Below are positions 1-64,000 of a DNA stretch of 64,000 nucleotides, one piece after another (the stretch's first letter is position 1; each line of letters opens with the position of its first letter). Made by a program: the position numbers and the translations under genes. The notes below the pieces were generated by a model. It saw only the letters and a list, made by a program, of their open reading frames with translations, did no database searches and had not been told where the DNA came from. This DNA comes from Microgenomates group bacterium (lineage in GTDB: Bacteria; Patescibacteriota; Microgenomatia; UBA12405): the NCBI GenBank assembly GCA_049303675.1, contig JBAQNJ010000001.1, positions 199,494 through 263,493 on the forward strand, given 5' to 3'.

Positions 1-282
1 GAAAGGATCAAGCAAAGACGACACTGACATGTAGACAGTGTTTAGCAAACTTGCCTCCCACAAACTTAGTCCCAAACTTTGCAAAAACAATATGTAGGAC
101 GCAAAAAACCACGCCGAGCCAATATTTTCCAATACCTTGGCCCACACAAACACCTTTCCAATTTTACTTTTCATTTTTTTCTCCTTTTTATGTTTTTAAT
201 GTGCCCAACTCCACAGCCTCCCAGTGCTATTGAGTTGGACAAACTCCGAAAAAGAGTAAATATTCTATTTTTAATCATAAAA

Positions 283-312
283 AAAAGCCCCCTTTCGGAG
301 GCTTATCTAACT
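283..312 (-). terminator. Hairpin (AAGCC..GGCTT core) preceded on + strand by an A8 run. On the minus strand this reads as a stem-loop followed by a T-run, so it looks like a rho-independent terminator downstream of the nuclease gene.
   Basis: Seen directly: aaaaaaaagccccctttcggaggcttatct. Stem pairing checked by eye. Confidence 0.4.
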
Positions 313-483
313 TAATATTACCCAACTTTAGACAGTTTCTCCTTTAATCATTTTTGGTTTGGTATTGGCCAAGCCAAACTGGACGTCCATTTGGACATCC
401 ATAGATTCAAGATTAGAAAACTGTCTACAATAACTCATACATTCAATATTAACACATTATAGGACTAAAACACAACTGCCAAA

Positions 484-1084
484 TTAAAACAAGTTATATT
501 TTAATCTGCCTCTCTTGCTATACACCATTGGTATGGCCATTTTATTATTCACCATTTCCTTATTTACTAGCTGCCCATTTTTGCATCCCTCGGGTTTATT
601 TTCAATAAATTCTCTCGACTCATTCCCACTTAAATGCATATAGTCGGCTGGCTTAAATTTTACCTCATTCGTTTCACAACCTACCCACACCCACGCCAAT
701 ATTCTTCCATATTTATCGTCCTGCCTTGCCCGCCATAGCTTTAGCGTCGGCGGGATATCTATCATATTCCAGCCATATTTGATCGTTTTCTATTATCTCC
801 TTCAATTTAGTCTTTGCCTCCATTTCTCCTGTTTTTCCTCTGTTTGGCGCATCCACCCCCAACAATCTTACAGTTTGTCCTGTTTGTAGTTTAAAAGTGT
901 CTCCGTCTTCAAATGTTTCTACTATCCCTATCCTCGGGAAAACATTTTCATCCGCATAGTAGTTATTTATTTTGTTTATCTTGCCCACACCGTACACAGT
1001 CGCAAAAATTATTCCAGGTATCAGTACCGCCGGCACCCCCTTTCTCGCCCAAGCTTTATAGTTATTGCCCGCTTCTTTTGTCAC
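484..1084 (-). pseudogene. Staphylococcal-nuclease (thermonuclease, SNase) family gene split into two overlapping ORFs (713..1084 and 484..765) by a frameshift within about 713-765.
   Basis: ORF1 contains GDTFKL...TVRLLGVDAPN and ORF2 contains QDDKYGRILAWVWV, which together reproduce the SNase core (TVRLLLVDTPE...DKYGRGLAYIY). The two halves are in different frames. ORF1 has an N-terminal TM anchor. Confidence 0.55.
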
Positions 1085-1111
1085 TAATTAAATTTATCAC
1101 AAGGCCATCGT

Positions 1112-1375
1112 CTAATTTCTCTTCGGCATTAGTTCTTCGCCAGTTTTACTCCTCACTCTTGTTTCCAAGACTCTTCGTGAACCATCGCTAATATCAGGTT
1201 TTCTTCTTTCCATATGTTCATACGCCTTTTCACCGTATGCCCTTTCCTCTATTCTCGCAAGCAACACTTTTACCTCACCCGACGATAATTTAACTATATT
1301 TCCCCCTCGATGTTGTTCAGCGTTTTCCACTGTATCAACCAACAAGTCTGTCTTTGGGAAATAGTATAGCTTCAT
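1112..1375 (-). CDS. hypothetical protein (87 aa)
   Basis: ORF only. No recognisable motif. Confidence 0.35.
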   Translation of the reverse strand: MKLYYFPKTDLLVDTVENAEQHRGGNIVKLSSGEVKVLLARIEERAYGEKAYEHMERRKPDISDGSRRVLETRVRSKTGEELMPKRN

Positions 1376-1413
1376 ATAACTGACGCCGAGTATACCACAA
1401 AGGCCCGCTCTTT

Positions 1414-2223
1414 CTACAATGCCGCATCGACCGCCGATTTCATATCAGTGTAGCTATAGGCACCAGCAAAATTCTGAGTGTTTACAAAGAAGCTCGGTGT
1501 TCCATTGAACCCGAATTTCTGAGCAGTCGCCATGTCAGTAGCTAGCCTGTCCTCATATCTACCACTATCAAGACACTCTTTCATAAACTTAGCATCTACT
1601 GCCGACTTCAGGAACTCAGCCACTTTATCAGATTGGGTTTTGTCGTTTTTCACCGTTGTGTTCATCAACTCATATCCAGCCTCATTCATTAGTAAATCAT
1701 GTACCTGCCAGAATTTACCCTTCTCTTGGGCACAATAAAATGCCTTGGTGCCCATTTCCCCATTGCCATGTCCATTAGCATAAATCCACACAAATGACGC
1801 TTTCTTTTTATCTACTAGTTTTTTCATTTCCGCTACCGGTGCTACATATGCCCCACCATCCGCCTTTAGGATAAACTGACTCCCCATTTGTTTATTCAGA
1901 GCCCCATTTTTACCGGCGGCTACATGACAAAATGGGCAGGAAGGATCAGAAAATTCCACAAACACTAGTTTTTTGTTTTTATCTCCAAAGGTTATATTTT
2001 TACCATCAAACAATTCTTTTAACTGGTCTTGGGTCACCATAGTTGCCTGTGGTTGAGCCGCCTGTTGTGCCGGTTGTGCTGCTTGTGGTTGAGCAGTTCC
2101 AGCCGATTTTTCCAAGCTGTTTACTTTTCCATATAGGTATCCACTTGTTCCTACCATCACCATCATCAATAGTCCGACAAACATTGCTGCACTCTGGGAT
2201 ATCTCAATTTTTTTATTTTCCAT
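1414..2223 (-). CDS. DsbA-family thiol:disulfide oxidoreductase, membrane-anchored, with a Q/A/P-rich linker
   Basis: N-terminal TM helix, then a PQAAQPAQQAAQPQA linker, then a thioredoxin-fold CxxC motif (FVEFSDPSCPFCH). Confidence 0.8.
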   Translation of the reverse strand: MENKKIEISQSAAMFVGLLMMVMVGTSGYLYGKVNSLEKSAGTAQPQAAQPAQQAAQPQATMVTQDQLKELFDGKNITFGDKNKKLVFVEFSDPSCPFCHVAAGKNGALNKQMGSQFILKADGGAYVAPVAEMKKLVDKKKASFVWIYANGHGNGEMGTKAFYCAQEKGKFWQVHDLLMNEAGYELMNTTVKNDKTQSDKVAEFLKSAVDAKFMKECLDSGRYEDRLATDMATAQKFGFNGTPSFFVNTQNFAGAYSYTDMKSAVDAAL

Positions 2224-2296
2224 ATTAACTAATGTACCTAGTTACTGCTTTTCTGTCAACTATCACTTACTACAGCTGTAGTTATTTAGTTATTTT

Positions 2297-2824
2297 TTGT
2301 TACAATATTTTATGAATGTATTTGTATTTCTTTTAGTTCTAGTTTCTAGTTTCTCGTTTCCAGTTTCTGTCTCTGCCCAGTGTCCCATTTGTATTGTCAC
2401 TGTTGGGGGAGGCATGCTTATTGCCAAAAAGTTGGGAATAGATGATTTCTTAGTTAGTATTTGGATTAGTGCTCTCAACACCGCCATTGCTTTTTATCTT
2501 GCCGACAAAATGAAGATTAAAAATCATTGGTTGAAAATTTTTAAGAACCCTTGGTTTTTGTCTTTTGTTTTTTTACTTTTGACTTTAATTTATTTTGTCA
2601 CTTCTGGCCAAACTGGCCATGTAGCCAACAAGTTGCTAGGTCTCGACAAAGTTATCTTTGGCCAAACTCTGGGTATGATAGTCATGTTTATTGGCAACTT
2701 TATTTATGGCTATACTAAGTATAAAAATGACGGCAAAGCCCTCTTCCCTTATTCCAAGGTCGTCTTCCCTGTTGGTCTAGTTTTGATTATTACCCTAGCT
2801 TTTAAGTTAGGTTTTCATTTGTAA
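2297..2824 (+). CDS. Small polytopic membrane protein with an N-terminal CPIC (CxxC) motif. It sits next to, and divergent from, the DsbA gene.
   Basis: About 4 predicted TM segments. Its only cysteines are C29 and C32. The N-terminal coding region overlaps a dispersed CAGTTTC-type repeat, so the true start may be downstream (for example MLIAKK). Confidence 0.45.
   Translation: MLQYFMNVFVFLLVLVSSFSFPVSVSAQCPICIVTVGGGMLIAKKLGIDDFLVSIWISALNTAIAFYLADKMKIKNHWLKIFKNPWFLSFVFLLLTLIYFVTSGQTGHVANKLLGLDKVIFGQTLGMIVMFIGNFIYGYTKYKNDGKALFPYSKVVFPVGLVLIITLAFKLGFHL
2331..2372 (+). repeat. CAGTTTC-type degenerate tandem heptamer block (copy A)
   Basis: tagttctagtttctagtttctcgtttccagtttctgtctctg. Confidence 0.5.
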
Positions 2825-2853
2825 ATAAAAATACGATTATTGTAGGAACAGAC

Positions 2854-3048
2854 CTATGTGTCTGTTCCTTTATTAATCATTTTATTTTTCATTTTTTCAA
2901 TATCAATTTCCTTTTTTAATTTTTCCGGCAATATACCTCTCTTAAGCAACGTCCTTCTAGTGGCCACACTATTTTCATACACTTCTTGATTTAGTTTTGG
3001 TTTCCCCATCAGATTTTTTTCTTTTATATTATGATCCGTCATAACCAA
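2854..3048 (-). CDS. hypothetical small protein (64 aa)
   Basis: ORF only. Confidence 0.3.
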   Translation of the reverse strand: MVMTDHNIKEKNLMGKPKLNQEVYENSVATRRTLLKRGILPEKLKKEIDIEKMKNKMINKGTDT

Positions 3049-3106
3049 TTATTATCAAATTCAAATTTTAAGCTTAAAATTTCCCTTTCATTAAAAATTT
3101 TAAATT

Positions 3107-3625
3107 TTAAATTAAAAATTGGAAAATATGTTTATCCTTGAATTCAGCAAAATCACGCGATTGTTTGATCCCTCGTTTATAGACAGTTGACTCTATTTTT
3201 CTCTCAGTCTCTTTCAGTCTTTCTCTGGCCTCAATTCTTTTTATTACCTTTTCTTTTTCCTGCATTATTTCCTGTCGTCTAGTCTGGGTAGCAAAATATG
3301 TCTGTGCCCTAGCAATTTCAGGCTTACGGCTATCTCCATTTTGGGCAATCAAATAACACGCATATCGAGTTAGCAAATAATCATCGATATTTCTTTTGGC
3401 TGTACTTCCAGTAATTACCATTTTGTCGGCGTCCACAAAATGGTCTGTAATATCATAATCACTTGCTGCGCATGCAGCTTTGGCTTTTTTTATCACTTCA
3501 AAAAACGTCCTCCACTCCACATATCCCAACACTTTCATCAAATCTCTCGCCGACCAGTATTCTAAGGTGTCTTTAACTTTTTTAATTGCTTCAAGATCTT
3601 TGTTTATCACCACTTCTTTATTCAT
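3107..3625 (-). CDS. dinD: DNA-damage-inducible protein D (DinD)-like protein
   Basis: YWSARDLMKVLGYVEWRTFFEVIKKAKAAC...DHFVD...RYACYLIAQNGD...AQTYFATQTRRQE matches the E. coli DinD pattern (FWSARELAPLLGY..W.NF..V...A..AC / RYACYLVVQNGDP / GQTYFAIQTRRQE). Confidence 0.7.
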   Translation of the reverse strand: MNKEVVINKDLEAIKKVKDTLEYWSARDLMKVLGYVEWRTFFEVIKKAKAACAASDYDITDHFVDADKMVITGSTAKRNIDDYLLTRYACYLIAQNGDSRKPEIARAQTYFATQTRRQEIMQEKEKVIKRIEARERLKETERKIESTVYKRGIKQSRDFAEFKDKHIFQFLI

Positions 3626-3667
3626 AAAATATAATAAACCGAATATTACCCGAATGTCAATATACTA

Positions 3668-4060
3668 TTGTATTTAAATATCTCTAGTGTTAAATTTCCT
3701 CAAATGGCAAAAAACGAGACAAAAAGTAAAGGTAGGGTATTAACTGTTTTGGATTTGCAGTCAGGTGCCCGCGAACACAATTTAAAACCAGAAGATGTCA
3801 CCAAAACTTATGAAACAGTTCCTTTTTTCCCAAGGTTTAATGGTCGCGCTTTACCCCACCTCAGAGTCGCAATAACCGAAGTTAAAGAACAATTAACAGT
3901 AGCCCAGATTGGAAAAATAGTCGCTACCACCATAAATTTACGTCCAAAAATTGGCTCAGACAAAATTTCAACTCTAGAATCAATTGCACTCGAAGTTCAA
4001 AACTTGATGGCGGAAAGGCATCTCGCTATAGCCAACGTTCAGTTGAGAAAAACAAAATAA
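3668..4060 (+). CDS. hypothetical protein (likely start at MAKNETK, about 3704)
   Basis: ORF only. Confidence 0.4.
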   Translation: MYLNISSVKFPQMAKNETKSKGRVLTVLDLQSGAREHNLKPEDVTKTYETVPFFPRFNGRALPHLRVAITEVKEQLTVAQIGKIVATTINLRPKIGSDKISTLESIALEVQNLMAERHLAIANVQLRKTK

Positions 4061-4068
4061 ATTTATAT

Positions 4069-5244
4069 TCATTGTTCTTTTCCAATCATCCTCACCAGTC
4101 TTCCTGTCAGCCACACAGAAATTAGTCCCACAAACCATCCACAAATTAGGGCAATTCTTGGACTACTCGTATCTGCCACCCATCCCAAAAACAAAACCGA
4201 TATCCCCAAAAATATCGATCGACCTAACGAATTTAACGATCCCATCGTTGCTCTCTGTTTGTCTGTAAACTCTTTTTGGAATATTGTATTTTCCGCTACC
4301 GTGCTCGGTCCATACATTAGTGATGTTGTTGACATCAGAGCTGGCGACAATACTGTTGGCAGTCCCAACGCTACCAAATCAATTATTTTTGACGTCACTT
4401 GTTCAAACATCAATACTTTTTCCGCCGAAAATCGTTTTATTATTTTTCCACTCCATCCAAAGCCAATTGCCGCCCCGACATTGGCCAACATTCTAGCAAC
4501 TCCAATCGCCCACAATGGCCATAGTGTCGCAATAAATACCGATCTAAATTGAAACCCAGCCTCACCAATTCCAAACCCTATTATTGACGATAGACTTAGC
4601 AGTCTTATTTTTTGATTGCCCACAAAACTCCCAATCGCTTCTTTCAAGTGAAAATATATATTTCCTTCATGTTTTATTTTATTTTCAATTTCCAGAAGCC
4701 AAAAACTAGTTACGAAGCAAAGTAGTAGAGGAATTACCGATAGCCACATTACCAAGTGGAAAGAATATGCTGCAATTATTCCACCCAGTACTGCCGACAG
4801 TCCCAATGCCCATTGCTCCATTGAGCTAATTTTCCCCATATGCTTTGCCAAATCTTCTTTTTGTTCCGATTTATCCAAGCTATCATATAGCAGTGCATCA
4901 TTATTACCACTATAAAACGATCTACCCAGCCCGCCCAGTATCGCTCCCAGTACCAGCCACCAAAAATTCATACCGATTGCATAGGCAATCCCCGATAGTG
5001 TGTAGGCCAGACCTCCCATCATCGTTGTATATTTTCGTCCGATCAAATCCGAAAACATTCCGGTGGGAATCTCAAATATTGCTCCACTAATATTTGCCAC
5101 AGTAAAAATCGATAGACCCAACATATACGACCCCGATACCTTTGAAAAATAAATCGCCGCAATCGGCGACCACAAACTAAAGCCAATTAATAGCCCCTGC
5201 CAGGTCAATATTTTAATATTCCTCGAATAATCCATATCAAACAA
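4069..5244 (-). CDS. MFS transporter
   Basis: About 12 TM segments with MFS-like loops (GRKYTT, LGRSF). The likely start is MDYSRNI, which duplicates the start of the next gene. Confidence 0.75.
   Translation of the reverse strand: MFDMDYSRNIKILTWQGLLIGFSLWSPIAAIYFSKVSGSYMLGLSIFTVANISGAIFEIPTGMFSDLIGRKYTTMMGGLAYTLSGIAYAIGMNFWWLVLGAILGGLGRSFYSGNNDALLYDSLDKSEQKEDLAKHMGKISSMEQWALGLSAVLGGIIAAYSFHLVMWLSVIPLLLCFVTSFWLLEIENKIKHEGNIYFHLKEAIGSFVGNQKIRLLSLSSIIGFGIGEAGFQFRSVFIATLWPLWAIGVARMLANVGAAIGFGWSGKIIKRFSAEKVLMFEQVTSKIIDLVALGLPTVLSPALMSTTSLMYGPSTVAENTIFQKEFTDKQRATMGSLNSLGRSIFLGISVLFLGWVADTSSPRIALICGWFVGLISVWLTGRLVRMIGKEQ
5218..5241. repeat. 24-nt exact direct repeat, copy 1 (ttaatattcctcgaataatccata)
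   Basis: It is identical to 5710..5733. It encodes the MDYSRNI N-terminus on the minus strand. Confidence 0.7.
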
Positions 5245-5731
5245 GTTTAAACGATTTTATTAATCTCTTCACATCACTCGGACTAATTTGGCTACAAATT
5301 TGTCGATATTTTATAAATGTATCGATACCTATTCCAGTTTGGCCTTTTAATGTAAACAAAGTAATGTGAGTTGGTGGGTATCTAAAATGATAACTCAACC
5401 TTTTATTGATTCCAGAAATTAACCATTTTAAACCTGAAAATCCAACTCTGACCACTATCGTTTTTTGATCATTTTCTGCTGCCAGCTTAAATGTATTTGT
5501 TGTCTTTCCAAGTTTAAGACTACATTTTTGTGCAAAATTTAGAATTTTTATTTGATCTTTTTTGGGTACATTCTCCAGACACAACAGACTTACGTGATAG
5601 TTACTTTTTGAATAAAACATATCACCTCCAACTGCAATTTTAGGAACAATATTCAAGTTAATGGGAAACATCAAATAGTCATATTTCAAATAGACACCAA
5701 TGTTATCGTTAATATTCCTCGAATAATCCAT
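5237..5731 (-). CDS. 2H phosphoesterase (LigT/ThpR-like RNA 2',3'-cyclic phosphodiesterase) family protein
   Basis: Two H-x-[ST]-x motifs (YHVSLL and PTHITLFTL) at the spacing typical of the 2H family. The size (164 aa) fits. Confidence 0.5.
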   Translation of the reverse strand: MDYSRNINDNIGVYLKYDYLMFPINLNIVPKIAVGGDMFYSKSNYHVSLLCLENVPKKDQIKILNFAQKCSLKLGKTTNTFKLAAENDQKTIVVRVGFSGLKWLISGINKRLSYHFRYPPTHITLFTLKGQTGIGIDTFIKYRQICSQISPSDVKRLIKSFKLV

Positions 5732-5733
5732 AA
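5710..5733. repeat. 24-nt exact direct repeat, copy 2
   Basis: Identical to 5218..5241. Confidence 0.7.
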
Positions 5734-5806
5734 AAGAATGATATCAAATGTATTTTAAAGTGATTCTCCCTTTTTCAAGGGGAGATGTCCGTAGGACAGA
5801 GGGGTT

Positions 5807-6373
5807 TTGATGTTAAAATACTTTATGAATCCTGATAAAAAACTCGCCGAATTTATGTCCAAGGTCAAAAATGCCGAAGCAGGCCACGAAATGGATTTAG
5901 CCTCGGGTGAAGACCTCTCTATGGCCGTCATGAATCTTATTGCCATCGAAGAACACATGTTTTTCAACGCCAACAAAACTGGCAAAGTCAAATATTTTGA
6001 ACTTTTGGCTGAAGCCAGAGAAATGCGCAAAGTCCTCATGAAAATGCTTATTCCCAAATACGAAGGCGAGGTCTGGTGCACCAGCAAACATTTACTCGCC
6101 GCCAGTATGCGAGTCATGGAAGTGGGGACCAAGTATCAGACCAAAGGTGATACCAAAACTGCCTATGATTTATTTAAAAAGTCTTATGATCTCTACAATC
6201 TTTTTTGGGCCATCAATCTCGGCATGACCGACAAGGAAAGCCCCCTTTCCTCAAAGGGGGTGTCAGCTTTAGCTGACGGGGGATTTGATAAACCAATCGA
6301 ACTCAAAAAATCCGACATTCTCGGTAAATTCAGTAGTGCCATTGGCAAAATCCTCGACTGTTGTCGTGAATAG
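5807..6373 (+). CDS. hypothetical protein (188 aa)
   Basis: ORF only. Confidence 0.45.
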   Translation: MMLKYFMNPDKKLAEFMSKVKNAEAGHEMDLASGEDLSMAVMNLIAIEEHMFFNANKTGKVKYFELLAEAREMRKVLMKMLIPKYEGEVWCTSKHLLAASMRVMEVGTKYQTKGDTKTAYDLFKKSYDLYNLFWAINLGMTDKESPLSSKGVSALADGGFDKPIELKKSDILGKFSSAIGKILDCCRE

Positions 6374-6375
6374 CT

Positions 6376-6609
6376 CTAGTTTTCTTTAGTTACTTCACTC
6401 ACACCCTCTTTTGTTACCACGTACAAGACAACTTTTGGACCTTTTTTTAATCCCAATTTTGTTACCAAATTTGCTTTAGGGTCACCTGTGGCAAACCCAA
6501 TACCCAATTGCGGCTCCAGAGAAACCCTCCCAATTATTGGGAGTTGTCCACTGATTGCCAGTTGAGTCAGGTTGTTTGGGTATAAAAAATCGCTTCTTCT
6601 GTCTACCAT
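6376..6609 (-). CDS. hypothetical protein (77 aa)
   Basis: ORF only. Confidence 0.3.
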   Translation of the reverse strand: MVDRRSDFLYPNNLTQLAISGQLPIIGRVSLEPQLGIGFATGDPKANLVTKLGLKKGPKVVLYVVTKEGVSEVTKEN

Positions 6610-6639
6610 AAAATATTATTTCAGCTATCCAACCCTAAA

Positions 6640-8418
6640 TTATATACCTTCTAGCTCATTTTGCCAAGTCCGAATCAATTCAAACCCATCTTTCCAAAAC
6701 TTTTCATCCCCCATATCTACTCCCACTTTTTTGAGTACCTCATCCGGTGCCATCGATCCGCCAGCCGCCAGTACTTCTTCAATTTTTGTGACAAACTTTT
6801 TACCTTCTTTTTTATAGCGTGAGTAGAGGGATAGTGACAGCAATTCTCCAAAATTGTAGGCATAACAATAAAAAGGGGATTCAAAAAAATGGCTCACATA
6901 CAGCCATTCATATTTAAATATCGGATCAATTTTCATTGATGTTCCAAATTGTTCTTTTAGATTTTTGAGGTATGCCTCACTCAGGTCTTTAGCAGTTGTG
7001 CCTTTACTAATCATTTCATGCGCCTGCTTTTCAAACATTACAAAATAGCTTTGCCGCAGAATTGTGGCATACGACTCGCCAATTTTTTCCGCCAGCATTT
7101 CCTTTCTTGCTTTTTTATCTTTTTCCTCTCGCAGCATTTTTTCAAACAATATTAGTTCCCCCAGTGTCGAGGCAGTTTCCGATAGCGGTAGATTGGCGTG
7201 CTGCGGTCCAGCATAATGATGGTTCGCATACAGGCTGTGCACCGCATGGCCTAGTTCATGGGCCAGTGTCGACACATCTCGGCTGGTTCCAGTATAATTT
7301 AATAGTACGTATGGAGTATATTTTGGCCCAACCGTGGCACAAAACGCCCCACTTCTTTTATTGGGAGTCGGGTGTGAATCTATATGTTTTTCCTCCATTA
7401 CTTTTTTTGCCTCCGCCGCAAATCTAGTTGAAAAAGTCGCAAACGCCTCCAATACCATTTTTTTGGCTTCATTAAACTTTATAACTTTATGAACTTTATT
7501 AACTTTCAAACTTACTGGCGCATATAAATCAAATCTACTCAATTTCTTCACTCTAAGTAATTTTGCCTTGTATTCAAAATATCTCCAAAATACTTTTCTT
7601 TCTTCTTTGCAGACTCGCAGTAGTGTCTCAATAGCTTCATCGGGTACATGATTCCCAAAATTACGCACCTCAATTGGGCTCTGGTAGCCTCTAAATTTAG
7701 CTTCAAACGCCCAGTCCTTGACTACCGCCTGATAAATTACCAAAAATTTATCAATATTTTCCTTATGTTTATTTAGTAACGATCTATATGCCCCTTCTCT
7801 TAGCTTCGGACTCTTGTCATGGACATATTTTAGTAGTTCAGCTTGGCTTTTGATTTTTTTCTTACCCAGTTGATACACAAAATCAGCTTCAATCAGGCCT
7901 CTTAGGTCGCTTATCGCCCCGCCACCATTGATATCTTTATTGTCAATTATTTCTTCTTCCCGTTGGCTGAGGGTATATTTGGCCGCCATCCGTCCATAAT
8001 TCATTCCGTATTCTAGGTCGGGGATTGCTTTAAATAGTCGCTTGGCATTATCATCACCCAGAGTTTCCTTGCCTTCCACTGGTAGTCCCTTTAGCCAATG
8101 GCCAATCTTGCGGCTAGTTTGGTTAAATTTTAGGGCTAGGTCCGTTGCTTTTGAGTTCATTAGTCGGGCAGTAGCGTCTTTTTGGTTTACGCAGTCCATT
8201 AGTGAGGGGAGGTACATGAGACAGGAGAACTTTTCGTCTAGGGTTTCGTCATATTCCATAAATTCAGCGAACTCTTTTACACTCATGGTCGGGCTAAGTC
8301 TAGTCCACCATTTTTCTACCATGGCGATATTTCCATCCAATTCAGTGAGCATTTTATCAAAATCTTCCACTCTGCCCAGTTCCCTCAAATCCCATTTTTC
8401 TGCTTCATTTTTGGCCAT
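6640..8418 (-). CDS. pepF: oligoendopeptidase F (M3B zinc metallopeptidase)
   Basis: HELGH zinc motif (TLAHELGHAVHS). The length (592 aa) and overall pattern match PepF. Confidence 0.9.
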   Translation of the reverse strand: MAKNEAEKWDLRELGRVEDFDKMLTELDGNIAMVEKWWTRLSPTMSVKEFAEFMEYDETLDEKFSCLMYLPSLMDCVNQKDATARLMNSKATDLALKFNQTSRKIGHWLKGLPVEGKETLGDDNAKRLFKAIPDLEYGMNYGRMAAKYTLSQREEEIIDNKDINGGGAISDLRGLIEADFVYQLGKKKIKSQAELLKYVHDKSPKLREGAYRSLLNKHKENIDKFLVIYQAVVKDWAFEAKFRGYQSPIEVRNFGNHVPDEAIETLLRVCKEERKVFWRYFEYKAKLLRVKKLSRFDLYAPVSLKVNKVHKVIKFNEAKKMVLEAFATFSTRFAAEAKKVMEEKHIDSHPTPNKRSGAFCATVGPKYTPYVLLNYTGTSRDVSTLAHELGHAVHSLYANHHYAGPQHANLPLSETASTLGELILFEKMLREEKDKKARKEMLAEKIGESYATILRQSYFVMFEKQAHEMISKGTTAKDLSEAYLKNLKEQFGTSMKIDPIFKYEWLYVSHFFESPFYCYAYNFGELLSLSLYSRYKKEGKKFVTKIEEVLAAGGSMAPDEVLKKVGVDMGDEKFWKDGFELIRTWQNELEGI

Positions 8419-8463
8419 GCACTATTGTATCTCAACCACTGTCAATTTAGTTACCCCATAATA

Positions 8464-8492
8464 TTGACTTTTGACCTAAATTATCCTATAAT
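8464..8492 (+). promoter_or_regulatory. sigma70-like promoter (TTGACT, 17 nt spacer, TATAAT) about 270 nt upstream of the lipoprotein gene
   Basis: Seen directly: TTGACTtttgacctaaattatccTATAAT. This implies a long 5' UTR. Confidence 0.45.
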
Positions 8493-8758
8493 GGTCGCCA
8501 GAGTAAATACACACAAAAGACACACAATCGCTGTGAGTTGTTTTGGATATTTACAGTTCTTTAACAATTCAAGAGTATATAAAAAAGCCAAAAGCTGTGG
8601 TGCACTTAGGATTGAACCTGCTTTAGTTCATTTCTGTGCGCACTACAGCTTTATTTTGTAGGCACCCACCCCAACCCAGACCAAGGAGGTCAATCTAGTA
8701 AAAATGTAATAAAAAATTATTTAAAACGTCGTCAAAATAATATTCACAGGAGATAAAA

Positions 8759-10558
8759 ATGAAAACCCGAAATTTGTTCGCGAAAGGTACAATCTTGTGC
8801 CTCGTAGCCGTGTTACTTCTAACCAGTTGTGGTGTTGTTGGACCTGCCCTGCCTCTTCGGTCGGATATGCCGACTCAGGGTTTAGAAAATGTGGTTACCT
8901 ACAAATTGAACGGCCCAGCCGGTACTGAAAAAGAAGTCAATATCGCCGAAATGCGAGGAGTCAATGATAATTCGCCAATGATGAAACTCCAAACCATATT
9001 CGGAAAACTTTCTGGATCAAAAACTCAAGACAGCTTAATCACCCTTCCCAGCGGAGTCCCAGTTCGCGCCCTTGGCATGAACAAGATCAAGCGATTCGCA
9101 GGCCTGACAAAGTTTATGACACTTGAACCGGCGACATACCATGCGGTTGATGCACAAGGAAACTGTTTTGCAGGCATCAAGGTAAGACTAGATTTCAACC
9201 GCAATGTTGCCCAGCTGCTTGCCAGTAAGCCAGACTTCGACTATTCCAGTCTCTGGTATTACGATGCTGCATGTATCGTTGAAGCCAACGGCGAGGTAAA
9301 AATTGATATTGACCACGCAAGGCTTCGTGCAGTTGTCCTCAACGAGGTGTGGCAATTCCGACTTACAGCCGGTCCTTGGTTCTATAACTGGGGACACAGT
9401 GTCACCATTATTCCAGGCAACAAGCTTAGTGGGTTACCCGTGCGCTGGTGGGAAAAGTTTGACTATCCCAACACTGACGCTGATGCTATGGGTGCCGCTG
9501 CAATAATGAATTACCTCATTGGTGATTTATCTACCGGTGCCCAGCCATGGCTTGAGTTCAGTCCACTTGGCGAATTCAGTGATTCCTATTTGGTTTACAG
9601 CGCTGGAGATGCTGACCAATATGCCAATTGGGATCGTGTATTACTCGATCGCCAACAACAATACGTTGTCATGTATCGACCCAACAATTTGACAGCGTGG
9701 GATTGGATTACGATTAAGCCCATATACAACTACGAGTGGAACGATGTTACCCAGAACTTGTCCAAGTTCCATGGATGGACTGGCGATATCTTCAAAGACA
9801 AAATTGACGAACGTGGTCTTCCCAAAGATCCACGCGACAGTGTCATCAGCGAAGTTGAAAGAATCGGCTGGATGAATGGGCCAAATGCATCTTTAGCGCA
9901 GATTCAATATATCGGCCGCGAAGGTCAGATTCTCTATACCCAAACCATTCGTGCATACATTGGCGCCAAGGACACTCTGGTTATGTTTGGACCGGGTCAA
10001 CCAATGTATTCCGAAGCGAAGAAAAATGCTGTCAATCAAGATGGTTTGCAATATCCTTGGGCCTACGATGATAATGGCCAGCCTATCGCGAATCCGCCGA
10101 TGACACAGGATCAGTGGGTGCAGTTGCAGCAGGAAGGATCAATGTGGAACTATCTCAAGGGAGATAATCCGTTTAATTCCGACCTGTTTATTCAATATCG
10201 TTTTACTGACGATACAACCTGGCGCCCAATAACCTGCTCCGACTCAGATGGCAACAGCTATACCTGTGGTTGGAACCCTGTTGACTGGAATCTTGACTCC
10301 ACCTATTTCTTCCAGGGTAATGTGGATAAACCATGGTATATAACACAGTTACTCGGAGAAGTGGGGATGCGCACACTGGGCATGAGCTATAATTCATGTC
10401 TTTACTGCGGCACTGGAATGGAATTTGCTATGGATCAGATGAAATTCCATAGTGATTACTTCACCGGTTTTACCCAGGAATCTGTGTGGATGTTTGATGC
10501 TCGCGCTATGCAGCTTCCCGACAGTCTCGCTATATCATGGGCCAAAGTACATCAATAA
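8759..10558 (+). CDS. large secreted lipoprotein (599 aa, Trp/Tyr-rich) of unknown function. It has locally higher GC than the surrounding DNA.
   Basis: Signal peptide plus lipobox (LLTSCG). There is a good RBS (caggagataaaaATG). The composition is visibly more GC-rich than the flanks. Confidence 0.75.
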   Translation: MKTRNLFAKGTILCLVAVLLLTSCGVVGPALPLRSDMPTQGLENVVTYKLNGPAGTEKEVNIAEMRGVNDNSPMMKLQTIFGKLSGSKTQDSLITLPSGVPVRALGMNKIKRFAGLTKFMTLEPATYHAVDAQGNCFAGIKVRLDFNRNVAQLLASKPDFDYSSLWYYDAACIVEANGEVKIDIDHARLRAVVLNEVWQFRLTAGPWFYNWGHSVTIIPGNKLSGLPVRWWEKFDYPNTDADAMGAAAIMNYLIGDLSTGAQPWLEFSPLGEFSDSYLVYSAGDADQYANWDRVLLDRQQQYVVMYRPNNLTAWDWITIKPIYNYEWNDVTQNLSKFHGWTGDIFKDKIDERGLPKDPRDSVISEVERIGWMNGPNASLAQIQYIGREGQILYTQTIRAYIGAKDTLVMFGPGQPMYSEAKKNAVNQDGLQYPWAYDDNGQPIANPPMTQDQWVQLQQEGSMWNYLKGDNPFNSDLFIQYRFTDDTTWRPITCSDSDGNSYTCGWNPVDWNLDSTYFFQGNVDKPWYITQLLGEVGMRTLGMSYNSCLYCGTGMEFAMDQMKFHSDYFTGFTQESVWMFDARAMQLPDSLAISWAKVHQ

Positions 10559-10601
10559 TATGCTCTTGAATCCTCTTCTGGATTCTTCCACTAACAAAAA
10601 T

Positions 10602-10624
10602 GGGTCAGGCTAAAGCCTGACCCA
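10602..10624 (+). terminator. perfect 9-bp hairpin (gggtcaggc-taaa-gcctgaccc) 44 nt after the lipoprotein stop, with no U-tract
   Basis: Seen directly. Confidence 0.35.
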
Positions 10625-10644
10625 TCGCGGGAGAATCTGGAAGT

Positions 10645-10711
10645 TGTTGTATCCCGATTTATCGGGGCTGATGAGTTCTCGACTGGGTCAACCAGTCGGA
10701 ACGAAACAACA
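10645..10711 (+). ncRNA. type III hammerhead self-cleaving ribozyme
   Basis: The motif is present in order. Stem III 5' strand TGTTGT, then H17=A (GUA cleavage triplet). Stem I TCCCGA-TTTA-TCGGGG. C3UGAUGA9 at 10668-10674. Stem II GTTC(T)CGACTGG-GTCAA-CCAGTCGGAAC with the G10.1/C11.1 pair. G12A13A14 at 10703-10705. A15.1 then the stem III 3' strand ACAACA. All invariant core positions are present. Confidence 0.8.
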
Positions 10712-11018
10712 CTTAACAATCTATCGTTCTGATTTTATTCTATTTTTAAAATCATCTCCTTTCCACAACACACCATCGTCCCTCCTCCCACATTTGTCAC
10801 CATCACTTCATTTCCACACACACTACAATAAAATTTCTCACCAACCTTAGTAACACTCATAAACTAAAATTAACTAATAACTAAACAGATTATAAATCTA
10901 AACAAAATAGTTCACCTCGCCAAAGTCATGAGCTCGTCGATTGACGGCGGCGGGCCAACCTTAGTTACAGCCATAGTTATTTTAATTAGTAATCTAATTA
11001 ATATTCTTATTTTTCAAA

Positions 11019-11058
11019 CCCTCCTTGTCAAGGGAGGGTACTCCGAAAGCTTTCGGAG
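11019..11058 (-). terminator. two adjacent perfect hairpins (ccctcc-ttgtcaag-ggaggg and ctccgaaag/ctttcggag) at the 3' end of the toxin-antitoxin operon
   Basis: Seen directly. The minus-strand reading has a weak T-run after hairpin 1. Confidence 0.4.
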
Positions 11059-11073
11059 CGGGTGGGTTTAGTT

Positions 11074-11343
11074 CTAAAACTGTTTATAAATATCGTGTGA
11101 TCCCACAGAGTGAAACCAAATTGTATTCTCGTCTCCAAATTCAAATATAATTCTAATCTGTCTATTGATTGAAAACGACCAAAACCCATGCAATTTGTTT
11201 TGCAGAGCATGAGTTTTTAGTCTCGGGTCATGGGGATTTTTTCTAAATATCTTTTCCTTTTCTTCCGCCATTCTCTTTATTTCTGGAGATAATCTTTTAT
11301 ATTCCCTTACAAATTTCGATGAATAATATATATCCACCACCAA
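11074..11343 (-). CDS. type II toxin, RelE/ParE family
   Basis: KLHGFWSFSINRQIRIIFEF...IWFHSVGSHDIYK fits the RelE/ParE core pattern (R..Y.. / G.H.D.Y). The gene sits immediately downstream of the antitoxin. Confidence 0.75.
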   Translation of the reverse strand: MVVDIYYSSKFVREYKRLSPEIKRMAEEKEKIFRKNPHDPRLKTHALQNKLHGFWSFSINRQIRIIFEFGDENTIWFHSVGSHDIYKQF

Positions 11344-11577
11344 TTATCGCAAATCTGCCAGACTCTTCAATAGTGTACCCTTGCCTGCCTTTAGTTGTTT
11401 TTGGCTTGCCTTCAATTCACTCAGTAATTGATTTTTAGACCAATCCCTTATCAAGTTTCGGAAAAATTCACTTTTTGTGGCATAACCACCGCTTTTTACA
11501 GCCTTGTTTACCACTGTTGCCATCTGGCTAGGTAGAGATATGTTTACTATTGTCCTCATGTCTATATTGTAACACAA
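11344..11577 (-). CDS. type II antitoxin, ParD/CopG ribbon-helix-helix family
   Basis: MRTIVNISLPSQMATVVNKAVKSGGYATKSEFFRNLIRDW is a typical RHH antitoxin N-terminus. The true start is probably MRT at about 11559. Confidence 0.7.
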   Translation of the reverse strand: MCYNIDMRTIVNISLPSQMATVVNKAVKSGGYATKSEFFRNLIRDWSKNQLLSELKASQKQLKAGKGTLLKSLADLR

Positions 11578-11654
11578 ATTACATACAAAGTGTTACAGCA
11601 TGTTTTTTATTAACTATTAATTTGAAATTCGTAATTTTTAATTATTAATTAATT

Positions 11655-12269
11655 CTACCTCCACCTCTTTTTTATTTCCTCTTTTTCTCCAGTTTCTAGT
11701 TTCCAGTTTCCAGTTTCTTGCCCTCTCTGTCTCTCTACCTCCCACAACACTATCCCCGCACTTACCGACAAATTTAGACTCTGCACCATCCCTCTCATCG
11801 GAATATATATTTTTGCATCTGCTCCATCTATTGCTTCTTGGGTCACTCCTCGATGTTCATTCCCAAACACTATTGCTATTTTTTTCTGAGATCTGAAATC
11901 TGACAAACTGAGATCTACCGCCTCTTTATCCAATACTGTTACATAAATTTTGTAACCTTCATTTTTCAGCATCTCATAGCATTCCTTTGTCGACTTAAAT
12001 ATCTTAAAATCCAGCCATTTGTTGGCCGAACTCGACGATACTTTTCCCACTTTCTTCGGATTAAACACCTTCTCTTGTTCAAAAATTAGATACACTTTTT
12101 GCCAGCCCATAGCATCACAGTTTCGCCACACCGCCGCCGCATTATGCGGGTCATGAATATCCTGCAGTACCACCACTCCCTCCCTCCTTTGATCTATAAC
12201 CTTATTTAATTTTCCTTGCCTCGCCGTAGTTTCTAACGTAGGCGGGCCTTGCCTTGTTGGTGCTTTCAT
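11655..12269 (-). CDS. trmH: SpoU/TrmH-family RNA 2'-O-methyltransferase
   Basis: Family motifs present: HDPHNAAAVWRNCDAMG, IVFGNEHRGV and SLNLSVSAGIVL. The C-terminal ~25 aa of the ORF run into a CAGTTTC repeat, so the real stop is probably earlier. Confidence 0.8.
   Translation of the reverse strand: MKAPTRQGPPTLETTARQGKLNKVIDQRREGVVVLQDIHDPHNAAAVWRNCDAMGWQKVYLIFEQEKVFNPKKVGKVSSSSANKWLDFKIFKSTKECYEMLKNEGYKIYVTVLDKEAVDLSLSDFRSQKKIAIVFGNEHRGVTQEAIDGADAKIYIPMRGMVQSLNLSVSAGIVLWEVERQRGQETGNWKLETGEKEEIKKRWR
11688..11740 (+). repeat. CAGTTTC-type degenerate tandem heptamer block (copy B, same orientation as A)
   Basis: tctccagtttctagtttccagtttccagtttcttgccctctctgtctctc. Confidence 0.5.
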
Positions 12270-13648
12270 AAATGAATTTTTAGCATTGATTTGGCTATAT
12301 TATTGCTCAAATCGGTATTGATAATTCCCGAAGATAAATTTATCCCCACAAACCTCAAATTATCCACCAAAAACCCAATCATTTTTTCACCATTTATTAC
12401 CGAGTATCGCATATGAATCAACATCCAGATAGATATCCCCACAGCTACTATTATCCACCACTTTAATTTTAATTTTATTATCAATATACATCCACCAATT
12501 ATTAACAATATTTTTATCAATAGATCACTGCTAATTAATTTCTTATTAATCAAATTTTCCGGTGCATAAACTCGATTCAAAAAATCAGCTGTATCTTTCT
12601 CATACACATCTTTGAAAACTTTATTTTTTTGATAAATTGTTTTTTCATTCAGCTTTACATTTTCCCTATAGTTTGGCGTCAGTACCCAGTCTCCCAAAAT
12701 TATTTTATCCGGATTTTTACTAGGGTACATTTGCCCAAATTCGCTCATGGTGGCACTCCTTATCTGGTTATCTTTCAGCCACTTTAGTTGTTTTTCAAAT
12801 TCGGCTTCATTACCCACACTCTCCATGCCCGTTTCTAGTCCCACTGTAATTTGTCCCAGTTTTTCAACCGATAGATACTCTCCCGCCAATCTTTCAAAAT
12901 ATTTTATATCCAAATTTTGCGACAAATAGTCATTGGCTTGGAGTGAATAATTTGACACTTTTGGTCCACTGCCCTCATAAGCTTTTTCTAGGTCCCTTTG
13001 CGCCCACTGGATCACCACTGCTTTAGACTCTCCGGGCACCAAAATATTATCTCTTGCTGGGTGGTAGGGGACTCCCCACCATTGTCCCCATATGCCATAG
13101 CTATCGGTGGTTTTTTGATCACTACAAATCAAAAATGTTTTTATTTTATATTCATTTTCCAGATATTGTTGTGAGTAGCTATCTATCCACCACGCCCCTA
13201 CCGATTTTGGCCTGTAGCCAAATGTATTTTCAAAATCCCTGATCATTCGGTCGATTATTTTTTTTCTGTCATTCAAATCATATCCAGATAAAAATACTCC
13301 ACTTGGGTCATACCACGGTTTTTGTTCTTCAAAATACACTCTCGATCTATAGGCCAAATTTTTAGTCACTTCCAAAAATATTCCCAGTTCCTGATTTTTA
13401 TCAAAACTTTTTAGTTTATCAACCAATTCTTTATCACCCAAAACATCATTTTGAACTAGCCATGTTGCTTTCAAATTATATTTACCAATTGCTCCATATT
13501 GTGTCTCTACTGGTGTTAGGCTCTTATCTTTCCACAACTCTCGGCTGCGCACCGGATTGACTATCGTCACTACTTTTTCATTGGCCCTGATTATTCCACT
13601 ATTGGCCCACAGTATCACCCCCAGCCATAGCCAAATTAATTTTTTCAT
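12266..13648 (-). CDS. secreted protein with a C-terminal double-TM anchor, function unknown. ATGA overlap with trmH.
   Basis: Signal peptide (MKKLIWLWLGVILWA) and Trp-rich hydrophobic helices at the C-terminus. No confident family assignment. Confidence 0.55.
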   Translation of the reverse strand: MKKLIWLWLGVILWANSGIIRANEKVVTIVNPVRSRELWKDKSLTPVETQYGAIGKYNLKATWLVQNDVLGDKELVDKLKSFDKNQELGIFLEVTKNLAYRSRVYFEEQKPWYDPSGVFLSGYDLNDRKKIIDRMIRDFENTFGYRPKSVGAWWIDSYSQQYLENEYKIKTFLICSDQKTTDSYGIWGQWWGVPYHPARDNILVPGESKAVVIQWAQRDLEKAYEGSGPKVSNYSLQANDYLSQNLDIKYFERLAGEYLSVEKLGQITVGLETGMESVGNEAEFEKQLKWLKDNQIRSATMSEFGQMYPSKNPDKIILGDWVLTPNYRENVKLNEKTIYQKNKVFKDVYEKDTADFLNRVYAPENLINKKLISSDLLIKILLIIGGCILIIKLKLKWWIIVAVGISIWMLIHMRYSVINGEKMIGFLVDNLRFVGINLSSGIINTDLSNNIAKSMLKIHL

Positions 13649-13681
13649 TTATATCTTTATTATATCGAGTATAATCAGATA

Positions 13682-13900
13682 ATGATTTCTCTAAAAACCA
13701 CTCTTCGAACTTTCCTCTTTGCCGTTCTAATTTCTCTCACTTGGCCTCGACTCTCTCTAGCCTATCTCGATCCGGGTAGTGGCAGCTATATTATTCAGAT
13801 GCTTATGGCCGGCGCCGTTGGTTTTGGTTTTGTTTTTCGAGGGTATTGGAAGCAGGTCAAGAATAAGTTAAAGAAAAAGCCCGATGCCAAAACAGTCTGA
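13682..13900 (+). CDS. small membrane protein (72 aa)
   Basis: Two hydrophobic helices. Its end overlaps the next gene. Confidence 0.4.
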   Translation: MISLKTTLRTFLFAVLISLTWPRLSLAYLDPGSGSYIIQMLMAGAVGFGFVFRGYWKQVKNKLKKKPDAKTV

Positions 13901-15236
13901 GTCCGGTTCTTTTCGCGACCCTAGTGGACACGTCTATTACCAAGATGGTCAGATATTTAGGCAAATAAACCACTCCTATCAAGATAATTACCAACTGTTG
14001 ATGAGTAGCGGACTTTATGATGACCTCGTCAAATCACAGCAACTGATCTCTCATACCGAAATTACTTCTCCCCGCGGCATTTACAAAATTATTCAGCCTA
14101 CCCCCATCCCTTTTATCTCCTATCCCTATGAATGGTGTTTTTCTCAGCTCCAGCAGGCTGCCTTACTCACCCTCAACATTCAGAAAAAATGCCTCCATTA
14201 TGGCCTGAGTCTCAAGGATGCCTCCGCCTTTAATATCCAATTTATAGGCAAAAAGCCTATATTTATCGACACCCTCTCTTTTGAAAAATATGTCCCCGAT
14301 AGTCCATGGGTGGCTTATCGCCAGTTCTGTCAACATTTTTTGGCCCCACTCGCCCTCATGTCATATACCGATATTAAGCTCCATAAATTATCCCAATTGT
14401 ATCTCGATGGTATTCCTCTCGACTTGGCCAGCCACTTGCTTCCTGCCAGCGCTCGCCTAAATTTTGGAATTTTTGGCCATCTCATTCTCAATGCTACCAG
14501 TCAGCAAATTATGGCGGCCGAGCAGGAAGACAAACAAAAGTATCACCTCAGCCTCACTGCCCTCGAGAACTTAGTTGAAAGCCTCATAAATACCGTCTCG
14601 AATCTCACTCCCAAAATTAGAAAAAGCACTTGGGGGCAGTATTATTCTCACACCAACTACGATCAACTTGCATTCAAAAAAAAGGCAGATTTAGTCTCTC
14701 GTTTTCTTCGTAAAACATCTACCAAAACAGTTCTTGACCTCGGTGCCAACAACGGTTTATTTAGCCAGATTGCCGCCAAAACCGAGGCTTATGTTATTTC
14801 TGCCGACTATGACGAAAAATCAGTTGAGGACAACTTTACTCACTCTGGCTCCTCCACCATCCTTCCCCTAGTTATCGATTTTATGAACCCTAGTCCCAAT
14901 TCAGGTTGGGCCAATACCGAGCGCAAATCTTTTTGGGACAGGTTAAATGTCGATGTAATAATGATGTTGGCCACCATACATCACTTGGCGATTGCCAACA
15001 ATCTGCCTTTTTCTCACATCGCCAGTTTAATTAGTCATCATTGTCGCTATCTTATTATCGAGTTTGTCGACAAACAGGACTCCCAAGTTCAAATTCTTCT
15101 CTCCCATCGTCAAGACATTTTCACCAACTATGACCAAGCCACTTTTGAGACTGAATTCGGCAAATATTTCAAGATAATTTCTCGTGAACCGATTCTTCAT
15201 TCTCACCGTTGTCTTTATCTTATGAAAAAGAAATGA
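13884..15236 (+). CDS. two-domain protein: N-terminal domain of unknown function (possibly kinase-like) plus a C-terminal class I SAM-dependent methyltransferase
   Basis: Methyltransferase motif I VLDLGANNGLFS. An acidic residue follows beta2 (ISADYDE). The N-terminal domain contains LKDASAFNIQF...FIDTLSF. Confidence 0.6.
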   Translation: MPKQSESGSFRDPSGHVYYQDGQIFRQINHSYQDNYQLLMSSGLYDDLVKSQQLISHTEITSPRGIYKIIQPTPIPFISYPYEWCFSQLQQAALLTLNIQKKCLHYGLSLKDASAFNIQFIGKKPIFIDTLSFEKYVPDSPWVAYRQFCQHFLAPLALMSYTDIKLHKLSQLYLDGIPLDLASHLLPASARLNFGIFGHLILNATSQQIMAAEQEDKQKYHLSLTALENLVESLINTVSNLTPKIRKSTWGQYYSHTNYDQLAFKKKADLVSRFLRKTSTKTVLDLGANNGLFSQIAAKTEAYVISADYDEKSVEDNFTHSGSSTILPLVIDFMNPSPNSGWANTERKSFWDRLNVDVIMMLATIHHLAIANNLPFSHIASLISHHCRYLIIEFVDKQDSQVQILLSHRQDIFTNYDQATFETEFGKYFKIISREPILHSHRCLYLMKKK

Positions 15237-16813
15237 AGTCAAAAATAACTTCAATTATTATTACCAGTTTCCCTGTTTTTTTAGTCACAGTTTTCCCCAT
15301 CTTATTTTTCTGTGCTCACAATATCTCGGAGCTTTCTCTTGTTTTTCTAAGAACACCCCTTCTCCTCTCGCTGTCTATTTCTTTTCTTCTGACTGCTATT
15401 TTGTATTACTTTGTTCACCCTCTTTCCAAAACCGTTGTTCTCTCTACTACTATTATTTTTATCTTTTTTTCCTACGGCCATCTTAGTCAATCCCTTACTG
15501 ACAAACTATTTATTCCACTGCCCGGTGGGCTAGTTATCGGTCCAGACAAAATTCTCCTACCGCTCATTTTTATCTTATTTATCTTTTTTTCTGCCAAAGT
15601 AATTAAGTCCACTCAAAACTTTTCTCCAGTTATCAATTTTCTCAACATTTTTTTATTTATACTCTGTCTTAGTCCTCTTTACACCATCATCACTATCGAA
15701 GCTCATCGAAAAAATAGCCAATTATCAATATCCTCTCCCGCCACGCTCTCCTCCAGTCAATTATCTAATTTACCCGATGTTTACCACATTATTTTGGACG
15801 GCTATGCTCGCAACGATATCCTCTCCAATATCTATCAATACGACAACAGTGCCTTTACCTCCAGTTTAAAAAAAATGGGTTTCTACGTTGCCACTGATGC
15901 TCGCACCAATTATTTTCACACTTATTTATCCCTACCCTCGACTTTCAACATGACATTTCTTGATAAATTAGTTGACCAATATGGCCCCCAGCCAGTGGAC
16001 GGCTCTGCCGCCAAAAACATGATGCTCCACAATCTAGTTTCCCAAAAGTTTAAAAGTTATGGTTATCAAACTATCAATTTTGTCTCCGACTGGGAGGGGA
16101 CCAATGAAAACTATCCTGCCGATATCGTTTATCGGGATGGCCGAGTCTTCAAAGTCTTTGGTCTGAGCATTTTGGCCAGCGAGACCAATATGGTATTTCT
16201 CCGCACCACCCTGCTTTCACCCTTGATCTCTGAAGTCTGGGAATCAGCTATTCGTCAAAAAACTCTCTCTGTTTTCGAAAAAATGCCCGACGTTGCTTAT
16301 TTAGACGGCCCAAAATATGTCCTTGCCCACATCATGTCTCCCCATCCTCCCTATGTCTTTCAAGAAGATGGCTCACCTGTCACTGATCCTCGACTAGTCA
16401 ATGCTGACGAGGGTATCGAGCGCCGCCCTTTTTATTTGGATCAGTTAAAGTTCATTTCCCGACAAACTATTGTCATGATACAGAAAATAATCAGTAATTC
16501 TCGCCAGCCACCGATTATTATTCTCCAATCCGACCATGGCCCGGCCTCTATTTTTGGCTCTCGTCAGGACTGGAAATCACATTACAGTCTCGCAGCCCTC
16601 AACGAAAGATCAGGAATCCTCTATGCCATTCTGCTACCAGACAAAAATTATCAACATTTTTCCCCAGTCATTACTCCAGTCAACACCTATCGAATTCTTT
16701 TCAATCAATATTTCGGAGAAAATAATACCATTCTCCCCAACAAGACCTATTACACCAACTACGACAAAATGTATGGCTTTTCAGACATTACCCAGTTTAT
16801 TACTCCCCAGTAG
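15209..16813 (+). CDS. membrane-anchored sulfatase/alkaline-phosphatase superfamily protein (LtaS or phosphoglycerol-transferase-like)
   Basis: About 5 N-terminal TM helices, then HIILDGYAR, MSPHPPYVF and LQSDHGP motifs typical of the LtaS/sulfatase fold. Confidence 0.7.
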   Translation: MSLSYEKEMKSKITSIIITSFPVFLVTVFPILFFCAHNISELSLVFLRTPLLLSLSISFLLTAILYYFVHPLSKTVVLSTTIIFIFFSYGHLSQSLTDKLFIPLPGGLVIGPDKILLPLIFILFIFFSAKVIKSTQNFSPVINFLNIFLFILCLSPLYTIITIEAHRKNSQLSISSPATLSSSQLSNLPDVYHIILDGYARNDILSNIYQYDNSAFTSSLKKMGFYVATDARTNYFHTYLSLPSTFNMTFLDKLVDQYGPQPVDGSAAKNMMLHNLVSQKFKSYGYQTINFVSDWEGTNENYPADIVYRDGRVFKVFGLSILASETNMVFLRTTLLSPLISEVWESAIRQKTLSVFEKMPDVAYLDGPKYVLAHIMSPHPPYVFQEDGSPVTDPRLVNADEGIERRPFYLDQLKFISRQTIVMIQKIISNSRQPPIIILQSDHGPASIFGSRQDWKSHYSLAALNERSGILYAILLPDKNYQHFSPVITPVNTYRILFNQYFGENNTILPNKTYYTNYDKMYGFSDITQFITPQ

Positions 16814-17366
16814 GCGTCCCATATTTATCTTGGAGTTCTTTTAGTTGTTGCAGTTGTATACCCAAATCTTCAAACTCTATATCATCAGGAGGGGACAGGT
16901 CTTTGTCAGTCACTACTGCTGGGGCACATTCATAGTTATATTGGGTATTCCAATCAATTTTTTCATTCTCTACACCACTATTTGCCTGATCCTCACCTAC
17001 CGGCATCTTGATACCTTTCTTGCCCATTTCGCTGCTCCACATATAAACATTTTTCTCATCTGTCGCTACTATCATCTTGGTCTCTTTTTTGGTCGTCGCA
17101 TCAACTGTATTTATTTCCTGTTTAAACCTCTTTCCAGAGATCCACATCGAGCCACTAGCGCTACTACCACCATCATCCCACCTCCAATTACATTTCTGGG
17201 CCACCCCACTCCCGATTAAGTCACTCAGAGATCGCTTTGCTTGTTCTTTTTTTTCAGCTACCCTGTCTAGCAATCCACCACTATTACCAGTTGTTCCAGA
17301 CATTTTATAATAACCAACACCTCCAATGACCAACAATACTATTACTACTATGATTATTTTTTTCAT
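16800..17366 (-). CDS. secreted or TM-anchored hypothetical protein
   Basis: N-terminal hydrophobic anchor. No recognisable motif. Confidence 0.5.
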   Translation of the reverse strand: MKKIIIVVIVLLVIGGVGYYKMSGTTGNSGGLLDRVAEKKEQAKRSLSDLIGSGVAQKCNWRWDDGGSSASGSMWISGKRFKQEINTVDATTKKETKMIVATDEKNVYMWSSEMGKKGIKMPVGEDQANSGVENEKIDWNTQYNYECAPAVVTDKDLSPPDDIEFEDLGIQLQQLKELQDKYGTPTGE

Positions 17367-17658
17367 ATTAATCTAATATTACTCTCCCTTCGGCCACAAT
17401 CCAAGGTATTTATTTACTACCACCCCCTCAATTTCCATTCATCCGGCTAATTGTCGCCACGATATCTCTCCACACCAGCCAGTCCATGCCCATTATCGCT
17501 ACCATTATCCATGTTTTCCAATGCCATAATTTATTCACACCCTCTTTATATACCCAAACAATACCCGAAGTCAATAATACAAAATGGATAAATTATAATC
17601 AAATATTTACCGAAATCTCCGCACAAATATATCAAACTGAATTGTTTTTATGTATCCT

Positions 17659-17922
17659 TTACACCTTGACCCAAATATTCTTTAGCTTTTGGAATATGCC
17701 TACTCTCGGTCTCAAAGTGTCTCTGGCCATGTCAGCAGCGAGACCCAGCGCCGCCCTGTCTCCCTGATCATATCTTTTTAACAAATCACTCATCATTTGC
17801 GCCATGTTACAGCCGGGGTTCTCTGACATTTCCCTTTGGATTGCCAGTATTACTGTATTTCTAGCTTGTTCGTCTTTTTCCATCACGCTGTATTTTATCA
17901 AAGTTACCAGTATAATTATCAT
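17659..17922 (-). CDS. hypothetical protein (87 aa)
   Basis: ORF only. Confidence 0.35.
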   Translation of the reverse strand: MIIILVTLIKYSVMEKDEQARNTVILAIQREMSENPGCNMAQMMSDLLKRYDQGDRAALGLAADMARDTLRPRVGIFQKLKNIWVKV

Positions 17923-18177
17923 ATGACCACCAAAAGTAATTCACCAAAATCCGAATCATTCTCTGTCAATGGCGAAGAATTGCTCAAAAAAGTCAAACAG
18001 CTTATTCACGAGGGCAATATTCGCCAAATCAGCATCGAGGACAAATCTGGCAAAACTATTCTCATCTTTCCTCTGACTGTTGGTGTTGTTGGCGCTGTTC
18101 TCGTCCCGCCTCTAGCCGCCATTGGTGCCCTAGCTGCTCTTCTTACCGAATGTACTATCCGAGTCGAGAGAAAATAA
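17923..18177 (+). CDS. DUF4342-like small protein
   Basis: SFSVNGEELLKKVKQLIHEGNIRQISIEDKSGKTILIFPLTVGVVGAVL...AALLTECTIRVER matches the DUF4342 pattern. The start was trimmed to MTTKSN. Confidence 0.55.
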   Translation: MTTKSNSPKSESFSVNGEELLKKVKQLIHEGNIRQISIEDKSGKTILIFPLTVGVVGAVLVPPLAAIGALAALLTECTIRVERK

Positions 18178-18219
18178 TCTCTTAATCTCCACTTAATCCA
18201 ACGGCAGTATAATCAATCA

Positions 18220-19458
18220 ATGAAAAATTTTGTTATCTTTGGTGTCAGTGGTGACCTTTCCCAGAGATACATCTTACCCGCCCTTGGTAATTTAGCTGCT
18301 TCCGGCCATCACTTTAATTATTTTGGGTTTTCTCGCCAATCAGTTGATCAATCAACTATAAATTTCTCTCAAAATATAAAATATTTTACCGGTAACTATG
18401 ACTATCAGGGTCTTTCCAAAATGTCTAAATTTCTTACCCCTGATACTATCTTTTATTTTTCTATCCCTACCAGTTATGAGCTCATTGTCTCCCTTGTTTC
18501 CGGTCTATTACAACATCATTTGATTGGTGATCACACTCGCCTCGTTATTGAAAAACCCTTTGGTACTGATTATCAATCAGCCCAAAAACTCATGGATTAT
18601 CTGACCGCCAGTGTCGGTCAGGATAAGGTTTTTTTGGTTGATCACTACCTTAGCAAAGAATTGGTTCGTAACCTTATCTCTCTTCGTTTTGCCAATCCTA
18701 TTATTCACCAGTTGTGGAACAAAGAGCATATCGCCAGAATCAACATTATTGCTGTTGAATCAGCCGGGATTGGTACCCGCAGCCGATATTATGACCAAAT
18801 TGGCGCTATTCGCGATATGATTCAAAATCATTGTCTCCAGCTCCTCGCCATTTCCACCATGTCCGAGCCAGCCAGCTTTGACCAGTCGTCATTCTCTCTC
18901 GAAAAACTAAAAATTATCAACCATCTCGTCCTCACCCAGAAAATCAAAAAAAACGTCAGTATTGGCCAATATCACGGCTATCTTCAGGAATCAGGAGTGG
19001 ATCCCCAGTCCCTTACTGAGACTCTTGCTCAAATAAGTTTTGAAATTAATCTCCCTCACTGGCGGGGAGTTCCTATCACTATCACCACCGGTAAAAAAAT
19101 GGATCAAAAATTGACTGAAATAAATATTATCTTCAAAAAAGCTAGGTCTCTCAAACTCTGGAAAGAAGCTCATAGTCTCAACCCCAACGTTCTCTCAATT
19201 AATCTCTCCCCCCATGCCGACATTTTTCTGTCCCTAAACTCCAGTTTTCAGCCCCACAATCAGCTTCCTCAGCCACAGAACTTACATCTCGGCAGCCTAT
19301 CAGTTAGCCCCAGCTCCGCCTACGAAAGTGTCATTTTGGATATTCTCCACGGCGTCAACATCAATTCCCCTTCCTTTGCCGAGATAATTGCCCAGTGGAA
19401 AATAGTCGATAAAATAATCCACCTCCCTCATCTCCGAGACAAACTTTTTTATTATTAA
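18220..19458 (+). CDS. zwf: glucose-6-phosphate 1-dehydrogenase (short form)
   Basis: FVIFGVSGDLSQRYILPAL at the N-terminus. VDHYLSKE matches the RIDHYLGKE motif. WNKEHIARINIIAVESAGIGTRSRYYDQIGAIRDMIQNHCLQLLA matches the G6PD pattern. Confidence 0.8.
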   Translation: MKNFVIFGVSGDLSQRYILPALGNLAASGHHFNYFGFSRQSVDQSTINFSQNIKYFTGNYDYQGLSKMSKFLTPDTIFYFSIPTSYELIVSLVSGLLQHHLIGDHTRLVIEKPFGTDYQSAQKLMDYLTASVGQDKVFLVDHYLSKELVRNLISLRFANPIIHQLWNKEHIARINIIAVESAGIGTRSRYYDQIGAIRDMIQNHCLQLLAISTMSEPASFDQSSFSLEKLKIINHLVLTQKIKKNVSIGQYHGYLQESGVDPQSLTETLAQISFEINLPHWRGVPITITTGKKMDQKLTEINIIFKKARSLKLWKEAHSLNPNVLSINLSPHADIFLSLNSSFQPHNQLPQPQNLHLGSLSVSPSSAYESVILDILHGVNINSPSFAEIIAQWKIVDKIIHLPHLRDKLFYY

Positions 19459-19459
19459 C

Positions 19460-19618
19460 TTATTTTTTCTTGGCTTTCCTTGAGGTCTTTTTCTTTACTA
19501 CTTTCTTGACAGTCTTTTTTGGGGGCGTCTTGCAACAATCAGGACCGCAGTCCTCAATTAACCCCAAACTTTTACCTATTTTACAAACAAAACAATTACA
19601 ACATCCACCGTGGTCCAT
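19460..19618 (-). CDS. unannotated 52-aa Cys-rich peptide with a Lys-rich tail, immediately downstream of the histidine kinase
   Basis: Hand translation: MDHGGCCNCFVCKIGKSLGLIEDCGPDCCKTPPKKTVKKVVKKKTSRKAKKK. It has 8 Cys. It is below the 60-aa cutoff of the ORF track. Confidence 0.45.
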   Translation of the reverse strand: MDHGGCCNCFVCKIGKSLGLIEDCGPDCCKTPPKKTVKKVVKKKTSRKAKKK

Positions 19619-19645
19619 AAATATATTTAACAATTAATTAATCCA

Positions 19646-21046
19646 TTAAACCATATTTTCCACACTCAGTGTTACTCTAGTCCCACCAACATATTCCTTA
19701 TCATATTCTATCTTCCATGCGTTTCTTTCGCAGATCTGTTTAACCAGCGACATTCCTACTCCAAACCCCAACACTCTTGACTGGTGTTTTTCACCCCGAG
19801 TAAACCGCTCGAATACTTTACTAAATATTTTTTTATCTATTCCTTCGCCTTGATCACAGACTTCAAATATATACTCTGAGTTTATTCTATTCATAGATAT
19901 TTTTATCTCTCCACTCCTTCGGTTATACTTTATGGCGTTTGAAATCAAGTTTGCCATTGCCAGTTCGAAGCCTACTTTATCACACTTAATCAACACCGTT
20001 GGTTCAATTTCATTCAGGCATTTTAGATTCATCTCTGCAATTTTTATTTCCTGTTCTTTGCAGATCAGGTCGACCACTGTTTTTGGCGAAAAATTTTCTC
20101 TCACAATTTTTACTTCATTACGGTCATATCTTGATAACAGCAATAATTCATCCACCCTACGGGATAATTGCATCAACTCATCTTTTGTTGAATTAATTTT
20201 TTTCCTCTGTATTTCGTCATTTGTATCCAGTTTCAATACCTCCAATGTCGATACTACCCTTGCCAGCGGAGTCTTCAATTCATGCGAAGCATTGGAAATA
20301 AACGACTTTTGTTTTTCCAATCCATCCGCCAGTCTGTCCAGTAGCCGATTATATGCTCTTACCAATATTCCCACTTCATCGTTTTCATTACCCACATAAT
20401 CAATTTTATCTCCCAAATTTTCAATCCCCACCTTCTCCATCGCCTCGACTACATCATCTAGAGATCGGAAAACTATTCCCACCAGTTGGTGCGACAATGG
20501 CCAGCTCAGCAGCATACTCAGTACCAGTATTGTCAATATTAGCCAGCCAGCTATTTCCCCAAAGTGCCCAAAAATTAGCATAGGTGAGGCCAGTATCAGT
20601 TCTCCCACTTGCTTCCCCTCATCCAAAATTGGCACCGACAAAATCATATATTTTTCTCCGGACTTACCTACAAAGTTAGCATACTGAGTTTCCTGACTGT
20701 TCCAGTTGTAGCTAGCCACCTCAGCTTCGTTTTGAAATATGCCATATTTAGCCACTGCCTCATTGCCCCCATCCAAAATTTGGGCAGACATATTTTCATC
20801 CCGCAAGTAAGCGCTCAAGGTTCTCCCTTCATCATCTAATCGGAATTTAATTTCACCCTCTTCAAAAAACAGTCTATTAGTTACCATCTCCTTCGCCACA
20901 CCTTCTAGCCCACTCCTCATTCCCCGACTTGAAAACCAGTAATACCCTCCGGCCAATACCGACATTGATATTACTAGGGTAATCCCAATATACATTAAGA
21001 TATAAATCCACGCTCTAGTTTTTATCGCCAGTGGCGCATATTGCAT
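19646..21046 (-). CDS. sensor histidine kinase (2 TM, HAMP, HisKA, HATPase)
   Basis: H-box SNASHELKTPL. N, G1 and G2 boxes present (NAIKYN, DQGEGI, GFGVGMS). Confidence 0.9.
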   Translation of the reverse strand: MQYAPLAIKTRAWIYILMYIGITLVISMSVLAGGYYWFSSRGMRSGLEGVAKEMVTNRLFFEEGEIKFRLDDEGRTLSAYLRDENMSAQILDGGNEAVAKYGIFQNEAEVASYNWNSQETQYANFVGKSGEKYMILSVPILDEGKQVGELILASPMLIFGHFGEIAGWLILTILVLSMLLSWPLSHQLVGIVFRSLDDVVEAMEKVGIENLGDKIDYVGNENDEVGILVRAYNRLLDRLADGLEKQKSFISNASHELKTPLARVVSTLEVLKLDTNDEIQRKKINSTKDELMQLSRRVDELLLLSRYDRNEVKIVRENFSPKTVVDLICKEQEIKIAEMNLKCLNEIEPTVLIKCDKVGFELAMANLISNAIKYNRRSGEIKISMNRINSEYIFEVCDQGEGIDKKIFSKVFERFTRGEKHQSRVLGFGVGMSLVKQICERNAWKIEYDKEYVGGTRVTLSVENMV

Positions 21047-21698
21047 ATCCTTTACCTTTTATAGTTTTTATTAACTTGTTCTTACTTCCCTTATCTATTT
21101 TATTCCTCAAATAACGAATATGGACATCGACAGTATTGGAAAATATATTAGCATTTTCATCCCAGACATGAGCCAACAGATCAATCCTTGATACCGACTC
21201 ATTAACTCTCACCGCCAAATATTCCAAAAGAGCATATTCCTTAGTAGACAGCACAATTTCCCTGCCCGCCCTTTTTACCGTTCGAATGGCGGTATTAATT
21301 TCCAAGTTATCAATTTTTATAATTGGGCTATTAGCCACTCCGCTTCTCCGTAGAGCCGATCTAATTCTGGCTAGCAATTCCTCACTATCAAATGGTTTAG
21401 TGATATAGTCATCCGCCCCTGCATCCAGACCTTCAATTTTATCCTCAATTTGGCTATTGGCCGTCAACATTATTATTTTAACTTCCTTATTTTCCTTTCT
21501 TATCTCTCGGCATAGATCCATTCCTGACCCATCAGGCAGTTTCCAGTCCAATAGAATTAAATCATAATCAGGTGAAATTAGTTTATCATTAGCTTCCATC
21601 ACATTTTTCGCCGTATCTACCGCATAGCTGAATCGTCGGAGTATCGTGGCAAAATTTTCCAGCAGTGTTGTATCATCCTCGACAAACAATATTCTCAT
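21015..21698 (-). CDS. OmpR-family response regulator
   Basis: Receiver domain (MRILFVEDD...LLDWKLPDGSG...K) plus a winged-helix C-terminus. Confidence 0.9.
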   Translation of the reverse strand: MRILFVEDDTTLLENFATILRRFSYAVDTAKNVMEANDKLISPDYDLILLDWKLPDGSGMDLCREIRKENKEVKIIMLTANSQIEDKIEGLDAGADDYITKPFDSEELLARIRSALRRSGVANSPIIKIDNLEINTAIRTVKRAGREIVLSTKEYALLEYLAVRVNESVSRIDLLAHVWDENANIFSNTVDVHIRYLRNKIDKGSKNKLIKTIKGKGYAICATGDKN

Positions 21699-21711
21699 AT
21701 ATTTTTTTTAA

Positions 21712-21749
21712 TTCTGTTAAATTTTCTTTATTTTTATTTCTGTTAAATT
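21712..21749. promoter_or_regulatory. two exact 12-nt direct repeats (TTCTGTTAAATT) 14 nt apart in the response-regulator upstream region
   Basis: Seen directly at 21712-21723 and 21738-21749. OmpR-family regulators bind direct repeats. Confidence 0.3.
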
Positions 21750-21774
21750 CTTAAATTCAATTAAATTTTATTAT

Positions 21775-22251
21775 TTATATTCTTGTTAACTGATTTAAAA
21801 ATGAATTTGGATGTCGGTTGTGGAAAGTAGCTGACATATCCGCCCCACATTGGAATATGTCTCCCCCCGAATGTTGGTTTCTAAAACTCGTCACATCGTA
21901 TCTCCCCCCATCAATCGTAATAATGCACCGATTGTCTACTACCGGTGCTGTTGTTGGTTGTACCGTTTGAGGTGCACTTGTTGGATTATTTGGTTGTGAA
22001 TTAGGACTTTGTGAAGGCTGGGGTTGGCTAAATATCGCCGCAAACGGATCAGGATTATTTGCCACCACTCTTGATTTAGGCTTGGGTTTTACTGTTGGTA
22101 TTACGGTGGGCACCTCAGTCGGTATTGGAAAATTGGCTACGATTGGTGCAGTTGATATGGGTACGTTTGGCTTTTTCAGCGCCATCACCACTGCTCCCAA
22201 CATTATGAAGTTAAACAGAGCAATTAAAAAGGCAATTTTTATTAGTTTCAT
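21775..22251 (-). CDS. secreted cytochrome b5-like heme-binding domain protein with a Pro-rich linker
   Basis: Signal or TM anchor, a P/T/Q-rich spacer, then CIITIDGGRYDVTSFRNQHSGGDIFQCGADMSATFHNRH. This aligns with the b5 core (VYDLTKFLEEHPGGEEVL..AGGDATE.FEDVGHS) including both His ligands. Confidence 0.65.
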   Translation of the reverse strand: MKLIKIAFLIALFNFIMLGAVVMALKKPNVPISTAPIVANFPIPTEVPTVIPTVKPKPKSRVVANNPDPFAAIFSQPQPSQSPNSQPNNPTSAPQTVQPTTAPVVDNRCIITIDGGRYDVTSFRNQHSGGDIFQCGADMSATFHNRHPNSFLNQLTRI

Positions 22252-23531
22252 TATTTAAAGGCAAAATCTTCAAAAATAATATTGTTACTGTGTACCCCAT
22301 TGGCCCTTAGTTGGGTTACCATACTTTCCATCATCGCCAGTGGTCCACAAATATAAAATCGTTTGTCAGTTATCTTTCCCAGCATTTCCAGCAGAATACT
22401 AACATTGATTCTCGGCTTATTACCCCCAAAGAATCTATAATATTTTAGGTTTAACATCTGTTCCGATAGTACGGTTATTTCATTATCATAGACCGCATCC
22501 TCTACGCTAGCAGCTCCATAAAACATATGAACAGTTCTCGACAAAGGTGTCTGTTTCTCTTTGGCCAACATACTCAAAAACGGAGTCACCCCAATTCCTC
22601 CTCCAATCATCACCACATCACCACTCTTCTCATAATTCTTATAAAACCTCCCATACGGTCCCCACACGCTAGCCATCGTCCCTGTTTTTAATTGCCTTAG
22701 TTTCAAAGTATGATCTCCTAGCGCCTTAATCGAAAATCTAATCTCCTCCGAGTCTGGTCCTGACGAAATCGTGAACGGGTGTTTTTCCGCCAATTCTGGG
22801 ATATCAAAGTTAACAAAAGCAAATTGCCCCGCCCTAAACCTCATTTTGTCTCCAACCGCCGCTAGGTATATTTCCAGAATGTCTCCCATTTTTTTGACTT
22901 CTTTTACTCGATATTTATATTTAGGACCGAGGCCTCCATACAGCACTACCTTATATACAAATGAAAACAATGCCAATCCCAAAAATACAAAAATCCAAAT
23001 CCGAAGTGGCATATATCTCGACACATCACTACTTATCATAAAAATATGTAGTGCCCCCAGTAGTAGTGTCAGTCCCAAAAAGTCATGTGTTTTCAGCCAC
23101 ATATCATAAGGTAATTTAACGACAAAAGTCAGCAACAGTGCCAAAATCATCACATATAATGCCCCCACCCCGAGGTTATAACTCACCGTCGACGATAACC
23201 AATAGTATCTTGCCGCCAATTGATAGTTTGGCAGGGCATCGACAGCCAAAAATAGGGGATGGTTAATTAGCATAATAAATGACAATCCGCCCACAATATG
23301 ATGCGTTTTCATTACTTTATCCATGCCTCCAAACATATATTCCAAAAAGAAAGCCCGACTACTCAAAATGAAGCTCCATGCCAACAGCATCGTTCCCAAA
23401 AGTGAAATCAGTTGAGATGCACTTAGCCATGGCATTTGTCGGATTACTCCGATATCGCTCTTTGACATCACATACAGTCCAGTAGTAGTCATTATGGCTA
23501 GCCATATTAGCCAGTTACCTATATATTTCAT
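22251..23531 (-). CDS. NOX/ferric-reductase (FRE) family flavocytochrome: 6-TM bis-heme domain plus FAD and NAD(P)H-binding domains
   Basis: His pairs in TM helices (HHIVGGLSFIMLINH and HDFLGLTLLLGALH). FAD motif HPFTISSGP. NADPH motif MIGGGIGVTPFLSML. Confidence 0.85.
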   Translation of the reverse strand: MKYIGNWLIWLAIMTTTGLYVMSKSDIGVIRQMPWLSASQLISLLGTMLLAWSFILSSRAFFLEYMFGGMDKVMKTHHIVGGLSFIMLINHPLFLAVDALPNYQLAARYYWLSSTVSYNLGVGALYVMILALLLTFVVKLPYDMWLKTHDFLGLTLLLGALHIFMISSDVSRYMPLRIWIFVFLGLALFSFVYKVVLYGGLGPKYKYRVKEVKKMGDILEIYLAAVGDKMRFRAGQFAFVNFDIPELAEKHPFTISSGPDSEEIRFSIKALGDHTLKLRQLKTGTMASVWGPYGRFYKNYEKSGDVVMIGGGIGVTPFLSMLAKEKQTPLSRTVHMFYGAASVEDAVYDNEITVLSEQMLNLKYYRFFGGNKPRINVSILLEMLGKITDKRFYICGPLAMMESMVTQLRANGVHSNNIIFEDFAFK

Positions 23532-23547
23532 CTATCAATTATATGGC

Positions 23548-24213
23548 TTAATCGTCAATTTCTTCAGATTCAACTTCCCTTCTCTCGCTATTTCTATTCT
23601 CCCGACTTTCATACCTGTCTCTGTTTTCACTATCTTCTCTCTCATCATCGTCATCTTCAAAATCACGAACACTTGACTCATCTTTGGCCCCAGTAGGCTT
23701 GACGGTCGTGGTCGGGATAGCTGTTGGTGTCCTTGTTGGCTCTATACTCGGAGTTACCGTCAAAAAGACAGGTGCAGTTGTTACTGTTGGGGTGATTGCC
23801 CCACCGACTAAGAATTGTTGCATTTTATCTACGTTTGTACCGTACTTAGCTGAATATTTACTGGTCATATCTCCGCCACAGTTAAACAAATCACCATTTT
23901 TCCCTTGACCATTGGGTGTAGTTACATCATATTCTTTTCCAAATAGCGTAATAATACACTTACCACTGGTTTTCTTAGGTTGTTCTACTTCAATTTCGTG
24001 CAGATCAACTGGCGCTGACTCGGGTGTCACAGTTGGTACAGCTTCAGTTAATATTTTTGGTTTCGACATCTCTAATCCACTTTTGGGTATTCTATTTTCT
24101 CCCATTGCTGCCGTTGCTTTTGATGCAGCAATACCCATTGTCCCTACCGAAATACCAGCAGTTAGTAGTAACATTAGCTTAAATCCTAGAGTTGATAATA
24201 GTGATTCGTTCAT
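23548..24213 (-). CDS. secreted b5-like domain paralog lacking both canonical His ligands, with a T/P-rich linker and a poly-acidic C-terminal tail
   Basis: CIITLFGKEYDVTTPNGQGKNGDLFNCGGDMTSKY is the same fold pattern without His. The tail is DFEDDDDEREDSENRDRYESRENRNSERREVESEEIDD. Confidence 0.6.
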   Translation of the reverse strand: MNESLLSTLGFKLMLLLTAGISVGTMGIAASKATAAMGENRIPKSGLEMSKPKILTEAVPTVTPESAPVDLHEIEVEQPKKTSGKCIITLFGKEYDVTTPNGQGKNGDLFNCGGDMTSKYSAKYGTNVDKMQQFLVGGAITPTVTTAPVFLTVTPSIEPTRTPTAIPTTTVKPTGAKDESSVRDFEDDDDEREDSENRDRYESRENRNSERREVESEEIDD

Positions 24214-24270
24214 AATTAGTTAAATTCTAATGGGTCATTGTATCTCAGCCAACATTAAGATTTGATTAAC

Positions 24271-24603
24271 TTATTTAACCAATCTGGCCACAATTGGGTA
24301 TTTTCGTCTAATTATCGCTCCACCGGCTATGTTTAAATCAGTTGTCGAGTCTTTTCCCGCCAAAAAGTTATAAACTGCGCCTTTTTCATAAAATTTTTTG
24401 CCACTAGTCACATCATAAACATTGCCCTCATAGGCCAAATATATTGGCAATTTTGGATCACTTCCATCATGTTTAGACAATTCACTCAAAGTCATTGGTT
24501 TCAAATTTTGATCCACCACCGTCGGTGCTTTTTGAAAAAAGGGCAATTGTTTAGCCAACAAATATGTTCCCATGACCAATCCCAAAGTCAACAAAACCAT
24601 CAA
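24271..24603 (-). CDS. MAPR/PGRMC-like cytochrome b5-type heme/steroid-binding domain protein with an N-terminal TM anchor
   Basis: LSELSKHDGSDPKLPIYLAYEGNVYDVTSGKKFYEKGAVYNFLAGKDSTTDL matches the MAPR pattern (KPI..AV.G.VFDVT.G.KFYGP.GPY..FAGRDASR.L). Confidence 0.6.
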   Translation of the reverse strand: MMVLLTLGLVMGTYLLAKQLPFFQKAPTVVDQNLKPMTLSELSKHDGSDPKLPIYLAYEGNVYDVTSGKKFYEKGAVYNFLAGKDSTTDLNIAGGAIIRRKYPIVARLVK

Positions 24604-24630
24604 CCCACTCTTAATATATTTAATTAATTT

Positions 24631-24658
24631 CGTAATTAGTAATTCGTAATTAGTAATT
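24631..24658. repeat. exact 14-nt tandem duplication (CGTAATTAGTAATT x2) in the cupin/MAPR intergenic space
   Basis: Seen directly. Confidence 0.5.
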
Positions 24659-25055
24659 ATTCTGTCGTTACTCCATCAAATTCAGGACTATTAGTCTCGG
24701 CCTCAGCTTTGGTTGCTCGGACCACCTTGTCTTGATGATGTGCCGGAGAATAAATAGTATACAGTTTTAGCATTTCTGTCTCCGAAGTATTGATCACATT
24801 ATGGTTTGCTCCAGCCGGTACTACAATTGCCGATCCGTTGGTCACCGTATACTCATGGTCATCAATAATTACCTTGCCAAATCCACTCTCAAATCTAAAA
24901 AACTGGTCATTCTCCCTATGGACCTCCATCCCAATTTCTTCTTTTGGTATTAGGTTCATCAATACCAGCTGACTATGTTTACTGGTGTAGAGTACTTGTC
25001 TAAAATTATTATTTTTGATTGTCGCTTCTTCGATGTTTATATTAAATCCATTCAT
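24657..25055 (-). CDS. cupin-domain protein
   Basis: Small beta-barrel pattern with the two cupin motifs (G.EVHRENDQFF...G / PAGANHNV). Confidence 0.6.
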   Translation of the reverse strand: MNGFNINIEEATIKNNNFRQVLYTSKHSQLVLMNLIPKEEIGMEVHRENDQFFRFESGFGKVIIDDHEYTVTNGSAIVVPAGANHNVINTSETEMLKLYTIYSPAHHQDKVVRATKAEAETNSPEFDGVTTE

Positions 25056-25088
25056 ATTACTAGTTATTAGTTAATTGTAACTAACTTA

Positions 25089-25493
25089 TTATAGACCACG
25101 ATTCAAAAAAGTTATGGAAACTTGTAAAATAGTAGCAAATCCAACCCACAGCAAATAAGGGATTTGAATATAAGCAATCCATGACTTAATTGGATAAATA
25201 ACTTGCATCGCCCAAATCAAGGTAGCAAGCACCAATATTATATCCACCATCGCCAAATAGTTGTTTTTCAAACCAAATTGTATCGGTGTAAATATAATAT
25301 TAAATAAAATATTTAGTAAAAAAGGCAACCAAACCACAACAGAAATTTGCTTACTTATAGCCATTTTAAACACATTTCCAAAAGAAATTGCTATCAGTAC
25401 ATAGAGGAATGTCCAGACCGGACCAAACAAAAAAGCAGGCGGAGCCCATGATGGTTTTATCAGTGTCGCATACCAGTTATATGTTGGAGTCAT
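25089..25493 (-). CDS. tspO: TspO/MBR (tryptophan-rich sensory protein, translocator protein) family membrane protein
   Basis: WYATLIKPSWAPPAFLFGPVWTFLYVLI matches the TspO signature (W...L.KP.W.PP...F..VW..LY). Confidence 0.8.
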   Translation of the reverse strand: MTPTYNWYATLIKPSWAPPAFLFGPVWTFLYVLIAISFGNVFKMAISKQISVVVWLPFLLNILFNIIFTPIQFGLKNNYLAMVDIILVLATLIWAMQVIYPIKSWIAYIQIPYLLWVGFATILQVSITFLNRGL

Positions 25494-25568
25494 AATTCAT
25501 TCTACTCTCTTTTAATCGCCTCTTAATCTCTCAAAAGATATCATACTTGCGTTAACCATTAAATTATT

Positions 25569-26195
25569 ATGAACAATTCAAAAAGTAATTTATTTCAAAA
25601 TGCCGTTTTACTCGGTAGTGCCCTCATTATTTCCAGTCTGGCTGCGTTTAGCTTAGTCAAAAATATCTCTCGGGTCAATGCTGCTGCCCCCTGTATTATC
25701 ACTGTCTTTGGCCAGCAATACGATGTCGCTCCTCTCCAAACCGGTCATTCAGGTGGCAATATCTTCGTTTGCGGTACTGACATGACTGCATCTTATCAGA
25801 GTATGCACGGTACTGACGTTTCTCGTATCGCCGCTTATCTTATCACCTCCACTCCGACACCTACGGTTACTGTTGCCCCCAGTGTCAGTCCCACCCCCAC
25901 AGTCACTACCACTCCCACCGTTACTCCTACGTCCTCCCCATCGCCCACAGTGGTTCCTTCGGTTAGCCCCACTGCCACACCTTCAGTTATCAAACACGAC
26001 GATGACGATGAAAATGAAATAGAGGATGAACATGAAAACGAAAATGAAGATCACGACAACGATCATGATGACAATGAACACCGTGAACGTCGTGGCGACA
26101 ATCGCTCCGATCGCGGTCAAGAGCACGGTCAAAATGAATTGCATCAAAGTAGCAATTCCCAAATAAAAGCAGACTCAAGTCATGAAGATGACTAA
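25569..26195 (+). CDS. secreted cytochrome b5-like domain protein with a T/P/S-rich linker and a His- and acid-rich C-terminal tail
   Basis: Signal peptide, then CIITVFGQQYDVAPLQTGHSGGNIFVCGTDMTASYQSMHGTD (both His present). The tail is HDDDDENEIEDEHENENEDHDNDHDDNEHRERRGD... Confidence 0.65.
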   Translation: MNNSKSNLFQNAVLLGSALIISSLAAFSLVKNISRVNAAAPCIITVFGQQYDVAPLQTGHSGGNIFVCGTDMTASYQSMHGTDVSRIAAYLITSTPTPTVTVAPSVSPTPTVTTTPTVTPTSSPSPTVVPSVSPTATPSVIKHDDDDENEIEDEHENENEDHDNDHDDNEHRERRGDNRSDRGQEHGQNELHQSSNSQIKADSSHEDD

Positions 26196-26213
26196 CCAAT
26201 AGGGAATTGTCCA

Positions 26214-26247
26214 AAAAAGCCCCGACTCCGGTCGGGGTTTTATTTTA
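26214..26247 (+). terminator. rho-independent terminator (ccccgac-tccg-gtcgggg followed by TTTTATTTT). It could act in both directions because an A-run precedes it.
   Basis: Seen directly. Confidence 0.6.
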
Positions 26248-27399
26248 TCTTCTGACCAGCAATATTCCAAAAGGTAGGTCTCTCCCAGGCCCTGCCAAGT
26301 ATTTGCCATTTTGCCACAAGGCAATCGACCCCCCACTATCCAAGTTGATCGCATTTTTTATCCCTAGTCCCACCACCACATTGGCCATTTCTGCTACCGT
26401 ACAATTATATACCAGTCCAATATAGACAGTGTTATCCGTCCCTCCAATAAAGGCTCTGGTACCCTTACCTGATTTCTTTGGGTCCCCATCGCCACTGAAT
26501 TGTGATTGGCCGTTAAATACCAGTAGTGGCTGGCCGGCAATGACACTATCCACTCCGGTGTCCCGTCCCCACTGCGATGACTGCGATACAAATCGTGATG
26601 TTGTCGAAAATATAGCGGCGGGTACAGAACTGTAGACATTATTATCCGAATTAAAATAAACCTTATTTTTGTTCATCATTAGCGTATCAAACGAATTTTT
26701 CTTACTGGCACAAGCAGGGTAGCTGGCTGGACAAAAATATGGTCCATTTATGGCCGCTATTGCCCCCGATCTGGCGGCATAAGTGCCCAGCGACATAACC
26801 GGACAATTATCGCCACAGCTACCATCGCTGGCGGTATCTACTACCACCTTGGTTGTCCGTAGATCAGCACTAATTACTCGGACCGCAAATTCACCGCTAT
26901 TGGTATTTACCGTTTGGGTACCGACTGCCCCACTGGCTGGCACACTTGCCACTGCCCGTCTATCTGATTCCTTCTTAATTTCCAACCCCAATAATTTTAG
27001 TGTTGCCGATGCCGAGGCTATATTTTCCTTTGTCACCCAGTCCAAAGTCTGGGCAAAATACTTATCTATTGTCGCCAATTGTTTTTTATCACTTCGTAGA
27101 TCTATCAAATCTTCATAGCTAATTATTGTTGATTTTAGAATTGTCTTTAGTTCTTTTAGTTCCTTATTTAGATTTTCATTTATCACCACCTGATCACTTT
27201 TTTTAAATTCTTCGTACTCGTTTACTTTTTGTTCCAGCTGTCCGGCCAAATCCAGATTCTTTTTTTGAAGGTTGTTTTGTGTTTCAGTCCAAGACTTTAT
27301 TTGCCGGTCATTAATCCTCAAAATTACCATCACCATCATTCCTAGCAATATTATTCCACCTATCCACAATCCCAATTTTCTCATCTCTAAGTCTACCAA
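26245..27399 (-). CDS. phosphodiester glycosidase (NAGPA-like/DUF2233) family protein with an N-terminal TM helix and a coiled coil
   Basis: The C-terminal domain has AINGPYF...GQPLLVFNG...AINLDSGGS, as in the phosphodiester glycosidase family. Confidence 0.55.
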   Translation of the reverse strand: MVDLEMRKLGLWIGGIILLGMMVMVILRINDRQIKSWTETQNNLQKKNLDLAGQLEQKVNEYEEFKKSDQVVINENLNKELKELKTILKSTIISYEDLIDLRSDKKQLATIDKYFAQTLDWVTKENIASASATLKLLGLEIKKESDRRAVASVPASGAVGTQTVNTNSGEFAVRVISADLRTTKVVVDTASDGSCGDNCPVMSLGTYAARSGAIAAINGPYFCPASYPACASKKNSFDTLMMNKNKVYFNSDNNVYSSVPAAIFSTTSRFVSQSSQWGRDTGVDSVIAGQPLLVFNGQSQFSGDGDPKKSGKGTRAFIGGTDNTVYIGLVYNCTVAEMANVVVGLGIKNAINLDSGGSIALWQNGKYLAGPGRDLPFGILLVRR

Positions 27400-27413
27400 A
27401 TCTATACAATTTT

Positions 27414-27827
27414 TTATCTAAAACTTAATAATAATGCAGCTATTTCCAAGCAGAATAATGAACAAAAGGCTTGGATCGCTATTTTCTTAACTATCCACTT
27501 GGGTTCTGTCCCCCCAAACAACACCCCACTAATTTGGGTTGGTACTATAAACCCAATCCATATAAATCCGGCCATAGCATAGGCGTTCCACTCTGGCTGA
27601 TAGGCCATAAATATAGCTAGGACAAACGTTGTCACTACCGTAATCAAAAATTGAACTACGTATATTGGTCCCATTGATTTCATCATCTTCATCTGGACTT
27701 CTTTGGTTAATTTATCAAATCCGTGTATCCTTCCCCACAGCTTCCCAAAAAAAGCGCTGTACCACACCGCCCCAAATATAAATTGCAGTATGGCAGCCCA
27801 GAGCACAGTCACAAAATTTATATTCAT
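27414..27827 (-). CDS. DUF1761-like small membrane protein
   Basis: 4 TM. Pattern AAILQFIFGAVWYS.... Confidence 0.45.
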   Translation of the reverse strand: MNINFVTVLWAAILQFIFGAVWYSAFFGKLWGRIHGFDKLTKEVQMKMMKSMGPIYVVQFLITVVTTFVLAIFMAYQPEWNAYAMAGFIWIGFIVPTQISGVLFGGTEPKWIVKKIAIQAFCSLFCLEIAALLLSFR

Positions 27828-27936
27828 ATAATTTATTGTACTACCACTTTAGTAGTAGTTAAAAGGGGTTATTTTTCAATTCCTTAGTTCCATTTTTAAC
27901 CAAAATACAATTGGTAAAAATTTTTACTTTCATATT

Positions 27937-29100
27937 CTATTTTACCCTCAATAATTTGTAATAAATTACCCCAATTGACAGCATCAGCAGTTGAACAACT
28001 AGTAGTGATCTCGCTACCCCAAATTTATCGGCCGCCATTCCTACCAATATTGCCGAAATTGAATACAAAATATTCCCCACAAACGAATTAATCGAAGTCA
28101 TGGTCGCTCGCTGCTCGTTGGTAAATTCATTTTGTAAAATTGTACTTTTGGCTACCACACTCGGGCCATATGAAATTGATGCTGTTGCCACCAAAAATGG
28201 TGAGGCAATTGAGGGAAAAATATACGCGGCCAACACCAATACTCGGCAATATACCTCCGAATAAAACAGGACTTTCATAGCCTCGTATTTTGCCACCAAC
28301 TTTCCACTAAAGCGAAAACTGACAAAGCTAGTAAAAAAGTTAATCGACATGACGATATTTGTCGCCCAAAGTGGCAAAAACAAATTATAAAACGCCGACT
28401 GAAAATTCCACAGCACGCCACCCATCGAACCAATCATCTCTGTAATACTTAACAATCGCACTTTTACATTATTTTTGTACATCAACCACGAATCATAAAA
28501 ATGATGTTTTGCACTTTTTATTTCTTTCTTAATAACCTCTGGATCAACAAAACCGAAACTAATAATAATTGCCAAAAATCTAGGCATTATAGAAATAAAA
28601 TACAGTAGTTGCAATGATCTCATCGCCAGTAAGCTACCTGTAAATACCCCTACAAATCCTGCCAATTCTAGCCACGAATTCATCTTGCCATATTCGTGTT
28701 GATAGCGTTCTTTTTTACCTTGACTTTCCAATGTCTCAAATAGTAGTGCATCATTATTACCCGAAAACGCGGCAAAACTAATGCCATCAAAAATTGATGC
28801 CAGTACCAAAATCCAATAATTTAGACCAATGGCATATAAAATTACTGCTATCAGGCTAGCCATCGCCCCAGCTCGTAAACAGTTGCTTCGGCCATATTTG
28901 TCCGAATAGTATCCCAGCGGTATTTCCCCTAATCCCTGACTAATTTGTGATATCGAAAACAGGCTTAGTGCTAGGGTGTATGACCCTGTAACTTGGTAAA
29001 AGTAAATTACTGCCAGTACCGAGTACAGGCGAAAGTTGTGCAGTGAATAAAACAATGTAAACAGTCTTACATTGCCAATATTTTTTAATTTTAAAAACAT
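27937..29100 (-). CDS. MFS transporter (paralog of 4069..5244)
   Basis: 12 TM, and similar to the other MFS protein (for example GNNDALL, LxxxDKxGR). Confidence 0.75.
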   Translation of the reverse strand: MFLKLKNIGNVRLFTLFYSLHNFRLYSVLAVIYFYQVTGSYTLALSLFSISQISQGLGEIPLGYYSDKYGRSNCLRAGAMASLIAVILYAIGLNYWILVLASIFDGISFAAFSGNNDALLFETLESQGKKERYQHEYGKMNSWLELAGFVGVFTGSLLAMRSLQLLYFISIMPRFLAIIISFGFVDPEVIKKEIKSAKHHFYDSWLMYKNNVKVRLLSITEMIGSMGGVLWNFQSAFYNLFLPLWATNIVMSINFFTSFVSFRFSGKLVAKYEAMKVLFYSEVYCRVLVLAAYIFPSIASPFLVATASISYGPSVVAKSTILQNEFTNEQRATMTSINSFVGNILYSISAILVGMAADKFGVARSLLVVQLLMLSIGVIYYKLLRVK

Positions 29101-29122
29101 AATTTTGATAATTTATAAATAC

Positions 29123-29147
29123 AAAAAAAGCCAGTCGGGTGACTGGC
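29123..29147 (-). terminator. rho-independent terminator of the padR-DUF1048 operon (gccagtc-gggt-gactggc plus a T-run on the minus strand)
   Basis: Seen directly. Confidence 0.55.
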
Positions 29148-29304
29148 GATTAATTATCAAAATTAGTTTTTATATTTTTGACACCTCACACACCAGTCCG
29201 ACAAATTGTCGTATCCGAACCTTGGTATGTGACATTGCTATCATAATGAGGTTATTGTAGCATGAAAATATTCCCTGTCAACATTATAGGACTTATATAA
29301 TTAT

Positions 29305-29643
29305 TTACTTTCCCAGCTTTTCTCTAATTTCACGGTTTAGCTTTTCACCCCAATCTTCTGTATACGTTTTGGTATTACGCAGTAGATCATTACAGAATCC
29401 AGTCACGTCCTTTCCCGTAATTTCCAGTACCTGTCTGCCATCCGCGACGCCTGCTTCAAATAAATCAATCAGTTCGTATTGCACCTTCAACATATCCATA
29501 CCATCCCCACCATCATGATTCCACATATAACTTTGAATTTTCTTGTATACAAATTGATAATCTTCTGGCATTGCATTGACCCGTGCCATCATCATTTTAT
29601 ATTCTCTTTTATCGTTAATTAGTTTTTTGAAAAAATCTAACAT
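29305..29643 (-). CDS. DUF1048-like protein (common partner of PadR regulators)
   Basis: Position and size fit. It is directly coupled to padR with a 1-nt gap. Confidence 0.45.
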   Translation of the reverse strand: MLDFFKKLINDKREYKMMMARVNAMPEDYQFVYKKIQSYMWNHDGGDGMDMLKVQYELIDLFEAGVADGRQVLEITGKDVTGFCNDLLRNTKTYTEDWGEKLNREIREKLGK

Positions 29644-29644
29644 C

Positions 29645-29968
29645 TTAAATTTCCTTCTTTAACTTATAAATTTTTTTGAAGACAAAATCACATTTCTCCC
29701 AAAATGTTTTTAGTTCTTCTCTCCCTTTTTTATTAAGAGAATAGAATTTACGACTCGGTCCCATATCAGATGATTTCTTTTCAATATTGACCAATTTGCT
29801 ATTTTCTAGCCTCAATAATATTGTATAAACCGTCCCTTCCACCACATCATCAAAACCTAATGCATTTAATTTCTTCGTAATTTCATACCCATAAATTTCT
29901 TTTTTGCTAATAATCTCTAAAACACATCCTTCGAGGATGCCTTTTAGCATTTCGGTTAGGTCATTCAT
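29645..29968 (-). CDS. PadR-family transcriptional regulator
   Basis: GYEITKKL...GTVYTILLRLENSKLV is a PadR winged helix. Confidence 0.8.
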   Translation of the reverse strand: MNDLTEMLKGILEGCVLEIISKKEIYGYEITKKLNALGFDDVVEGTVYTILLRLENSKLVNIEKKSSDMGPSRKFYSLNKKGREELKTFWEKCDFVFKKIYKLKKEI

Positions 29969-30126
29969 ATTTTTCTTTCACTACTAAGTGGTCTTAAGTA
30001 CCTCTATATAGTAATACTAAGTAGTTAGTCTGTCAATATGTTAAAACAGGACAAGTGAAGTTTAATCCACCAACATCTTGGCAAAGCAGGTGAGTCTAGT
30101 AGCTTTATACTCTATAGGTTTCCATC

Positions 30127-30561
30127 TTAACCAGCTAGGCCTTTTTCCCAAATTGACAAAAATTCGGGGTGAAATTTTTCACCACTATCTATCATTTTTT
30201 GAATATTAACCAAATCAAAAAATTCAATTTTACTCAATTCATCAGAGTTTATTTTAAAAGGACCGTTATGTTTAATTTTATAGATAGTTGCCTCTACCTC
30301 TCTGTTAATATTTGGTAGCCAGCCTGAGTATTGTAAATGCTCTTGACCGATAAGTACCACATCTCCCTCAATACCCAACTCTTCAAACAATTCTCTGTTG
30401 GCCGCCTCTATTTGACTCTCGCCTTCATCAATATGTCCACCAGCCGAAAAATCCCAATGGTCCGGAAATGATTTATCCCCAGAACTCCTCTTTTGTAAAG
30501 CTAGCTCGCCCTCATTGTTGTAGATAAGAATATCTACCACATAGTGGTGTTCAACAACCAT
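30127..30561 (-). CDS. NUDIX hydrolase
   Basis: Nudix box GGHIDEGESQIEAANRELFEELGI. Confidence 0.8.
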   Translation of the reverse strand: MVVEHHYVVDILIYNNEGELALQKRSSGDKSFPDHWDFSAGGHIDEGESQIEAANRELFEELGIEGDVVLIGQEHLQYSGWLPNINREVEATIYKIKHNGPFKINSDELSKIEFFDLVNIQKMIDSGEKFHPEFLSIWEKGLAG

Positions 30562-30630
30562 GCCTTATATATAACATATTAGCGGTGGCAGAACAGGTGA
30601 ACCTTAACTGCACCCTTATGATTAAAACCA

Positions 30631-30798
30631 TTATTTATTTTTCTTGGCAAAGAAAAATAGGTATATTATTGCTCCACCAAACATAACCTTAGCCCACCAG
30701 CTCAGGTCAGCAACAAACATCCACAATCCAGAAAATAGACCCTTAAATCCTGCTACTACTAAGTCACCATAAAACTTAATCCAAGTCTCACCTGTCAT
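30631..30798 (-). CDS. unannotated 55-aa hydrophobic, Trp-rich peptide
   Basis: Hand translation: MTGETWIKFYGDLVVAGFKGLFSGLWMFVADLSWWAKVMFGGAIIYLFFFAKKNK. It is co-directional with its neighbours. Confidence 0.3.
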   Translation of the reverse strand: MTGETWIKFYGDLVVAGFKGLFSGLWMFVADLSWWAKVMFGGAIIYLFFFAKKNK

Positions 30799-30868
30799 TC
30801 AAATAATTCTACCATCAACAGAATTGTGTAATAGACAAGTCTGGAGCCTTTCTATCTCTATATAACAA

Positions 30869-31135
30869 TTATTTTATAAATAAAGCGCCAATCGACATTA
30901 AAAGTGAAACAATTGAGATTAATAAAGCCCAATTACTTCTTGCCTCAGCATTCTTCTTAAACCTCATTTCCCTCTCAATGTCTATCTCCTGTATTAGTGA
31001 CTCTTTTTCAACGTTATCTCTGCTTCCTTTCTCGCCATTATATAAGCCGCCTACGAATCCCAATCTGCGTTGTTGTAATTCTGTGTCAGACAGTTTTGTC
31101 AGGTCAGTTTTAAATTTATCGTCATGTACTACCAT
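30869..31135 (-). CDS. small tail-anchored membrane protein (88 aa)
   Basis: Charged N-terminal part and a C-terminal TM helix (WALLISIVSLLMSIGALFI). Confidence 0.4.
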   Translation of the reverse strand: MVVHDDKFKTDLTKLSDTELQQRRLGFVGGLYNGEKGSRDNVEKESLIQEIDIEREMRFKKNAEARSNWALLISIVSLLMSIGALFIK

Positions 31136-31287
31136 AGCAAAGTATACTACATAAAATGATCACACCATCCACACCTTGGAAGCCATACAGCAGATGTTGG
31201 AGTGAAAATTATTTCAGCGATAAAGACTAAATTTATTCTCCGCAATAAAGAATTGACGATCAAATCATGAATAATATTAAAACCAAC

Positions 31288-31884
31288 TTACTTTAATTTA
31301 CAATAAAGTTTACTTACATCATTAAACCAATCTTTATGATAGGTATTTAGATATTCTTCCATGTTTTTTAAAGCAACAAGCATTTTATTTAAAACATCTA
31401 TTTGATTAGAAACACCTTGGGTTTCGTTTGTATTATAAGCTGACAAATCATAATTTCCATAAGGATGAGCGAACTCGTTTCTTATTCTATTAACGGTATT
31501 TATACTTTCTTCTAACTTCTTCTTCATTTTTGGGTCATATTCATTAACATTTTTTAAAAACGTCTTTAAAATAGCATGAAATTCCATATTTGATATAAGT
31601 CGATGAACTTGAATTGAAACATCACCCATAATACTTCCTCTTAAATCTACATTATTGATAGTTTTATCTTCTTCAATTGTTTTAAAAGAGGCTCGTGTTA
31701 TCGAAGCAGCCATCCAGTCCTCAAGTCTTGCATGTGTATTAAAAACGAAGGTTCTTAATTTTGGAACGCCTTTCGGAAATTTTCCTTCCAGATGTGCACT
31801 AAGAACTTTCATTATTCTTTTTCTGTCTGCTACTTGAGTCATATTAAAGAGGTTTGTCCTGTGTAGAGTAACCTTTATTCTCAA
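31288..31884 (-). CDS. HEPN-domain (Rx4-6H) protein, possibly Abi-like RNase
   Basis: RIRNEFAHPYG contains the R-x4-H HEPN catalytic signature (R[ND]xxAH as in Abi_2). The alternative start MTQ at 31842 abuts the upstream gene stop. Confidence 0.5.
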   Translation of the reverse strand: MRIKVTLHRTNLFNMTQVADRKRIMKVLSAHLEGKFPKGVPKLRTFVFNTHARLEDWMAASITRASFKTIEEDKTINNVDLRGSIMGDVSIQVHRLISNMEFHAILKTFLKNVNEYDPKMKKKLEESINTVNRIRNEFAHPYGNYDLSAYNTNETQGVSNQIDVLNKMLVALKNMEEYLNTYHKDWFNDVSKLYCKLK

Positions 31885-32344
31885 TATATTTTAGAAAGTC
31901 CTCACCCAACTTTTCAATTTTGTAGTAATTACCCGAGACAGACAATAATTGATTATCTTGTAAATACTGTGTAATAAATGGCGTGATCCAGCCATCGTAT
32001 CTATCTGTTTTAGACTTTATTATTTGTTGGAAATAATTACTAACATAACCACAATCAAGACCGCGCCCCTTAATAGATCCTTCCCGTAATAAAACTAAAA
32101 ATCTTAATTGTGCACCAGTCATTTTTTCATAGAGATTTTCCATCAAATCATCATGTTTCCCCGTCTCTTTTTTGGTCTGATATTGTCCACTGAAGATAAT
32201 TTTAAAAAGATCTTTGAATGCCAGCTCCTGAAGGTTAGCTTTGTTTAATAGATTTGAAATATCACTTTTTAAAACAAAAAATACTACGATTACGACTACC
32301 GGCCAAGAAATAATTATTCGGAATATATCGATTAGATAGGACAT
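31844..32344 (-). CDS. N-terminal single-TM protein (166 aa) translationally coupled to the HEPN gene
   Basis: TM helix IISWPVVVIVVFFVL, then a soluble domain of unknown fold. Confidence 0.5.
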   Translation of the reverse strand: MSYLIDIFRIIISWPVVVIVVFFVLKSDISNLLNKANLQELAFKDLFKIIFSGQYQTKKETGKHDDLMENLYEKMTGAQLRFLVLLREGSIKGRGLDCGYVSNYFQQIIKSKTDRYDGWITPFITQYLQDNQLLSVSGNYYKIEKLGEDFLKYIENKGYSTQDKPL

Positions 32345-32509
32345 AGTGGATTATATCAACAAACAACGAAACACCCCATTACTGGCTATTTTAGCGGAAA
32401 ATGCCAGTATTTACGAATATTTACCAACAGGTTAGGGAAAACCCAGAATACTGAGCGGGTTGGGTAGAACTTTGAACGTTTGGCGGCGAACCATTGACGC
32501 AGTTAGAAC

Positions 32510-33118
32510 CTATTTTGCAGATAACGCCTTAGTAATTTCGCTTACCCCTTCCTCTGGTTTAGTTTGATCAAAAAGCAGTGTATTCCAACCCATTTCCCTT
32601 GGAATAACTAAATTTTTCTCTTGGTTATCCACAAACAAAATCTGCTCAGATCTTACCCTGTATTCGCTCTGGGCCAATTCATAAATTTCTCTATTTGGCT
32701 TTTTAATTCCCAGATTGCACGACAATAATATTTTTTGATATTTAATATCTGGTATTAAACCTGTTTTTATCATCTCCTCCCACATCCCCGAGTTAATATT
32801 TGAGATGACACCGATCTCTATCTTTTTAGCCATGTTATGGATAAATTTTCCTATCGGTTTGACTGGTTTGTAGTCTGATACCCACCATTTTACGAAATCA
32901 TAATCTTCCGCGCTTTTAAGATGAAAATAATCTACGCATTTTCTCCAAAACTCCCCGGTTTTAATTTTTCCATTAATCAAGTCATGTTTATGCTGGATAT
33001 AAAAAGCTAAAAAATCATCAAAATCTAAATTAAAATCTTTACAAACCTTTTGAAAATAATGACCACAATCCACTATGACATCGCCAATATCAAAGTAAAT
33101 AAGCTTAATCATGCGCAA
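32510..33118 (-). CDS. HAD-superfamily hydrolase
   Basis: Motif I YFDIGDVIV, motif II SNINSG, motif III K (GIKKP), motif IV FVDNQEKN. Confidence 0.75.
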   Translation of the reverse strand: MRMIKLIYFDIGDVIVDCGHYFQKVCKDFNLDFDDFLAFYIQHKHDLINGKIKTGEFWRKCVDYFHLKSAEDYDFVKWWVSDYKPVKPIGKFIHNMAKKIEIGVISNINSGMWEEMIKTGLIPDIKYQKILLSCNLGIKKPNREIYELAQSEYRVRSEQILFVDNQEKNLVIPREMGWNTLLFDQTKPEEGVSEITKALSAK

Positions 33119-33135
33119 TTATACATTGTCACGAC

Positions 33136-33220
33136 ATTGGCGGAGGAGGCGAGATTCGAACTCGCGAGTCCTTGCGAACGCGCGCTTTCCAAGCGCGTGC
33201 CATACCACTAGGCGACTCCT
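33136..33220 (-). tRNA. tRNA-Ser (anticodon GGA), long variable arm, CCA encoded
   Basis: Folded by hand. Acceptor GGAGGAG/CTCCTCC. Anticodon stem CGCGC/GCGCG with loop TTGGAAA. T-loop GTTCGAATC. Confidence 0.85.
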
Positions 33221-33457
33221 CCAAACTGTTTGTTAAGCCATACCATTACCTTGCCAATCCGAAGCCTAGGCGAAGGATGGGGCGATTTGCCTTGCCAAAG
33301 ATTTAGCGAAGGCAGGCTCCTCCATATACAGAATGTTCCTATTATCTCATTTAGTCTCGCCAAATCCAACTTTATGTTTACTAAAGTCTCCCTTGTTTAC
33401 CCGACTTTAGAGGGTTAAAGGCGTGTGGTCCCAGAAGTGGGAGAGATTTAGAGGGAT

Positions 33458-33943
33458 TTACCGAGCGGGGGATTTTATCCCCATTCTCCCCGCTACTTTT
33501 TTCAGCAACAACTTCTCGCTCTCAAAAGCTATTTTATGTAGAGCCTCCTCATAGCTCACCCACACCCGATCCAATACCACCTCACTATCATAATATTTCA
33601 AGTTACTCTCTCCCACATATTCCATCAAAAAGAAGGTTACTTTTTTGATTATTTTTTTCTTTTTCAATTTATCCCAAATCACATAATCATTGGATCCTAC
33701 CTTGGTAATTACCTTACTTTTTATCCGCCCTTCCTCTTCCACCTCGCGAGTAGCTGTTTGTTTTAGCACCTCTCCCTCCTTGATATGACCCTTGGGAAAC
33801 TTGAAAATAGTTTTGTGTCGCTTGTTGGCAAAGGTTTTGATTAGCAAAAACAGCAATTTATCACCCTCTTTTTTATAGACAATTCCCCCCGCCGACCTCT
33901 CATCATAATACAAATTTTCGCTTTCGCTGATTATTTTATCCAC
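33458..33943 (-). CDS. NUDIX hydrolase
   Basis: Nudix box GHIKEGEVLKQTATREVEEEGRI. Confidence 0.8.
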   Translation of the reverse strand: MDKIISESENLYYDERSAGGIVYKKEGDKLLFLLIKTFANKRHKTIFKFPKGHIKEGEVLKQTATREVEEEGRIKSKVITKVGSNDYVIWDKLKKKKIIKKVTFFLMEYVGESNLKYYDSEVVLDRVWVSYEEALHKIAFESEKLLLKKVAGRMGIKSPAR

Positions 33944-34029
33944 CCTCTATTATAACCTACCTATTCTCCGTCTCTGCTTTTTTATAGTACTTTTTACTTT
34001 ATAAACTTTTAACTTTACAAACTGCCATG

Positions 34030-34101
34030 TGTTCCTGCCGAGAGTCGAACTCGGATCAATCCCTTCGGAGGGGATCATCTTATCCATTGGACTACAGGAA
34101 C
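34030..34101 (-). tRNA. tRNA-Arg (anticodon CCG)
   Basis: Acceptor GTTCCTG/CAGGAAC has 7 bp. Anticodon stem ATCCC/GGGAT with loop CTCCGAA. T-arm CCGAG-TTCGACT-CTCGG. The D-stem is weak, with one mismatch. Confidence 0.7.
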
Positions 34102-34149
34102 CTAGCCTGTATTTTATCCTATTTTTATGATATAAACCAAACTATTCAA

Positions 34150-34425
34150 ATGAAACGGATTACCGTTGAATTTAGTCAAAAACAAGCCAATCAGCTCTAT
34201 TCTTATGGGGTTGCCTTAGGTGATGACAGGTCCATCAATATTACCCAACATGTCGTCAGAGAGCTTTATCGTCATTGTACTGATGCCGAAAAGAAGGCCG
34301 AGAAAGATAGGCGGTCTCCCACTTTTTGGCAACTGCATGACCAAATTCTTAGAAAAATTGATGACGCTAATCTAGCAACTTTCGAGTCAAGTCCCCGTCG
34401 AAAGTCTAAACGTTTCTCTTTTTAG
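34150..34425 (+). CDS. hypothetical protein (start trimmed to MKRITVEF, since the longer ORF overlaps the tRNA)
   Basis: ORF only. Confidence 0.35.
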   Translation: MKRITVEFSQKQANQLYSYGVALGDDRSINITQHVVRELYRHCTDAEKKAEKDRRSPTFWQLHDQILRKIDDANLATFESSPRRKSKRFSF

Positions 34426-36133
34426 TCTGTAGATTCCACAATTTTTGATAGACGCCTTTTTTGGCTAGCAATTTATCATGTTTTCCTTGTTCGACAATTT
34501 TGCCGTTGGCTAGCACCACTATATTATCCGCATCCCTCACTGTCGAAAACCGATGGGCCACAATAATCACTGTTCTACTCTTGGACACTTCTTCCAATGC
34601 CACCTGAATCATTTTTTCCGACTCAGAATCCAAATTGGATGTCGCCTCATCAAATACCAATACTTTTGGGTTTGTCAGTAGCGCCCTAGCAATCGCCAAT
34701 CGCTGTTTTTGGCCCCCACTTAGTTTTATTCCCCGTTCCCCCACCACCGTATCCCAGCCACTTGGTAGCTTGTCTATAAATCCCACGATGTTTGCCTGTT
34801 CAGCTACCGTCAATATTTCTTCCATTGTCGCTTCTTCCCTACCATAGGCCAAATTATATTTTATAGTGTTGTTAAACAGGACCGGTTCTTGGGGTACCAC
34901 CGAAATAATCGACCGTAAATTATTCTTGGTCATCTTTTTAATATCCACCCCGTCGATCAATATTTTTCCCCTAGTAGTGTCATAAAACCGCAACAATAGT
35001 TTGACCAGAGTTGTCTTCCCCGTCCCCGATCTACCCACAAACGCTACTTTACTTCCGGCTTTAATCACCAAATTTATCCCATCCAGCACTTTTTGTTGAT
35101 TTTTTGGATAGACAAAACTCATGTTCTTAAATTCAATCTTGCCCTTACTTTTAGAAATAGTTTTGGGATGGGCCACATCTTTTACCGTTGTCTCATTGTC
35201 CAATATTCCAAAATAGACCTCGAGATCAATTACATGTTTGGCAATACTCCGAATTTGCGAAAACAGGTGAAAAAACTGGAAATGAATCGAAGTCACAAAT
35301 CCAGACACCATAATCACATCACCCAGAGTTAGACCCTTATTCAGCTTGGATATCGACAGGTAGAGCATGATTAGCATTCCTGTAGCCGACACCGTCCCTA
35401 TACTTATGTCCATTAGCCTAAATGTGTTCGAATAGTCCCAGACTGCCTTTTTCCATTCTACAAATTTGTTGGCCAGCCTTTTTTCTTCTTTCTTTTCCGC
35501 CGCAAAGTATTTGACCGTATCATAATTGATCATCGTGTCGGTAATTATTCCGGAAACTTCATCCTCCGATTTATTGAAGGCCGCTCTCTTACCCAAGTTT
35601 TTTCTAATCAACCAAAAAATTAAGCCCATGTTAATCACAAATAATCCCAGAAGTGTTACTCCAATTGATGTATCCGCACGGAACAAAAACCATAGGGCAA
35701 TTGTGATATAAATTATCGTCCAATAAATTTCCTCAAATACAGCCGAAAATATGGCATCCACCGCCCCATCGCCTCGCTTGAATGCGCTAATAAGTGAGCC
35801 AGTATTCTTGTCCACATGGTAGGCAAAGTCGAGGTCGAGTACTTTTTTAAAAACTACTTTTCGAATCCTCTCCGATATCGGGATTTTTATCAAATCCGCC
35901 AAAAAATACATCAGCGCATTCACCATATTTCCTCCAATTACCACTACCCCCAGCATTCCCAAATACCAATAAACATTTACTTGTCTATTAGCCTCTGCAC
36001 TATCCAAAATCATTTTCATGGTCCACGGCCTCATCGATTCCGCCACCACCGACAGGGTGTTCATCATCATAAACGCCACCATTTCTAGCTTGTAATACCC
36101 CAAAAAATAGAAAAATCTCCTCACTACCTTCAT
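34406..36133 (-). CDS. ABC transporter permease/ATP-binding protein (exporter, 6 TM plus NBD)
   Basis: Walker A GRSGTGKTT, signature LSGGQKQRLAIARAL, Walker B LVFDEATS. Confidence 0.85.
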   Translation of the reverse strand: MKVVRRFFYFLGYYKLEMVAFMMMNTLSVVAESMRPWTMKMILDSAEANRQVNVYWYLGMLGVVVIGGNMVNALMYFLADLIKIPISERIRKVVFKKVLDLDFAYHVDKNTGSLISAFKRGDGAVDAIFSAVFEEIYWTIIYITIALWFLFRADTSIGVTLLGLFVINMGLIFWLIRKNLGKRAAFNKSEDEVSGIITDTMINYDTVKYFAAEKKEEKRLANKFVEWKKAVWDYSNTFRLMDISIGTVSATGMLIMLYLSISKLNKGLTLGDVIMVSGFVTSIHFQFFHLFSQIRSIAKHVIDLEVYFGILDNETTVKDVAHPKTISKSKGKIEFKNMSFVYPKNQQKVLDGINLVIKAGSKVAFVGRSGTGKTTLVKLLLRFYDTTRGKILIDGVDIKKMTKNNLRSIISVVPQEPVLFNNTIKYNLAYGREEATMEEILTVAEQANIVGFIDKLPSGWDTVVGERGIKLSGGQKQRLAIARALLTNPKVLVFDEATSNLDSESEKMIQVALEEVSKSRTVIIVAHRFSTVRDADNIVVLANGKIVEQGKHDKLLAKKGVYQKLWNLQTKKRNV

Positions 36134-36171
36134 ATCTTCATTATATGTTATTCCCCAAACTCTGGCAATAA

Positions 36172-37986
36172 CTAGACTATTCTATAGCTACTAAACCGAT
36201 CATCTTGGCCTAGACACTCAATCAACAATGCTTCTTGTTCCGCGGTCATCCCTGCCACAGTTATTCTAATATTAAATATGCCGCCTCTTGTTTTTTGATC
36301 TGTGCTGACAATGTTTTTGCCCATTTCTTTTATTCTTTGTGTCACTGCCTCCAATATTCCCACTTGATCATTTCCGGCCAGTCTTACTGAAGTCAGCCCC
36401 AGTTCCTGTTTAGTAATTTTTGCCTCATCCAATGCCAAGTTAACATCTTTTGCAGATATTGTTCCATAACCCAGTAAAAAATAAAAATAATTTTCATTAT
36501 TGGCTCCAAAAGTAAAATATATTTGTTTAGCCCGATCATCTATATCTTCCAGTACCAATAATCCTCTTGGAGCCAATATTTCTTCCATTAGTATTTTTCC
36601 CTGCTCCACCCAATCTCCACGTCTTTCCACACTTCTTAACCGGAGTATTTCATCTCTTGTAGTGGGCAAGCAATAATCCTCGAGAAATTTTAATGGTGCC
36701 AATCTACTCTCACCAGTAACAATTTTTACCAAACTCGCGTTAGGAATGATGGCCGAAATATCTACTGGCTCGCCGTCGACAAACATTATTCTTTGGGCAT
36801 TAATTAATAGTTGTCTATTAATCGTCAGTGCAAAGTCAACTCCAGTCGCCTTTTCTGGCAAAAATCTCAGCCTGCCAGCAGGGGTGAACACAAACTTTAG
36901 ATTATAATCTTTTAAATCAGTATTTCCCTTGTTAATTTTGTCGATTATTCCCCAATTATTAAAATCTTCCATTTCTTTGGTCACAATTGCTATTTCCACT
37001 GGTCCCTGAGGAAATTTCATCGTAGTTTGCAGTGCTTCATAGCCGTTTACTCTGGCGTTATCCCCAATAAATTCATCAAATCTTTCAAAATCAATTTGTA
37101 CTCCTCGATTATCATGTATTACACCTAGTAATTGTCTACACTCCTCCCTTGACTTCACCACTACCCTAATACTCAATAGATCATTTATATTTTCAAAACT
37201 ATCTGGATTTCCTTCTTCTCCCATGGCCATCTTCACCCGTTTTTCTTTTAGTGCCCAATAGCCATTTTTTCTCAATTCAATAGTTCCTTCAACCCCGCTT
37301 GCCTCCATTAATTGTCTCAGGTCACTCGATACATAGCTCGTAAACAAGCTATTCAATCTTTGATCACTGTCAACTTCATCCACAATTTTTTGATAACCCT
37401 CAGGATCAATATATTTAAAACACAAATCTTCCAAATCCCTTTTTACTTTCCATATTCCCAGAGATTCGGCCAACTTTGTGTACACGTCCAGTGTTTCAGT
37501 TGATTTTTCTATTTGTTTTTCCGGACTCATAAATTCCAGTGTTCGCATGTTATGCAGTCTGTCCGCTAGCTTGACAATCGCCACCTTTGGATTTAAATGC
37601 GTCTTTTTAAGTACTTTAGCCAATGTTTGTTGATCTGTTCCTGTCTCTAGTTTAGTTACCCCCTCGACAATCTCCGCCACTTCATCACCAAATTCTTCTC
37701 TGACCTGTTCAATAGTTATCGATGAATCTTCAACTGCGTCATGGAGTATTCCCGCTGCTAGGGTATTTTCATCTTGTATGCCCCACTCTTGTTCCAATAT
37801 TTTTAGTACGGCGACACAATGATTAAAGTATGGCTCACCCGAATGTCTTTTCTGCCCCTCATGAGATTTAGATGCCAAATTATATGCCGCCGTCAACTTT
37901 TCCGATTCAAACAATATTTCACCTACCTTATCGCCCTTACTTACCCTATCTGGATACATGGAGGATTGTAGCGCCTCTCTCCCCAA
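36172..37986 (-). CDS. rel: RelA/SpoT-homolog bifunctional (p)ppGpp synthetase/hydrolase (short, 604 aa)
   Basis: HD hydrolase motif HSGEPYFNHCVAV...GILHDAVED. The synthetase region and a C-terminal ACT-like region are present. Confidence 0.85.
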   Translation of the reverse strand: MGREALQSSMYPDRVSKGDKVGEILFESEKLTAAYNLASKSHEGQKRHSGEPYFNHCVAVLKILEQEWGIQDENTLAAGILHDAVEDSSITIEQVREEFGDEVAEIVEGVTKLETGTDQQTLAKVLKKTHLNPKVAIVKLADRLHNMRTLEFMSPEKQIEKSTETLDVYTKLAESLGIWKVKRDLEDLCFKYIDPEGYQKIVDEVDSDQRLNSLFTSYVSSDLRQLMEASGVEGTIELRKNGYWALKEKRVKMAMGEEGNPDSFENINDLLSIRVVVKSREECRQLLGVIHDNRGVQIDFERFDEFIGDNARVNGYEALQTTMKFPQGPVEIAIVTKEMEDFNNWGIIDKINKGNTDLKDYNLKFVFTPAGRLRFLPEKATGVDFALTINRQLLINAQRIMFVDGEPVDISAIIPNASLVKIVTGESRLAPLKFLEDYCLPTTRDEILRLRSVERRGDWVEQGKILMEEILAPRGLLVLEDIDDRAKQIYFTFGANNENYFYFLLGYGTISAKDVNLALDEAKITKQELGLTSVRLAGNDQVGILEAVTQRIKEMGKNIVSTDQKTRGGIFNIRITVAGMTAEQEALLIECLGQDDRFSSYRIV

Positions 37987-37998
37987 ATATCAATTATC

Positions 37999-39459
37999 TT
38001 ATATCCACCTACCTGTTGGCAGCTCAAATTTTCGATCCATTTTTAGCTCAGTTATAAATTCTGGTGTGTGGGATACCAATATCATCGATCCACTGTAGGC
38101 TTTCAGTGCCTCCAAAATTAATCTTTGCGACAATACATCTAGATAAGTTGTTGGTTCATCCAGTACCAGCAAATTATAGTTTTGACCTAGTAGCAGGGCA
38201 ATTGCCAATCTAGTCTTCTCACCCCCAGACAGGGTTTTCACTTTTTGGACTACTTTATCTGCGCCAAACAAAAATCGGCCGAGGTGTCCTCGCAGAGTTT
38301 GTTCTGGTAGGGGACAGGCCTCTTTCATTGTTTCTATGACCGTTTTATCAAAATCAAATGTCTCAAATTCTTGGCTATAGTAGCCAATATTTAGTTTTTC
38401 GTCTCGCTCAATCTCCCCGCTATCCGCCGCTTGTAGTCCCATTAATATTTTTATTAGAGTACTTTTACCCACCCCATTTGGTCCCATTAGGGCAATTTTC
38501 TCACCTCGACTTATATCAAAATCAATATTCTCCAGCACTATTTTACTGCCATAGCTCTTGTTTATCCCCACCATCATCAGTGGCACTGCCCCCATTCTCG
38601 CTGGCTCGGGTAACTTTATTTTAAATTTTCTGGCCTCGGCGGGCATTGTTGGTAGACTGGTTTCCATTCCCTCAATTCTTTTTTCCAGTTGTAATCTCTG
38701 CCTCACCCCCTTACTTGACTTGACATGACTCATTTTCAGCCAGCCTTTTTTCATCCGCACGATGTGTCTCTCTTGGACATGGATTTGACGTACCAGCAGT
38801 GCCTCCTTATCGCCTTTTAGTTTTACGTACTCCGTATAATTTCCCCGATACTCATCAATTGTCTTTTTCTGACCATTAATTTCCAATATCTTGTCTATGG
38901 CTCCATCGAGTAAATTCAAATCATGAGAAATAATTAATAAGGTTTTGGGATATTTACCCAAAAATTCCATTACCCATTTCTTTCCGGCTGTATCGAGGAA
39001 ATTTGTTGGTTCGTCCAGTAGTAACACATCAGGGGAGGCGATTAGCGCCCGTACTATGGCCAGTTTAGTCTTTTGGCCACCACTCATCTTTACTGGCTTA
39101 TCTTCCAAATCATATTCACCCAATTCCATTTTGGCCAAGAGTCGCCTGATTTCGTAATCTTCATGGCTATTTTTTGGATCTACATATTCCCTTACCGATC
39201 GGGCTTTTTCCATCTGCTCGTCGTACTTCACTTCTTGGGGTACTCCCATAACCGTCCCCTCGACTTTAATAGTTCCCTCATCAGGCTGATCCTCCCCCAT
39301 AATTAGTTTGAAAAGGGTTGATTTACCCGAGCCATTTTGTCCCACAATTCCCACTTTCTCTCCCTTGCCCACAAAAAATTCTGTCTCCGTAAAAATCGGC
39401 TCTTTGCTATATCTATATGTAATATTTCTCCCCAAAATCATTCCCCATTCTACCATCAA
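37999..39459 (-). CDS. ABC-F family ATPase (two NBDs, no TM)
   Basis: Two Walker A sites (GQNGSGKST and GPNGVGKST) and two signature motifs (MSGGQKTKL and LSGGEKTRL). Confidence 0.85.
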   Translation of the reverse strand: MMVEWGMILGRNITYRYSKEPIFTETEFFVGKGEKVGIVGQNGSGKSTLFKLIMGEDQPDEGTIKVEGTVMGVPQEVKYDEQMEKARSVREYVDPKNSHEDYEIRRLLAKMELGEYDLEDKPVKMSGGQKTKLAIVRALIASPDVLLLDEPTNFLDTAGKKWVMEFLGKYPKTLLIISHDLNLLDGAIDKILEINGQKKTIDEYRGNYTEYVKLKGDKEALLVRQIHVQERHIVRMKKGWLKMSHVKSSKGVRQRLQLEKRIEGMETSLPTMPAEARKFKIKLPEPARMGAVPLMMVGINKSYGSKIVLENIDFDISRGEKIALMGPNGVGKSTLIKILMGLQAADSGEIERDEKLNIGYYSQEFETFDFDKTVIETMKEACPLPEQTLRGHLGRFLFGADKVVQKVKTLSGGEKTRLAIALLLGQNYNLLVLDEPTTYLDVLSQRLILEALKAYSGSMILVSHTPEFITELKMDRKFELPTGRWI

Positions 39460-39482
39460 ATTTACAAATCAGCAGTGTCAAT

Positions 39483-39923
39483 TCAAGAAATCTGTTTACA
39501 AAATTTCTGATACTTCTCTAGACTCTCAATATATTTTTGAGCCCTAGGGGAGCATCTTTCAAATTTATATTTTACTTGTTTAATCGCTCCGGCCATGCCT
39601 TTATATCCAATATAAAAATCCAAATTATTATCAAAAAAGGAAATACTATCAGCATCCCTTAGAATATTAGCCTCTGTATTTCCGCCAACTTCGTGCAATC
39701 TCACCAAGTTGGTTACCTCGATAATCACTTTTTTATCGATAGCATACTTTTTCAAGATATTTTCTAAAATTTTTGCCCCTTTTTCACTGTGGGCCCTCTT
39801 ATATTCCTCATGACTCTCAAAATCCTTATCCATAAATCTTGGTAAAATTCCTCTTTCAATGTCGTGAGCAAGTGCGGCAATTTGCAGGGCGGCATGGCAG
39901 ATGGCTTTAACTTTTTCACCCAA
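39483..39923 (-). CDS. HD-domain phosphohydrolase
   Basis: H...HD...D pattern (AALQIAALAHDIER ... LRDADS). Confidence 0.55.
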   Translation of the reverse strand: MGEKVKAICHAALQIAALAHDIERGILPRFMDKDFESHEEYKRAHSEKGAKILENILKKYAIDKKVIIEVTNLVRLHEVGGNTEANILRDADSISFFDNNLDFYIGYKGMAGAIKQVKYKFERCSPRAQKYIESLEKYQKFCKQIS

Positions 39924-40093
39924 AATAGAGTATTTTGTGCATGTGATATTTCTCTGCCATGTTCAGATCTATCCAAAATACTCAATATTTCTTTTTTTAA
40001 TGCAAGTGGAATCATGGTTATTTTTCAAATATATTTCAATATTCGCAGCAACTATTTTTTGGATAGCAAATTAGACAGTGGTACATGAATTAA

Positions 40094-40345
40094 TTATACC
40101 TTGTCACTCCATTTAATATGCCTTTTTATAAATTCTCTACCAGAACCTGTTTTCATATATTTTTCAAATCGAAAGGCAACTTTTTCATCAGTGAAAGCAA
40201 AATATGCAATTAGTTTCCAAGGTCTTAGATTTTTTGTTGCTGGAACAAATCCCTTATTGTGTCTTTGAAATCTATCTTTCAAATCATTAGTACAACCAAC
40301 ATAAGGAATTTTGTCTTTGTTTTCTAGAAAGTAAACATAAAACAC
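40094..40345 (-). CDS. GIY-YIG nuclease superfamily protein (UPF0213/YhbQ-like)
   Basis: YVYFLENKDKIPYVGCTNDLKDRFQRHN contains GIY...YVG plus the conserved R and N. Confidence 0.75.
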   Translation of the reverse strand: MFYVYFLENKDKIPYVGCTNDLKDRFQRHNKGFVPATKNLRPWKLIAYFAFTDEKVAFRFEKYMKTGSGREFIKRHIKWSDKV

Positions 40346-40468
40346 AATTAAATAATACTCTCTTTCTCGTTAAGCGGATTTATCCGCCGGAGCAGGGTGT
40401 AGTACAGTCATAGAAAAGCTTACTCTAATCGAAAACAACCCGCCTACGTTATCACCCAGCGGGCGTAG

Positions 40469-40510
40469 GCGGAGCATTAGGATCTGGAACCTTCCTGTCC
40501 CTATAACCCA
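40469..40510 (+). repeat. direct repeat copy 1 (about 42 nt) ending exactly at the ATG of ORF 40510
   Basis: ggcggagcattaggatctggaaccttcctgtccctataaccc. Confidence 0.6.
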
Positions 40511-40860
40511 TGTCTAAACTTAATGGCAATATTTTGAAAATTCTTATATACTATTCTTGTATGGGATATAACGAAAACCATATTCAGTCAACTCTATCAC
40601 AAGCAGTTGCCGACATGAAGCAATACTATCCTCGTGTTGAAGTACTATCCAACTTTCGTCGTGCTTCCGATGGTCACCCCACCCGGGTTACTTTGACAGT
40701 CATCGGTTTTTCTGATACTGGTTATAACGAAAGAACTTTACCCCTTCGTCATCCACGCCACCCTGGTGAACAGTCACTTATAGCCCAAAAACGTATGCTT
40801 GATCATGAAATCGGTCTTCGATGTCTTACTATCCGTCCGGATGTTGAAATCAATAGTTAG
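40510..40860 (+). CDS. hypothetical protein (116 aa) bracketed by about 42-nt direct repeats
   Basis: ORF only. Its composition is somewhat GC-richer than the surroundings. Confidence 0.45.
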   Translation: MSKLNGNILKILIYYSCMGYNENHIQSTLSQAVADMKQYYPRVEVLSNFRRASDGHPTRVTLTVIGFSDTGYNERTLPLRHPRHPGEQSLIAQKRMLDHEIGLRCLTIRPDVEINS

Positions 40861-40862
40861 TT

Positions 40863-40906
40863 GGCGGAGCATTGGGGTCTGGAATCTTTCTGTCCCTATA
40901 ACACCC
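40863..40906 (+). repeat. direct repeat copy 2, starting 2 nt after the ORF stop
   Basis: ggcggagcattggggtctggaatctttctgtccctataacaccc, about 85 percent identical to copy 1. Confidence 0.6.
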
Positions 40907-41046
40907 TCTTACCCACTGTCTCATTCTATCAAAGATTTAAAGCTAAATGAGACAAATGAGACGGTTTAAAATGGAACTTAAAACTTGTGATGTAGTTTGA
41001 CATATAAATATCTTTGCCCCAAATGTTTTTAGTTTCAAGCCAACAG

Positions 41047-41079
41047 GGCATGACTTAAATAAAATAAGCAGGTTGAAGT
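41047..41079 (-). terminator. rho-independent terminator (aagcag-loop-ctgctt plus a T-run on the minus strand)
   Basis: Seen directly. Confidence 0.5.
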
Positions 41080-41109
41080 AAATCTGCTTATAAATATAAC
41101 AAGATAACT

Positions 41110-41337
41110 CTAATCTAGATTATCCAAATATACTCTGTAGTTATTGGCCGTTTTGCCTTTTTTGGCGGCTTCAACTATAGCCTGATCATTTTTATCGGAC
41201 TCATCCTGGATAGCTTGTGGTATATTTATTCCGTCCAGAGAAAGGATATCGCCTAGTTCGGCACCCACAGGGGCGTGGACAAAACGATTAAGGGCTCGAC
41301 GAAGACCTGAATCAATTGAGATTTTTAGTTTATCCAT
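41110..41337 (-). CDS. hypothetical protein (75 aa)
   Basis: ORF only. Confidence 0.4.
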   Translation of the reverse strand: MDKLKISIDSGLRRALNRFVHAPVGAELGDILSLDGINIPQAIQDESDKNDQAIVEAAKKGKTANNYRVYLDNLD

Positions 41338-41485
41338 AATTGTCAGATTTTACCACGTATTTTCAACTTTATTTATTGTTGCTCAAATTTATACCTATTT
41401 CTGGGTTTTATGTTCGCTGGCAAATTAATCTACTTTCAATGTGGATTATAACTCACAACTTTAGGTATATAATTCCCCTATAAAT

Positions 41486-42064
41486 ATGACCGAAATTGAA
41501 ATTCGAGGCAAATTATCAAAAGACAAATTTGACGAGCTATTTAAGCTATTAACCAGTGGTGGAGAATTGGCTGATCACTACCATCGTCTATCAATTGATT
41601 TATCTTCGGGTTTCGATCCCACTACAAAAACATGGAAAAACAGCAGTGGTACGGATATCAGATTAAAGAAAAGTGATGATAAAGAAAAACTATCGGTAAA
41701 AATGGGTAGTTTTCACGAAAAAGAAAGAAAAGAGGTTGAGGTCAAACTCCAAACAGGACAATTCCTCAGTGCTCTAGACTTCTTGGAGGCTCTAGGGTAT
41801 CAAAATGGCATGATTTATTATTGGGAAAGTTGGGAATTCAATTATCGGGGTGTCGAGATTAAATTATCAAAATATACCGATGATTATTTTACTTTTGAAA
41901 TCGAAGGTAAAGAGAATACTGACGTTGATGCGATTGCTGAGGATTTTGAACTAACTCAATACTCTCAAGAGCAATACCGACAAGTGATTGACTGGGAGAA
42001 CCAAAATATTCATCAACTATACACTCGAGAACTAACCGAAAATTTGTTAAAAAGTGAATTTTAA
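41486..42064 (+). CDS. CYTH-domain (triphosphate tunnel metalloenzyme, CyaB-like) protein
   Basis: N-terminal EIEIRGKL (ExExK motif), and alternating acidic residues along the predicted beta-strands. Confidence 0.55.
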   Translation: MTEIEIRGKLSKDKFDELFKLLTSGGELADHYHRLSIDLSSGFDPTTKTWKNSSGTDIRLKKSDDKEKLSVKMGSFHEKERKEVEVKLQTGQFLSALDFLEALGYQNGMIYYWESWEFNYRGVEIKLSKYTDDYFTFEIEGKENTDVDAIAEDFELTQYSQEQYRQVIDWENQNIHQLYTRELTENLLKSEF

Positions 42065-42611
42065 TATGCACATAATCTATCTTTCAGGAGGAAGTGTCCG
42101 CAATAAGATTTGGATCGAAGAAATTAAATCGAAATTCGATAAATTTTCTGATGGCCAAATTCTGTATTATTCTCATTGGGAAACGGGTGAGAAAAATCTA
42201 AATTTTGAAATTGAAACTAAGAAACTATCAGAACTAGTTGCGGGTAAAGATGAATATTTTGTCTTTGCCAAATCCATCGGTTCAATTTTGGCACTAAAAA
42301 GCATTTATGAAAAAGTTATTAGCCCCAAAAAGATGGTGATTTGCGGTCATCCCTATAATTTAGCCAAAGAGCTAGGATTTCCTATTGATGACTATTTAAA
42401 ATCGTTGACTATCTCTACAATTTTCTTCCAAAACGAATTCGACCCATTATTTAGTTATGCTGATCTTGAAAAAGTTTTAGGAGAGAATATTGCGTCTGAT
42501 TATCACTTAATAAAAAATCCAGATAACAACACTCATGATTATGAGGACTTTGAAAAATTGACAGAAGTCGCAAACAAGTCGTTTACCGCTATGCAACCTC
42601 CAATTGTCTAA
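42054..42611 (+). CDS. alpha/beta-hydrolase-like protein (overlaps the CYTH gene by 11 nt)
   Basis: Nucleophile-elbow-like FAKSIGS. The fold call is tentative. Confidence 0.4.
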   Translation: MNFNMHIIYLSGGSVRNKIWIEEIKSKFDKFSDGQILYYSHWETGEKNLNFEIETKKLSELVAGKDEYFVFAKSIGSILALKSIYEKVISPKKMVICGHPYNLAKELGFPIDDYLKSLTISTIFFQNEFDPLFSYADLEKVLGENIASDYHLIKNPDNNTHDYEDFEKLTEVANKSFTAMQPPIV

Positions 42612-43443
42612 GGTAATTTATTGAATTTTGAACTAAATCAATTTTATTTTCTTTTCCTTCAGGCTCAATTGAAAAAAAGCCATCATATCCATTCTTTAAT
42701 AAGATTCTAAACAATGATTTATAAGGTATATCACCTTTACCCAACTCAACCACCGCTTTGTTTTTCTCATCAAAATCCTTTAGGTGAATATATTCAATTG
42801 AATCAACAGTTTTTTCAAAATCATTAATTCCAATAGGCTGTCCTATTACATAGGTGTTGCCAATGTCTAACAATAATTTATAGTTGTCTCCATACAGATT
42901 TTTGAAGTTTAGTATTTGTGAAGTGGAATAGAAATATGTTGATAAACCGTTTTCAAGTAACAAATCAATGTGATTATCTCTTGCCTGAGTAAGAGCTAAT
43001 TCGTATAGGTCACTTTCTTCATTCCAAAAAGAATCATTTTCTTGACCTTCGCTTTTTATCAAAGAAAATATCCTTACATATTTAGTTTCGAAAATCTTGG
43101 CTACTACAAAAGCCTTCATTATATAATCTATCTTCGTGTGTTTCGGTATATATTTATTAAAACCAAACATGAGATCGTTATGGGTCAGATCCCTAGTATC
43201 TTGATTGTCGCTCTCCGGACACCACTTGAACAGTGGTGATGCAATTGCCGAAACTTGAATATTATTACGATCAAGTTTTTCTTTTATGTTATTAATTTCT
43301 TCGATAGTACAGTCGAGAATATTTTTATTACCAATGTATCGTAATTCAACATAATCAATATGGTTACTTACCAAAAACTTTAAACTTTCGTCGAAGTTGT
43401 CACTAATTTCATCATTGATAACTGATAATTTGGGAATGTTCAC
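42589..43443 (-). CDS. sugar phosphate isomerase/epimerase (xylose-isomerase-like TIM barrel)
   Basis: Size and pattern (VELRY...E...H.KD...E) fit. Confidence 0.6.
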   Translation of the reverse strand: MNIPKLSVINDEISDNFDESLKFLVSNHIDYVELRYIGNKNILDCTIEEINNIKEKLDRNNIQVSAIASPLFKWCPESDNQDTRDLTHNDLMFGFNKYIPKHTKIDYIMKAFVVAKIFETKYVRIFSLIKSEGQENDSFWNEESDLYELALTQARDNHIDLLLENGLSTYFYSTSQILNFKNLYGDNYKLLLDIGNTYVIGQPIGINDFEKTVDSIEYIHLKDFDEKNKAVVELGKGDIPYKSLFRILLKNGYDGFFSIEPEGKENKIDLVQNSINYLRQLEVA

Positions 43444-43458
43444 TGTTTTTATTAAAAA

Positions 43459-44175
43459 CTATAAATGAATACCATTGTTGACATCGATACATACTCCATT
43501 AATGTATCTTGGGCTTGATGTAGCAAGCCAAAATATAGTCTCAGCAATTTCTTCAACAGTCGCGTATCTTTTCTCAATAGATGATGCCTTAAAAGCCTCT
43601 TTTCTCTCTTTGGGTGCAGTCTGTAACATGTCAGTATCCACTGGCCCGGGTGCCACACAATTTATAACAATACCCTCAGGACCTAATATTTTTGAAAAAC
43701 TCTTTGTAACATTAACAATACCAGCTTTGGCGATACCATACCAAATATCAGAGTGGCCAACATGAGCTGCCATTGAAGAAAGATTAACGATCCTTCCATT
43801 CTTTTTCTTAATCATACTTTTTGAAAATTCTTTGATCAGTTCAATTGGCGCAAAGAGATCGAGTGTTAACATTTCATCCTGTTTCTTAGCTGGGTAATTG
43901 TCATACGGTAGTGCGTTTAGAATACCTGCATTGTTTACTAGTATGTCGATGTTTCCAACGTCTATTATGAGTTTTGGAATATTGTCTAAATCTAGAAGGT
44001 TGTATTCTATACAGCGCACTTTTGAAACTATTGACTTTGGAAATTTTGAAAAATCTTTATCGACAATGATGATTTCGTACGAATTTTTATCTTCAATAAA
44101 CTTTTTTACTGTGGCTAAGCCGATTCCTTTACCACCACCTGTAATTAAAACTCGGGGAATATAATTATCACTCAT
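43459..44175 (-). CDS. SDR-family oxidoreductase
   Basis: TGGGKGIG Rossmann motif. NAG and YxxxK-like motifs present (YGIAKAG). Confidence 0.85.
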   Translation of the reverse strand: MSDNYIPRVLITGGGKGIGLATVKKFIEDKNSYEIIIVDKDFSKFPKSIVSKVRCIEYNLLDLDNIPKLIIDVGNIDILVNNAGILNALPYDNYPAKKQDEMLTLDLFAPIELIKEFSKSMIKKKNGRIVNLSSMAAHVGHSDIWYGIAKAGIVNVTKSFSKILGPEGIVINCVAPGPVDTDMLQTAPKERKEAFKASSIEKRYATVEEIAETIFWLATSSPRYINGVCIDVNNGIHL

Positions 44176-44225
44176 CTGTTTTCAAAGAATATTTAACTTG
44201 AGACATTATAACCCAACTTAAGCTA

Positions 44226-46097
44226 TTAAGACATCTTTATGACAACATTAATCTTAGATAAATTGGCTAAGATTTCATCTTTGATCAACTTAGTTTCCTT
44301 TGAAGTTATTTGTTTTTGACTGTCAAGAAACTCCAGAGATAGTGTTAAGTTATTTTCATACAGGCTTCTATATTCAACTTTAAAAACTTTTTTACTGGTC
44401 GCAGATATAATATTTGTAATTTCAGAGTAATTGTCTTTTGGGCTTATTACCAAAGTTAAATCCTCTTTAACGGAATTAAAATGACTCACAGGAATATAAG
44501 TTTTTGTTCTATTTGACCTAAGCAAAGCATCTTCAACGTCAAATTCATAAGACAAGATATTGTTTGGGTGGATTACAATGTTTGGTTGTTGATTGTCTAA
44601 ACCTACCTCATCAAACAGTGACTCGAGTACTCCTTTTAATCGTAGATACTCCACGTTTTTAGTTACCAGGGCTAAATGGACTGGTTGAAGCGGTAAGTCT
44701 CCAAGGCTAGGTAAATACACAGAAGCAATTTCAAACAACATAATCGACTCAGCGTAGTTTTGATTTCGTTTTAATACATCCAAAAGTTGAGGCGTTAATG
44801 AGGTTCGTAAGGTACAATAATCTTCGGTTAATGGGTTAACGATTTTAATGGCATTCTCCCCATCAGTCTTGATATTTGAAATTGATTTTGTATAACATTC
44901 AAAAAATCCTTGGTATTTAAGGTAATCTTTGATAATATCTTCTTGCTTAAAAATTGACTCCGAAGTTTTATCAGGAATTTGACCGTCTGGAATAATACCT
45001 TTGATATTGTAGTAACCATAAAGACGAATCACTTCTTCGGCCAAATCCTCAGGAATTTCAATATCGTTATACCTCCAAGAAGGAACAGTTACTTCTTTGT
45101 TCTCGACAACAAAACCAAGTTTAGTCAATAACTCGTCGATCTGGTTAGGACTGATTACGGTCCCGGAAATTAAATTAATTCGGTCATAATCTATTTTTAC
45201 TTTTTTTATCGGATAAACTTTATTTACAATATCAATCAAATCAGACGCAACAATGCTGTGTGAACTTTGATTAATCATTTCCACTGCCTGAGTCAGTGAG
45301 GGGATAACACCATCATGATCAATCCCTTTTTCAAAACGAAGGGCAGCATCAGTACGATGTCCCAAACTCATGGAAGCACGCCTAATGCGTAGTGGATCGT
45401 AGACTTGAACAAAAAGTAAAACACGTTTTGTATTTTCATCAACTTCGCTGTTTTTAGCACCCATGATTCCGCAAAGGTCAACCAATCGTCCTGAACCATC
45501 CTCGATGACAATAACACCATCTGGAAGTGTTCGAGAAGTGCCGTCTAGAGTTACTATTTGTTCACCTTGTTTAGATTCACGAACAACCATCTTATTGTCT
45601 TTGATCTTGTCATAGTCAAATGAATGCATCGGTTGACCCTTATCAATCATAATGTAGTTGGTGGTGTCAACAATGTTATCAATAGCACGAAGGCCAACTT
45701 TTTCAAGGCGACTACGGATAAGTGATGATGACTGAGTAGGTACTGCATTATCCAAAACGATGGCGCTAAAACGAGGCACCAGATCAGGATTAGCCAAAAC
45801 TACATTAAGAGAGTAAGTATTGCCGGGTTGAATATTGTATGAAGGTTGAGGTTTCTTTGAACACGAATATCCCATCAAAGGTAAAATGACGGCTAGTTCT
45901 CGCGATAGACCAAAAACCGAAAGGACATCTCCTCGATTGGGGGTAACCTCAACTTCGTAAATTGAATCACCATCATCCCAAGGGATAATTTTTTCAACAC
46001 TAAAGGCATGAAGTGAGAGGGCGCGAGCAATATCTTTCGGAGTTGCGTTAGTTTCAATATAGTCTCTAATCCAAGAGTCGGGAATTTTGACATTCAT
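44226..46097 (-). CDS. pheT: phenylalanine--tRNA ligase beta subunit (short form)
   Basis: Canonical start KIPDSWIRDYI. B3/4 and B5-like regions present. It sits directly downstream of pheS. Confidence 0.85.
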   Translation of the reverse strand: MNVKIPDSWIRDYIETNATPKDIARALSLHAFSVEKIIPWDDGDSIYEVEVTPNRGDVLSVFGLSRELAVILPLMGYSCSKKPQPSYNIQPGNTYSLNVVLANPDLVPRFSAIVLDNAVPTQSSSLIRSRLEKVGLRAIDNIVDTTNYIMIDKGQPMHSFDYDKIKDNKMVVRESKQGEQIVTLDGTSRTLPDGVIVIEDGSGRLVDLCGIMGAKNSEVDENTKRVLLFVQVYDPLRIRRASMSLGHRTDAALRFEKGIDHDGVIPSLTQAVEMINQSSHSIVASDLIDIVNKVYPIKKVKIDYDRINLISGTVISPNQIDELLTKLGFVVENKEVTVPSWRYNDIEIPEDLAEEVIRLYGYYNIKGIIPDGQIPDKTSESIFKQEDIIKDYLKYQGFFECYTKSISNIKTDGENAIKIVNPLTEDYCTLRTSLTPQLLDVLKRNQNYAESIMLFEIASVYLPSLGDLPLQPVHLALVTKNVEYLRLKGVLESLFDEVGLDNQQPNIVIHPNNILSYEFDVEDALLRSNRTKTYIPVSHFNSVKEDLTLVISPKDNYSEITNIISATSKKVFKVEYRSLYENNLTLSLEFLDSQKQITSKETKLIKDEILANLSKINVVIKMS

Positions 46098-46100
46098 ATT

Positions 46101-47129
46101 TTAAAATTGTTCAAGAAACTTTAAATCGTTACTAAGTAAATGTCGAATATCGTTTAGTTTAGTTCCCGATTTCATCATATAAGTACGTTCAACACCCCAC
46201 CCGAAGGCAAAACCAGTATAAACAGATGGATCAATCTTACCTGACTTTAGCACATTGGGGTGAACCATTCCTGCACCACCGAGTTCCACCCACCCTTCCT
46301 TACAGAACTTACAACCATTACCCCCACAAAGACCGCAACTGACATCGATTTCAAAACTTGGTTCGGTAAAACGGAAATCGTAAGGCCGAAGTCGAATTTT
46401 ACGATCAGCAGAAAAAAAGTGTTTGGCAAAATAATCAACTACTCCGATAAGATGAGCAATACTAATACCTTTGTCAACTACTAATCCCTCAAATTGAAAA
46501 AAAGTTGGGTTGTGAGAAACATCCTCTTGTCGGCGCCCGCAACGAGAGATATTTAACATTCGAATAGGAAGATTGCCTTTAAGCATTTCTCTAACTTGTC
46601 CATTTGAAGTGTGGGGAGTAACAACTTGACGACCAAGGTCAGATTTTGGTGGGGTATCAATAAAAAATGTTTCGAACTCATCCCGAGCTGGATGGGTGGA
46701 AGGTATATTTAAGGCTTCGAAGGCAAAGTACTCCCAATCAATTTCTGGATAACGGACTTGAGTAAAGCCTAATGGCTTAAAAATTTCAGTAATTTCCCTG
46801 ATTGCTTGAGTAATAACATGGAGATGTCCAACATTAGGTTTAATCCCTGGCAAAGAACGCTTGAATGTTTCATCAACCTCATCTTTAAGACTATTTCGAA
46901 TTATTTTATCTGACTCATCAATTGCCAGGGTAATTTTATCCTTTAGTGCATTCACTTCTTCCCCAAAACTCTTTTTTTCTTGCGGTGGAATAGAAGAAAT
47001 GGTACCAAATAGCTCAGCCAGTAGACCCTTTTTTCCCAGATACTTTGTTCTAATTTCTCCCAACATCGTGGAGGTGTTGACAGAGACAATATCAGAACTA
47101 AATTGTTTTTCTATTTCTTTAATTTTCAT
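46101..47129 (-). CDS. pheS: phenylalanine--tRNA ligase alpha subunit
   Basis: Class II motifs present (FRFTEPSFEIDV, GWVELGGAGMVHP) and the Zn-binding CGLCGGNGCKFC. The start was trimmed to MKIKEIEKQ because the longer ORF covers the tRNA-Phe. Confidence 0.85.
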   Translation of the reverse strand: MKIKEIEKQFSSDIVSVNTSTMLGEIRTKYLGKKGLLAELFGTISSIPPQEKKSFGEEVNALKDKITLAIDESDKIIRNSLKDEVDETFKRSLPGIKPNVGHLHVITQAIREITEIFKPLGFTQVRYPEIDWEYFAFEALNIPSTHPARDEFETFFIDTPPKSDLGRQVVTPHTSNGQVREMLKGNLPIRMLNISRCGRRQEDVSHNPTFFQFEGLVVDKGISIAHLIGVVDYFAKHFFSADRKIRLRPYDFRFTEPSFEIDVSCGLCGGNGCKFCKEGWVELGGAGMVHPNVLKSGKIDPSVYTGFAFGWGVERTYMMKSGTKLNDIRHLLSNDLKFLEQF

Positions 47130-47135
47130 AATACG

Positions 47136-47208
47136 GTGCCGAAGGTTGGACTCGAACCAACATTCCAGGTTTTTCAGACCAGTGCCGTGACCATCTTGGC
47201 TACTTCGG
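47136..47208 (-). tRNA. tRNA-Phe (anticodon GAA), 7 nt upstream of the pheS start
   Basis: Acceptor GCCGAAG/CTTCGGC. Anticodon loop CTGAAAA. T-arm GTTGG-TTCGAGT-CCAAC. There is one T-T mismatch in the anticodon stem. Confidence 0.7.
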
Positions 47209-47212
47209 CTAA

Positions 47213-47239
47213 TAAAAAACCTCCCTTTTTGTCTGGGAG
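47213..47239 (-). terminator. terminator-like hairpin (cctccc...gggagg) with a T-run on the minus strand, between the GT-like gene and tRNA-Phe
   Basis: Seen directly. Confidence 0.45.
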
Positions 47240-47385
47240 GCTTGTTTAATTTTACCTTTTTCAAGATTCAAGCCTCCGTTAATACGGAGTAAAGAAGAAA
47301 AAGTTAAAATTAAAAACATTGATCACAAGACGATAGTACCACTAAGTAGATATTTAGGTCAATAGCGATAATTATTAAGAAGAAC

Positions 47386-48624
47386 CTAAGATATTTGACC
47401 AAAAATCTCTCGACACTTTTCCTTTGTGAAAATTGAAGTATAAGTCAGAACCGTTTTTTGCTGGCTGGAAAGGAGTTTTTCTCTGACATTCTCGTCTTTT
47501 ATCGCTTGATCGACTTTCTTTAATACTTTTTTCATATCTTCAACCAGAGCGTTCTCTTTATCAAAATTATTTATTAAACTTTGAATCTCACCAATCTCCT
47601 GATCGGGATTATTGTTGGCTTTTCTGTTTATTCTTGTATTAAACAACATTTCTGGGAAAATTTTGCGAAGCTCATTTAAAGATAATGAATCACCCATTAA
47701 TCTTGAATAATTTGAGAAATGACCATCGTGTTGTTCTGGCAAAAAGATAATCGGCACGTCATACAACAAAGATTCATATAAAGTTGTAATCCCAACAGGT
47801 GCAAAAAGTAAAATGGACTCATTTAGCAGGTTCAACAACTCATCATGGCTAAGAGATTTAATTTTAATTCGATCATTAGTAACTTTAATTTGTGATGCAA
47901 CTAAAGGATTGGTTGTTAATATTATTTCAATGTCCTCCGGTAATTGTCTAATAAATCCTCCAAGTAATGTAAGTACCAGCTCGGAATATTTAATGGCATT
48001 TTCTATCTTATTCAACGGAGACAGTAATCCAGATAATGAAACTATAATTTTATTTCTCTTTAAGTTTTTCCTCTTTAGTGTTGTGTCAATAATGGCTCCA
48101 ATTTCTTTAGAACCAATTTTTTCACGAAACGAGTCTTCTTTCTTTGCAACATTTATAAAAGTCTGTGTCAGGCTGTAGTCCGACAGTTTGTGAGCAATAT
48201 ATTGGAGGTGGTGATCATCGAAACTTGTTAAATGTTTCCATTTGTTGATGGTGCTGGAATTGGTGTTATTTTTCAAACTATTTTCAATTAAATTTAGATG
48301 TTCATTATCCCAACTCCAAAACCAAAATAAACTGTCTACGTAAAAAGTTTTTTTGTTATTGAGCGATGACCATATCGCCAAATGTGGTTCCATAACACTG
48401 ATAACTAAATCATACGACTGAAGGTCTGGATATGTGCCAGAAAAACTTGTTATTTTGTTAAATAAATTCTTGTTTTGTTGAACATAAATTAAAGCAATAC
48501 TATCGCCCACAAAGTCTACTTCTACATCAGATCCCTCAAGGCTACTGATTAGTTTTACTAGGGTTACTAGTTTTGACACCGGTCCATAACCAAAAGATTG
48601 AGCAGAACAAAGGATCTTTTTCAT
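47386..48624 (-). CDS. putative GT-B fold glycosyltransferase (low confidence)
   Basis: N-terminal FGYGPVSK and the overall size resemble MGT/UGT-like GT-B enzymes. No diagnostic motif. Confidence 0.35.
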   Translation of the reverse strand: MKKILCSAQSFGYGPVSKLVTLVKLISSLEGSDVEVDFVGDSIALIYVQQNKNLFNKITSFSGTYPDLQSYDLVISVMEPHLAIWSSLNNKKTFYVDSLFWFWSWDNEHLNLIENSLKNNTNSSTINKWKHLTSFDDHHLQYIAHKLSDYSLTQTFINVAKKEDSFREKIGSKEIGAIIDTTLKRKNLKRNKIIVSLSGLLSPLNKIENAIKYSELVLTLLGGFIRQLPEDIEIILTTNPLVASQIKVTNDRIKIKSLSHDELLNLLNESILLFAPVGITTLYESLLYDVPIIFLPEQHDGHFSNYSRLMGDSLSLNELRKIFPEMLFNTRINRKANNNPDQEIGEIQSLINNFDKENALVEDMKKVLKKVDQAIKDENVREKLLSSQQKTVLTYTSIFTKEKCREIFGQIS

Positions 48625-48626
48625 GT

Positions 48627-49874
48627 TTATAAAGAACTCGCGGCTACCATTTTCCCGCAGGTTTTACATGAATAATTCCAACCATCTTTTAGAACCATTC
48701 GACCCTGACAATTCGGACACGTAGGATCTTTAAACTCGTTTAAATTATCACTGATTTTTTCGAGCCTCTGGCATTCGTTTATGTTAATCAATGTACCTTC
48801 TTTTCCGGCAAAAGCATCATAAAGTTGCATAACCTTTAGTGCATCTACCAGTCCTGCAATTTGGGGCTTTTTCTTTTTGCTCACGCAGTCGATAAAGTAC
48901 GACAGTTCGTGATAATAACCCAGAAGAAAAGAACCTTTGTTGTAAAGTTGTCCTAAGGAGAATTCAGGTGAAAAGAATTGTGCCCCGTTGGGGTTATTGG
49001 GGAGAAAATCTGTTGTAGTGCCGTAAGGCAACCGTTGACTGGGCGGATAATATCGAATATTAATGTTGTTGTCGAGACATACGTTGGCATTTTCTCCAGT
49101 TATTTCCAATTGCTCAAGCGGACACATTTCTGAAGCTCCAGGACATAAATGTATAGTGCCAATAACATCTTCATTTTTATGTATTAGAGTTGCGACAGCG
49201 CTACCTCGACCATTTCGTTTGTAATACAGATAGTCAGGTCTACCTAGTAAAGCAATCAAACTAGAAGCAACATGAACAAAATCATCAATAAAACGTCTAC
49301 CGCTTGCACTGGTAATATCTCTAATGTCATTAGGGAGATCAACTGGATATCTCATCGAATAGGAATTAATTTTCCCAAACTCTTCTCTTTTAATTATTTC
49401 TTGTATCTTTCTTATACTCGGCATAAACATTTTTTTGAATCCAACCTGAGCAAATGCCTTTCCTTTTTGTTCTGACTTTATATATTCTCTGACTTCTTCA
49501 CTGTTTCTAGCTGGAGGTTTTTCAAACCAGACAGGCATGCTTCTTTCTAGCAAATCCTTAACTATCTGAAAATACAGGGGCGTTCCGTCTTCAGCATAAC
49601 CAACCACGACAATAACAGCATCTAGTTCTTCTTTCTCTAACATTTCTTGGTACGAGGTGTAAGCGCTATGAGCTCCAAACTTTGCTTTGTAAGCCTTAGC
49701 CTTTGCTTCATTTTGATCACACACTGCCACCAACTCGACGGGGATGTACTGTAGAGCAGAAAGGATATTTCTAAATGAATGGCTACCACAACCAATAAAT
49801 CCGATTTTTACAGGTAATCTGTTTCCTGTCTTTATTAATTCGCCTTCTATACCAAGATAAAAATTATTTTTCAT
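48627..49874 (-). CDS. Gfo/Idh/MocA-family oxidoreductase with a C-terminal CxxC...CxxC zinc ribbon
   Basis: IGFIGCGSHSFRNIL Rossmann. The C-terminus has CPNCQGRMVLKDGWNYSCKTCG. Confidence 0.6.
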   Translation of the reverse strand: MKNNFYLGIEGELIKTGNRLPVKIGFIGCGSHSFRNILSALQYIPVELVAVCDQNEAKAKAYKAKFGAHSAYTSYQEMLEKEELDAVIVVVGYAEDGTPLYFQIVKDLLERSMPVWFEKPPARNSEEVREYIKSEQKGKAFAQVGFKKMFMPSIRKIQEIIKREEFGKINSYSMRYPVDLPNDIRDITSASGRRFIDDFVHVASSLIALLGRPDYLYYKRNGRGSAVATLIHKNEDVIGTIHLCPGASEMCPLEQLEITGENANVCLDNNINIRYYPPSQRLPYGTTTDFLPNNPNGAQFFSPEFSLGQLYNKGSFLLGYYHELSYFIDCVSKKKKPQIAGLVDALKVMQLYDAFAGKEGTLININECQRLEKISDNLNEFKDPTCPNCQGRMVLKDGWNYSCKTCGKMVAASSL

Positions 49875-49886
49875 ATTTTTATAAAT

Positions 49887-51320
49887 TTATATTTCAAATG
49901 TAACATATGGGATATTATTATTGCGACCTGCGGCTAATGCCTCACAAACCTTAGCTAGGATTTTGTTAGTTCTATCTTGTTGCGACAATTCAGAGTTGTC
50001 TTCTTCGTTGTTTAAAAATTTCAGAAGAATATTGTCTTTTCCTTTCTCATTATGTCCCATGTAATAAATATCGTCTTCATTCTTTTTCTTCATATCTTGC
50101 CCAAAATCAATCTTTTCGAAGTTTTTCCCTCCAACAAGTCCTGAGTTTCTGAATAGATAGATGTCAAAATGATGTTCGTTTCCGACCCCTTCAATAGACT
50201 CTGTCGCGCGATTTCTCGCTTCATAAGCCTGATAGGTATGAACTTGAATATTTAGTAAGTTTGATACCTGAATGTTTTGACGTTCATGTCTTAACCGGCC
50301 ATTACCCTTATAAGTATCTTCGGGGAGATCCAACCAAGCCCTTCTTGAGAACGAATTTTGCTGCAACGTTATCGAACCTGTCGTTACCACTTTATTATCT
50401 CTCAGTAACTGCAACATGATAAAAACATCTAGTTCTCCGTAATTTTTGAAATTTTCTTCTTGATATTTTTCAAAAAATGAGGTGATATTTTCTGATTTTC
50501 CGAATAGCTTTTCATAGTTTTGCTGGTTTATTTGATGAAAAAAATCTACTGGAGAAAAACTATTTACATACAACCTGGCTTGATTTGGTTTCTTATCAAC
50601 GACTTGATCATTTAATTCAGTAATCCACGAAAAAAGGTCTACACCATGATATCCAGAATGCATCAGTTTACCGTAGCCGTATTTGTATGGATGATTTTCC
50701 TTTTCAAATTCATTTGGCATTGTCCAGGTTCCGTCAGCAAAGTAACTGTCGAAGTATGAAATTGGTACCCCGTATTGCTTTATGAAATCATTTAAATAAT
50801 CTCTGATGAAAATGTAACCATCATGACTTCTCCTTTGTACTGAAACATAACACCTGCCTTTTGATTTTTTTACCATTTGCTCAATTTCCAGGAAATCACG
50901 ATAGACTTTTTTTGACGACTCAATGTCTACATTTGAACCAACTGGTGACGTGATTGGTTTGTCTAACAATATGGGAATATTATTATCAGTAGCCCATTTT
51001 AGATAAATATTGTGGGCTTTTGGCTCTGTCGCGATAATAATTCCATCAATTCGGCGCTGTGAAACCAATAGGTCCAACTCTTTTTCCGCTATCGGATCAA
51101 GCTTATCACCCAATCGATTATGATCATTGTTATCTAAATAGATACTCTTTTCTGGCTTTAAATTACTCTCTAGAATAAATCTTTCTATTTTAGATCGTTG
51201 GTCTTCCAGATCTATAACAAGAGATAAATGAATATTAAATTGTGCCTGGTATTTTTCCAAAAGAGGATAATATATTTTTCGTGCATGAGGACCAACCCCA
51301 ACCAATGCTATATTTTTCAT
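49887..51320 (-). CDS. Gfo/Idh/MocA-like NAD-binding oxidoreductase
   Basis: IALVGVGPHARKIYYPLL N-terminus and a long C-terminal domain. Confidence 0.55.
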   Translation of the reverse strand: MKNIALVGVGPHARKIYYPLLEKYQAQFNIHLSLVIDLEDQRSKIERFILESNLKPEKSIYLDNNDHNRLGDKLDPIAEKELDLLVSQRRIDGIIIATEPKAHNIYLKWATDNNIPILLDKPITSPVGSNVDIESSKKVYRDFLEIEQMVKKSKGRCYVSVQRRSHDGYIFIRDYLNDFIKQYGVPISYFDSYFADGTWTMPNEFEKENHPYKYGYGKLMHSGYHGVDLFSWITELNDQVVDKKPNQARLYVNSFSPVDFFHQINQQNYEKLFGKSENITSFFEKYQEENFKNYGELDVFIMLQLLRDNKVVTTGSITLQQNSFSRRAWLDLPEDTYKGNGRLRHERQNIQVSNLLNIQVHTYQAYEARNRATESIEGVGNEHHFDIYLFRNSGLVGGKNFEKIDFGQDMKKKNEDDIYYMGHNEKGKDNILLKFLNNEEDNSELSQQDRTNKILAKVCEALAAGRNNNIPYVTFEI

Positions 51321-51781
51321 TTTTACTATTATAAGGCAATTGTTTCGGTTTTGTAATCATAATTTAGAGGTATGATTAGTTATGAACATATCTACATGGT
51401 TACCTACACTGGCAGTTTTAGTCGTTGTATTTGGAATCAAATTTATGTAGATTTACTGGAAAAAAGACCAGTAGATACAAGTAAATTACCATTTATTAAA
51501 AAAGTATATACTCTTACCAACTCCGAAAAATATTTTTTTCGATTTCTTGAGGAATTGTCGATAGTTAAAGAAAATTTTTATGTCTTTCCAATCTTTCTTT
51601 CAAATTATCACTACATCCTATGTATGGATGATTATTAATACATCTTAAAACATAAACGTACTGCACAAGTCCATTTTACATCAAAGCGGACATTGTCCGC
51701 CGAAGCGAAAGCAACGAGACAATGGTATAGGATGAAGAGTTAGAAAACAACAGGCCTACGTTTTACTTCGGCCTGCGAAGG

Positions 51782-51864
51782 CGGAAGGGGAGGGAGTCGA
51801 ACCCTCATGCCATTTCTGACGCGGGTTTAGCAAACCCGTGGCTTACCATTCGCCGCACCCTTCC
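51782..51864 (-). tRNA. tRNA-Ser (anticodon GCT), long variable arm
   Basis: Acceptor GGAAGGG/CCCTTCC. Anticodon stem CGGGT/ACCCG with loop TTGCTAA. T-arm GAGGG-TTCGACT-CCCTC. Confidence 0.8.
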
Positions 51865-52027
51865 AGAGAAAAGCTATTTAGCTTTTTGATAGAAACGTCT
51901 ATTGATTTATCAATATTACGTTTCATGGTATTAAGAAAAGAGGAACGTAATAAATTCACAGAATTTAAACGTTCCATTTTCGCTCCGCTCAAGTATATCA
52001 AAAAACTAGGCTCAATTTTATGTTAAG

Positions 52028-52585
52028 ATGATATTGATGACAGACGCAAAAAAGAAGCTTGACCCAATCGATTCCCAGATTGAAGATGTCAATGAAGAGA
52101 AGGTCTTGTTTGAATGGATAGCCCCCGAACGTGCTTTTCAACGCCGCGAAAAAGATTTTTGGATTACTGCCGTAGCCATTTTAGTACTAGTAGCTGTTAT
52201 TTTTATATTTATCAAAGAGTTTTTCTTGGTCATCGCCCTCGGCTCACTCTTGTTTTTATTCTATGTCCTATCAACTGTTCCACCGGAGAATATCAAATAT
52301 AAGATTACCAACCGAGGGGTTTATTTTGGTGAAGCCCATTATTATTGGGACACTTTGGAAAAATTTTGGTTCCAGAAAAATTTGAGTACAGAAATGATTC
52401 ATTTTGGCACTATTCTCAAGTTTCCTCGGACAGTTTCACTGGTCATCAAAGCCGCCGATAAAGAAAAATTGCAGGAAATTGTCGTTAAACTAATTCCCCT
52501 TGTAGAGAATCCACCCAATTCGGTCGATAAAATTACCAACTGGTTTTCCGCCCGTTTGCCACTAGAAGATAGGCAGAAGACTTAG
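52028..52585 (+). CDS. hypothetical 2-TM membrane protein
   Basis: Two adjacent hydrophobic helices. ORF only. Confidence 0.45.
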   Translation: MILMTDAKKKLDPIDSQIEDVNEEKVLFEWIAPERAFQRREKDFWITAVAILVLVAVIFIFIKEFFLVIALGSLLFLFYVLSTVPPENIKYKITNRGVYFGEAHYYWDTLEKFWFQKNLSTEMIHFGTILKFPRTVSLVIKAADKEKLQEIVVKLIPLVENPPNSVDKITNWFSARLPLEDRQKT

Positions 52586-52618
52586 ACAGCTAAATACGAT
52601 ATAATCAACAAGTTTTAC

Positions 52619-52690
52619 GCACCTATAGTTTAATGGATAGAATAGCGGTTTGCGGAACCGTTGATCCGGGTTCGATTCCCAGTGGGTGCA
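52619..52690 (+). tRNA. tRNA with anticodon GCG (Arg?)
   Basis: Acceptor GCACCTA/TGGGTGC (one GU pair). Anticodon stem GCGGT/ACCGT with loop TTGCGGA. T-loop TTCGATT. There is one mismatch in the T-stem. Confidence 0.6.
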
Positions 52691-52713
52691 CAAAACGGAA
52701 ACATATCTAACGA

Positions 52714-53094
52714 TTATTGTTCAGAAAAGTTTTTTTGAAATCTCTTAAGTTCACCAGATTGATCACCGTAATATACTATTTTAGTACTTCCATTAAGTGG
52801 TTGTTTTTCTGGTACAGAATATAATAAATAGATATTTGGTTTATCTGTTTGAATGGCCCTACGAATTAATGTACCTAAATTATCATGACCGATATGAGGT
52901 AATTCTATTTCATTGATTGTTTGTAAATTTAGAGCTTCTTGAATCTGTTCTAATGTTAAAGTACTTTCATCTAGAATTGCTGCTTGGCTAGGATTTTCTT
53001 GAACTTGACTTAATTTAGCTTGATGGTTACCAACTAAACTTTTTATCCTATCAGCTGTACTTGATTCTGGAGTTGGAATACTTTTGTTGTCCAT
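52714..53094 (-). CDS. hypothetical protein (126 aa)
   Basis: ORF only. Confidence 0.4.
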   Translation of the reverse strand: MDNKSIPTPESSTADRIKSLVGNHQAKLSQVQENPSQAAILDESTLTLEQIQEALNLQTINEIELPHIGHDNLGTLIRRAIQTDKPNIYLLYSVPEKQPLNGSTKIVYYGDQSGELKRFQKNFSEQ

Positions 53095-53508
53095 GAAAGA
53101 TATTATAATTCAACGGCAGTTTATTTGCATACATTTCTAAAAGTCTCCACCAAATCCTTGATACAATATATCAGCTCATGGAACCTATCTGTGGTTAGAT
53201 ACAGCTCCCCCTGGGCGCACATTACCTCTTTAATATTGGAAAATCATTGGGTAACGATTCCTCCAATAGACTGATGGCAAACAAATCTTCCACCCCATTT
53301 CTTTTATTTTCTCGGGTCGCTCCATCAATAGATACCTGATAGACAGCTTCTTCACAAACCTCATCCACAAATGCTTCAAACCCTGTTTTGCTCAAAGGCA
53401 ATCTAGCTCTATCAACAGCATTTAGATATGAGGCGGCCATTTTGACCATTTTTAGGTCGATATTCTTCATGGGGAATATTATACAAATTAGATATAATAC
53501 ATCCAAGA

Positions 53509-53595
53509 GGAGAGATGCGCCGAATTGGTAAGGCAGCAACCTCGAAAGTTGCCGGTCGTAAGGCCATGGGGGTTCGAGTCCCTCTCTCTCCGCCA
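53509..53595 (+). tRNA. tRNA-Ser (anticodon CGA), long variable arm, CCA encoded
   Basis: Acceptor GGAGAGA/TCTCTCC. Anticodon stem GCAAC/GTTGC with loop CTCGAAA. T-loop TTCGAGT. Confidence 0.85.
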
Positions 53596-53596
53596 T

Positions 53597-54595
53597 TTAT
53601 CTCAAATATCTCTCAAAAAATTCTACCGTTCGCAGCATCGCTGTCTTAAAATCTGGACTGGAGATATTGTGATCTCCCTTGTCATATTCATAAAACTCCA
53701 CTATTTTCCCCGCATTTTTTAACTCTTGATACAAGTGTTGTGATAATTGAATTGGCACGCTGTCATCGGTAGACCCATGATGTAATTGAACAGGGGACTC
53801 TATTTTTTGGATATAAGAGTATGGATCCATTTTGGACCAAAAAGGCGATTCCATTCTTGGTTCACCAAATCTTTTTACCAAATCATAGGGAGAATTAGTG
53901 TTCGTCTCCACCAAATTAGGTATTAGCTTTTCATTACCGATCCACGGAATTTTACTCCGATAATTAATTAGCAAATCTTCATAGCTCCCCACCACTCCCG
54001 CCCAAATGACTGTCGCCTTAATATCTTTTGACGCTTCAATTGTTCGCAGGGCTATCCCCCCACCATTCGAATGGCCCCACAGTCCTATCAATTTTGGATT
54101 TGTCTTTTGGTAACTTTTGAGGGCCGAGATTAAGTTCAGAGTATCAACTACATAATCTTGATTAAAATTAGAATTGACTGGCATCCCTGCCGATTTTCCA
54201 TGACCTCGGAGATCCGGCTTAAATGTTACCCAGCCATTTCTCGCCAATCCATCTTGGTACGCCACATATCTCTCGGTCGTCTGGTATTTTGTCGGATCGA
54301 GGTATCCATGAAGCATCACAATTGTCGGGAACTTATCCTCCACTCGGTCACTATTTGGCACAGTTAGTAGTCCGTATATTTTCCACCCATCCGACAAATA
54401 GGAGGCAATATATCTCTGGTAATTTGATCCCGCCGGCAGCATCTCCTCTATTTTTATCTCACTCACCGGATAATCTCTACTTATTAGCGTTTCGATATAC
54501 AAAAACGCCATCGGGTCAGGTGATTTGGCAGGTGATATTACTAAATATCCCATAACCACTGCCAAAACCAACAATAATACTAGCCATCTTTTCAC
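53597..54595 (-). CDS. secreted alpha/beta hydrolase (S9 prolyl-oligopeptidase/dienelactone-hydrolase-like)
   Basis: Signal peptide. Nucleophile elbow GHSNGG. Downstream D and H residues present. Confidence 0.7.
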   Translation of the reverse strand: MKRWLVLLLVLAVVMGYLVISPAKSPDPMAFLYIETLISRDYPVSEIKIEEMLPAGSNYQRYIASYLSDGWKIYGLLTVPNSDRVEDKFPTIVMLHGYLDPTKYQTTERYVAYQDGLARNGWVTFKPDLRGHGKSAGMPVNSNFNQDYVVDTLNLISALKSYQKTNPKLIGLWGHSNGGGIALRTIEASKDIKATVIWAGVVGSYEDLLINYRSKIPWIGNEKLIPNLVETNTNSPYDLVKRFGEPRMESPFWSKMDPYSYIQKIESPVQLHHGSTDDSVPIQLSQHLYQELKNAGKIVEFYEYDKGDHNISSPDFKTAMLRTVEFFERYLR

Positions 54596-54652
54596 TATTT
54601 AATACTACCATGTTCATAATACCTACTCTCATAATTATTGGTAAAATAGGCT

Positions 54653-55543
54653 ATGTATCTCTTATTTTTAGACGCACTTACCGACAGTCTTCGTACTGTG
54701 CCCCTCCTGCTCATCATCTATATCGGTATTGAGCTGGTTGAATACCAATTTGGCGACCAAATTAGAAATTGGGTCTCCCGTGCTGGCCGCACCGGCCCCG
54801 TTGTTGGTGCCGTTTCCGGTGCATTCCCTCAATGTGGTTTTTCGGTCATCGCCACTGCTCTCTATACCCAGCGTTTGGTCACCATGGGTACTTTACTAGC
54901 AGTTTATCTATCTACCTCCGACGAAGCCATTCCCATTATATTATCCCGACCCGAGAGTACTCATCTAATTTGGCCGATAATTGGGATCAAAATAGTTATT
55001 GCTATTGTGGCCGGTTTAGTTATTGATCTAATTTTCAAAAAGTCCCAGAATCAAATTATCAAACATCAACTAGCCATCGAGACCGGCCATGACAGCCACA
55101 GTCATCATCACGAAGTCGTCTTGGACGAAGTTGCCTGTTGTGGTCACTCTACTTCTTGTACCTCCAAAAAGTTTGATATCCGCGAAATTTTTTGGCACCC
55201 CCTTCTCCATACCCTCAATGTTTTTGTCTTTATTTTTATCTCCACTCTCCTAATTAATTATCTCCTCCAATATTTCTCCCTGACTATTTTCAACAACGTT
55301 TTTCTCACTTCCTTAGTTGGTCTCATTCCCAACTGCGCCGCCTCGGTTTCCCTTACTGAATTGTATTTGCAGGGAGCCATCGGCTTTGCCCCCGCTATTT
55401 CAGGACTCTCGGCCAGTGGTGGACTAGGACTATTAGTTTTGTATCGTGAGGAGAAAAACAAATTTCATTTTTTCAAAATTGTCGCCTTACTTTACTCTGT
55501 TTCCGTTATTGCTGGACTAATTATTTTGGCCACTGGGCACTAA
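54653..55543 (+). CDS. polytopic membrane protein with a His/Cys-rich loop (HDSHSHHH, CCGHSTSC), putative metal-ion permease
   Basis: About 8 TM. The GAFPQCGFS motif resembles ArsP/DUF318-type permeases. Confidence 0.45.
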   Translation: MYLLFLDALTDSLRTVPLLLIIYIGIELVEYQFGDQIRNWVSRAGRTGPVVGAVSGAFPQCGFSVIATALYTQRLVTMGTLLAVYLSTSDEAIPIILSRPESTHLIWPIIGIKIVIAIVAGLVIDLIFKKSQNQIIKHQLAIETGHDSHSHHHEVVLDEVACCGHSTSCTSKKFDIREIFWHPLLHTLNVFVFIFISTLLINYLLQYFSLTIFNNVFLTSLVGLIPNCAASVSLTELYLQGAIGFAPAISGLSASGGLGLLVLYREEKNKFHFFKIVALLYSVSVIAGLIILATGH

Positions 55544-57752
55544 TTAGGATTTCTTCTTTGTACCCCAACACTTCTTTTGTCTCCTGATAAATAGCCTCAG
55601 TTACAAATGGCATAAATGGATGTAATAGTTTTAGGCTAGTGTGCAATACCTCGCTTAGTACAGGGATAACTTCAGCTCCTCTATCCTTAGTTGACTCGAT
55701 ATAAGAATCACAAAAATCATGCCAGAAAAATTGGTAGAGATCCTCCGACGCCTGTCCAAATTTGTATTTTTCCAAATTTGTCGTTGTACTCTTTACTATT
55801 TTTTTTAGTTTATCAAGTATTTCTTTATCCTCATTCTCTAAATTCGTAACTGATAACTCAAAACTCGTAACTGTTTTATTCTCCATTTGCATGAGAATAA
55901 AACGCGCCGCATTCCAAATCTTATTAGCAAAGTTTCGTTGTGCCTTCACCTTATCATCCGACAACGGAATATCTGATCCGGGGGCGACTCCGTACACTAG
56001 CGCCATCCGTAGGGCATCTGCCCCATACTGATCTACTAGCGTTAGGGGATTAATTACATTCCCCTTCGATTTACTCATTTTTACCCCCTTAGCATCCACC
56101 ACTCGTGAATGCATATGAGCCACTTCAAATGGAATTTGGCCAGTCACATACACCCCCATCATAATCATTCTCGCCACCCAGAAAAACAAAATATCCCACA
56201 TGGTATCGAGGACTGTCGTTGGATAAAAATATTCAAAATCTGGTGAATGTTTGCCATCTTTATCCCAACCTAGGGTAGAATATGGCCATTGTCCCGAGGA
56301 GAACCATGTGTCAAAAGTATCAGTTTCTTGGAGTACCATTGTACCCTGACTTTTTGCCTCATTTTCATCTAAATATGCCGTTACATTTGGTGGGGCAATC
56401 AATGATTGCAAACCAGATTTTATTTCCTCGAATTTATATTTCTTTTCCAACTCAGCAAATACTCCCGTCACTGTCTTTTTGTCTTTATCAATAAATGTCA
56501 AATTAATATTTTTATCAATGTCTAGCACATACCACGCCGGAATCCGCTGTCCCCAGACAATTTGTCGCGATATTGGCCAGTCTCGAATATCATTCATCCA
56601 TCGCAAAAATTCCTTTTTAAACCGGACTGGGAAAAATTTTATTTTATCTCCCTTAACCACTTTGATTGCTCCATCTGCCAGGGGCTTAATTTTTACAAAC
56701 CATTGTGGTGCAGTGATTGGTTCAATTGGCCGGCCACAGCGATAACAATGTCCCACTTCTTGGGAATGATCTTCTATTTTTTCAACCAGTCCCAATTCGG
56801 TCAAATCATTTATCACCGCTTCTCGTACCTGGGAGGGGAACATACCCAGATATTTTTCCGGTACATTTTCGTTGGCCCGCCCATCATAATCAAAAATTCT
56901 CACAAATTCCAAGCCATGTTTTTTGGCCATATCATAGTCCTCAGGGCTATGAGATGGCGTCACCTTCACCGCCCCTGTTCCAAATTTAATATCAATAGTT
57001 TCCTCAGCAATTACCAGTATTTCTCTACCAACTATTGGTAAAATTATTTTAGTCCCCACCAGTTTTGCATATCTTTTGTCTTTGGGGTTCACGGCCACGG
57101 CGGTATCGCCTAGCATTGTCTCAGGTCTGGTTGTCGCCACCGTCAGCGGTCCATACTTTATGTACCACAAATGTGAATTAACACTCTTGTGATTTACTTC
57201 CAAATTGGAAAAAGCCGTCCCACAAAAAGTACAATAGTTGACAATTTTTTCATCCCGATAAATTAGTCCATCCTCATGCATTTTGGCAAAAACCTCATAG
57301 ACAGTTTTGGTATGTTTTGGATCCAGAGTAAATTTTTCCCTCGTCCAATCTAGTGAAAATCCCAGTCGTTTCATTTGATCTACCGCCACTGTTCTGTTTT
57401 TATTGACGTACTCCATAATCATCCCGTAGAGTGTCTCCCGATCATAATCAAATCTCGACTTGCTCTGAGTCTTTAGATATTTTTCAAACACAAACTGGGT
57501 CTCTATCCCCGCATGATCTGTCCCAGGCAGCCACAAGGTCGGGTCTCCTAGCATCCGGTGATACCGCACCATAATATCTTCGACCGTAAATAGGGCATGT
57601 CCCGCATGTAGCGCCTCGTTAGCATTCGGTGGTGGCAAAATTATCGTGAATGGTTTTTTTGTTTTATCTATTTTTGGAGTGAAGGCCCCTGATTTCTCCC
57701 ACATTTCATATATTTTTTTCTCGTGATCTGTTGGACTAAACTTCGATTCCAT
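55521..57752 (-). CDS. valS: valine--tRNA ligase (short, 743 aa)
   Basis: PPPNANEALHAGHALF...GTDHAGIETQ is a ValS-type HIGH region. KMSKSKGN present. Confidence 0.85.
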   Translation of the reverse strand: MESKFSPTDHEKKIYEMWEKSGAFTPKIDKTKKPFTIILPPPNANEALHAGHALFTVEDIMVRYHRMLGDPTLWLPGTDHAGIETQFVFEKYLKTQSKSRFDYDRETLYGMIMEYVNKNRTVAVDQMKRLGFSLDWTREKFTLDPKHTKTVYEVFAKMHEDGLIYRDEKIVNYCTFCGTAFSNLEVNHKSVNSHLWYIKYGPLTVATTRPETMLGDTAVAVNPKDKRYAKLVGTKIILPIVGREILVIAEETIDIKFGTGAVKVTPSHSPEDYDMAKKHGLEFVRIFDYDGRANENVPEKYLGMFPSQVREAVINDLTELGLVEKIEDHSQEVGHCYRCGRPIEPITAPQWFVKIKPLADGAIKVVKGDKIKFFPVRFKKEFLRWMNDIRDWPISRQIVWGQRIPAWYVLDIDKNINLTFIDKDKKTVTGVFAELEKKYKFEEIKSGLQSLIAPPNVTAYLDENEAKSQGTMVLQETDTFDTWFSSGQWPYSTLGWDKDGKHSPDFEYFYPTTVLDTMWDILFFWVARMIMMGVYVTGQIPFEVAHMHSRVVDAKGVKMSKSKGNVINPLTLVDQYGADALRMALVYGVAPGSDIPLSDDKVKAQRNFANKIWNAARFILMQMENKTVTSFELSVTNLENEDKEILDKLKKIVKSTTTNLEKYKFGQASEDLYQFFWHDFCDSYIESTKDRGAEVIPVLSEVLHTSLKLLHPFMPFVTEAIYQETKEVLGYKEEILISAQWPK

Positions 57753-58134
57753 GGGCTATTTTACCACTCTCTAGCCTCAATAATTTATTTTTAATCGCTA
57801 TTCCTGCCGAGTATCCACCCATTCCTCCATCACTTCTAATTACCCGATGACAGGGGATAATAATTAGTATTGGGTTTTTGGCTACAGCACTTGCGACCGC
57901 TCTAATTGCTCGTGGCACTCCGATTCTTCTCGCCAGCTCTTTATAAGTAATAGTTTCGCCATAAGGCACTTTGATCAATTCCTTCCACACTTTCTTCTGA
58001 AAATCCGTCCCTTTGGGTCTAATTGGTAAATCAAATATTTCCTTACCAATTCCTATCCTCCCGTCCTCAAAATTTAGACTTGTCAGGTATCCATTTTCCA
58101 CCACCGCTTTCATCACTAAATTATACCAACCCAA
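57736..58134 (-). CDS. ogt: methylated-DNA--protein-cysteine methyltransferase
   Basis: Active-site IIPCHRVI motif. Confidence 0.85.
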   Translation of the reverse strand: MGWYNLVMKAVVENGYLTSLNFEDGRIGIGKEIFDLPIRPKGTDFQKKVWKELIKVPYGETITYKELARRIGVPRAIRAVASAVAKNPILIIIPCHRVIRSDGGMGGYSAGIAIKNKLLRLESGKIAHGIEV

Positions 58135-58313
58135 GTGCGCTAAAATATTCTATGAAGTCACCAAAACCAGTCAATGTCGAAGTGATTCTCAAATTAAATC
58201 CCGATTCAGTCCCACCATCCATCTATTCTCCTCGAATTTCGTTTGGCTTACCTCGAGTCAGGGACACCAAAGATCTCGATAGACGTATTAGCCAAATAAT
58301 CATCACCAGCAAC

Positions 58314-58523
58314 TTAGCTGTTACCGACAGAGTTATCAGCCTTATTAGACGCTAATTTTCTTTTCTCGTCTACTTCCAAAATCATCGCCGCTACTGCCGC
58401 TGCTTTACCGGCGCTTACCCGCAATACCGGCGCCTCATTATTAGCCAATGTTGGCAATAGTACCTCCTTCTCTTTTCTATCCACCAGTCCCAAGGCAAAC
58501 AGTAAATTTTTCTTATTATCCAT
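58314..58523 (-). CDS. hypothetical small protein (69 aa)
   Basis: ORF only. Confidence 0.3.
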   Translation of the reverse strand: MDNKKNLLFALGLVDRKEKEVLLPTLANNEAPVLRVSAGKAAAVAAMILEVDEKRKLASNKADNSVGNS

Positions 58524-58529
58524 ATTAGT

Positions 58530-59528
58530 TTAGCTCAGTATACTCCCCAGTCTCGGAATTTTACTAATTCCATACACCACACCATAAGATAGTACTATGG
58601 TCATCAGCCCCAACAGCCATTCATTTGGCCACAGTTTCCACATCATTTCTAGTACCAGTACGTGGACAAAAAACACCCCCATCGACAGCGCTGAAATTTT
58701 TCTAACTACGTTTGCTTCAATGTTTATTTTCGACAACAGGTAGTACATACTCCCCGCCAACAATATAGTGTAAATCAACACACTCGGTCGCCACTGTGAA
58801 TAAAATGCGAGGTAATTCCCGCTCGAGAGATATCTGCTAATTCCTTCATATACTACATATATACCAACCGCAATCGTTGCCAAAAACCAATAAAAATTAT
58901 ATTTTTCCAATATTGACTCTAGTCTATGCAAATGATGGCTCACTGTCATCCCCAACATAAATACAAATATGTTTAGTATCATCACTGCCAATGGATAGGC
59001 CATGTTGAGTGAATGAGTATAGTAGTCTTTTGTCAATAAAAATAATTCTCCCACCCCTATCGCTCCCAATATATATTTATTTGACCACCATTTTAGTGTT
59101 GACGATAGTATCGGAAAAATTACATAAAATATAATCAATGTTGGCATAAAATAGAGCTGGTATGAGGCATTACCACCCATTAGTGATTGCCAGTATCCCA
59201 TGGCATGATTGGTATAGACCCAGTAGTAATAAATTGCACTCCAGATTATATAAGGCCACAATATTTTTTCAATTCTCTTTTTCTGAAATTTCCACTTATC
59301 CTCATAGTTGGCATAACTTACTTCCAAGACATATCCCGATATCATAAAAAATAATGGGACAGCAAATCGAGCTAGTTGATTAAAAAATATTGCTATTGGC
59401 GCACTGGCAAAATCAAAGTGTGCCACTTCCAATATTCTAGTAGTGGTGTGAATTATTACTACTGCTATTGTCGCCACAATCCGCATCAAGTTGATACTAC
59501 TGTTGTGAAGTTTTTGTTCTTCTATCAT
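58530..59528 (-). CDS. acyltransferase-3 (OatA-like) family membrane protein
   Basis: About 10 TM. N-terminal RIVATIAVVIIHT pattern. Confidence 0.7.
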   Translation of the reverse strand: MIEEQKLHNSSINLMRIVATIAVVIIHTTTRILEVAHFDFASAPIAIFFNQLARFAVPLFFMISGYVLEVSYANYEDKWKFQKKRIEKILWPYIIWSAIYYYWVYTNHAMGYWQSLMGGNASYQLYFMPTLIIFYVIFPILSSTLKWWSNKYILGAIGVGELFLLTKDYYTHSLNMAYPLAVMILNIFVFMLGMTVSHHLHRLESILEKYNFYWFLATIAVGIYVVYEGISRYLSSGNYLAFYSQWRPSVLIYTILLAGSMYYLLSKINIEANVVRKISALSMGVFFVHVLVLEMMWKLWPNEWLLGLMTIVLSYGVVYGISKIPRLGSILS

Positions 59529-59542
59529 TAGAATTTCTTATA

Positions 59543-60130
59543 TTACGCTGTTTTCAGTTTCAGACGTTTTAAATATAGTTTTTCAAACATGTTTTTACTG
59601 TAAGGAGTTATAAATTTTGTCAATCTTAGTTCTCTGCTTTTTTTCATATATCTTTCTTCTGAATCCTTATCTCCAAAAATACCCATAACATCTGGATCCA
59701 TACCTCCCAAGCTATCCGCCTCCATTATTACTATTTCATCCACATCCTTCAAGGCATCTAGTTTGTCGTGTACACCTACTAGGTGTATCGCTCTCTTCTT
59801 CCTATCCTCTGTTAAATGATCAAAAAAACGGCTTTCCAATAACTTGGATAATTTTTCTGCACCTACCTTCATATGAGTTTCTTTTAATTCCCCTAGATGC
59901 TCTAATCTTATCTTTATAGTTGGATCAAGCAAATCTGTATAGCCCCAATCATGAGCATATGCCGCAATAATCAATACCTCTAGGTCTAATTTAAGTTCCG
60001 GAGAATCAGTGACAATGTTCTTGATCATTTTTACTACCAACAAAGTGTGCGGTACATCATTTGGTCTTCCCTTGGCCAAATCAGGCAATATATTCTCACT
60101 CAAGAATTTTTCCAGTATCTCCATCTCCAT
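59543..60130 (-). CDS. HD-domain phosphohydrolase
   Basis: AAYAHDWGY (HD motif) and downstream H/D residues. Confidence 0.6.
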   Translation of the reverse strand: MEMEILEKFLSENILPDLAKGRPNDVPHTLLVVKMIKNIVTDSPELKLDLEVLIIAAYAHDWGYTDLLDPTIKIRLEHLGELKETHMKVGAEKLSKLLESRFFDHLTEDRKKRAIHLVGVHDKLDALKDVDEIVIMEADSLGGMDPDVMGIFGDKDSEERYMKKSRELRLTKFITPYSKNMFEKLYLKRLKLKTA

Positions 60131-60171
60131 AATTTCATATTATATCCTAGTAAAAGTTGATAAACTAAACC

Positions 60172-60738
60172 ATGTCCACTATCTATCTTTTTCGACATGG
60201 CAAGACCGACTACAACCAGCAGCATCGTTTTACTGGTTGGCTTCAGTCGAGTCTTACCGATGAAGGAATTCAGCAAGCTGAGTATTTAGCCGAATTACTC
60301 AAAGACAAAAAAATAGATATGGCTATTGTTCCCAATTTGACTCGTTGTCAAAAAACTCTGGATATTGTTCTTCGCTATCATCCTGAATGTCTCAATACTT
60401 TAGTTGATGACCGATTATTAGAGCGAAATTATGGTGATTTAGGTGGCAAATTACACCAAGATATTATTAGTCAGTATGGTCAAGAGCAATTTGACAAATG
60501 GCATCGTGGTTGGGCCGATCGACCACCCGAGGGCGAGAGTTATGCCGATGTCGAAATCAGAATTGGTGAATTTATATTGGAGCTTCGCTCCAAATTTGCT
60601 TCTTTAGATACCACTATCGCCATTTGTGGCAGTAGTAACTCCATTCGTCTTTTTCGAAAAATTATCGAAAATGCTTCAATCGAGGAGGCGGTTAGTTGGA
60701 TTATTCCTTATGACCAATATTTTGAATACACCATCTGA
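60172..60738 (+). CDS. histidine phosphatase (phosphoglycerate-mutase-like) family protein
   Basis: LFRHGKTDYN (RHG motif) and a later catalytic H. Confidence 0.8.
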   Translation: MSTIYLFRHGKTDYNQQHRFTGWLQSSLTDEGIQQAEYLAELLKDKKIDMAIVPNLTRCQKTLDIVLRYHPECLNTLVDDRLLERNYGDLGGKLHQDIISQYGQEQFDKWHRGWADRPPEGESYADVEIRIGEFILELRSKFASLDTTIAICGSSNSIRLFRKIIENASIEEAVSWIIPYDQYFEYTI

Positions 60739-61414
60739 AATAATTATTTTATCGCCCCATCCCGACGATGCTATTTTTTCCCTCGGCCAACATATCCATA
60801 ATTGGCTCAGTTCAGGTCAAAAACTTAAAATAATCAATATTTTTAATTCTTTTGGTACCGACGATGTTTTCTCCGAAAACGCATGGAATTATTTACTCAA
60901 ATATGGTTACAAAAATACCATAGAGCTATCCCAATCACGGTCTGCTGATAACCAAAATATATATACCAATTTAAATATTACTCCTTCCAATTTGGACTTT
61001 ATCGATGCGTCTTTTCGCCAGTTTGGCAGTGGCCCTATCTATCAGACCCCTCAGGCGCTCAACAATGGTCGTCCTTCAACCTACGATTCAGATCTGCCCT
61101 TAGAGATAATTAATCTGTTGGGCCTGCAGACAGATCAACTAATTTTATGTCCCTACGGAGTTGGCGGACATGTCGACCACTCCCTAGTTCGTCGGGTGGG
61201 TGATATTCTCAAAAAGCAAAAATACTCAGTCAAATTTTATTTAGAATCACCCTATCTGTGGCGAGATCTCAACTATCTCAAATATTCTCTCGACATCCTC
61301 CGTGCTACTAGTTATCTACGTGAAGTGACCGACAAAATGGAGTTAGTCAAACTTTACTCTTATGCCAATCAAATCGTTCGCCGTGGCGAATCATTCCCCG
61401 AAGTCATTATCTAA
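60710..61414 (+). CDS. PIG-L/LmbE-family N-acetylglucosaminyl deacetylase
   Basis: LSPHPDDAIFSLG matches the [AS]HPDDE motif. The start was trimmed to MTNILN, and it overlaps the end of the previous gene. Confidence 0.7.
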   Translation: MTNILNTPSEIIILSPHPDDAIFSLGQHIHNWLSSGQKLKIINIFNSFGTDDVFSENAWNYLLKYGYKNTIELSQSRSADNQNIYTNLNITPSNLDFIDASFRQFGSGPIYQTPQALNNGRPSTYDSDLPLEIINLLGLQTDQLILCPYGVGGHVDHSLVRRVGDILKKQKYSVKFYLESPYLWRDLNYLKYSLDILRATSYLREVTDKMELVKLYSYANQIVRRGESFPEVII

Positions 61415-61417
61415 TCT

Positions 61418-61816
61418 TCAAATTCCATAAGCATCTCTATAAATATCAATATAATATTTTTCCGGATTGTCATAGATTTCTTCTCTCCGGTGGACCCACG
61501 CCTCTATATCACTAGCACATCTCGGAGTTAACCCATCCAGTACTACCTTTTGCCACATTTCTTGCCTTTCTTCTTTGTCTACTTTTACCAGCTCTTCCAT
61601 CTTTTGACTATTTTTTGGTGGTACACACAACATCGGATGTCTACATCTAGCGCTTATGGCAATTAGTGCCAATTCCTCAACTTCTGCTGACATGTTTATC
61701 GCTTCCTCAGCTCGATATGGCTTAATATTCCAGCTTTTACTCTGGTACCCACTACGGTCAAATATTTTTTCCCTTCGTTTAGTGGCCGTTTCTCCCAATT
61801 CAACAAAAATTTTCAT
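61418..61816 (-). CDS. hypothetical protein (132 aa)
   Basis: ORF only. Confidence 0.4.
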   Translation of the reverse strand: MKIFVELGETATKRREKIFDRSGYQSKSWNIKPYRAEEAINMSAEVEELALIAISARCRHPMLCVPPKNSQKMEELVKVDKEERQEMWQKVVLDGLTPRCASDIEAWVHRREEIYDNPEKYYIDIYRDAYGI

Positions 61817-61965
61817 AGTTGATTCTACTGATTTAATCTATACCGGCAAACTCCAGTTCTTGACCGTGTTTACAAAAATCAGCTTTGCTTTTTCCAAATA
61901 GTTAATCAAAACCTCTAATTTTTGATTTCCAATAATTTCCAAAAGGTGATATTATCCTCTCGACC

Positions 61966-62643
61966 ATGAAGAAATACAATTTTCCCACACTTACCGATAT
62001 CCTTACCGTCAAGGTTGGCACCAAATATGTCTGGGAGGATAGAGTTCGTCAGCAATCAACTCTCGTCCACCTCCTTGAGGATATTTACGGCATCAAATTA
62101 AATCTCCGTGCCTTTTCTTTTTATCCCAACCAACTCTATTTTGGCATGCCCATTACCAACTCCCCAATTTTCGAAGACTCAAAACCACTCTGGCAAAAAA
62201 TTGCCAAAATATTTCAAAGCCATAAATGGAAAGTCTATTCCGCTTGGGAGCATGTCAACCCCAATTTGGCCGTGCCTCAAAAAATCGACTCCTTTGATGA
62301 TTTGGGTTTTGGCCATGTCCAAGTTCTCCTTTCTGAATTAGTTCTCATGGACTTAAACCATCCCTCCTTTGGAGTTGGCCAACAACTGGAACTATCCTTA
62401 TTCCAGCCATTTATCGGTTTTTCTCGCGGGCCTGTTTCTCGTATGGTCAAGGGTCGTCCGGGGAGCCTAATTCTCAAATATCAAAACGAAGACGATCTCC
62501 TCAAAATGCTCACCTCTATTTCCCGCCGCAAAAGTTTTCGAACAGAACCATTTTATACCAAAAAATCCTCGTTTAGACCTCTCAACTGTGTCTACAAAGG
62601 TAAAGTAAATTTGAATAGCTTTTTCGAAGAAAAATCTATTTAG
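61966..62643 (+). CDS. hypothetical protein (225 aa)
   Basis: ORF only. Confidence 0.45.
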   Translation: MKKYNFPTLTDILTVKVGTKYVWEDRVRQQSTLVHLLEDIYGIKLNLRAFSFYPNQLYFGMPITNSPIFEDSKPLWQKIAKIFQSHKWKVYSAWEHVNPNLAVPQKIDSFDDLGFGHVQVLLSELVLMDLNHPSFGVGQQLELSLFQPFIGFSRGPVSRMVKGRPGSLILKYQNEDDLLKMLTSISRRKSFRTEPFYTKKSSFRPLNCVYKGKVNLNSFFEEKSI

Positions 62644-63898
62644 TCGACAGCTCTTCCTCTATTCTCATCAATCTATTATATTTACACACTCGCTCGCCTC
62701 GAGTTGGGCCCACTTTTATATACTCACTGCCTACTGCTACAGCCAGATCCGCCATAAAAGTATCATTTGTTTCCCCGCCACCGCGATGTGAGGGGATGGT
62801 CCACATTTTATTGGCTATGGCCAACTTACAGCACTCAATTGTTTCACTGACTGTACCTGCCTGATTTAATTTTATTAAGATAGCGTTGGCCGCCTTTTTA
62901 TCTATCGCTTCTTGCCAAATTTTGGTATTAGTCACTGTCAAATCGTCAGCAATCAGGGGGAATCTACCATTAATTCTCGTTAGTAGTATTGGCCAGCTTT
63001 CCCAGTCAAATTCCGACAACATATCTTCCATACTCACAATTGGGTACTCATCCACCCAATTCATATAATATTCAATCAATTCATGTGAGGTCAACTTTTT
63101 CTTTTCTATACTTAATACATAATACTTACTACTTAATTCATAAAATTCGCTAGCTGCCGCGTCAATTGAAATACCGGCATCTTCATTTGGTTTATATCCG
63201 CCACTTTCTATCGCTTCCACCAAATAATCCAGTGGCAATTCATTACTGGCTATCTGATCCGGTGCAAACGCTCCTTCATTGCCTCCATTGGTCGACAATC
63301 CCTCTCGTTTTAATATCACTTTTAGGGCCTCGTATATTTCCATTTCCATTCTAATATTTTCTACGGCTGTCTTCGTTCCCTTGGCACTTACACAAAATTC
63401 TTGTAGATCGGTTGTTTGATCAGCATGTTTGCCTCCCTCGATCATCACTACCATTGGTTTTGGTAATCTGAAACTTGAATTCAAACCATATACCTTATCC
63501 AAATATTTATATAGCGGCAGTTTTACTCCATTGGCCGCTGCTCGGGCTACCGCCATACTTACCCCCAAGATTGAATTTCCACCCAATTTAGATTTATTTG
63601 GTGTACCATCCATTTGCAGCATCTTTTCATCCAGTTTTTGCTGTTCCCCCGCCTCCATGCCTACTATTCTCGGACCGATAATTTTATTGACCATATCTAC
63701 CGCCATCATCATTCCTCTGCCCTCATATCTCCTCCCTCCATCTAGCAATACCACTGCTTCTTTTGACCCCACCGATGCCCCATAACTTACCGATGCTTCG
63801 CCTATTATTCCACTCTCTAGTTCCACGCTCACCTCTAGGCTCGGTGCCCCCCCACTGGCCAATATTTCTCTGGCTTTTATCGATTTAATTCTTCCCAT
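62636..63898 (-). CDS. eno: enolase (phosphopyruvate hydratase)
   Basis: Enolase N- and C-terminal patterns including SHRGGETND (the SHRSGETED motif). Confidence 0.9.
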   Translation of the reverse strand: MGRIKSIKAREILASGGAPSLEVSVELESGIIGEASVSYGASVGSKEAVVLLDGGRRYEGRGMMMAVDMVNKIIGPRIVGMEAGEQQKLDEKMLQMDGTPNKSKLGGNSILGVSMAVARAAANGVKLPLYKYLDKVYGLNSSFRLPKPMVVMIEGGKHADQTTDLQEFCVSAKGTKTAVENIRMEMEIYEALKVILKREGLSTNGGNEGAFAPDQIASNELPLDYLVEAIESGGYKPNEDAGISIDAAASEFYELSSKYYVLSIEKKKLTSHELIEYYMNWVDEYPIVSMEDMLSEFDWESWPILLTRINGRFPLIADDLTVTNTKIWQEAIDKKAANAILIKLNQAGTVSETIECCKLAIANKMWTIPSHRGGGETNDTFMADLAVAVGSEYIKVGPTRGERVCKYNRLMRIEEELSTK

Positions 63899-64000
63899 AA
63901 TTCATTATAGAACGAATCACTTTTTTTATCTTCAAATATTTATATTTATTTATCCAGTCGCCAAGTGTTATTTTATTTTTCAAAAATAAATCCACATATC

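What the first reader, a model, noticed from the sequence alone, without database searches (positions are those of the whole stretch)
21775..26195. Three paralogous ~45-aa secreted b5-like domains, one lacking both heme-ligating histidines, with low-complexity linkers and poly-Asp/Glu/His tails
Two copies, at 21775..22251 and 25569..26195, carry the conserved block C-I-I-T-x-x-G-x-x-Y-D-V-[TA]...H-S-G-G-x-I-F-x-C-G-x-D-M-[ST]...F/Y-x-x-x-H. This aligns position by position with the cytochrome b5 heme pocket (VYDLT..F...HPGG...AGGDAT..F...HS). The third copy (23548..24213) keeps the scaffold but replaces both His residues (NGQGKNGD, KYSAKYG), so it may be a heme-free or differently ligated variant. 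The tails DFEDDDDEREDSEN... and HDDDDENEIEDEHENENEDHDNDHDD... are strongly metal-chelating in character. The Thr/Pro-rich spacers (PTPTVTVAPSVSPTPTVTTTPTVTPTSSPSPTVVPS) look like cell-wall-spanning stalks.
Basis: partly seen in the sequence, partly recalled or inferred. Interest (0 to 1): 0.6.

Follow-up and report, generated by a model that had tools for sequence, protein, structure and literature searches.

The report
Mini cytochrome-b5 proteins beside a NOX-like reductase
Three small membrane-anchored proteins in an uncultured Microgenomates (CPR) bacterium carry a cut-down cytochrome b5 domain and sit around a NOX-like reductase gene, in a CPR-specific gene cluster already noted in a 2021 preprint, which probably carries electrons from NAD(P)H to the outside of the cell.

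Summary
Three ORFs (21775-22251 -, 23548-24213 -, 25569-26195 +) share a ~57-aa domain (pairwise BLASTP E about 1e-13). Its predicted fold matches only cytochrome b5. A profile of the family hits the flavocytochrome b2 heme domain at E 2.8e-10, with both conserved His on the b2 residues numbered 43 and 66, which I recall as its heme ligands.

Two copies flank a NOX/Fre-like transmembrane NAD(P)H reductase. The eight-gene cluster also has TspO, a cupin, a MAPR-like b5 and a two-component system. This is the CPR-specific cytb5MY/pFre/cytb5-like operon described in bioRxiv 10.1101/2021.11.17.468889, whose function is unknown.

- **Family:** at least 932 representative proteins. 283 of 299 unique domains keep both His and both Cys.
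- **Linkage:** 29 of 40 evaluable loci have the reductase gene within 300 nt.
- **His-less copy:** not decay. It defines a conserved clade (five lineages, 52-63% identical) with Tyr at the second ligand position and a conserved acidic tail motif.

Most likely these are extracytoplasmic heme electron carriers fed by the reductase, possibly for iron reduction. Heme binding and the acceptor are untested.

The parts
25569..26195 (+). P3: a stand-alone mini-b5 protein. It has a signal peptide or anchor (residues 1-38, possible cleavage after VNA), a b5 domain (residues ~40-96, nt 25686-25856) with both His and both Cys, a Thr/Pro/Ser stalk (94-142) and an Asp/Glu/His-rich tail ending in DD (143-208).
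   Evidence: ORF. Family HMM score 101.9 bits. AF2 model of the domain pLDDT 89.9. Foldseek matches are cytochrome b5 only. Composition. Annotated as hypothetical protein MFZ2152751.1.
25089..25493 (-). TspO/MBR-family membrane protein, first gene of the minus-strand cluster and divergent from P3. The family is known to bind porphyrins.
   Evidence: Pfam PF03073 E 9.7e-30. TspO also lies upstream of the cassette in L113, L117 and L118 and next to a P3-like gene in L036.
24657..25055 (-). Small cupin-domain protein.
   Evidence: Pfam Cupin_2 E 1.6e-13. It holds the same position in L113-L116.
24271..24603 (-). Membrane-anchored MAPR-like cytochrome b5 (the cytb5MY type). It has the FYEKGAVY tyrosine motif instead of the His pair.
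   Evidence: Pfam Cyt-b5 E 7.6e-11. PDB Arabidopsis MAPR 1t0g E 1.3e-12 and PGRMC1 4x8y E 2e-5. This gene type is described in 10.1101/2021.11.17.468889.
23548..24213 (-). P2: the His-less mini-b5 protein. It has a TM helix (3-35), a spacer, a b5 domain (residues ~83-139, nt 23797-23967) with Gly and Tyr in place of the two His and the Cys pair kept, a Thr/Pro linker, and an acidic tail with the motif FEDDDDEREDSENRDRYE, ending in DD.
   Evidence: HMM score 79.9 bits. AF2 domain pLDDT 80-91 with b5-only fold matches. Four His-less orthologues, P0179-P0182. Region-by-region conservation.
22251..23531 (-). NOX/Fre-like transmembrane NAD(P)H reductase (the preprint's pFre). It has a six-TM ferric-reductase domain with four heme-ligand His (H77/H91, H149/H162), an HPFT motif, a GGGIGVTPF motif and a CGP motif (read as the FAD- and NAD(P)H-binding motifs, from memory).
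   Evidence: Pfam FAD_binding_8 and NAD_binding_1. Full-length match to the chains of PDB entries 8qt6/8qq7 (which I take, from memory, to be Streptococcus pneumoniae NOX) E 4e-30, with all four His aligned. The orthologue in L031 is 52% identical and carries PF01794.
21775..22251 (-). P1: a tail-less mini-b5 protein. It has a TM anchor, a 79-aa Pro/Thr/Ser/Gln spacer and a C-terminal b5 domain (residues ~106-158, nt 21778-21936) with both His and both Cys. Its start codon overlaps the reductase stop codon (TAATG).
   Evidence: (Pfam Cyt-b5 23.8 bits). Orthologues sit in the same position in L025, L031, L039, L113, L115 and L117.
21015..21698 (-). OmpR-type response regulator of the cassette.
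   Evidence: RR homologues lie next to the cassette in 27 of 95 loci. Pfam Response_reg and Trans_reg_C on the same gene as called in L001 (the window's own contig) and on its orthologues.
19646..21046 (-). Sensor histidine kinase with two N-terminal TM segments. It overlaps the response regulator gene by 32 nt.
   Evidence: ORF. HisKA and HATPase_c on the same gene as called in L001 (the window's own contig) and on its orthologues. Present in 26 of 95 loci.
26216..26241 (.). Strong bidirectional terminator-like hairpin, 21 nt after the P3 stop. It closes the locus on that side.
   Evidence: 11-bp stem with 6 G-C pairs and T runs on both strands.

Best explanation
**What the three genes are.** They are the cytochrome-b5-like subunits of the CPR-specific pFre/cytb5MY cassette. 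Each protein is held in the membrane by an N-terminal helix or signal peptide. Each displays a minimal b5 domain of about 57 aa outside the cell.

**The domain.** It keeps the heme-pocket core of b5: strands beta3-beta5, helices alpha2, alpha4 and alpha5, and both axial His. It lacks the N-terminal beta1/alpha1 segment and has a helix alpha3 shortened by 3 residues. An invariant Cys pair probably forms a disulfide.

**The proposed electron path.** The NOX/Fre-like protein encoded between P2 and P1 takes electrons from cytoplasmic NAD(P)H. It passes them through FAD and two stacked b hemes across the membrane. The His-bearing mini-b5 proteins accept them at the outer face and hand them to an external acceptor. 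P1 is the likely first acceptor, because it is translationally coupled to the reductase and is the only partner in the simplest cassettes.

**The acceptor.** Most likely it is Fe(III) or another metal ion, captured by the flexible acidic or His-rich tails of P2 and P3. That would make the cassette an inducible, two-component-regulated extracellular ferric reductase that supplies Fe(II).

**P2.** It belongs to a conserved clade that exchanged the bis-His site for Gly plus Tyr. It probably no longer acts as a low-spin electron carrier. It would instead serve as a Tyr-ligated heme holder or as a non-redox partner in the same complex.

**Shown versus inferred.**
- Shown: homology, fold, conservation of the ligands and gene linkage.
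- Inferred: topology, disulfide, heme binding, direction of electron flow and the acceptor.
For: **b5 identity.**
- Pfam hit on P1.
- 34 of 56 family domains hit PF00173 only.
- Family profile against PDB flavocytochrome b2 gives E 2.8e-10, with both His on H43/H66.
- AF2 model pLDDT 89.9, with only b5 structures matched.

**Ligand conservation.** 283 of 299 unique domains have both His and both Cys.

**The reductase looks competent.** It gives a full-length match to the 8qt6/8qq7 chains (taken from memory to be Streptococcus pneumoniae NOX) at E 4e-30 with all four heme His aligned, and it has the HPFT, GGGIGVTPF and CGP motifs.

**Linkage.**
- The reductase gene is adjacent in 5 of the first 6 look-ups.
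- It lies within 300 nt in 29 of 40 evaluable metagenome loci.
- It is present in 65 of 95 b5-centred loci.
- The FRD stop and P1 start overlap as TAATG.
- No comparable terminator lies inside the eight-gene minus-strand cluster: only two weak 5-bp minus-strand stems, both within coding regions.

**Same cassette elsewhere.** It recurs in other CPR lineages (L031, L113-L118) and is published as CPR-specific.

**Extracytoplasmic display.**
- 122 of 150 representatives have an N-terminal hydrophobic segment.
- P2 is modelled with a helix at residues 3-35.
- The Cys pair is invariant, and the linkers are Thr/Pro-rich.

**Iron link.** After the core genes, the commonest neighbours are cysteine desulfurase (16 loci, 11 reductase clusters at 70% identity) and NifU (7 loci). 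They are divergently adjacent to the simple b5-reductase pair.

**P2 is functional.** Five lineages, 52-63% identical to P2, all lack both His and share YSAKYG. The domain is the best-conserved region (71% mean pairwise identity, against 23-28% for the linkers).
Against: - No experiment shows heme in any member.
- The domain is much shorter than a classical b5, and the helix-alpha3 side of the pocket is reduced to a loop in the model. Stable heme binding is therefore not assured.
- CPR bacteria are generally held to lack heme synthesis (my own knowledge, not tested here), so every heme would have to be scavenged.
- P2 and P3 fail Pfam on their own, and P1 passes by only 0.1 bit.
- I could not read model coordinates, so the His-His and Cys-Cys distances were not measured.
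- 11 of 40 evaluable loci have no reductase within 3 kb, as is the case for P3 itself.
- The iron link rests on neighbourhood only. Related genomes share synteny, which inflates those counts.
- No iron transporter was seen beside the cassette in the window.
Confidence: 0.55

Rival explanations
1. Heme or porphyrin acquisition rather than electron export. The surface-displayed b5 domains, often in tandem arrays, would capture host heme in the way NEAT-domain proteins do. The Tyr-type proteins (the MAPR-like b5 and the His-less P2) would hold ferric heme. The reductase would reduce it to trigger release or uptake. TspO would handle porphyrin.
For: - The locus is packed with heme- or porphyrin-binding families: TspO, a MAPR-like b5 with Tyr ligands, three mini-b5 proteins and a two-heme reductase.
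- TspO and the cupin recur next to the cassette in L113-L118 and next to P3-like genes in L036, L041 and L079.
- Tandem arrays of up to 4 domains on Thr/Pro stalks resemble multi-NEAT surface proteins.
- All three unique domains that lack both His have Tyr at the second ligand position.
- The preprint raises reduction-triggered heme release by tyrosinate-ligated MAPR proteins.
Against: - Bis-His six-coordinate b5 sites are classical electron carriers, not exchange sites, and 95% of domains keep both His.
- The simplest and most widespread cassette is only b5 plus reductase, without the MAPR-like gene or TspO.
- No heme transporter was identified nearby.
- The TspO association is confined to a few lineages (1 of 53 evaluable genes within 3 kb).
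Confidence: 0.2
2. Oxygen or another soluble oxidant is the acceptor. The cassette would be a bacterial NADPH oxidase used for NAD(P)+ regeneration, or for making superoxide at the interface with a host cell. The b5 proteins would act as modulators or extra exit points.
For: - The closest solved relative of the reductase is, by my recollection of entries 8qt6/8qq7, an active bacterial NADPH oxidase (SpNOX; E 4e-30).
- Glucose-6-phosphate dehydrogenase, a source of NADPH, lies beside the cassette in the window and in L115.
- CPR bacteria lack a respiratory chain (my own knowledge), so an external electron sink would be useful.
Against: - As I recall, SpNOX works alone, without a b5 partner. The tight and conserved coupling to b5 genes argues for a protein acceptor.
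- The metagenome samples were not characterised for oxygen.
- The G6PD adjacency may be plain synteny between relatives.
Confidence: 0.12
3. The domain is not a heme protein. The invariant Cys-His-Cys-His set would bind a structural or catalytic metal ion (Zn, Fe or Cu) on a b5-like scaffold.
For: Four residues that are invariant in most members are C, H, C and H. The domain is small, and the tails are rich in metal-binding residues.
Against: - The two His fall exactly on the residues numbered 43 and 66 in flavocytochrome b2, which I recall as its heme ligands.
- The His-less clade keeps both Cys under strong conservation. The Cys pair therefore works without the His pair, as a disulfide would.
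- Actinobacterial relatives with a full-length b5, HPGG and clear Pfam hits carry the same Cys pair.
Confidence: 0.05
4. P2 is a decaying paralogue with no function of its own.
For: It lacks both residues that define the site. A related contig, L039, has a positional equivalent that lost only the first His, which could look like stepwise decay.
Against: - Four further lineages at 52-57% identity keep the same His-less pattern, the same YSAKYG and the same tail motif.
- The domain is the most conserved part of the protein.
- The ORF is intact and keeps its operon position.
Confidence: 0.03

Closest known systems
CPR cytb5MY / pFre / cytb5-like (CBLA, CBLB) operon with a two-component system (bioRxiv 10.1101/2021.11.17.468889)
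   Same: The gene set and order match: MAPR-like b5, b5-like protein, ferric-reductase-like protein, b5-like protein, response regulator, histidine kinase. All are membrane proteins in a CPR (Microgenomates) genome.
   Different: The parts of the preprint I read (term-search passages, section 3.5 in full and the first part of the discussion) say only that the b5-like proteins are atypical and barely detectably homologous to b5. Added here:
- the fold;
- the statistics for the His and Cys pairs;
- the tandem arrays;
- the acidic tails with a conserved motif;
- the His-less Tyr clade;
- the simple b5-reductase pair next to NifS/NifU.

I could not see the figures, so I cannot say which of P1 and P2 is CBLA and which is CBLB.
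Classical cytochrome b5 and the heme domain of flavocytochrome b2 (Pfam PF00173)
   Same: Same fold (TM-score 0.72-0.74). The same two axial His positions, HxGG and F/YxxxH. The GxD[AM]T strand is also shared.
   Different: - About 57 aa instead of about 75-80.
- No N-terminal beta1/alpha1 segment.
- A 3-residue deletion after HxGG.
- An invariant Cys pair.
- N-terminal rather than C-terminal membrane anchor, displayed outside the cell.
- One clade lacks both His.
Bacterial NADPH oxidase SpNOX and the eukaryotic NOX/FRE family (partner protein)
   Same: Six-TM ferric-reductase domain with two His pairs, plus FAD and NAD(P)H domains. There is a full-length alignment at E 4e-30.
   Different: As I recall, SpNOX acts alone on oxygen. 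Here the gene is translationally coupled to, and flanked by, b5 genes, which points to a protein acceptor.
CYBDOM proteins (cytochrome b561 fused to a DOMON heme domain) acting as plant ferric reductases (PMC10784552, abstract listed)
   Same: The logic is the same: a two-heme transmembrane electron conduit feeds an extra b-type heme domain on the outer face, which reduces Fe(III). This is an analogy of mechanism only.
   Different: The folds are unrelated (b561 and DOMON against FRD and b5). The donor is ascorbate rather than NAD(P)H. One system is fused and the other uses separate polypeptides. No homology is claimed.
Secreted multi-domain b5 proteins of Actinobacteria ('cytochrome b5 domain-containing protein')
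   Same: The same Cys pair and His pair, and tandem repeats of up to 8 domains. These proteins were retrieved by the same profile (P0019, P0031, P0162-P0172).
   Different: They keep the full b5 N-terminus (YTxxxVxxH..CW) and HPGG, and they lack the 3-residue deletions. In the sequences I read (P0019, P0031 and the tails of P0112 and P0127) there is no acidic tail. Their gene neighbourhoods were not examined here.

Membership tests
[quoted passage not shown] | Significant match to the family profile. | tested here: inconclusive
   For the window copies alone, P1 scores 23.8 bits against a cut-off of 23.7, and P2 and P3 give no hit. For the family, 34 of 56 domains hit PF00173 (best E 2.2e-17) and nothing else. 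The family profile matches b5-type heme domains in the PDB down to E 2.8e-10.
[quoted passage not shown] | The b5 fold. | tested here: met
   The AF2 model of the P3 domain has pLDDT 89.9. The top 50 Foldseek PDB matches are all b5 domains, with TM-score 0.72-0.74. The P2 domain has pLDDT 80-91 and gives the same matches. These are predictions, not solved structures.
[quoted passage not shown] | Two axial His at the HPGG position and the second ligand position. | tested here: met
   Met for P1 and P3: the family His align with the residues numbered H43 and H66 in flavocytochrome b2 entry 1fcb. Their role as heme ligands is from memory. Not met for P2, which has Gly and Tyr.
[quoted passage not shown] | Complete domain of about 75 aa, including the N-terminal strand and helix. 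| tested here: not met
   The domain begins at the Cys that corresponds to the residue before the conserved Trp of b5. The N-terminal YTxxxVxxH segment, present in actinobacterial relatives, is absent, and two 3-residue deletions follow.
[quoted passage not shown] | Binds heme b. | not testable with these tools
   This needs spectroscopy of the purified protein.
CPR cytb5MY/pFre/cytb5-like operon (10.1101/2021.11.17.468889) | A MAPR-like b5 gene with tyrosine heme ligands. | tested here: met
   Gene at 24271-24603: Pfam Cyt-b5 E 7.6e-11 and Arabidopsis MAPR 1t0g E 1.3e-12, with FYEKGAVY aligned to FYGSGGDY.
CPR cytb5MY/pFre/cytb5-like operon (10.1101/2021.11.17.468889) | A ferric-reductase-like transmembrane gene in the same cluster. 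| tested here: met
   Gene at 22251-23531. PF01794 is recorded on the orthologues.
CPR cytb5MY/pFre/cytb5-like operon (10.1101/2021.11.17.468889) | Two further atypical b5-like genes and a two-component system, in a CPR genome. | tested here: met
   P2 and P1 flank the reductase, and RR and HK follow. The source is a Microgenomates group MAG, GCA_049287145.1.
NOX/FRE ferric-reductase-domain family (partner protein) | Two His pairs in TM3 and TM5, plus FAD- and NAD(P)H-binding motifs. | tested here: met
   H77/H91 and H149/H162 align with the four His of the 8qt6 chain (SpNOX, by my recollection). HPFT, GGGIGVTPF and CGP are present.

The most novel reading that the evidence does not exclude
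The cassette would be a reductive heme and iron acquisition machine for a heme-auxotrophic episymbiont.

- Surface mini-b5 domains on Thr/Pro stalks, with acidic or His-rich tails, would capture host-derived heme or Fe(III).
- The His-less, Tyr-bearing P2 clade and the MAPR-like protein would hold ferric heme through tyrosinate.
- The NOX-like reductase would deliver NAD(P)H electrons across the membrane to release it as ferrous heme or Fe(II) for uptake.

This would be a new use of the b5 fold, with a switch from bis-His electron carrier to Tyr-ligated heme shuttle inside one operon.
Probability: 0.15. Interest if true: 0.75.

Novelty: new variant of a known kind. Interest (0 to 1): 0.5.

Why it matters
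CPR bacteria are usually described as fermentative symbionts without respiratory chains or heme synthesis (my own knowledge). Yet this cassette encodes a two-heme transmembrane reductase plus up to four extracytoplasmic b5-type proteins under two-component control.

If the chain works as proposed, these organisms can send NAD(P)H electrons outside the cell, for iron supply or for redox balance, and they must import heme to do so. Both points bear on how they depend on their hosts.

The mini-b5 is also among the smallest b5 versions I know of. Paired His-bearing and Tyr-bearing clades in one operon offer a natural experiment on how heme ligation sets function.

The operon itself has already been noted in a preprint, so the gain here is detail and testable hypotheses rather than a new system.

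Tried and rejected
- **Word-indexed homologue search with the 57-aa P3 domain:** it found nothing. This is a limit of the index, not evidence of absence, because the exhaustive profile search found 932 representatives.
- **Genome scan with the reductase:** it returned only 24-30% identical homologues in Proteobacteria and Gemmatimonadota. None has a mini-b5 gene nearby. This fits the CPR restriction, but it used the only genome scan.
- **Metagenome scan with the broad alignment A3:** A tighter alignment, A5, worked.
- **NCBIfam:** no model for any of the b5 proteins.
- **P2 as a one-off degenerate copy:** I held this view after seeing that the L031 orthologue keeps both His. I dropped it when four His-less orthologues appeared.
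- **The 'HD' variants:** these looked like loss of the second His. They are an alignment artefact of a longer b5 subtype whose second His lies a few residues further on, in a PHS/DHS motif.
- **A C2H2 metal site:** judged unlikely (see the rival explanations).
- **Taxon names for the multi-domain relatives:** none were on record.
- **Literature searches beyond the preprint:** they found no further work on this system.

Full report
**1. The observation**

- P1: 21775-22251, minus strand, 158 aa.
- P2: 23548-24213, minus strand, 221 aa.
- P3: 25569-26195, plus strand, 208 aa.

They share one block. Pairwise BLASTP gives E 8e-13 for P1/P3, 3e-14 for P2/P3 and 8e-13 for P1/P2. Fifteen columns are invariant among the three copies, including two Cys, YDV, CGxDM and a Phe.

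P1 and P3 have HSGG and a second His four residues after a conserved aromatic residue. P2 has Gly and Tyr at those two columns.

The spacers and tails are as described:
- P3 stalk: 73% Thr+Pro+Ser.
- P3 tail: 41% Asp+Glu and 12% His, net charge -21.
- P2 tail: 49% Asp+Glu, net charge -13.

Two corrections apply. The conserved unit is about 57 aa, because it includes a C-terminal helix. P1 has no acidic tail, and its long Pro/Thr/Ser/Gln spacer lies before the domain.

**2. It is a b5 domain**

- P1 alone reaches the Pfam Cyt-b5 gathering score by 0.1 bit. P2 and P3 do not hit on their own.
- A profile of the three copies, run against 1.84 billion representative proteins, finds 932 at E<=1e-3 and 611 at E<=1e-10.
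- Of 56 diverse domains from those hits, 34 match PF00173 and no other Pfam family.
- A profile of the 56 matches 48 PDB sequences at E<=1e-3. Forty-seven are b5-type heme domains or proteins that contain one. The exception is a partial match to an sfGFP-labelled chain (8hco_G).
- The best PDB match is the heme domain of flavocytochrome b2, at E 2.8e-10. The family's two His fall on residues 43 and 66 of entry 1fcb. From my memory of the literature, these are that protein's heme ligands.
- AlphaFold2 on the P3 domain with 26 sequences gives pLDDT 89.9. Foldseek against the PDB returns only cytochrome b5 domains in the top 50, with query TM-score 0.72-0.74 and rmsd 2.2-2.3 A over 57 columns.

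The fold is b5, and the His are conserved.

Compared with actinobacterial relatives that keep a full b5, the CPR form differs in two ways. It lacks the N-terminal YTxxxVxxH segment, and it has two 3-residue deletions, one after HxGG and one after the second His. I therefore call it a mini-b5.

**3. Family anatomy**

- In 299 unique domain instances from the representatives and the fetched loci, 283 have both His and both Cys.
- Proteins carry one to eight domains, with up to four in the CPR type (P0001 and L070).
- 122 of 150 representatives have an N-terminal hydrophobic segment. 94 of 150 end in Asp, and 67 have at least half Asp/Glu in their last ten residues.
- The Cys pair persists even where the His pair is lost. 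This suggests an independent role, most simply a disulfide in an extracytoplasmic domain. That is an inference, because I could not read the model coordinates.

**4.

The minus strand carries eight closely spaced genes:

| Gene | Coordinates |
|---|---|
| TspO | 25089-25493 |
| Cupin | 24657-25055 |
| MAPR-like b5 | 24271-24603 |
| P2 | 23548-24213 |
| NOX/Fre-like reductase (426 aa) | 22251-23531 |
| P1 | 21775-22251 |
| Response regulator | 21015-21698 |
| Histidine kinase | 19646-21046 |

Details of the arrangement:
- The reductase stop and the P1 start overlap as TAATG.
- The gap between P2 and the reductase is 16 nt.
- Inside the cluster the scan lists only two weak 5-bp minus-strand stems, both within coding regions. 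A strong bidirectional hairpin sits just after P3, at 26216-26241.
- The reductase aligns over its full length with the chains of PDB entries 8qt6/8qq7 (E 4e-30), which I take from memory to be Streptococcus pneumoniae NOX. All four heme-ligand His align, and the HPFT, GGGIGVTPF and CGP motifs are present.
- The MAPR-like protein matches Arabidopsis MAPR at E 1.3e-12 and keeps the tyrosine motif.
- The contig belongs to a Microgenomates group MAG, GCA_049287145.1. All three b5 proteins are annotated as hypothetical.

**5. The linkage is conserved, and it is already published**

- Five of the first six homologues I looked up sit beside a ferric-reductase/FAD/NAD gene.
- L031 repeats the whole order: MAPR-like b5, P2-like, reductase, P1-like, RR, HK.
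- In 80 metagenome loci found with a domain pattern, 29 of 40 evaluable loci have the reductase within 300 nt of a mini-b5 gene.
- A neighbour census of 95 loci gives reductase 65, MAPR-like 30, RR 27 and HK 26.
- Distant reductase homologues in Proteobacteria and Gemmatimonadota have no mini-b5 nearby.

This is the operon described in bioRxiv 10.1101/2021.11.17.468889. That preprint reports cytb5MY, a putative ferric reductase (pFre), two atypical b5-like proteins (CBLA and CBLB) and a two-component system. It reports the colocalization only in CPR bacteria and leaves the function unknown. I found no later work on it.

**6. The His-less copy**

I first took P2 for a local degenerate copy, because the positional orthologue in L031 keeps both His and the one in L039 has lost only the first.

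A search with full-length P2 changed that. Four further proteins (P0179-P0182), 52-57% identical to P2, all lack both His. They all share YSAKYG, with Tyr at the second ligand position. They all carry the tail motif FE[DE]DDDEREDxE[HN]xDRY.

The three whose neighbourhoods I looked up (P0179, P0180 and P0182) occupy the same slot in the same cassette, with a His-bearing P1-like gene downstream.

Among the five sequences, mean pairwise identity by region is as follows:

| Region | Mean pairwise identity |
|---|---|
| b5 domain | 71% |
| Tail motif | 66% |
| TM region | 55% |
| Linkers and far tail | 23-28% |

The His-less domain is therefore under purifying selection. The AF2 model keeps the b5 scaffold (domain pLDDT 80-91, b5-only matches). 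However, the alignment behind that model includes His-bearing relatives.

In the whole data set, the three unique domains that lack both His all have Tyr at the second position. His to Tyr is a single transition, so this is suggestive and no more.

**7. Tails**

The tails are not just low-complexity sequence. RY occurs 35 times in the tails, against 7.5 expected. Twenty-one of 173 tails carry an xRY[ILVE] core, and most of these share DDREDxEHEDRY[IV]. The terminal Asp run is widespread. The tail-less proteins are the P1 type and the partners in the simple cassette.

**8. Mechanism**

The anatomy supports an electron path: cytoplasmic NAD(P)H, then FAD, then two hemes across the membrane, then b5 heme(s) outside. 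P1 is the likely direct acceptor, because it is translationally coupled to the reductase and is the only partner in the simple cassettes.

For the final acceptor I favour Fe(III) or another metal:
- After the core genes, the commonest neighbours are cysteine desulfurase (16 loci, 11 reductase clusters at 70% identity) and NifU (7 loci). They lie divergently next to the simple b5-reductase pair.
- The acidic or His-rich tails on flexible stalks would suit cation capture.

This step is inferred from neighbourhood and composition only. Heme capture and oxygen reduction remain open rivals. Glucose-6-phosphate dehydrogenase lies beside the cassette in the window and in L115. It could supply NADPH, but the adjacency may be plain synteny.

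**9. Verdict**

The feature belongs to a gene cluster already noted in a preprint, so it is not a new system.

New here:
- evidence from fold and profile for b5 identity;
- family-wide conservation of the His and Cys pairs;
- the domain arrays and conserved tail motifs;
- the two cassette types;
- a conserved His-less, Tyr-bearing clade.

Heme binding, topology, the disulfide and the acceptor all remain untested.

Noticed in passing
window 24271-24603 (-): A fourth b5 gene of a different type, which the finding does not list. It is a membrane-anchored MAPR-like (cytb5MY) protein with the FYxxGxxY tyrosine motif. Its best PDB match is Arabidopsis MAPR (E 1.3e-12).
   Followed up: yes
window 25089-25493 (-) and 24657-25055 (-); L113, L115-L118, L036, L041: TspO and a small cupin recur immediately upstream of the cassette in the His-less clade and next to some P3-like genes. 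TspO belongs to a porphyrin-binding membrane protein family. No role in the cassette is established.
   Followed up: partly
window 23548-23682 (P2 tail); L031, L063, L068, L071, P0179-P0182: A conserved linear motif lies inside the acidic tail of P2-type proteins: DDREDxEHEDRY[IV], which in the window reads FEDDDDEREDSENRDRYE. RY is about fivefold over-represented in the tails (35 observed against 7.5 expected). 94 of 150 family representatives end in Asp.
   Followed up: partly
L027-L029, L032, L082-L098 (16 loci): A simpler cassette, with one tail-less mini-b5 and the reductase and no MAPR-like gene or two-component system, lies divergently next to cysteine desulfurase, with NifU detected in 7 of the 16 loci and a ferredoxin in the two annotated ones (L027, L032). 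This hints at a link to iron supply for Fe-S assembly.
   Followed up: partly
L038, L047, L049, L051, L052, L064, L065 (gene downstream of the reductase): In some lineages the P1 slot holds a longer b5 instead of the mini form. It has a full N-terminus (LFxExxxHN..DCW), HPGGD and a second His in a PHS/DHS motif.
   Followed up: partly
window 18220-19458 (+); L115 6616-7857: Glucose-6-phosphate dehydrogenase lies next to the histidine kinase, in the window and in one related locus. It is a possible NADPH source for the reductase, or the adjacency may be plain synteny.
   Followed up: no
L039 1859-3124 (-): In this close relative (reductase match E 1e-137) the reductase reading frame is split by a stop codon into two ORFs. 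The P2 equivalent there has lost only the first His (RTPGSG) and keeps the second.
   Followed up: no
window 40001-54000: GC skew is near zero (-0.02 to -0.08) across the stretch and G+C is lower (0.33-0.36) over most of it (40-52 kb). The rest of the window has skew of -0.2 to -0.3 and G+C of about 0.40. This may be an island or a change in gene orientation or composition.
   Followed up: no
window 47135-47209 (-) and 34029-34101 (-): tRNA-Phe lies inside the long TTG-start ORF 46101-47264 (-), so that ORF's true start must be downstream. tRNA-Arg overlaps the start of ORF 34027-34425 (+), which is therefore doubtful.
   Followed up: no
P0019, P0031, P0039 (hits): The same Cys-pair b5 domain occurs in long tandem arrays elsewhere. 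P0019 and P0031 have 8 and 6 copies and resemble the Actinobacteria-labelled hits. P0039 is a 1252-aa protein with 8 copies that looks eukaryotic. One P0019 repeat has also lost both His, with Met and Tyr in their place.
   Followed up: no
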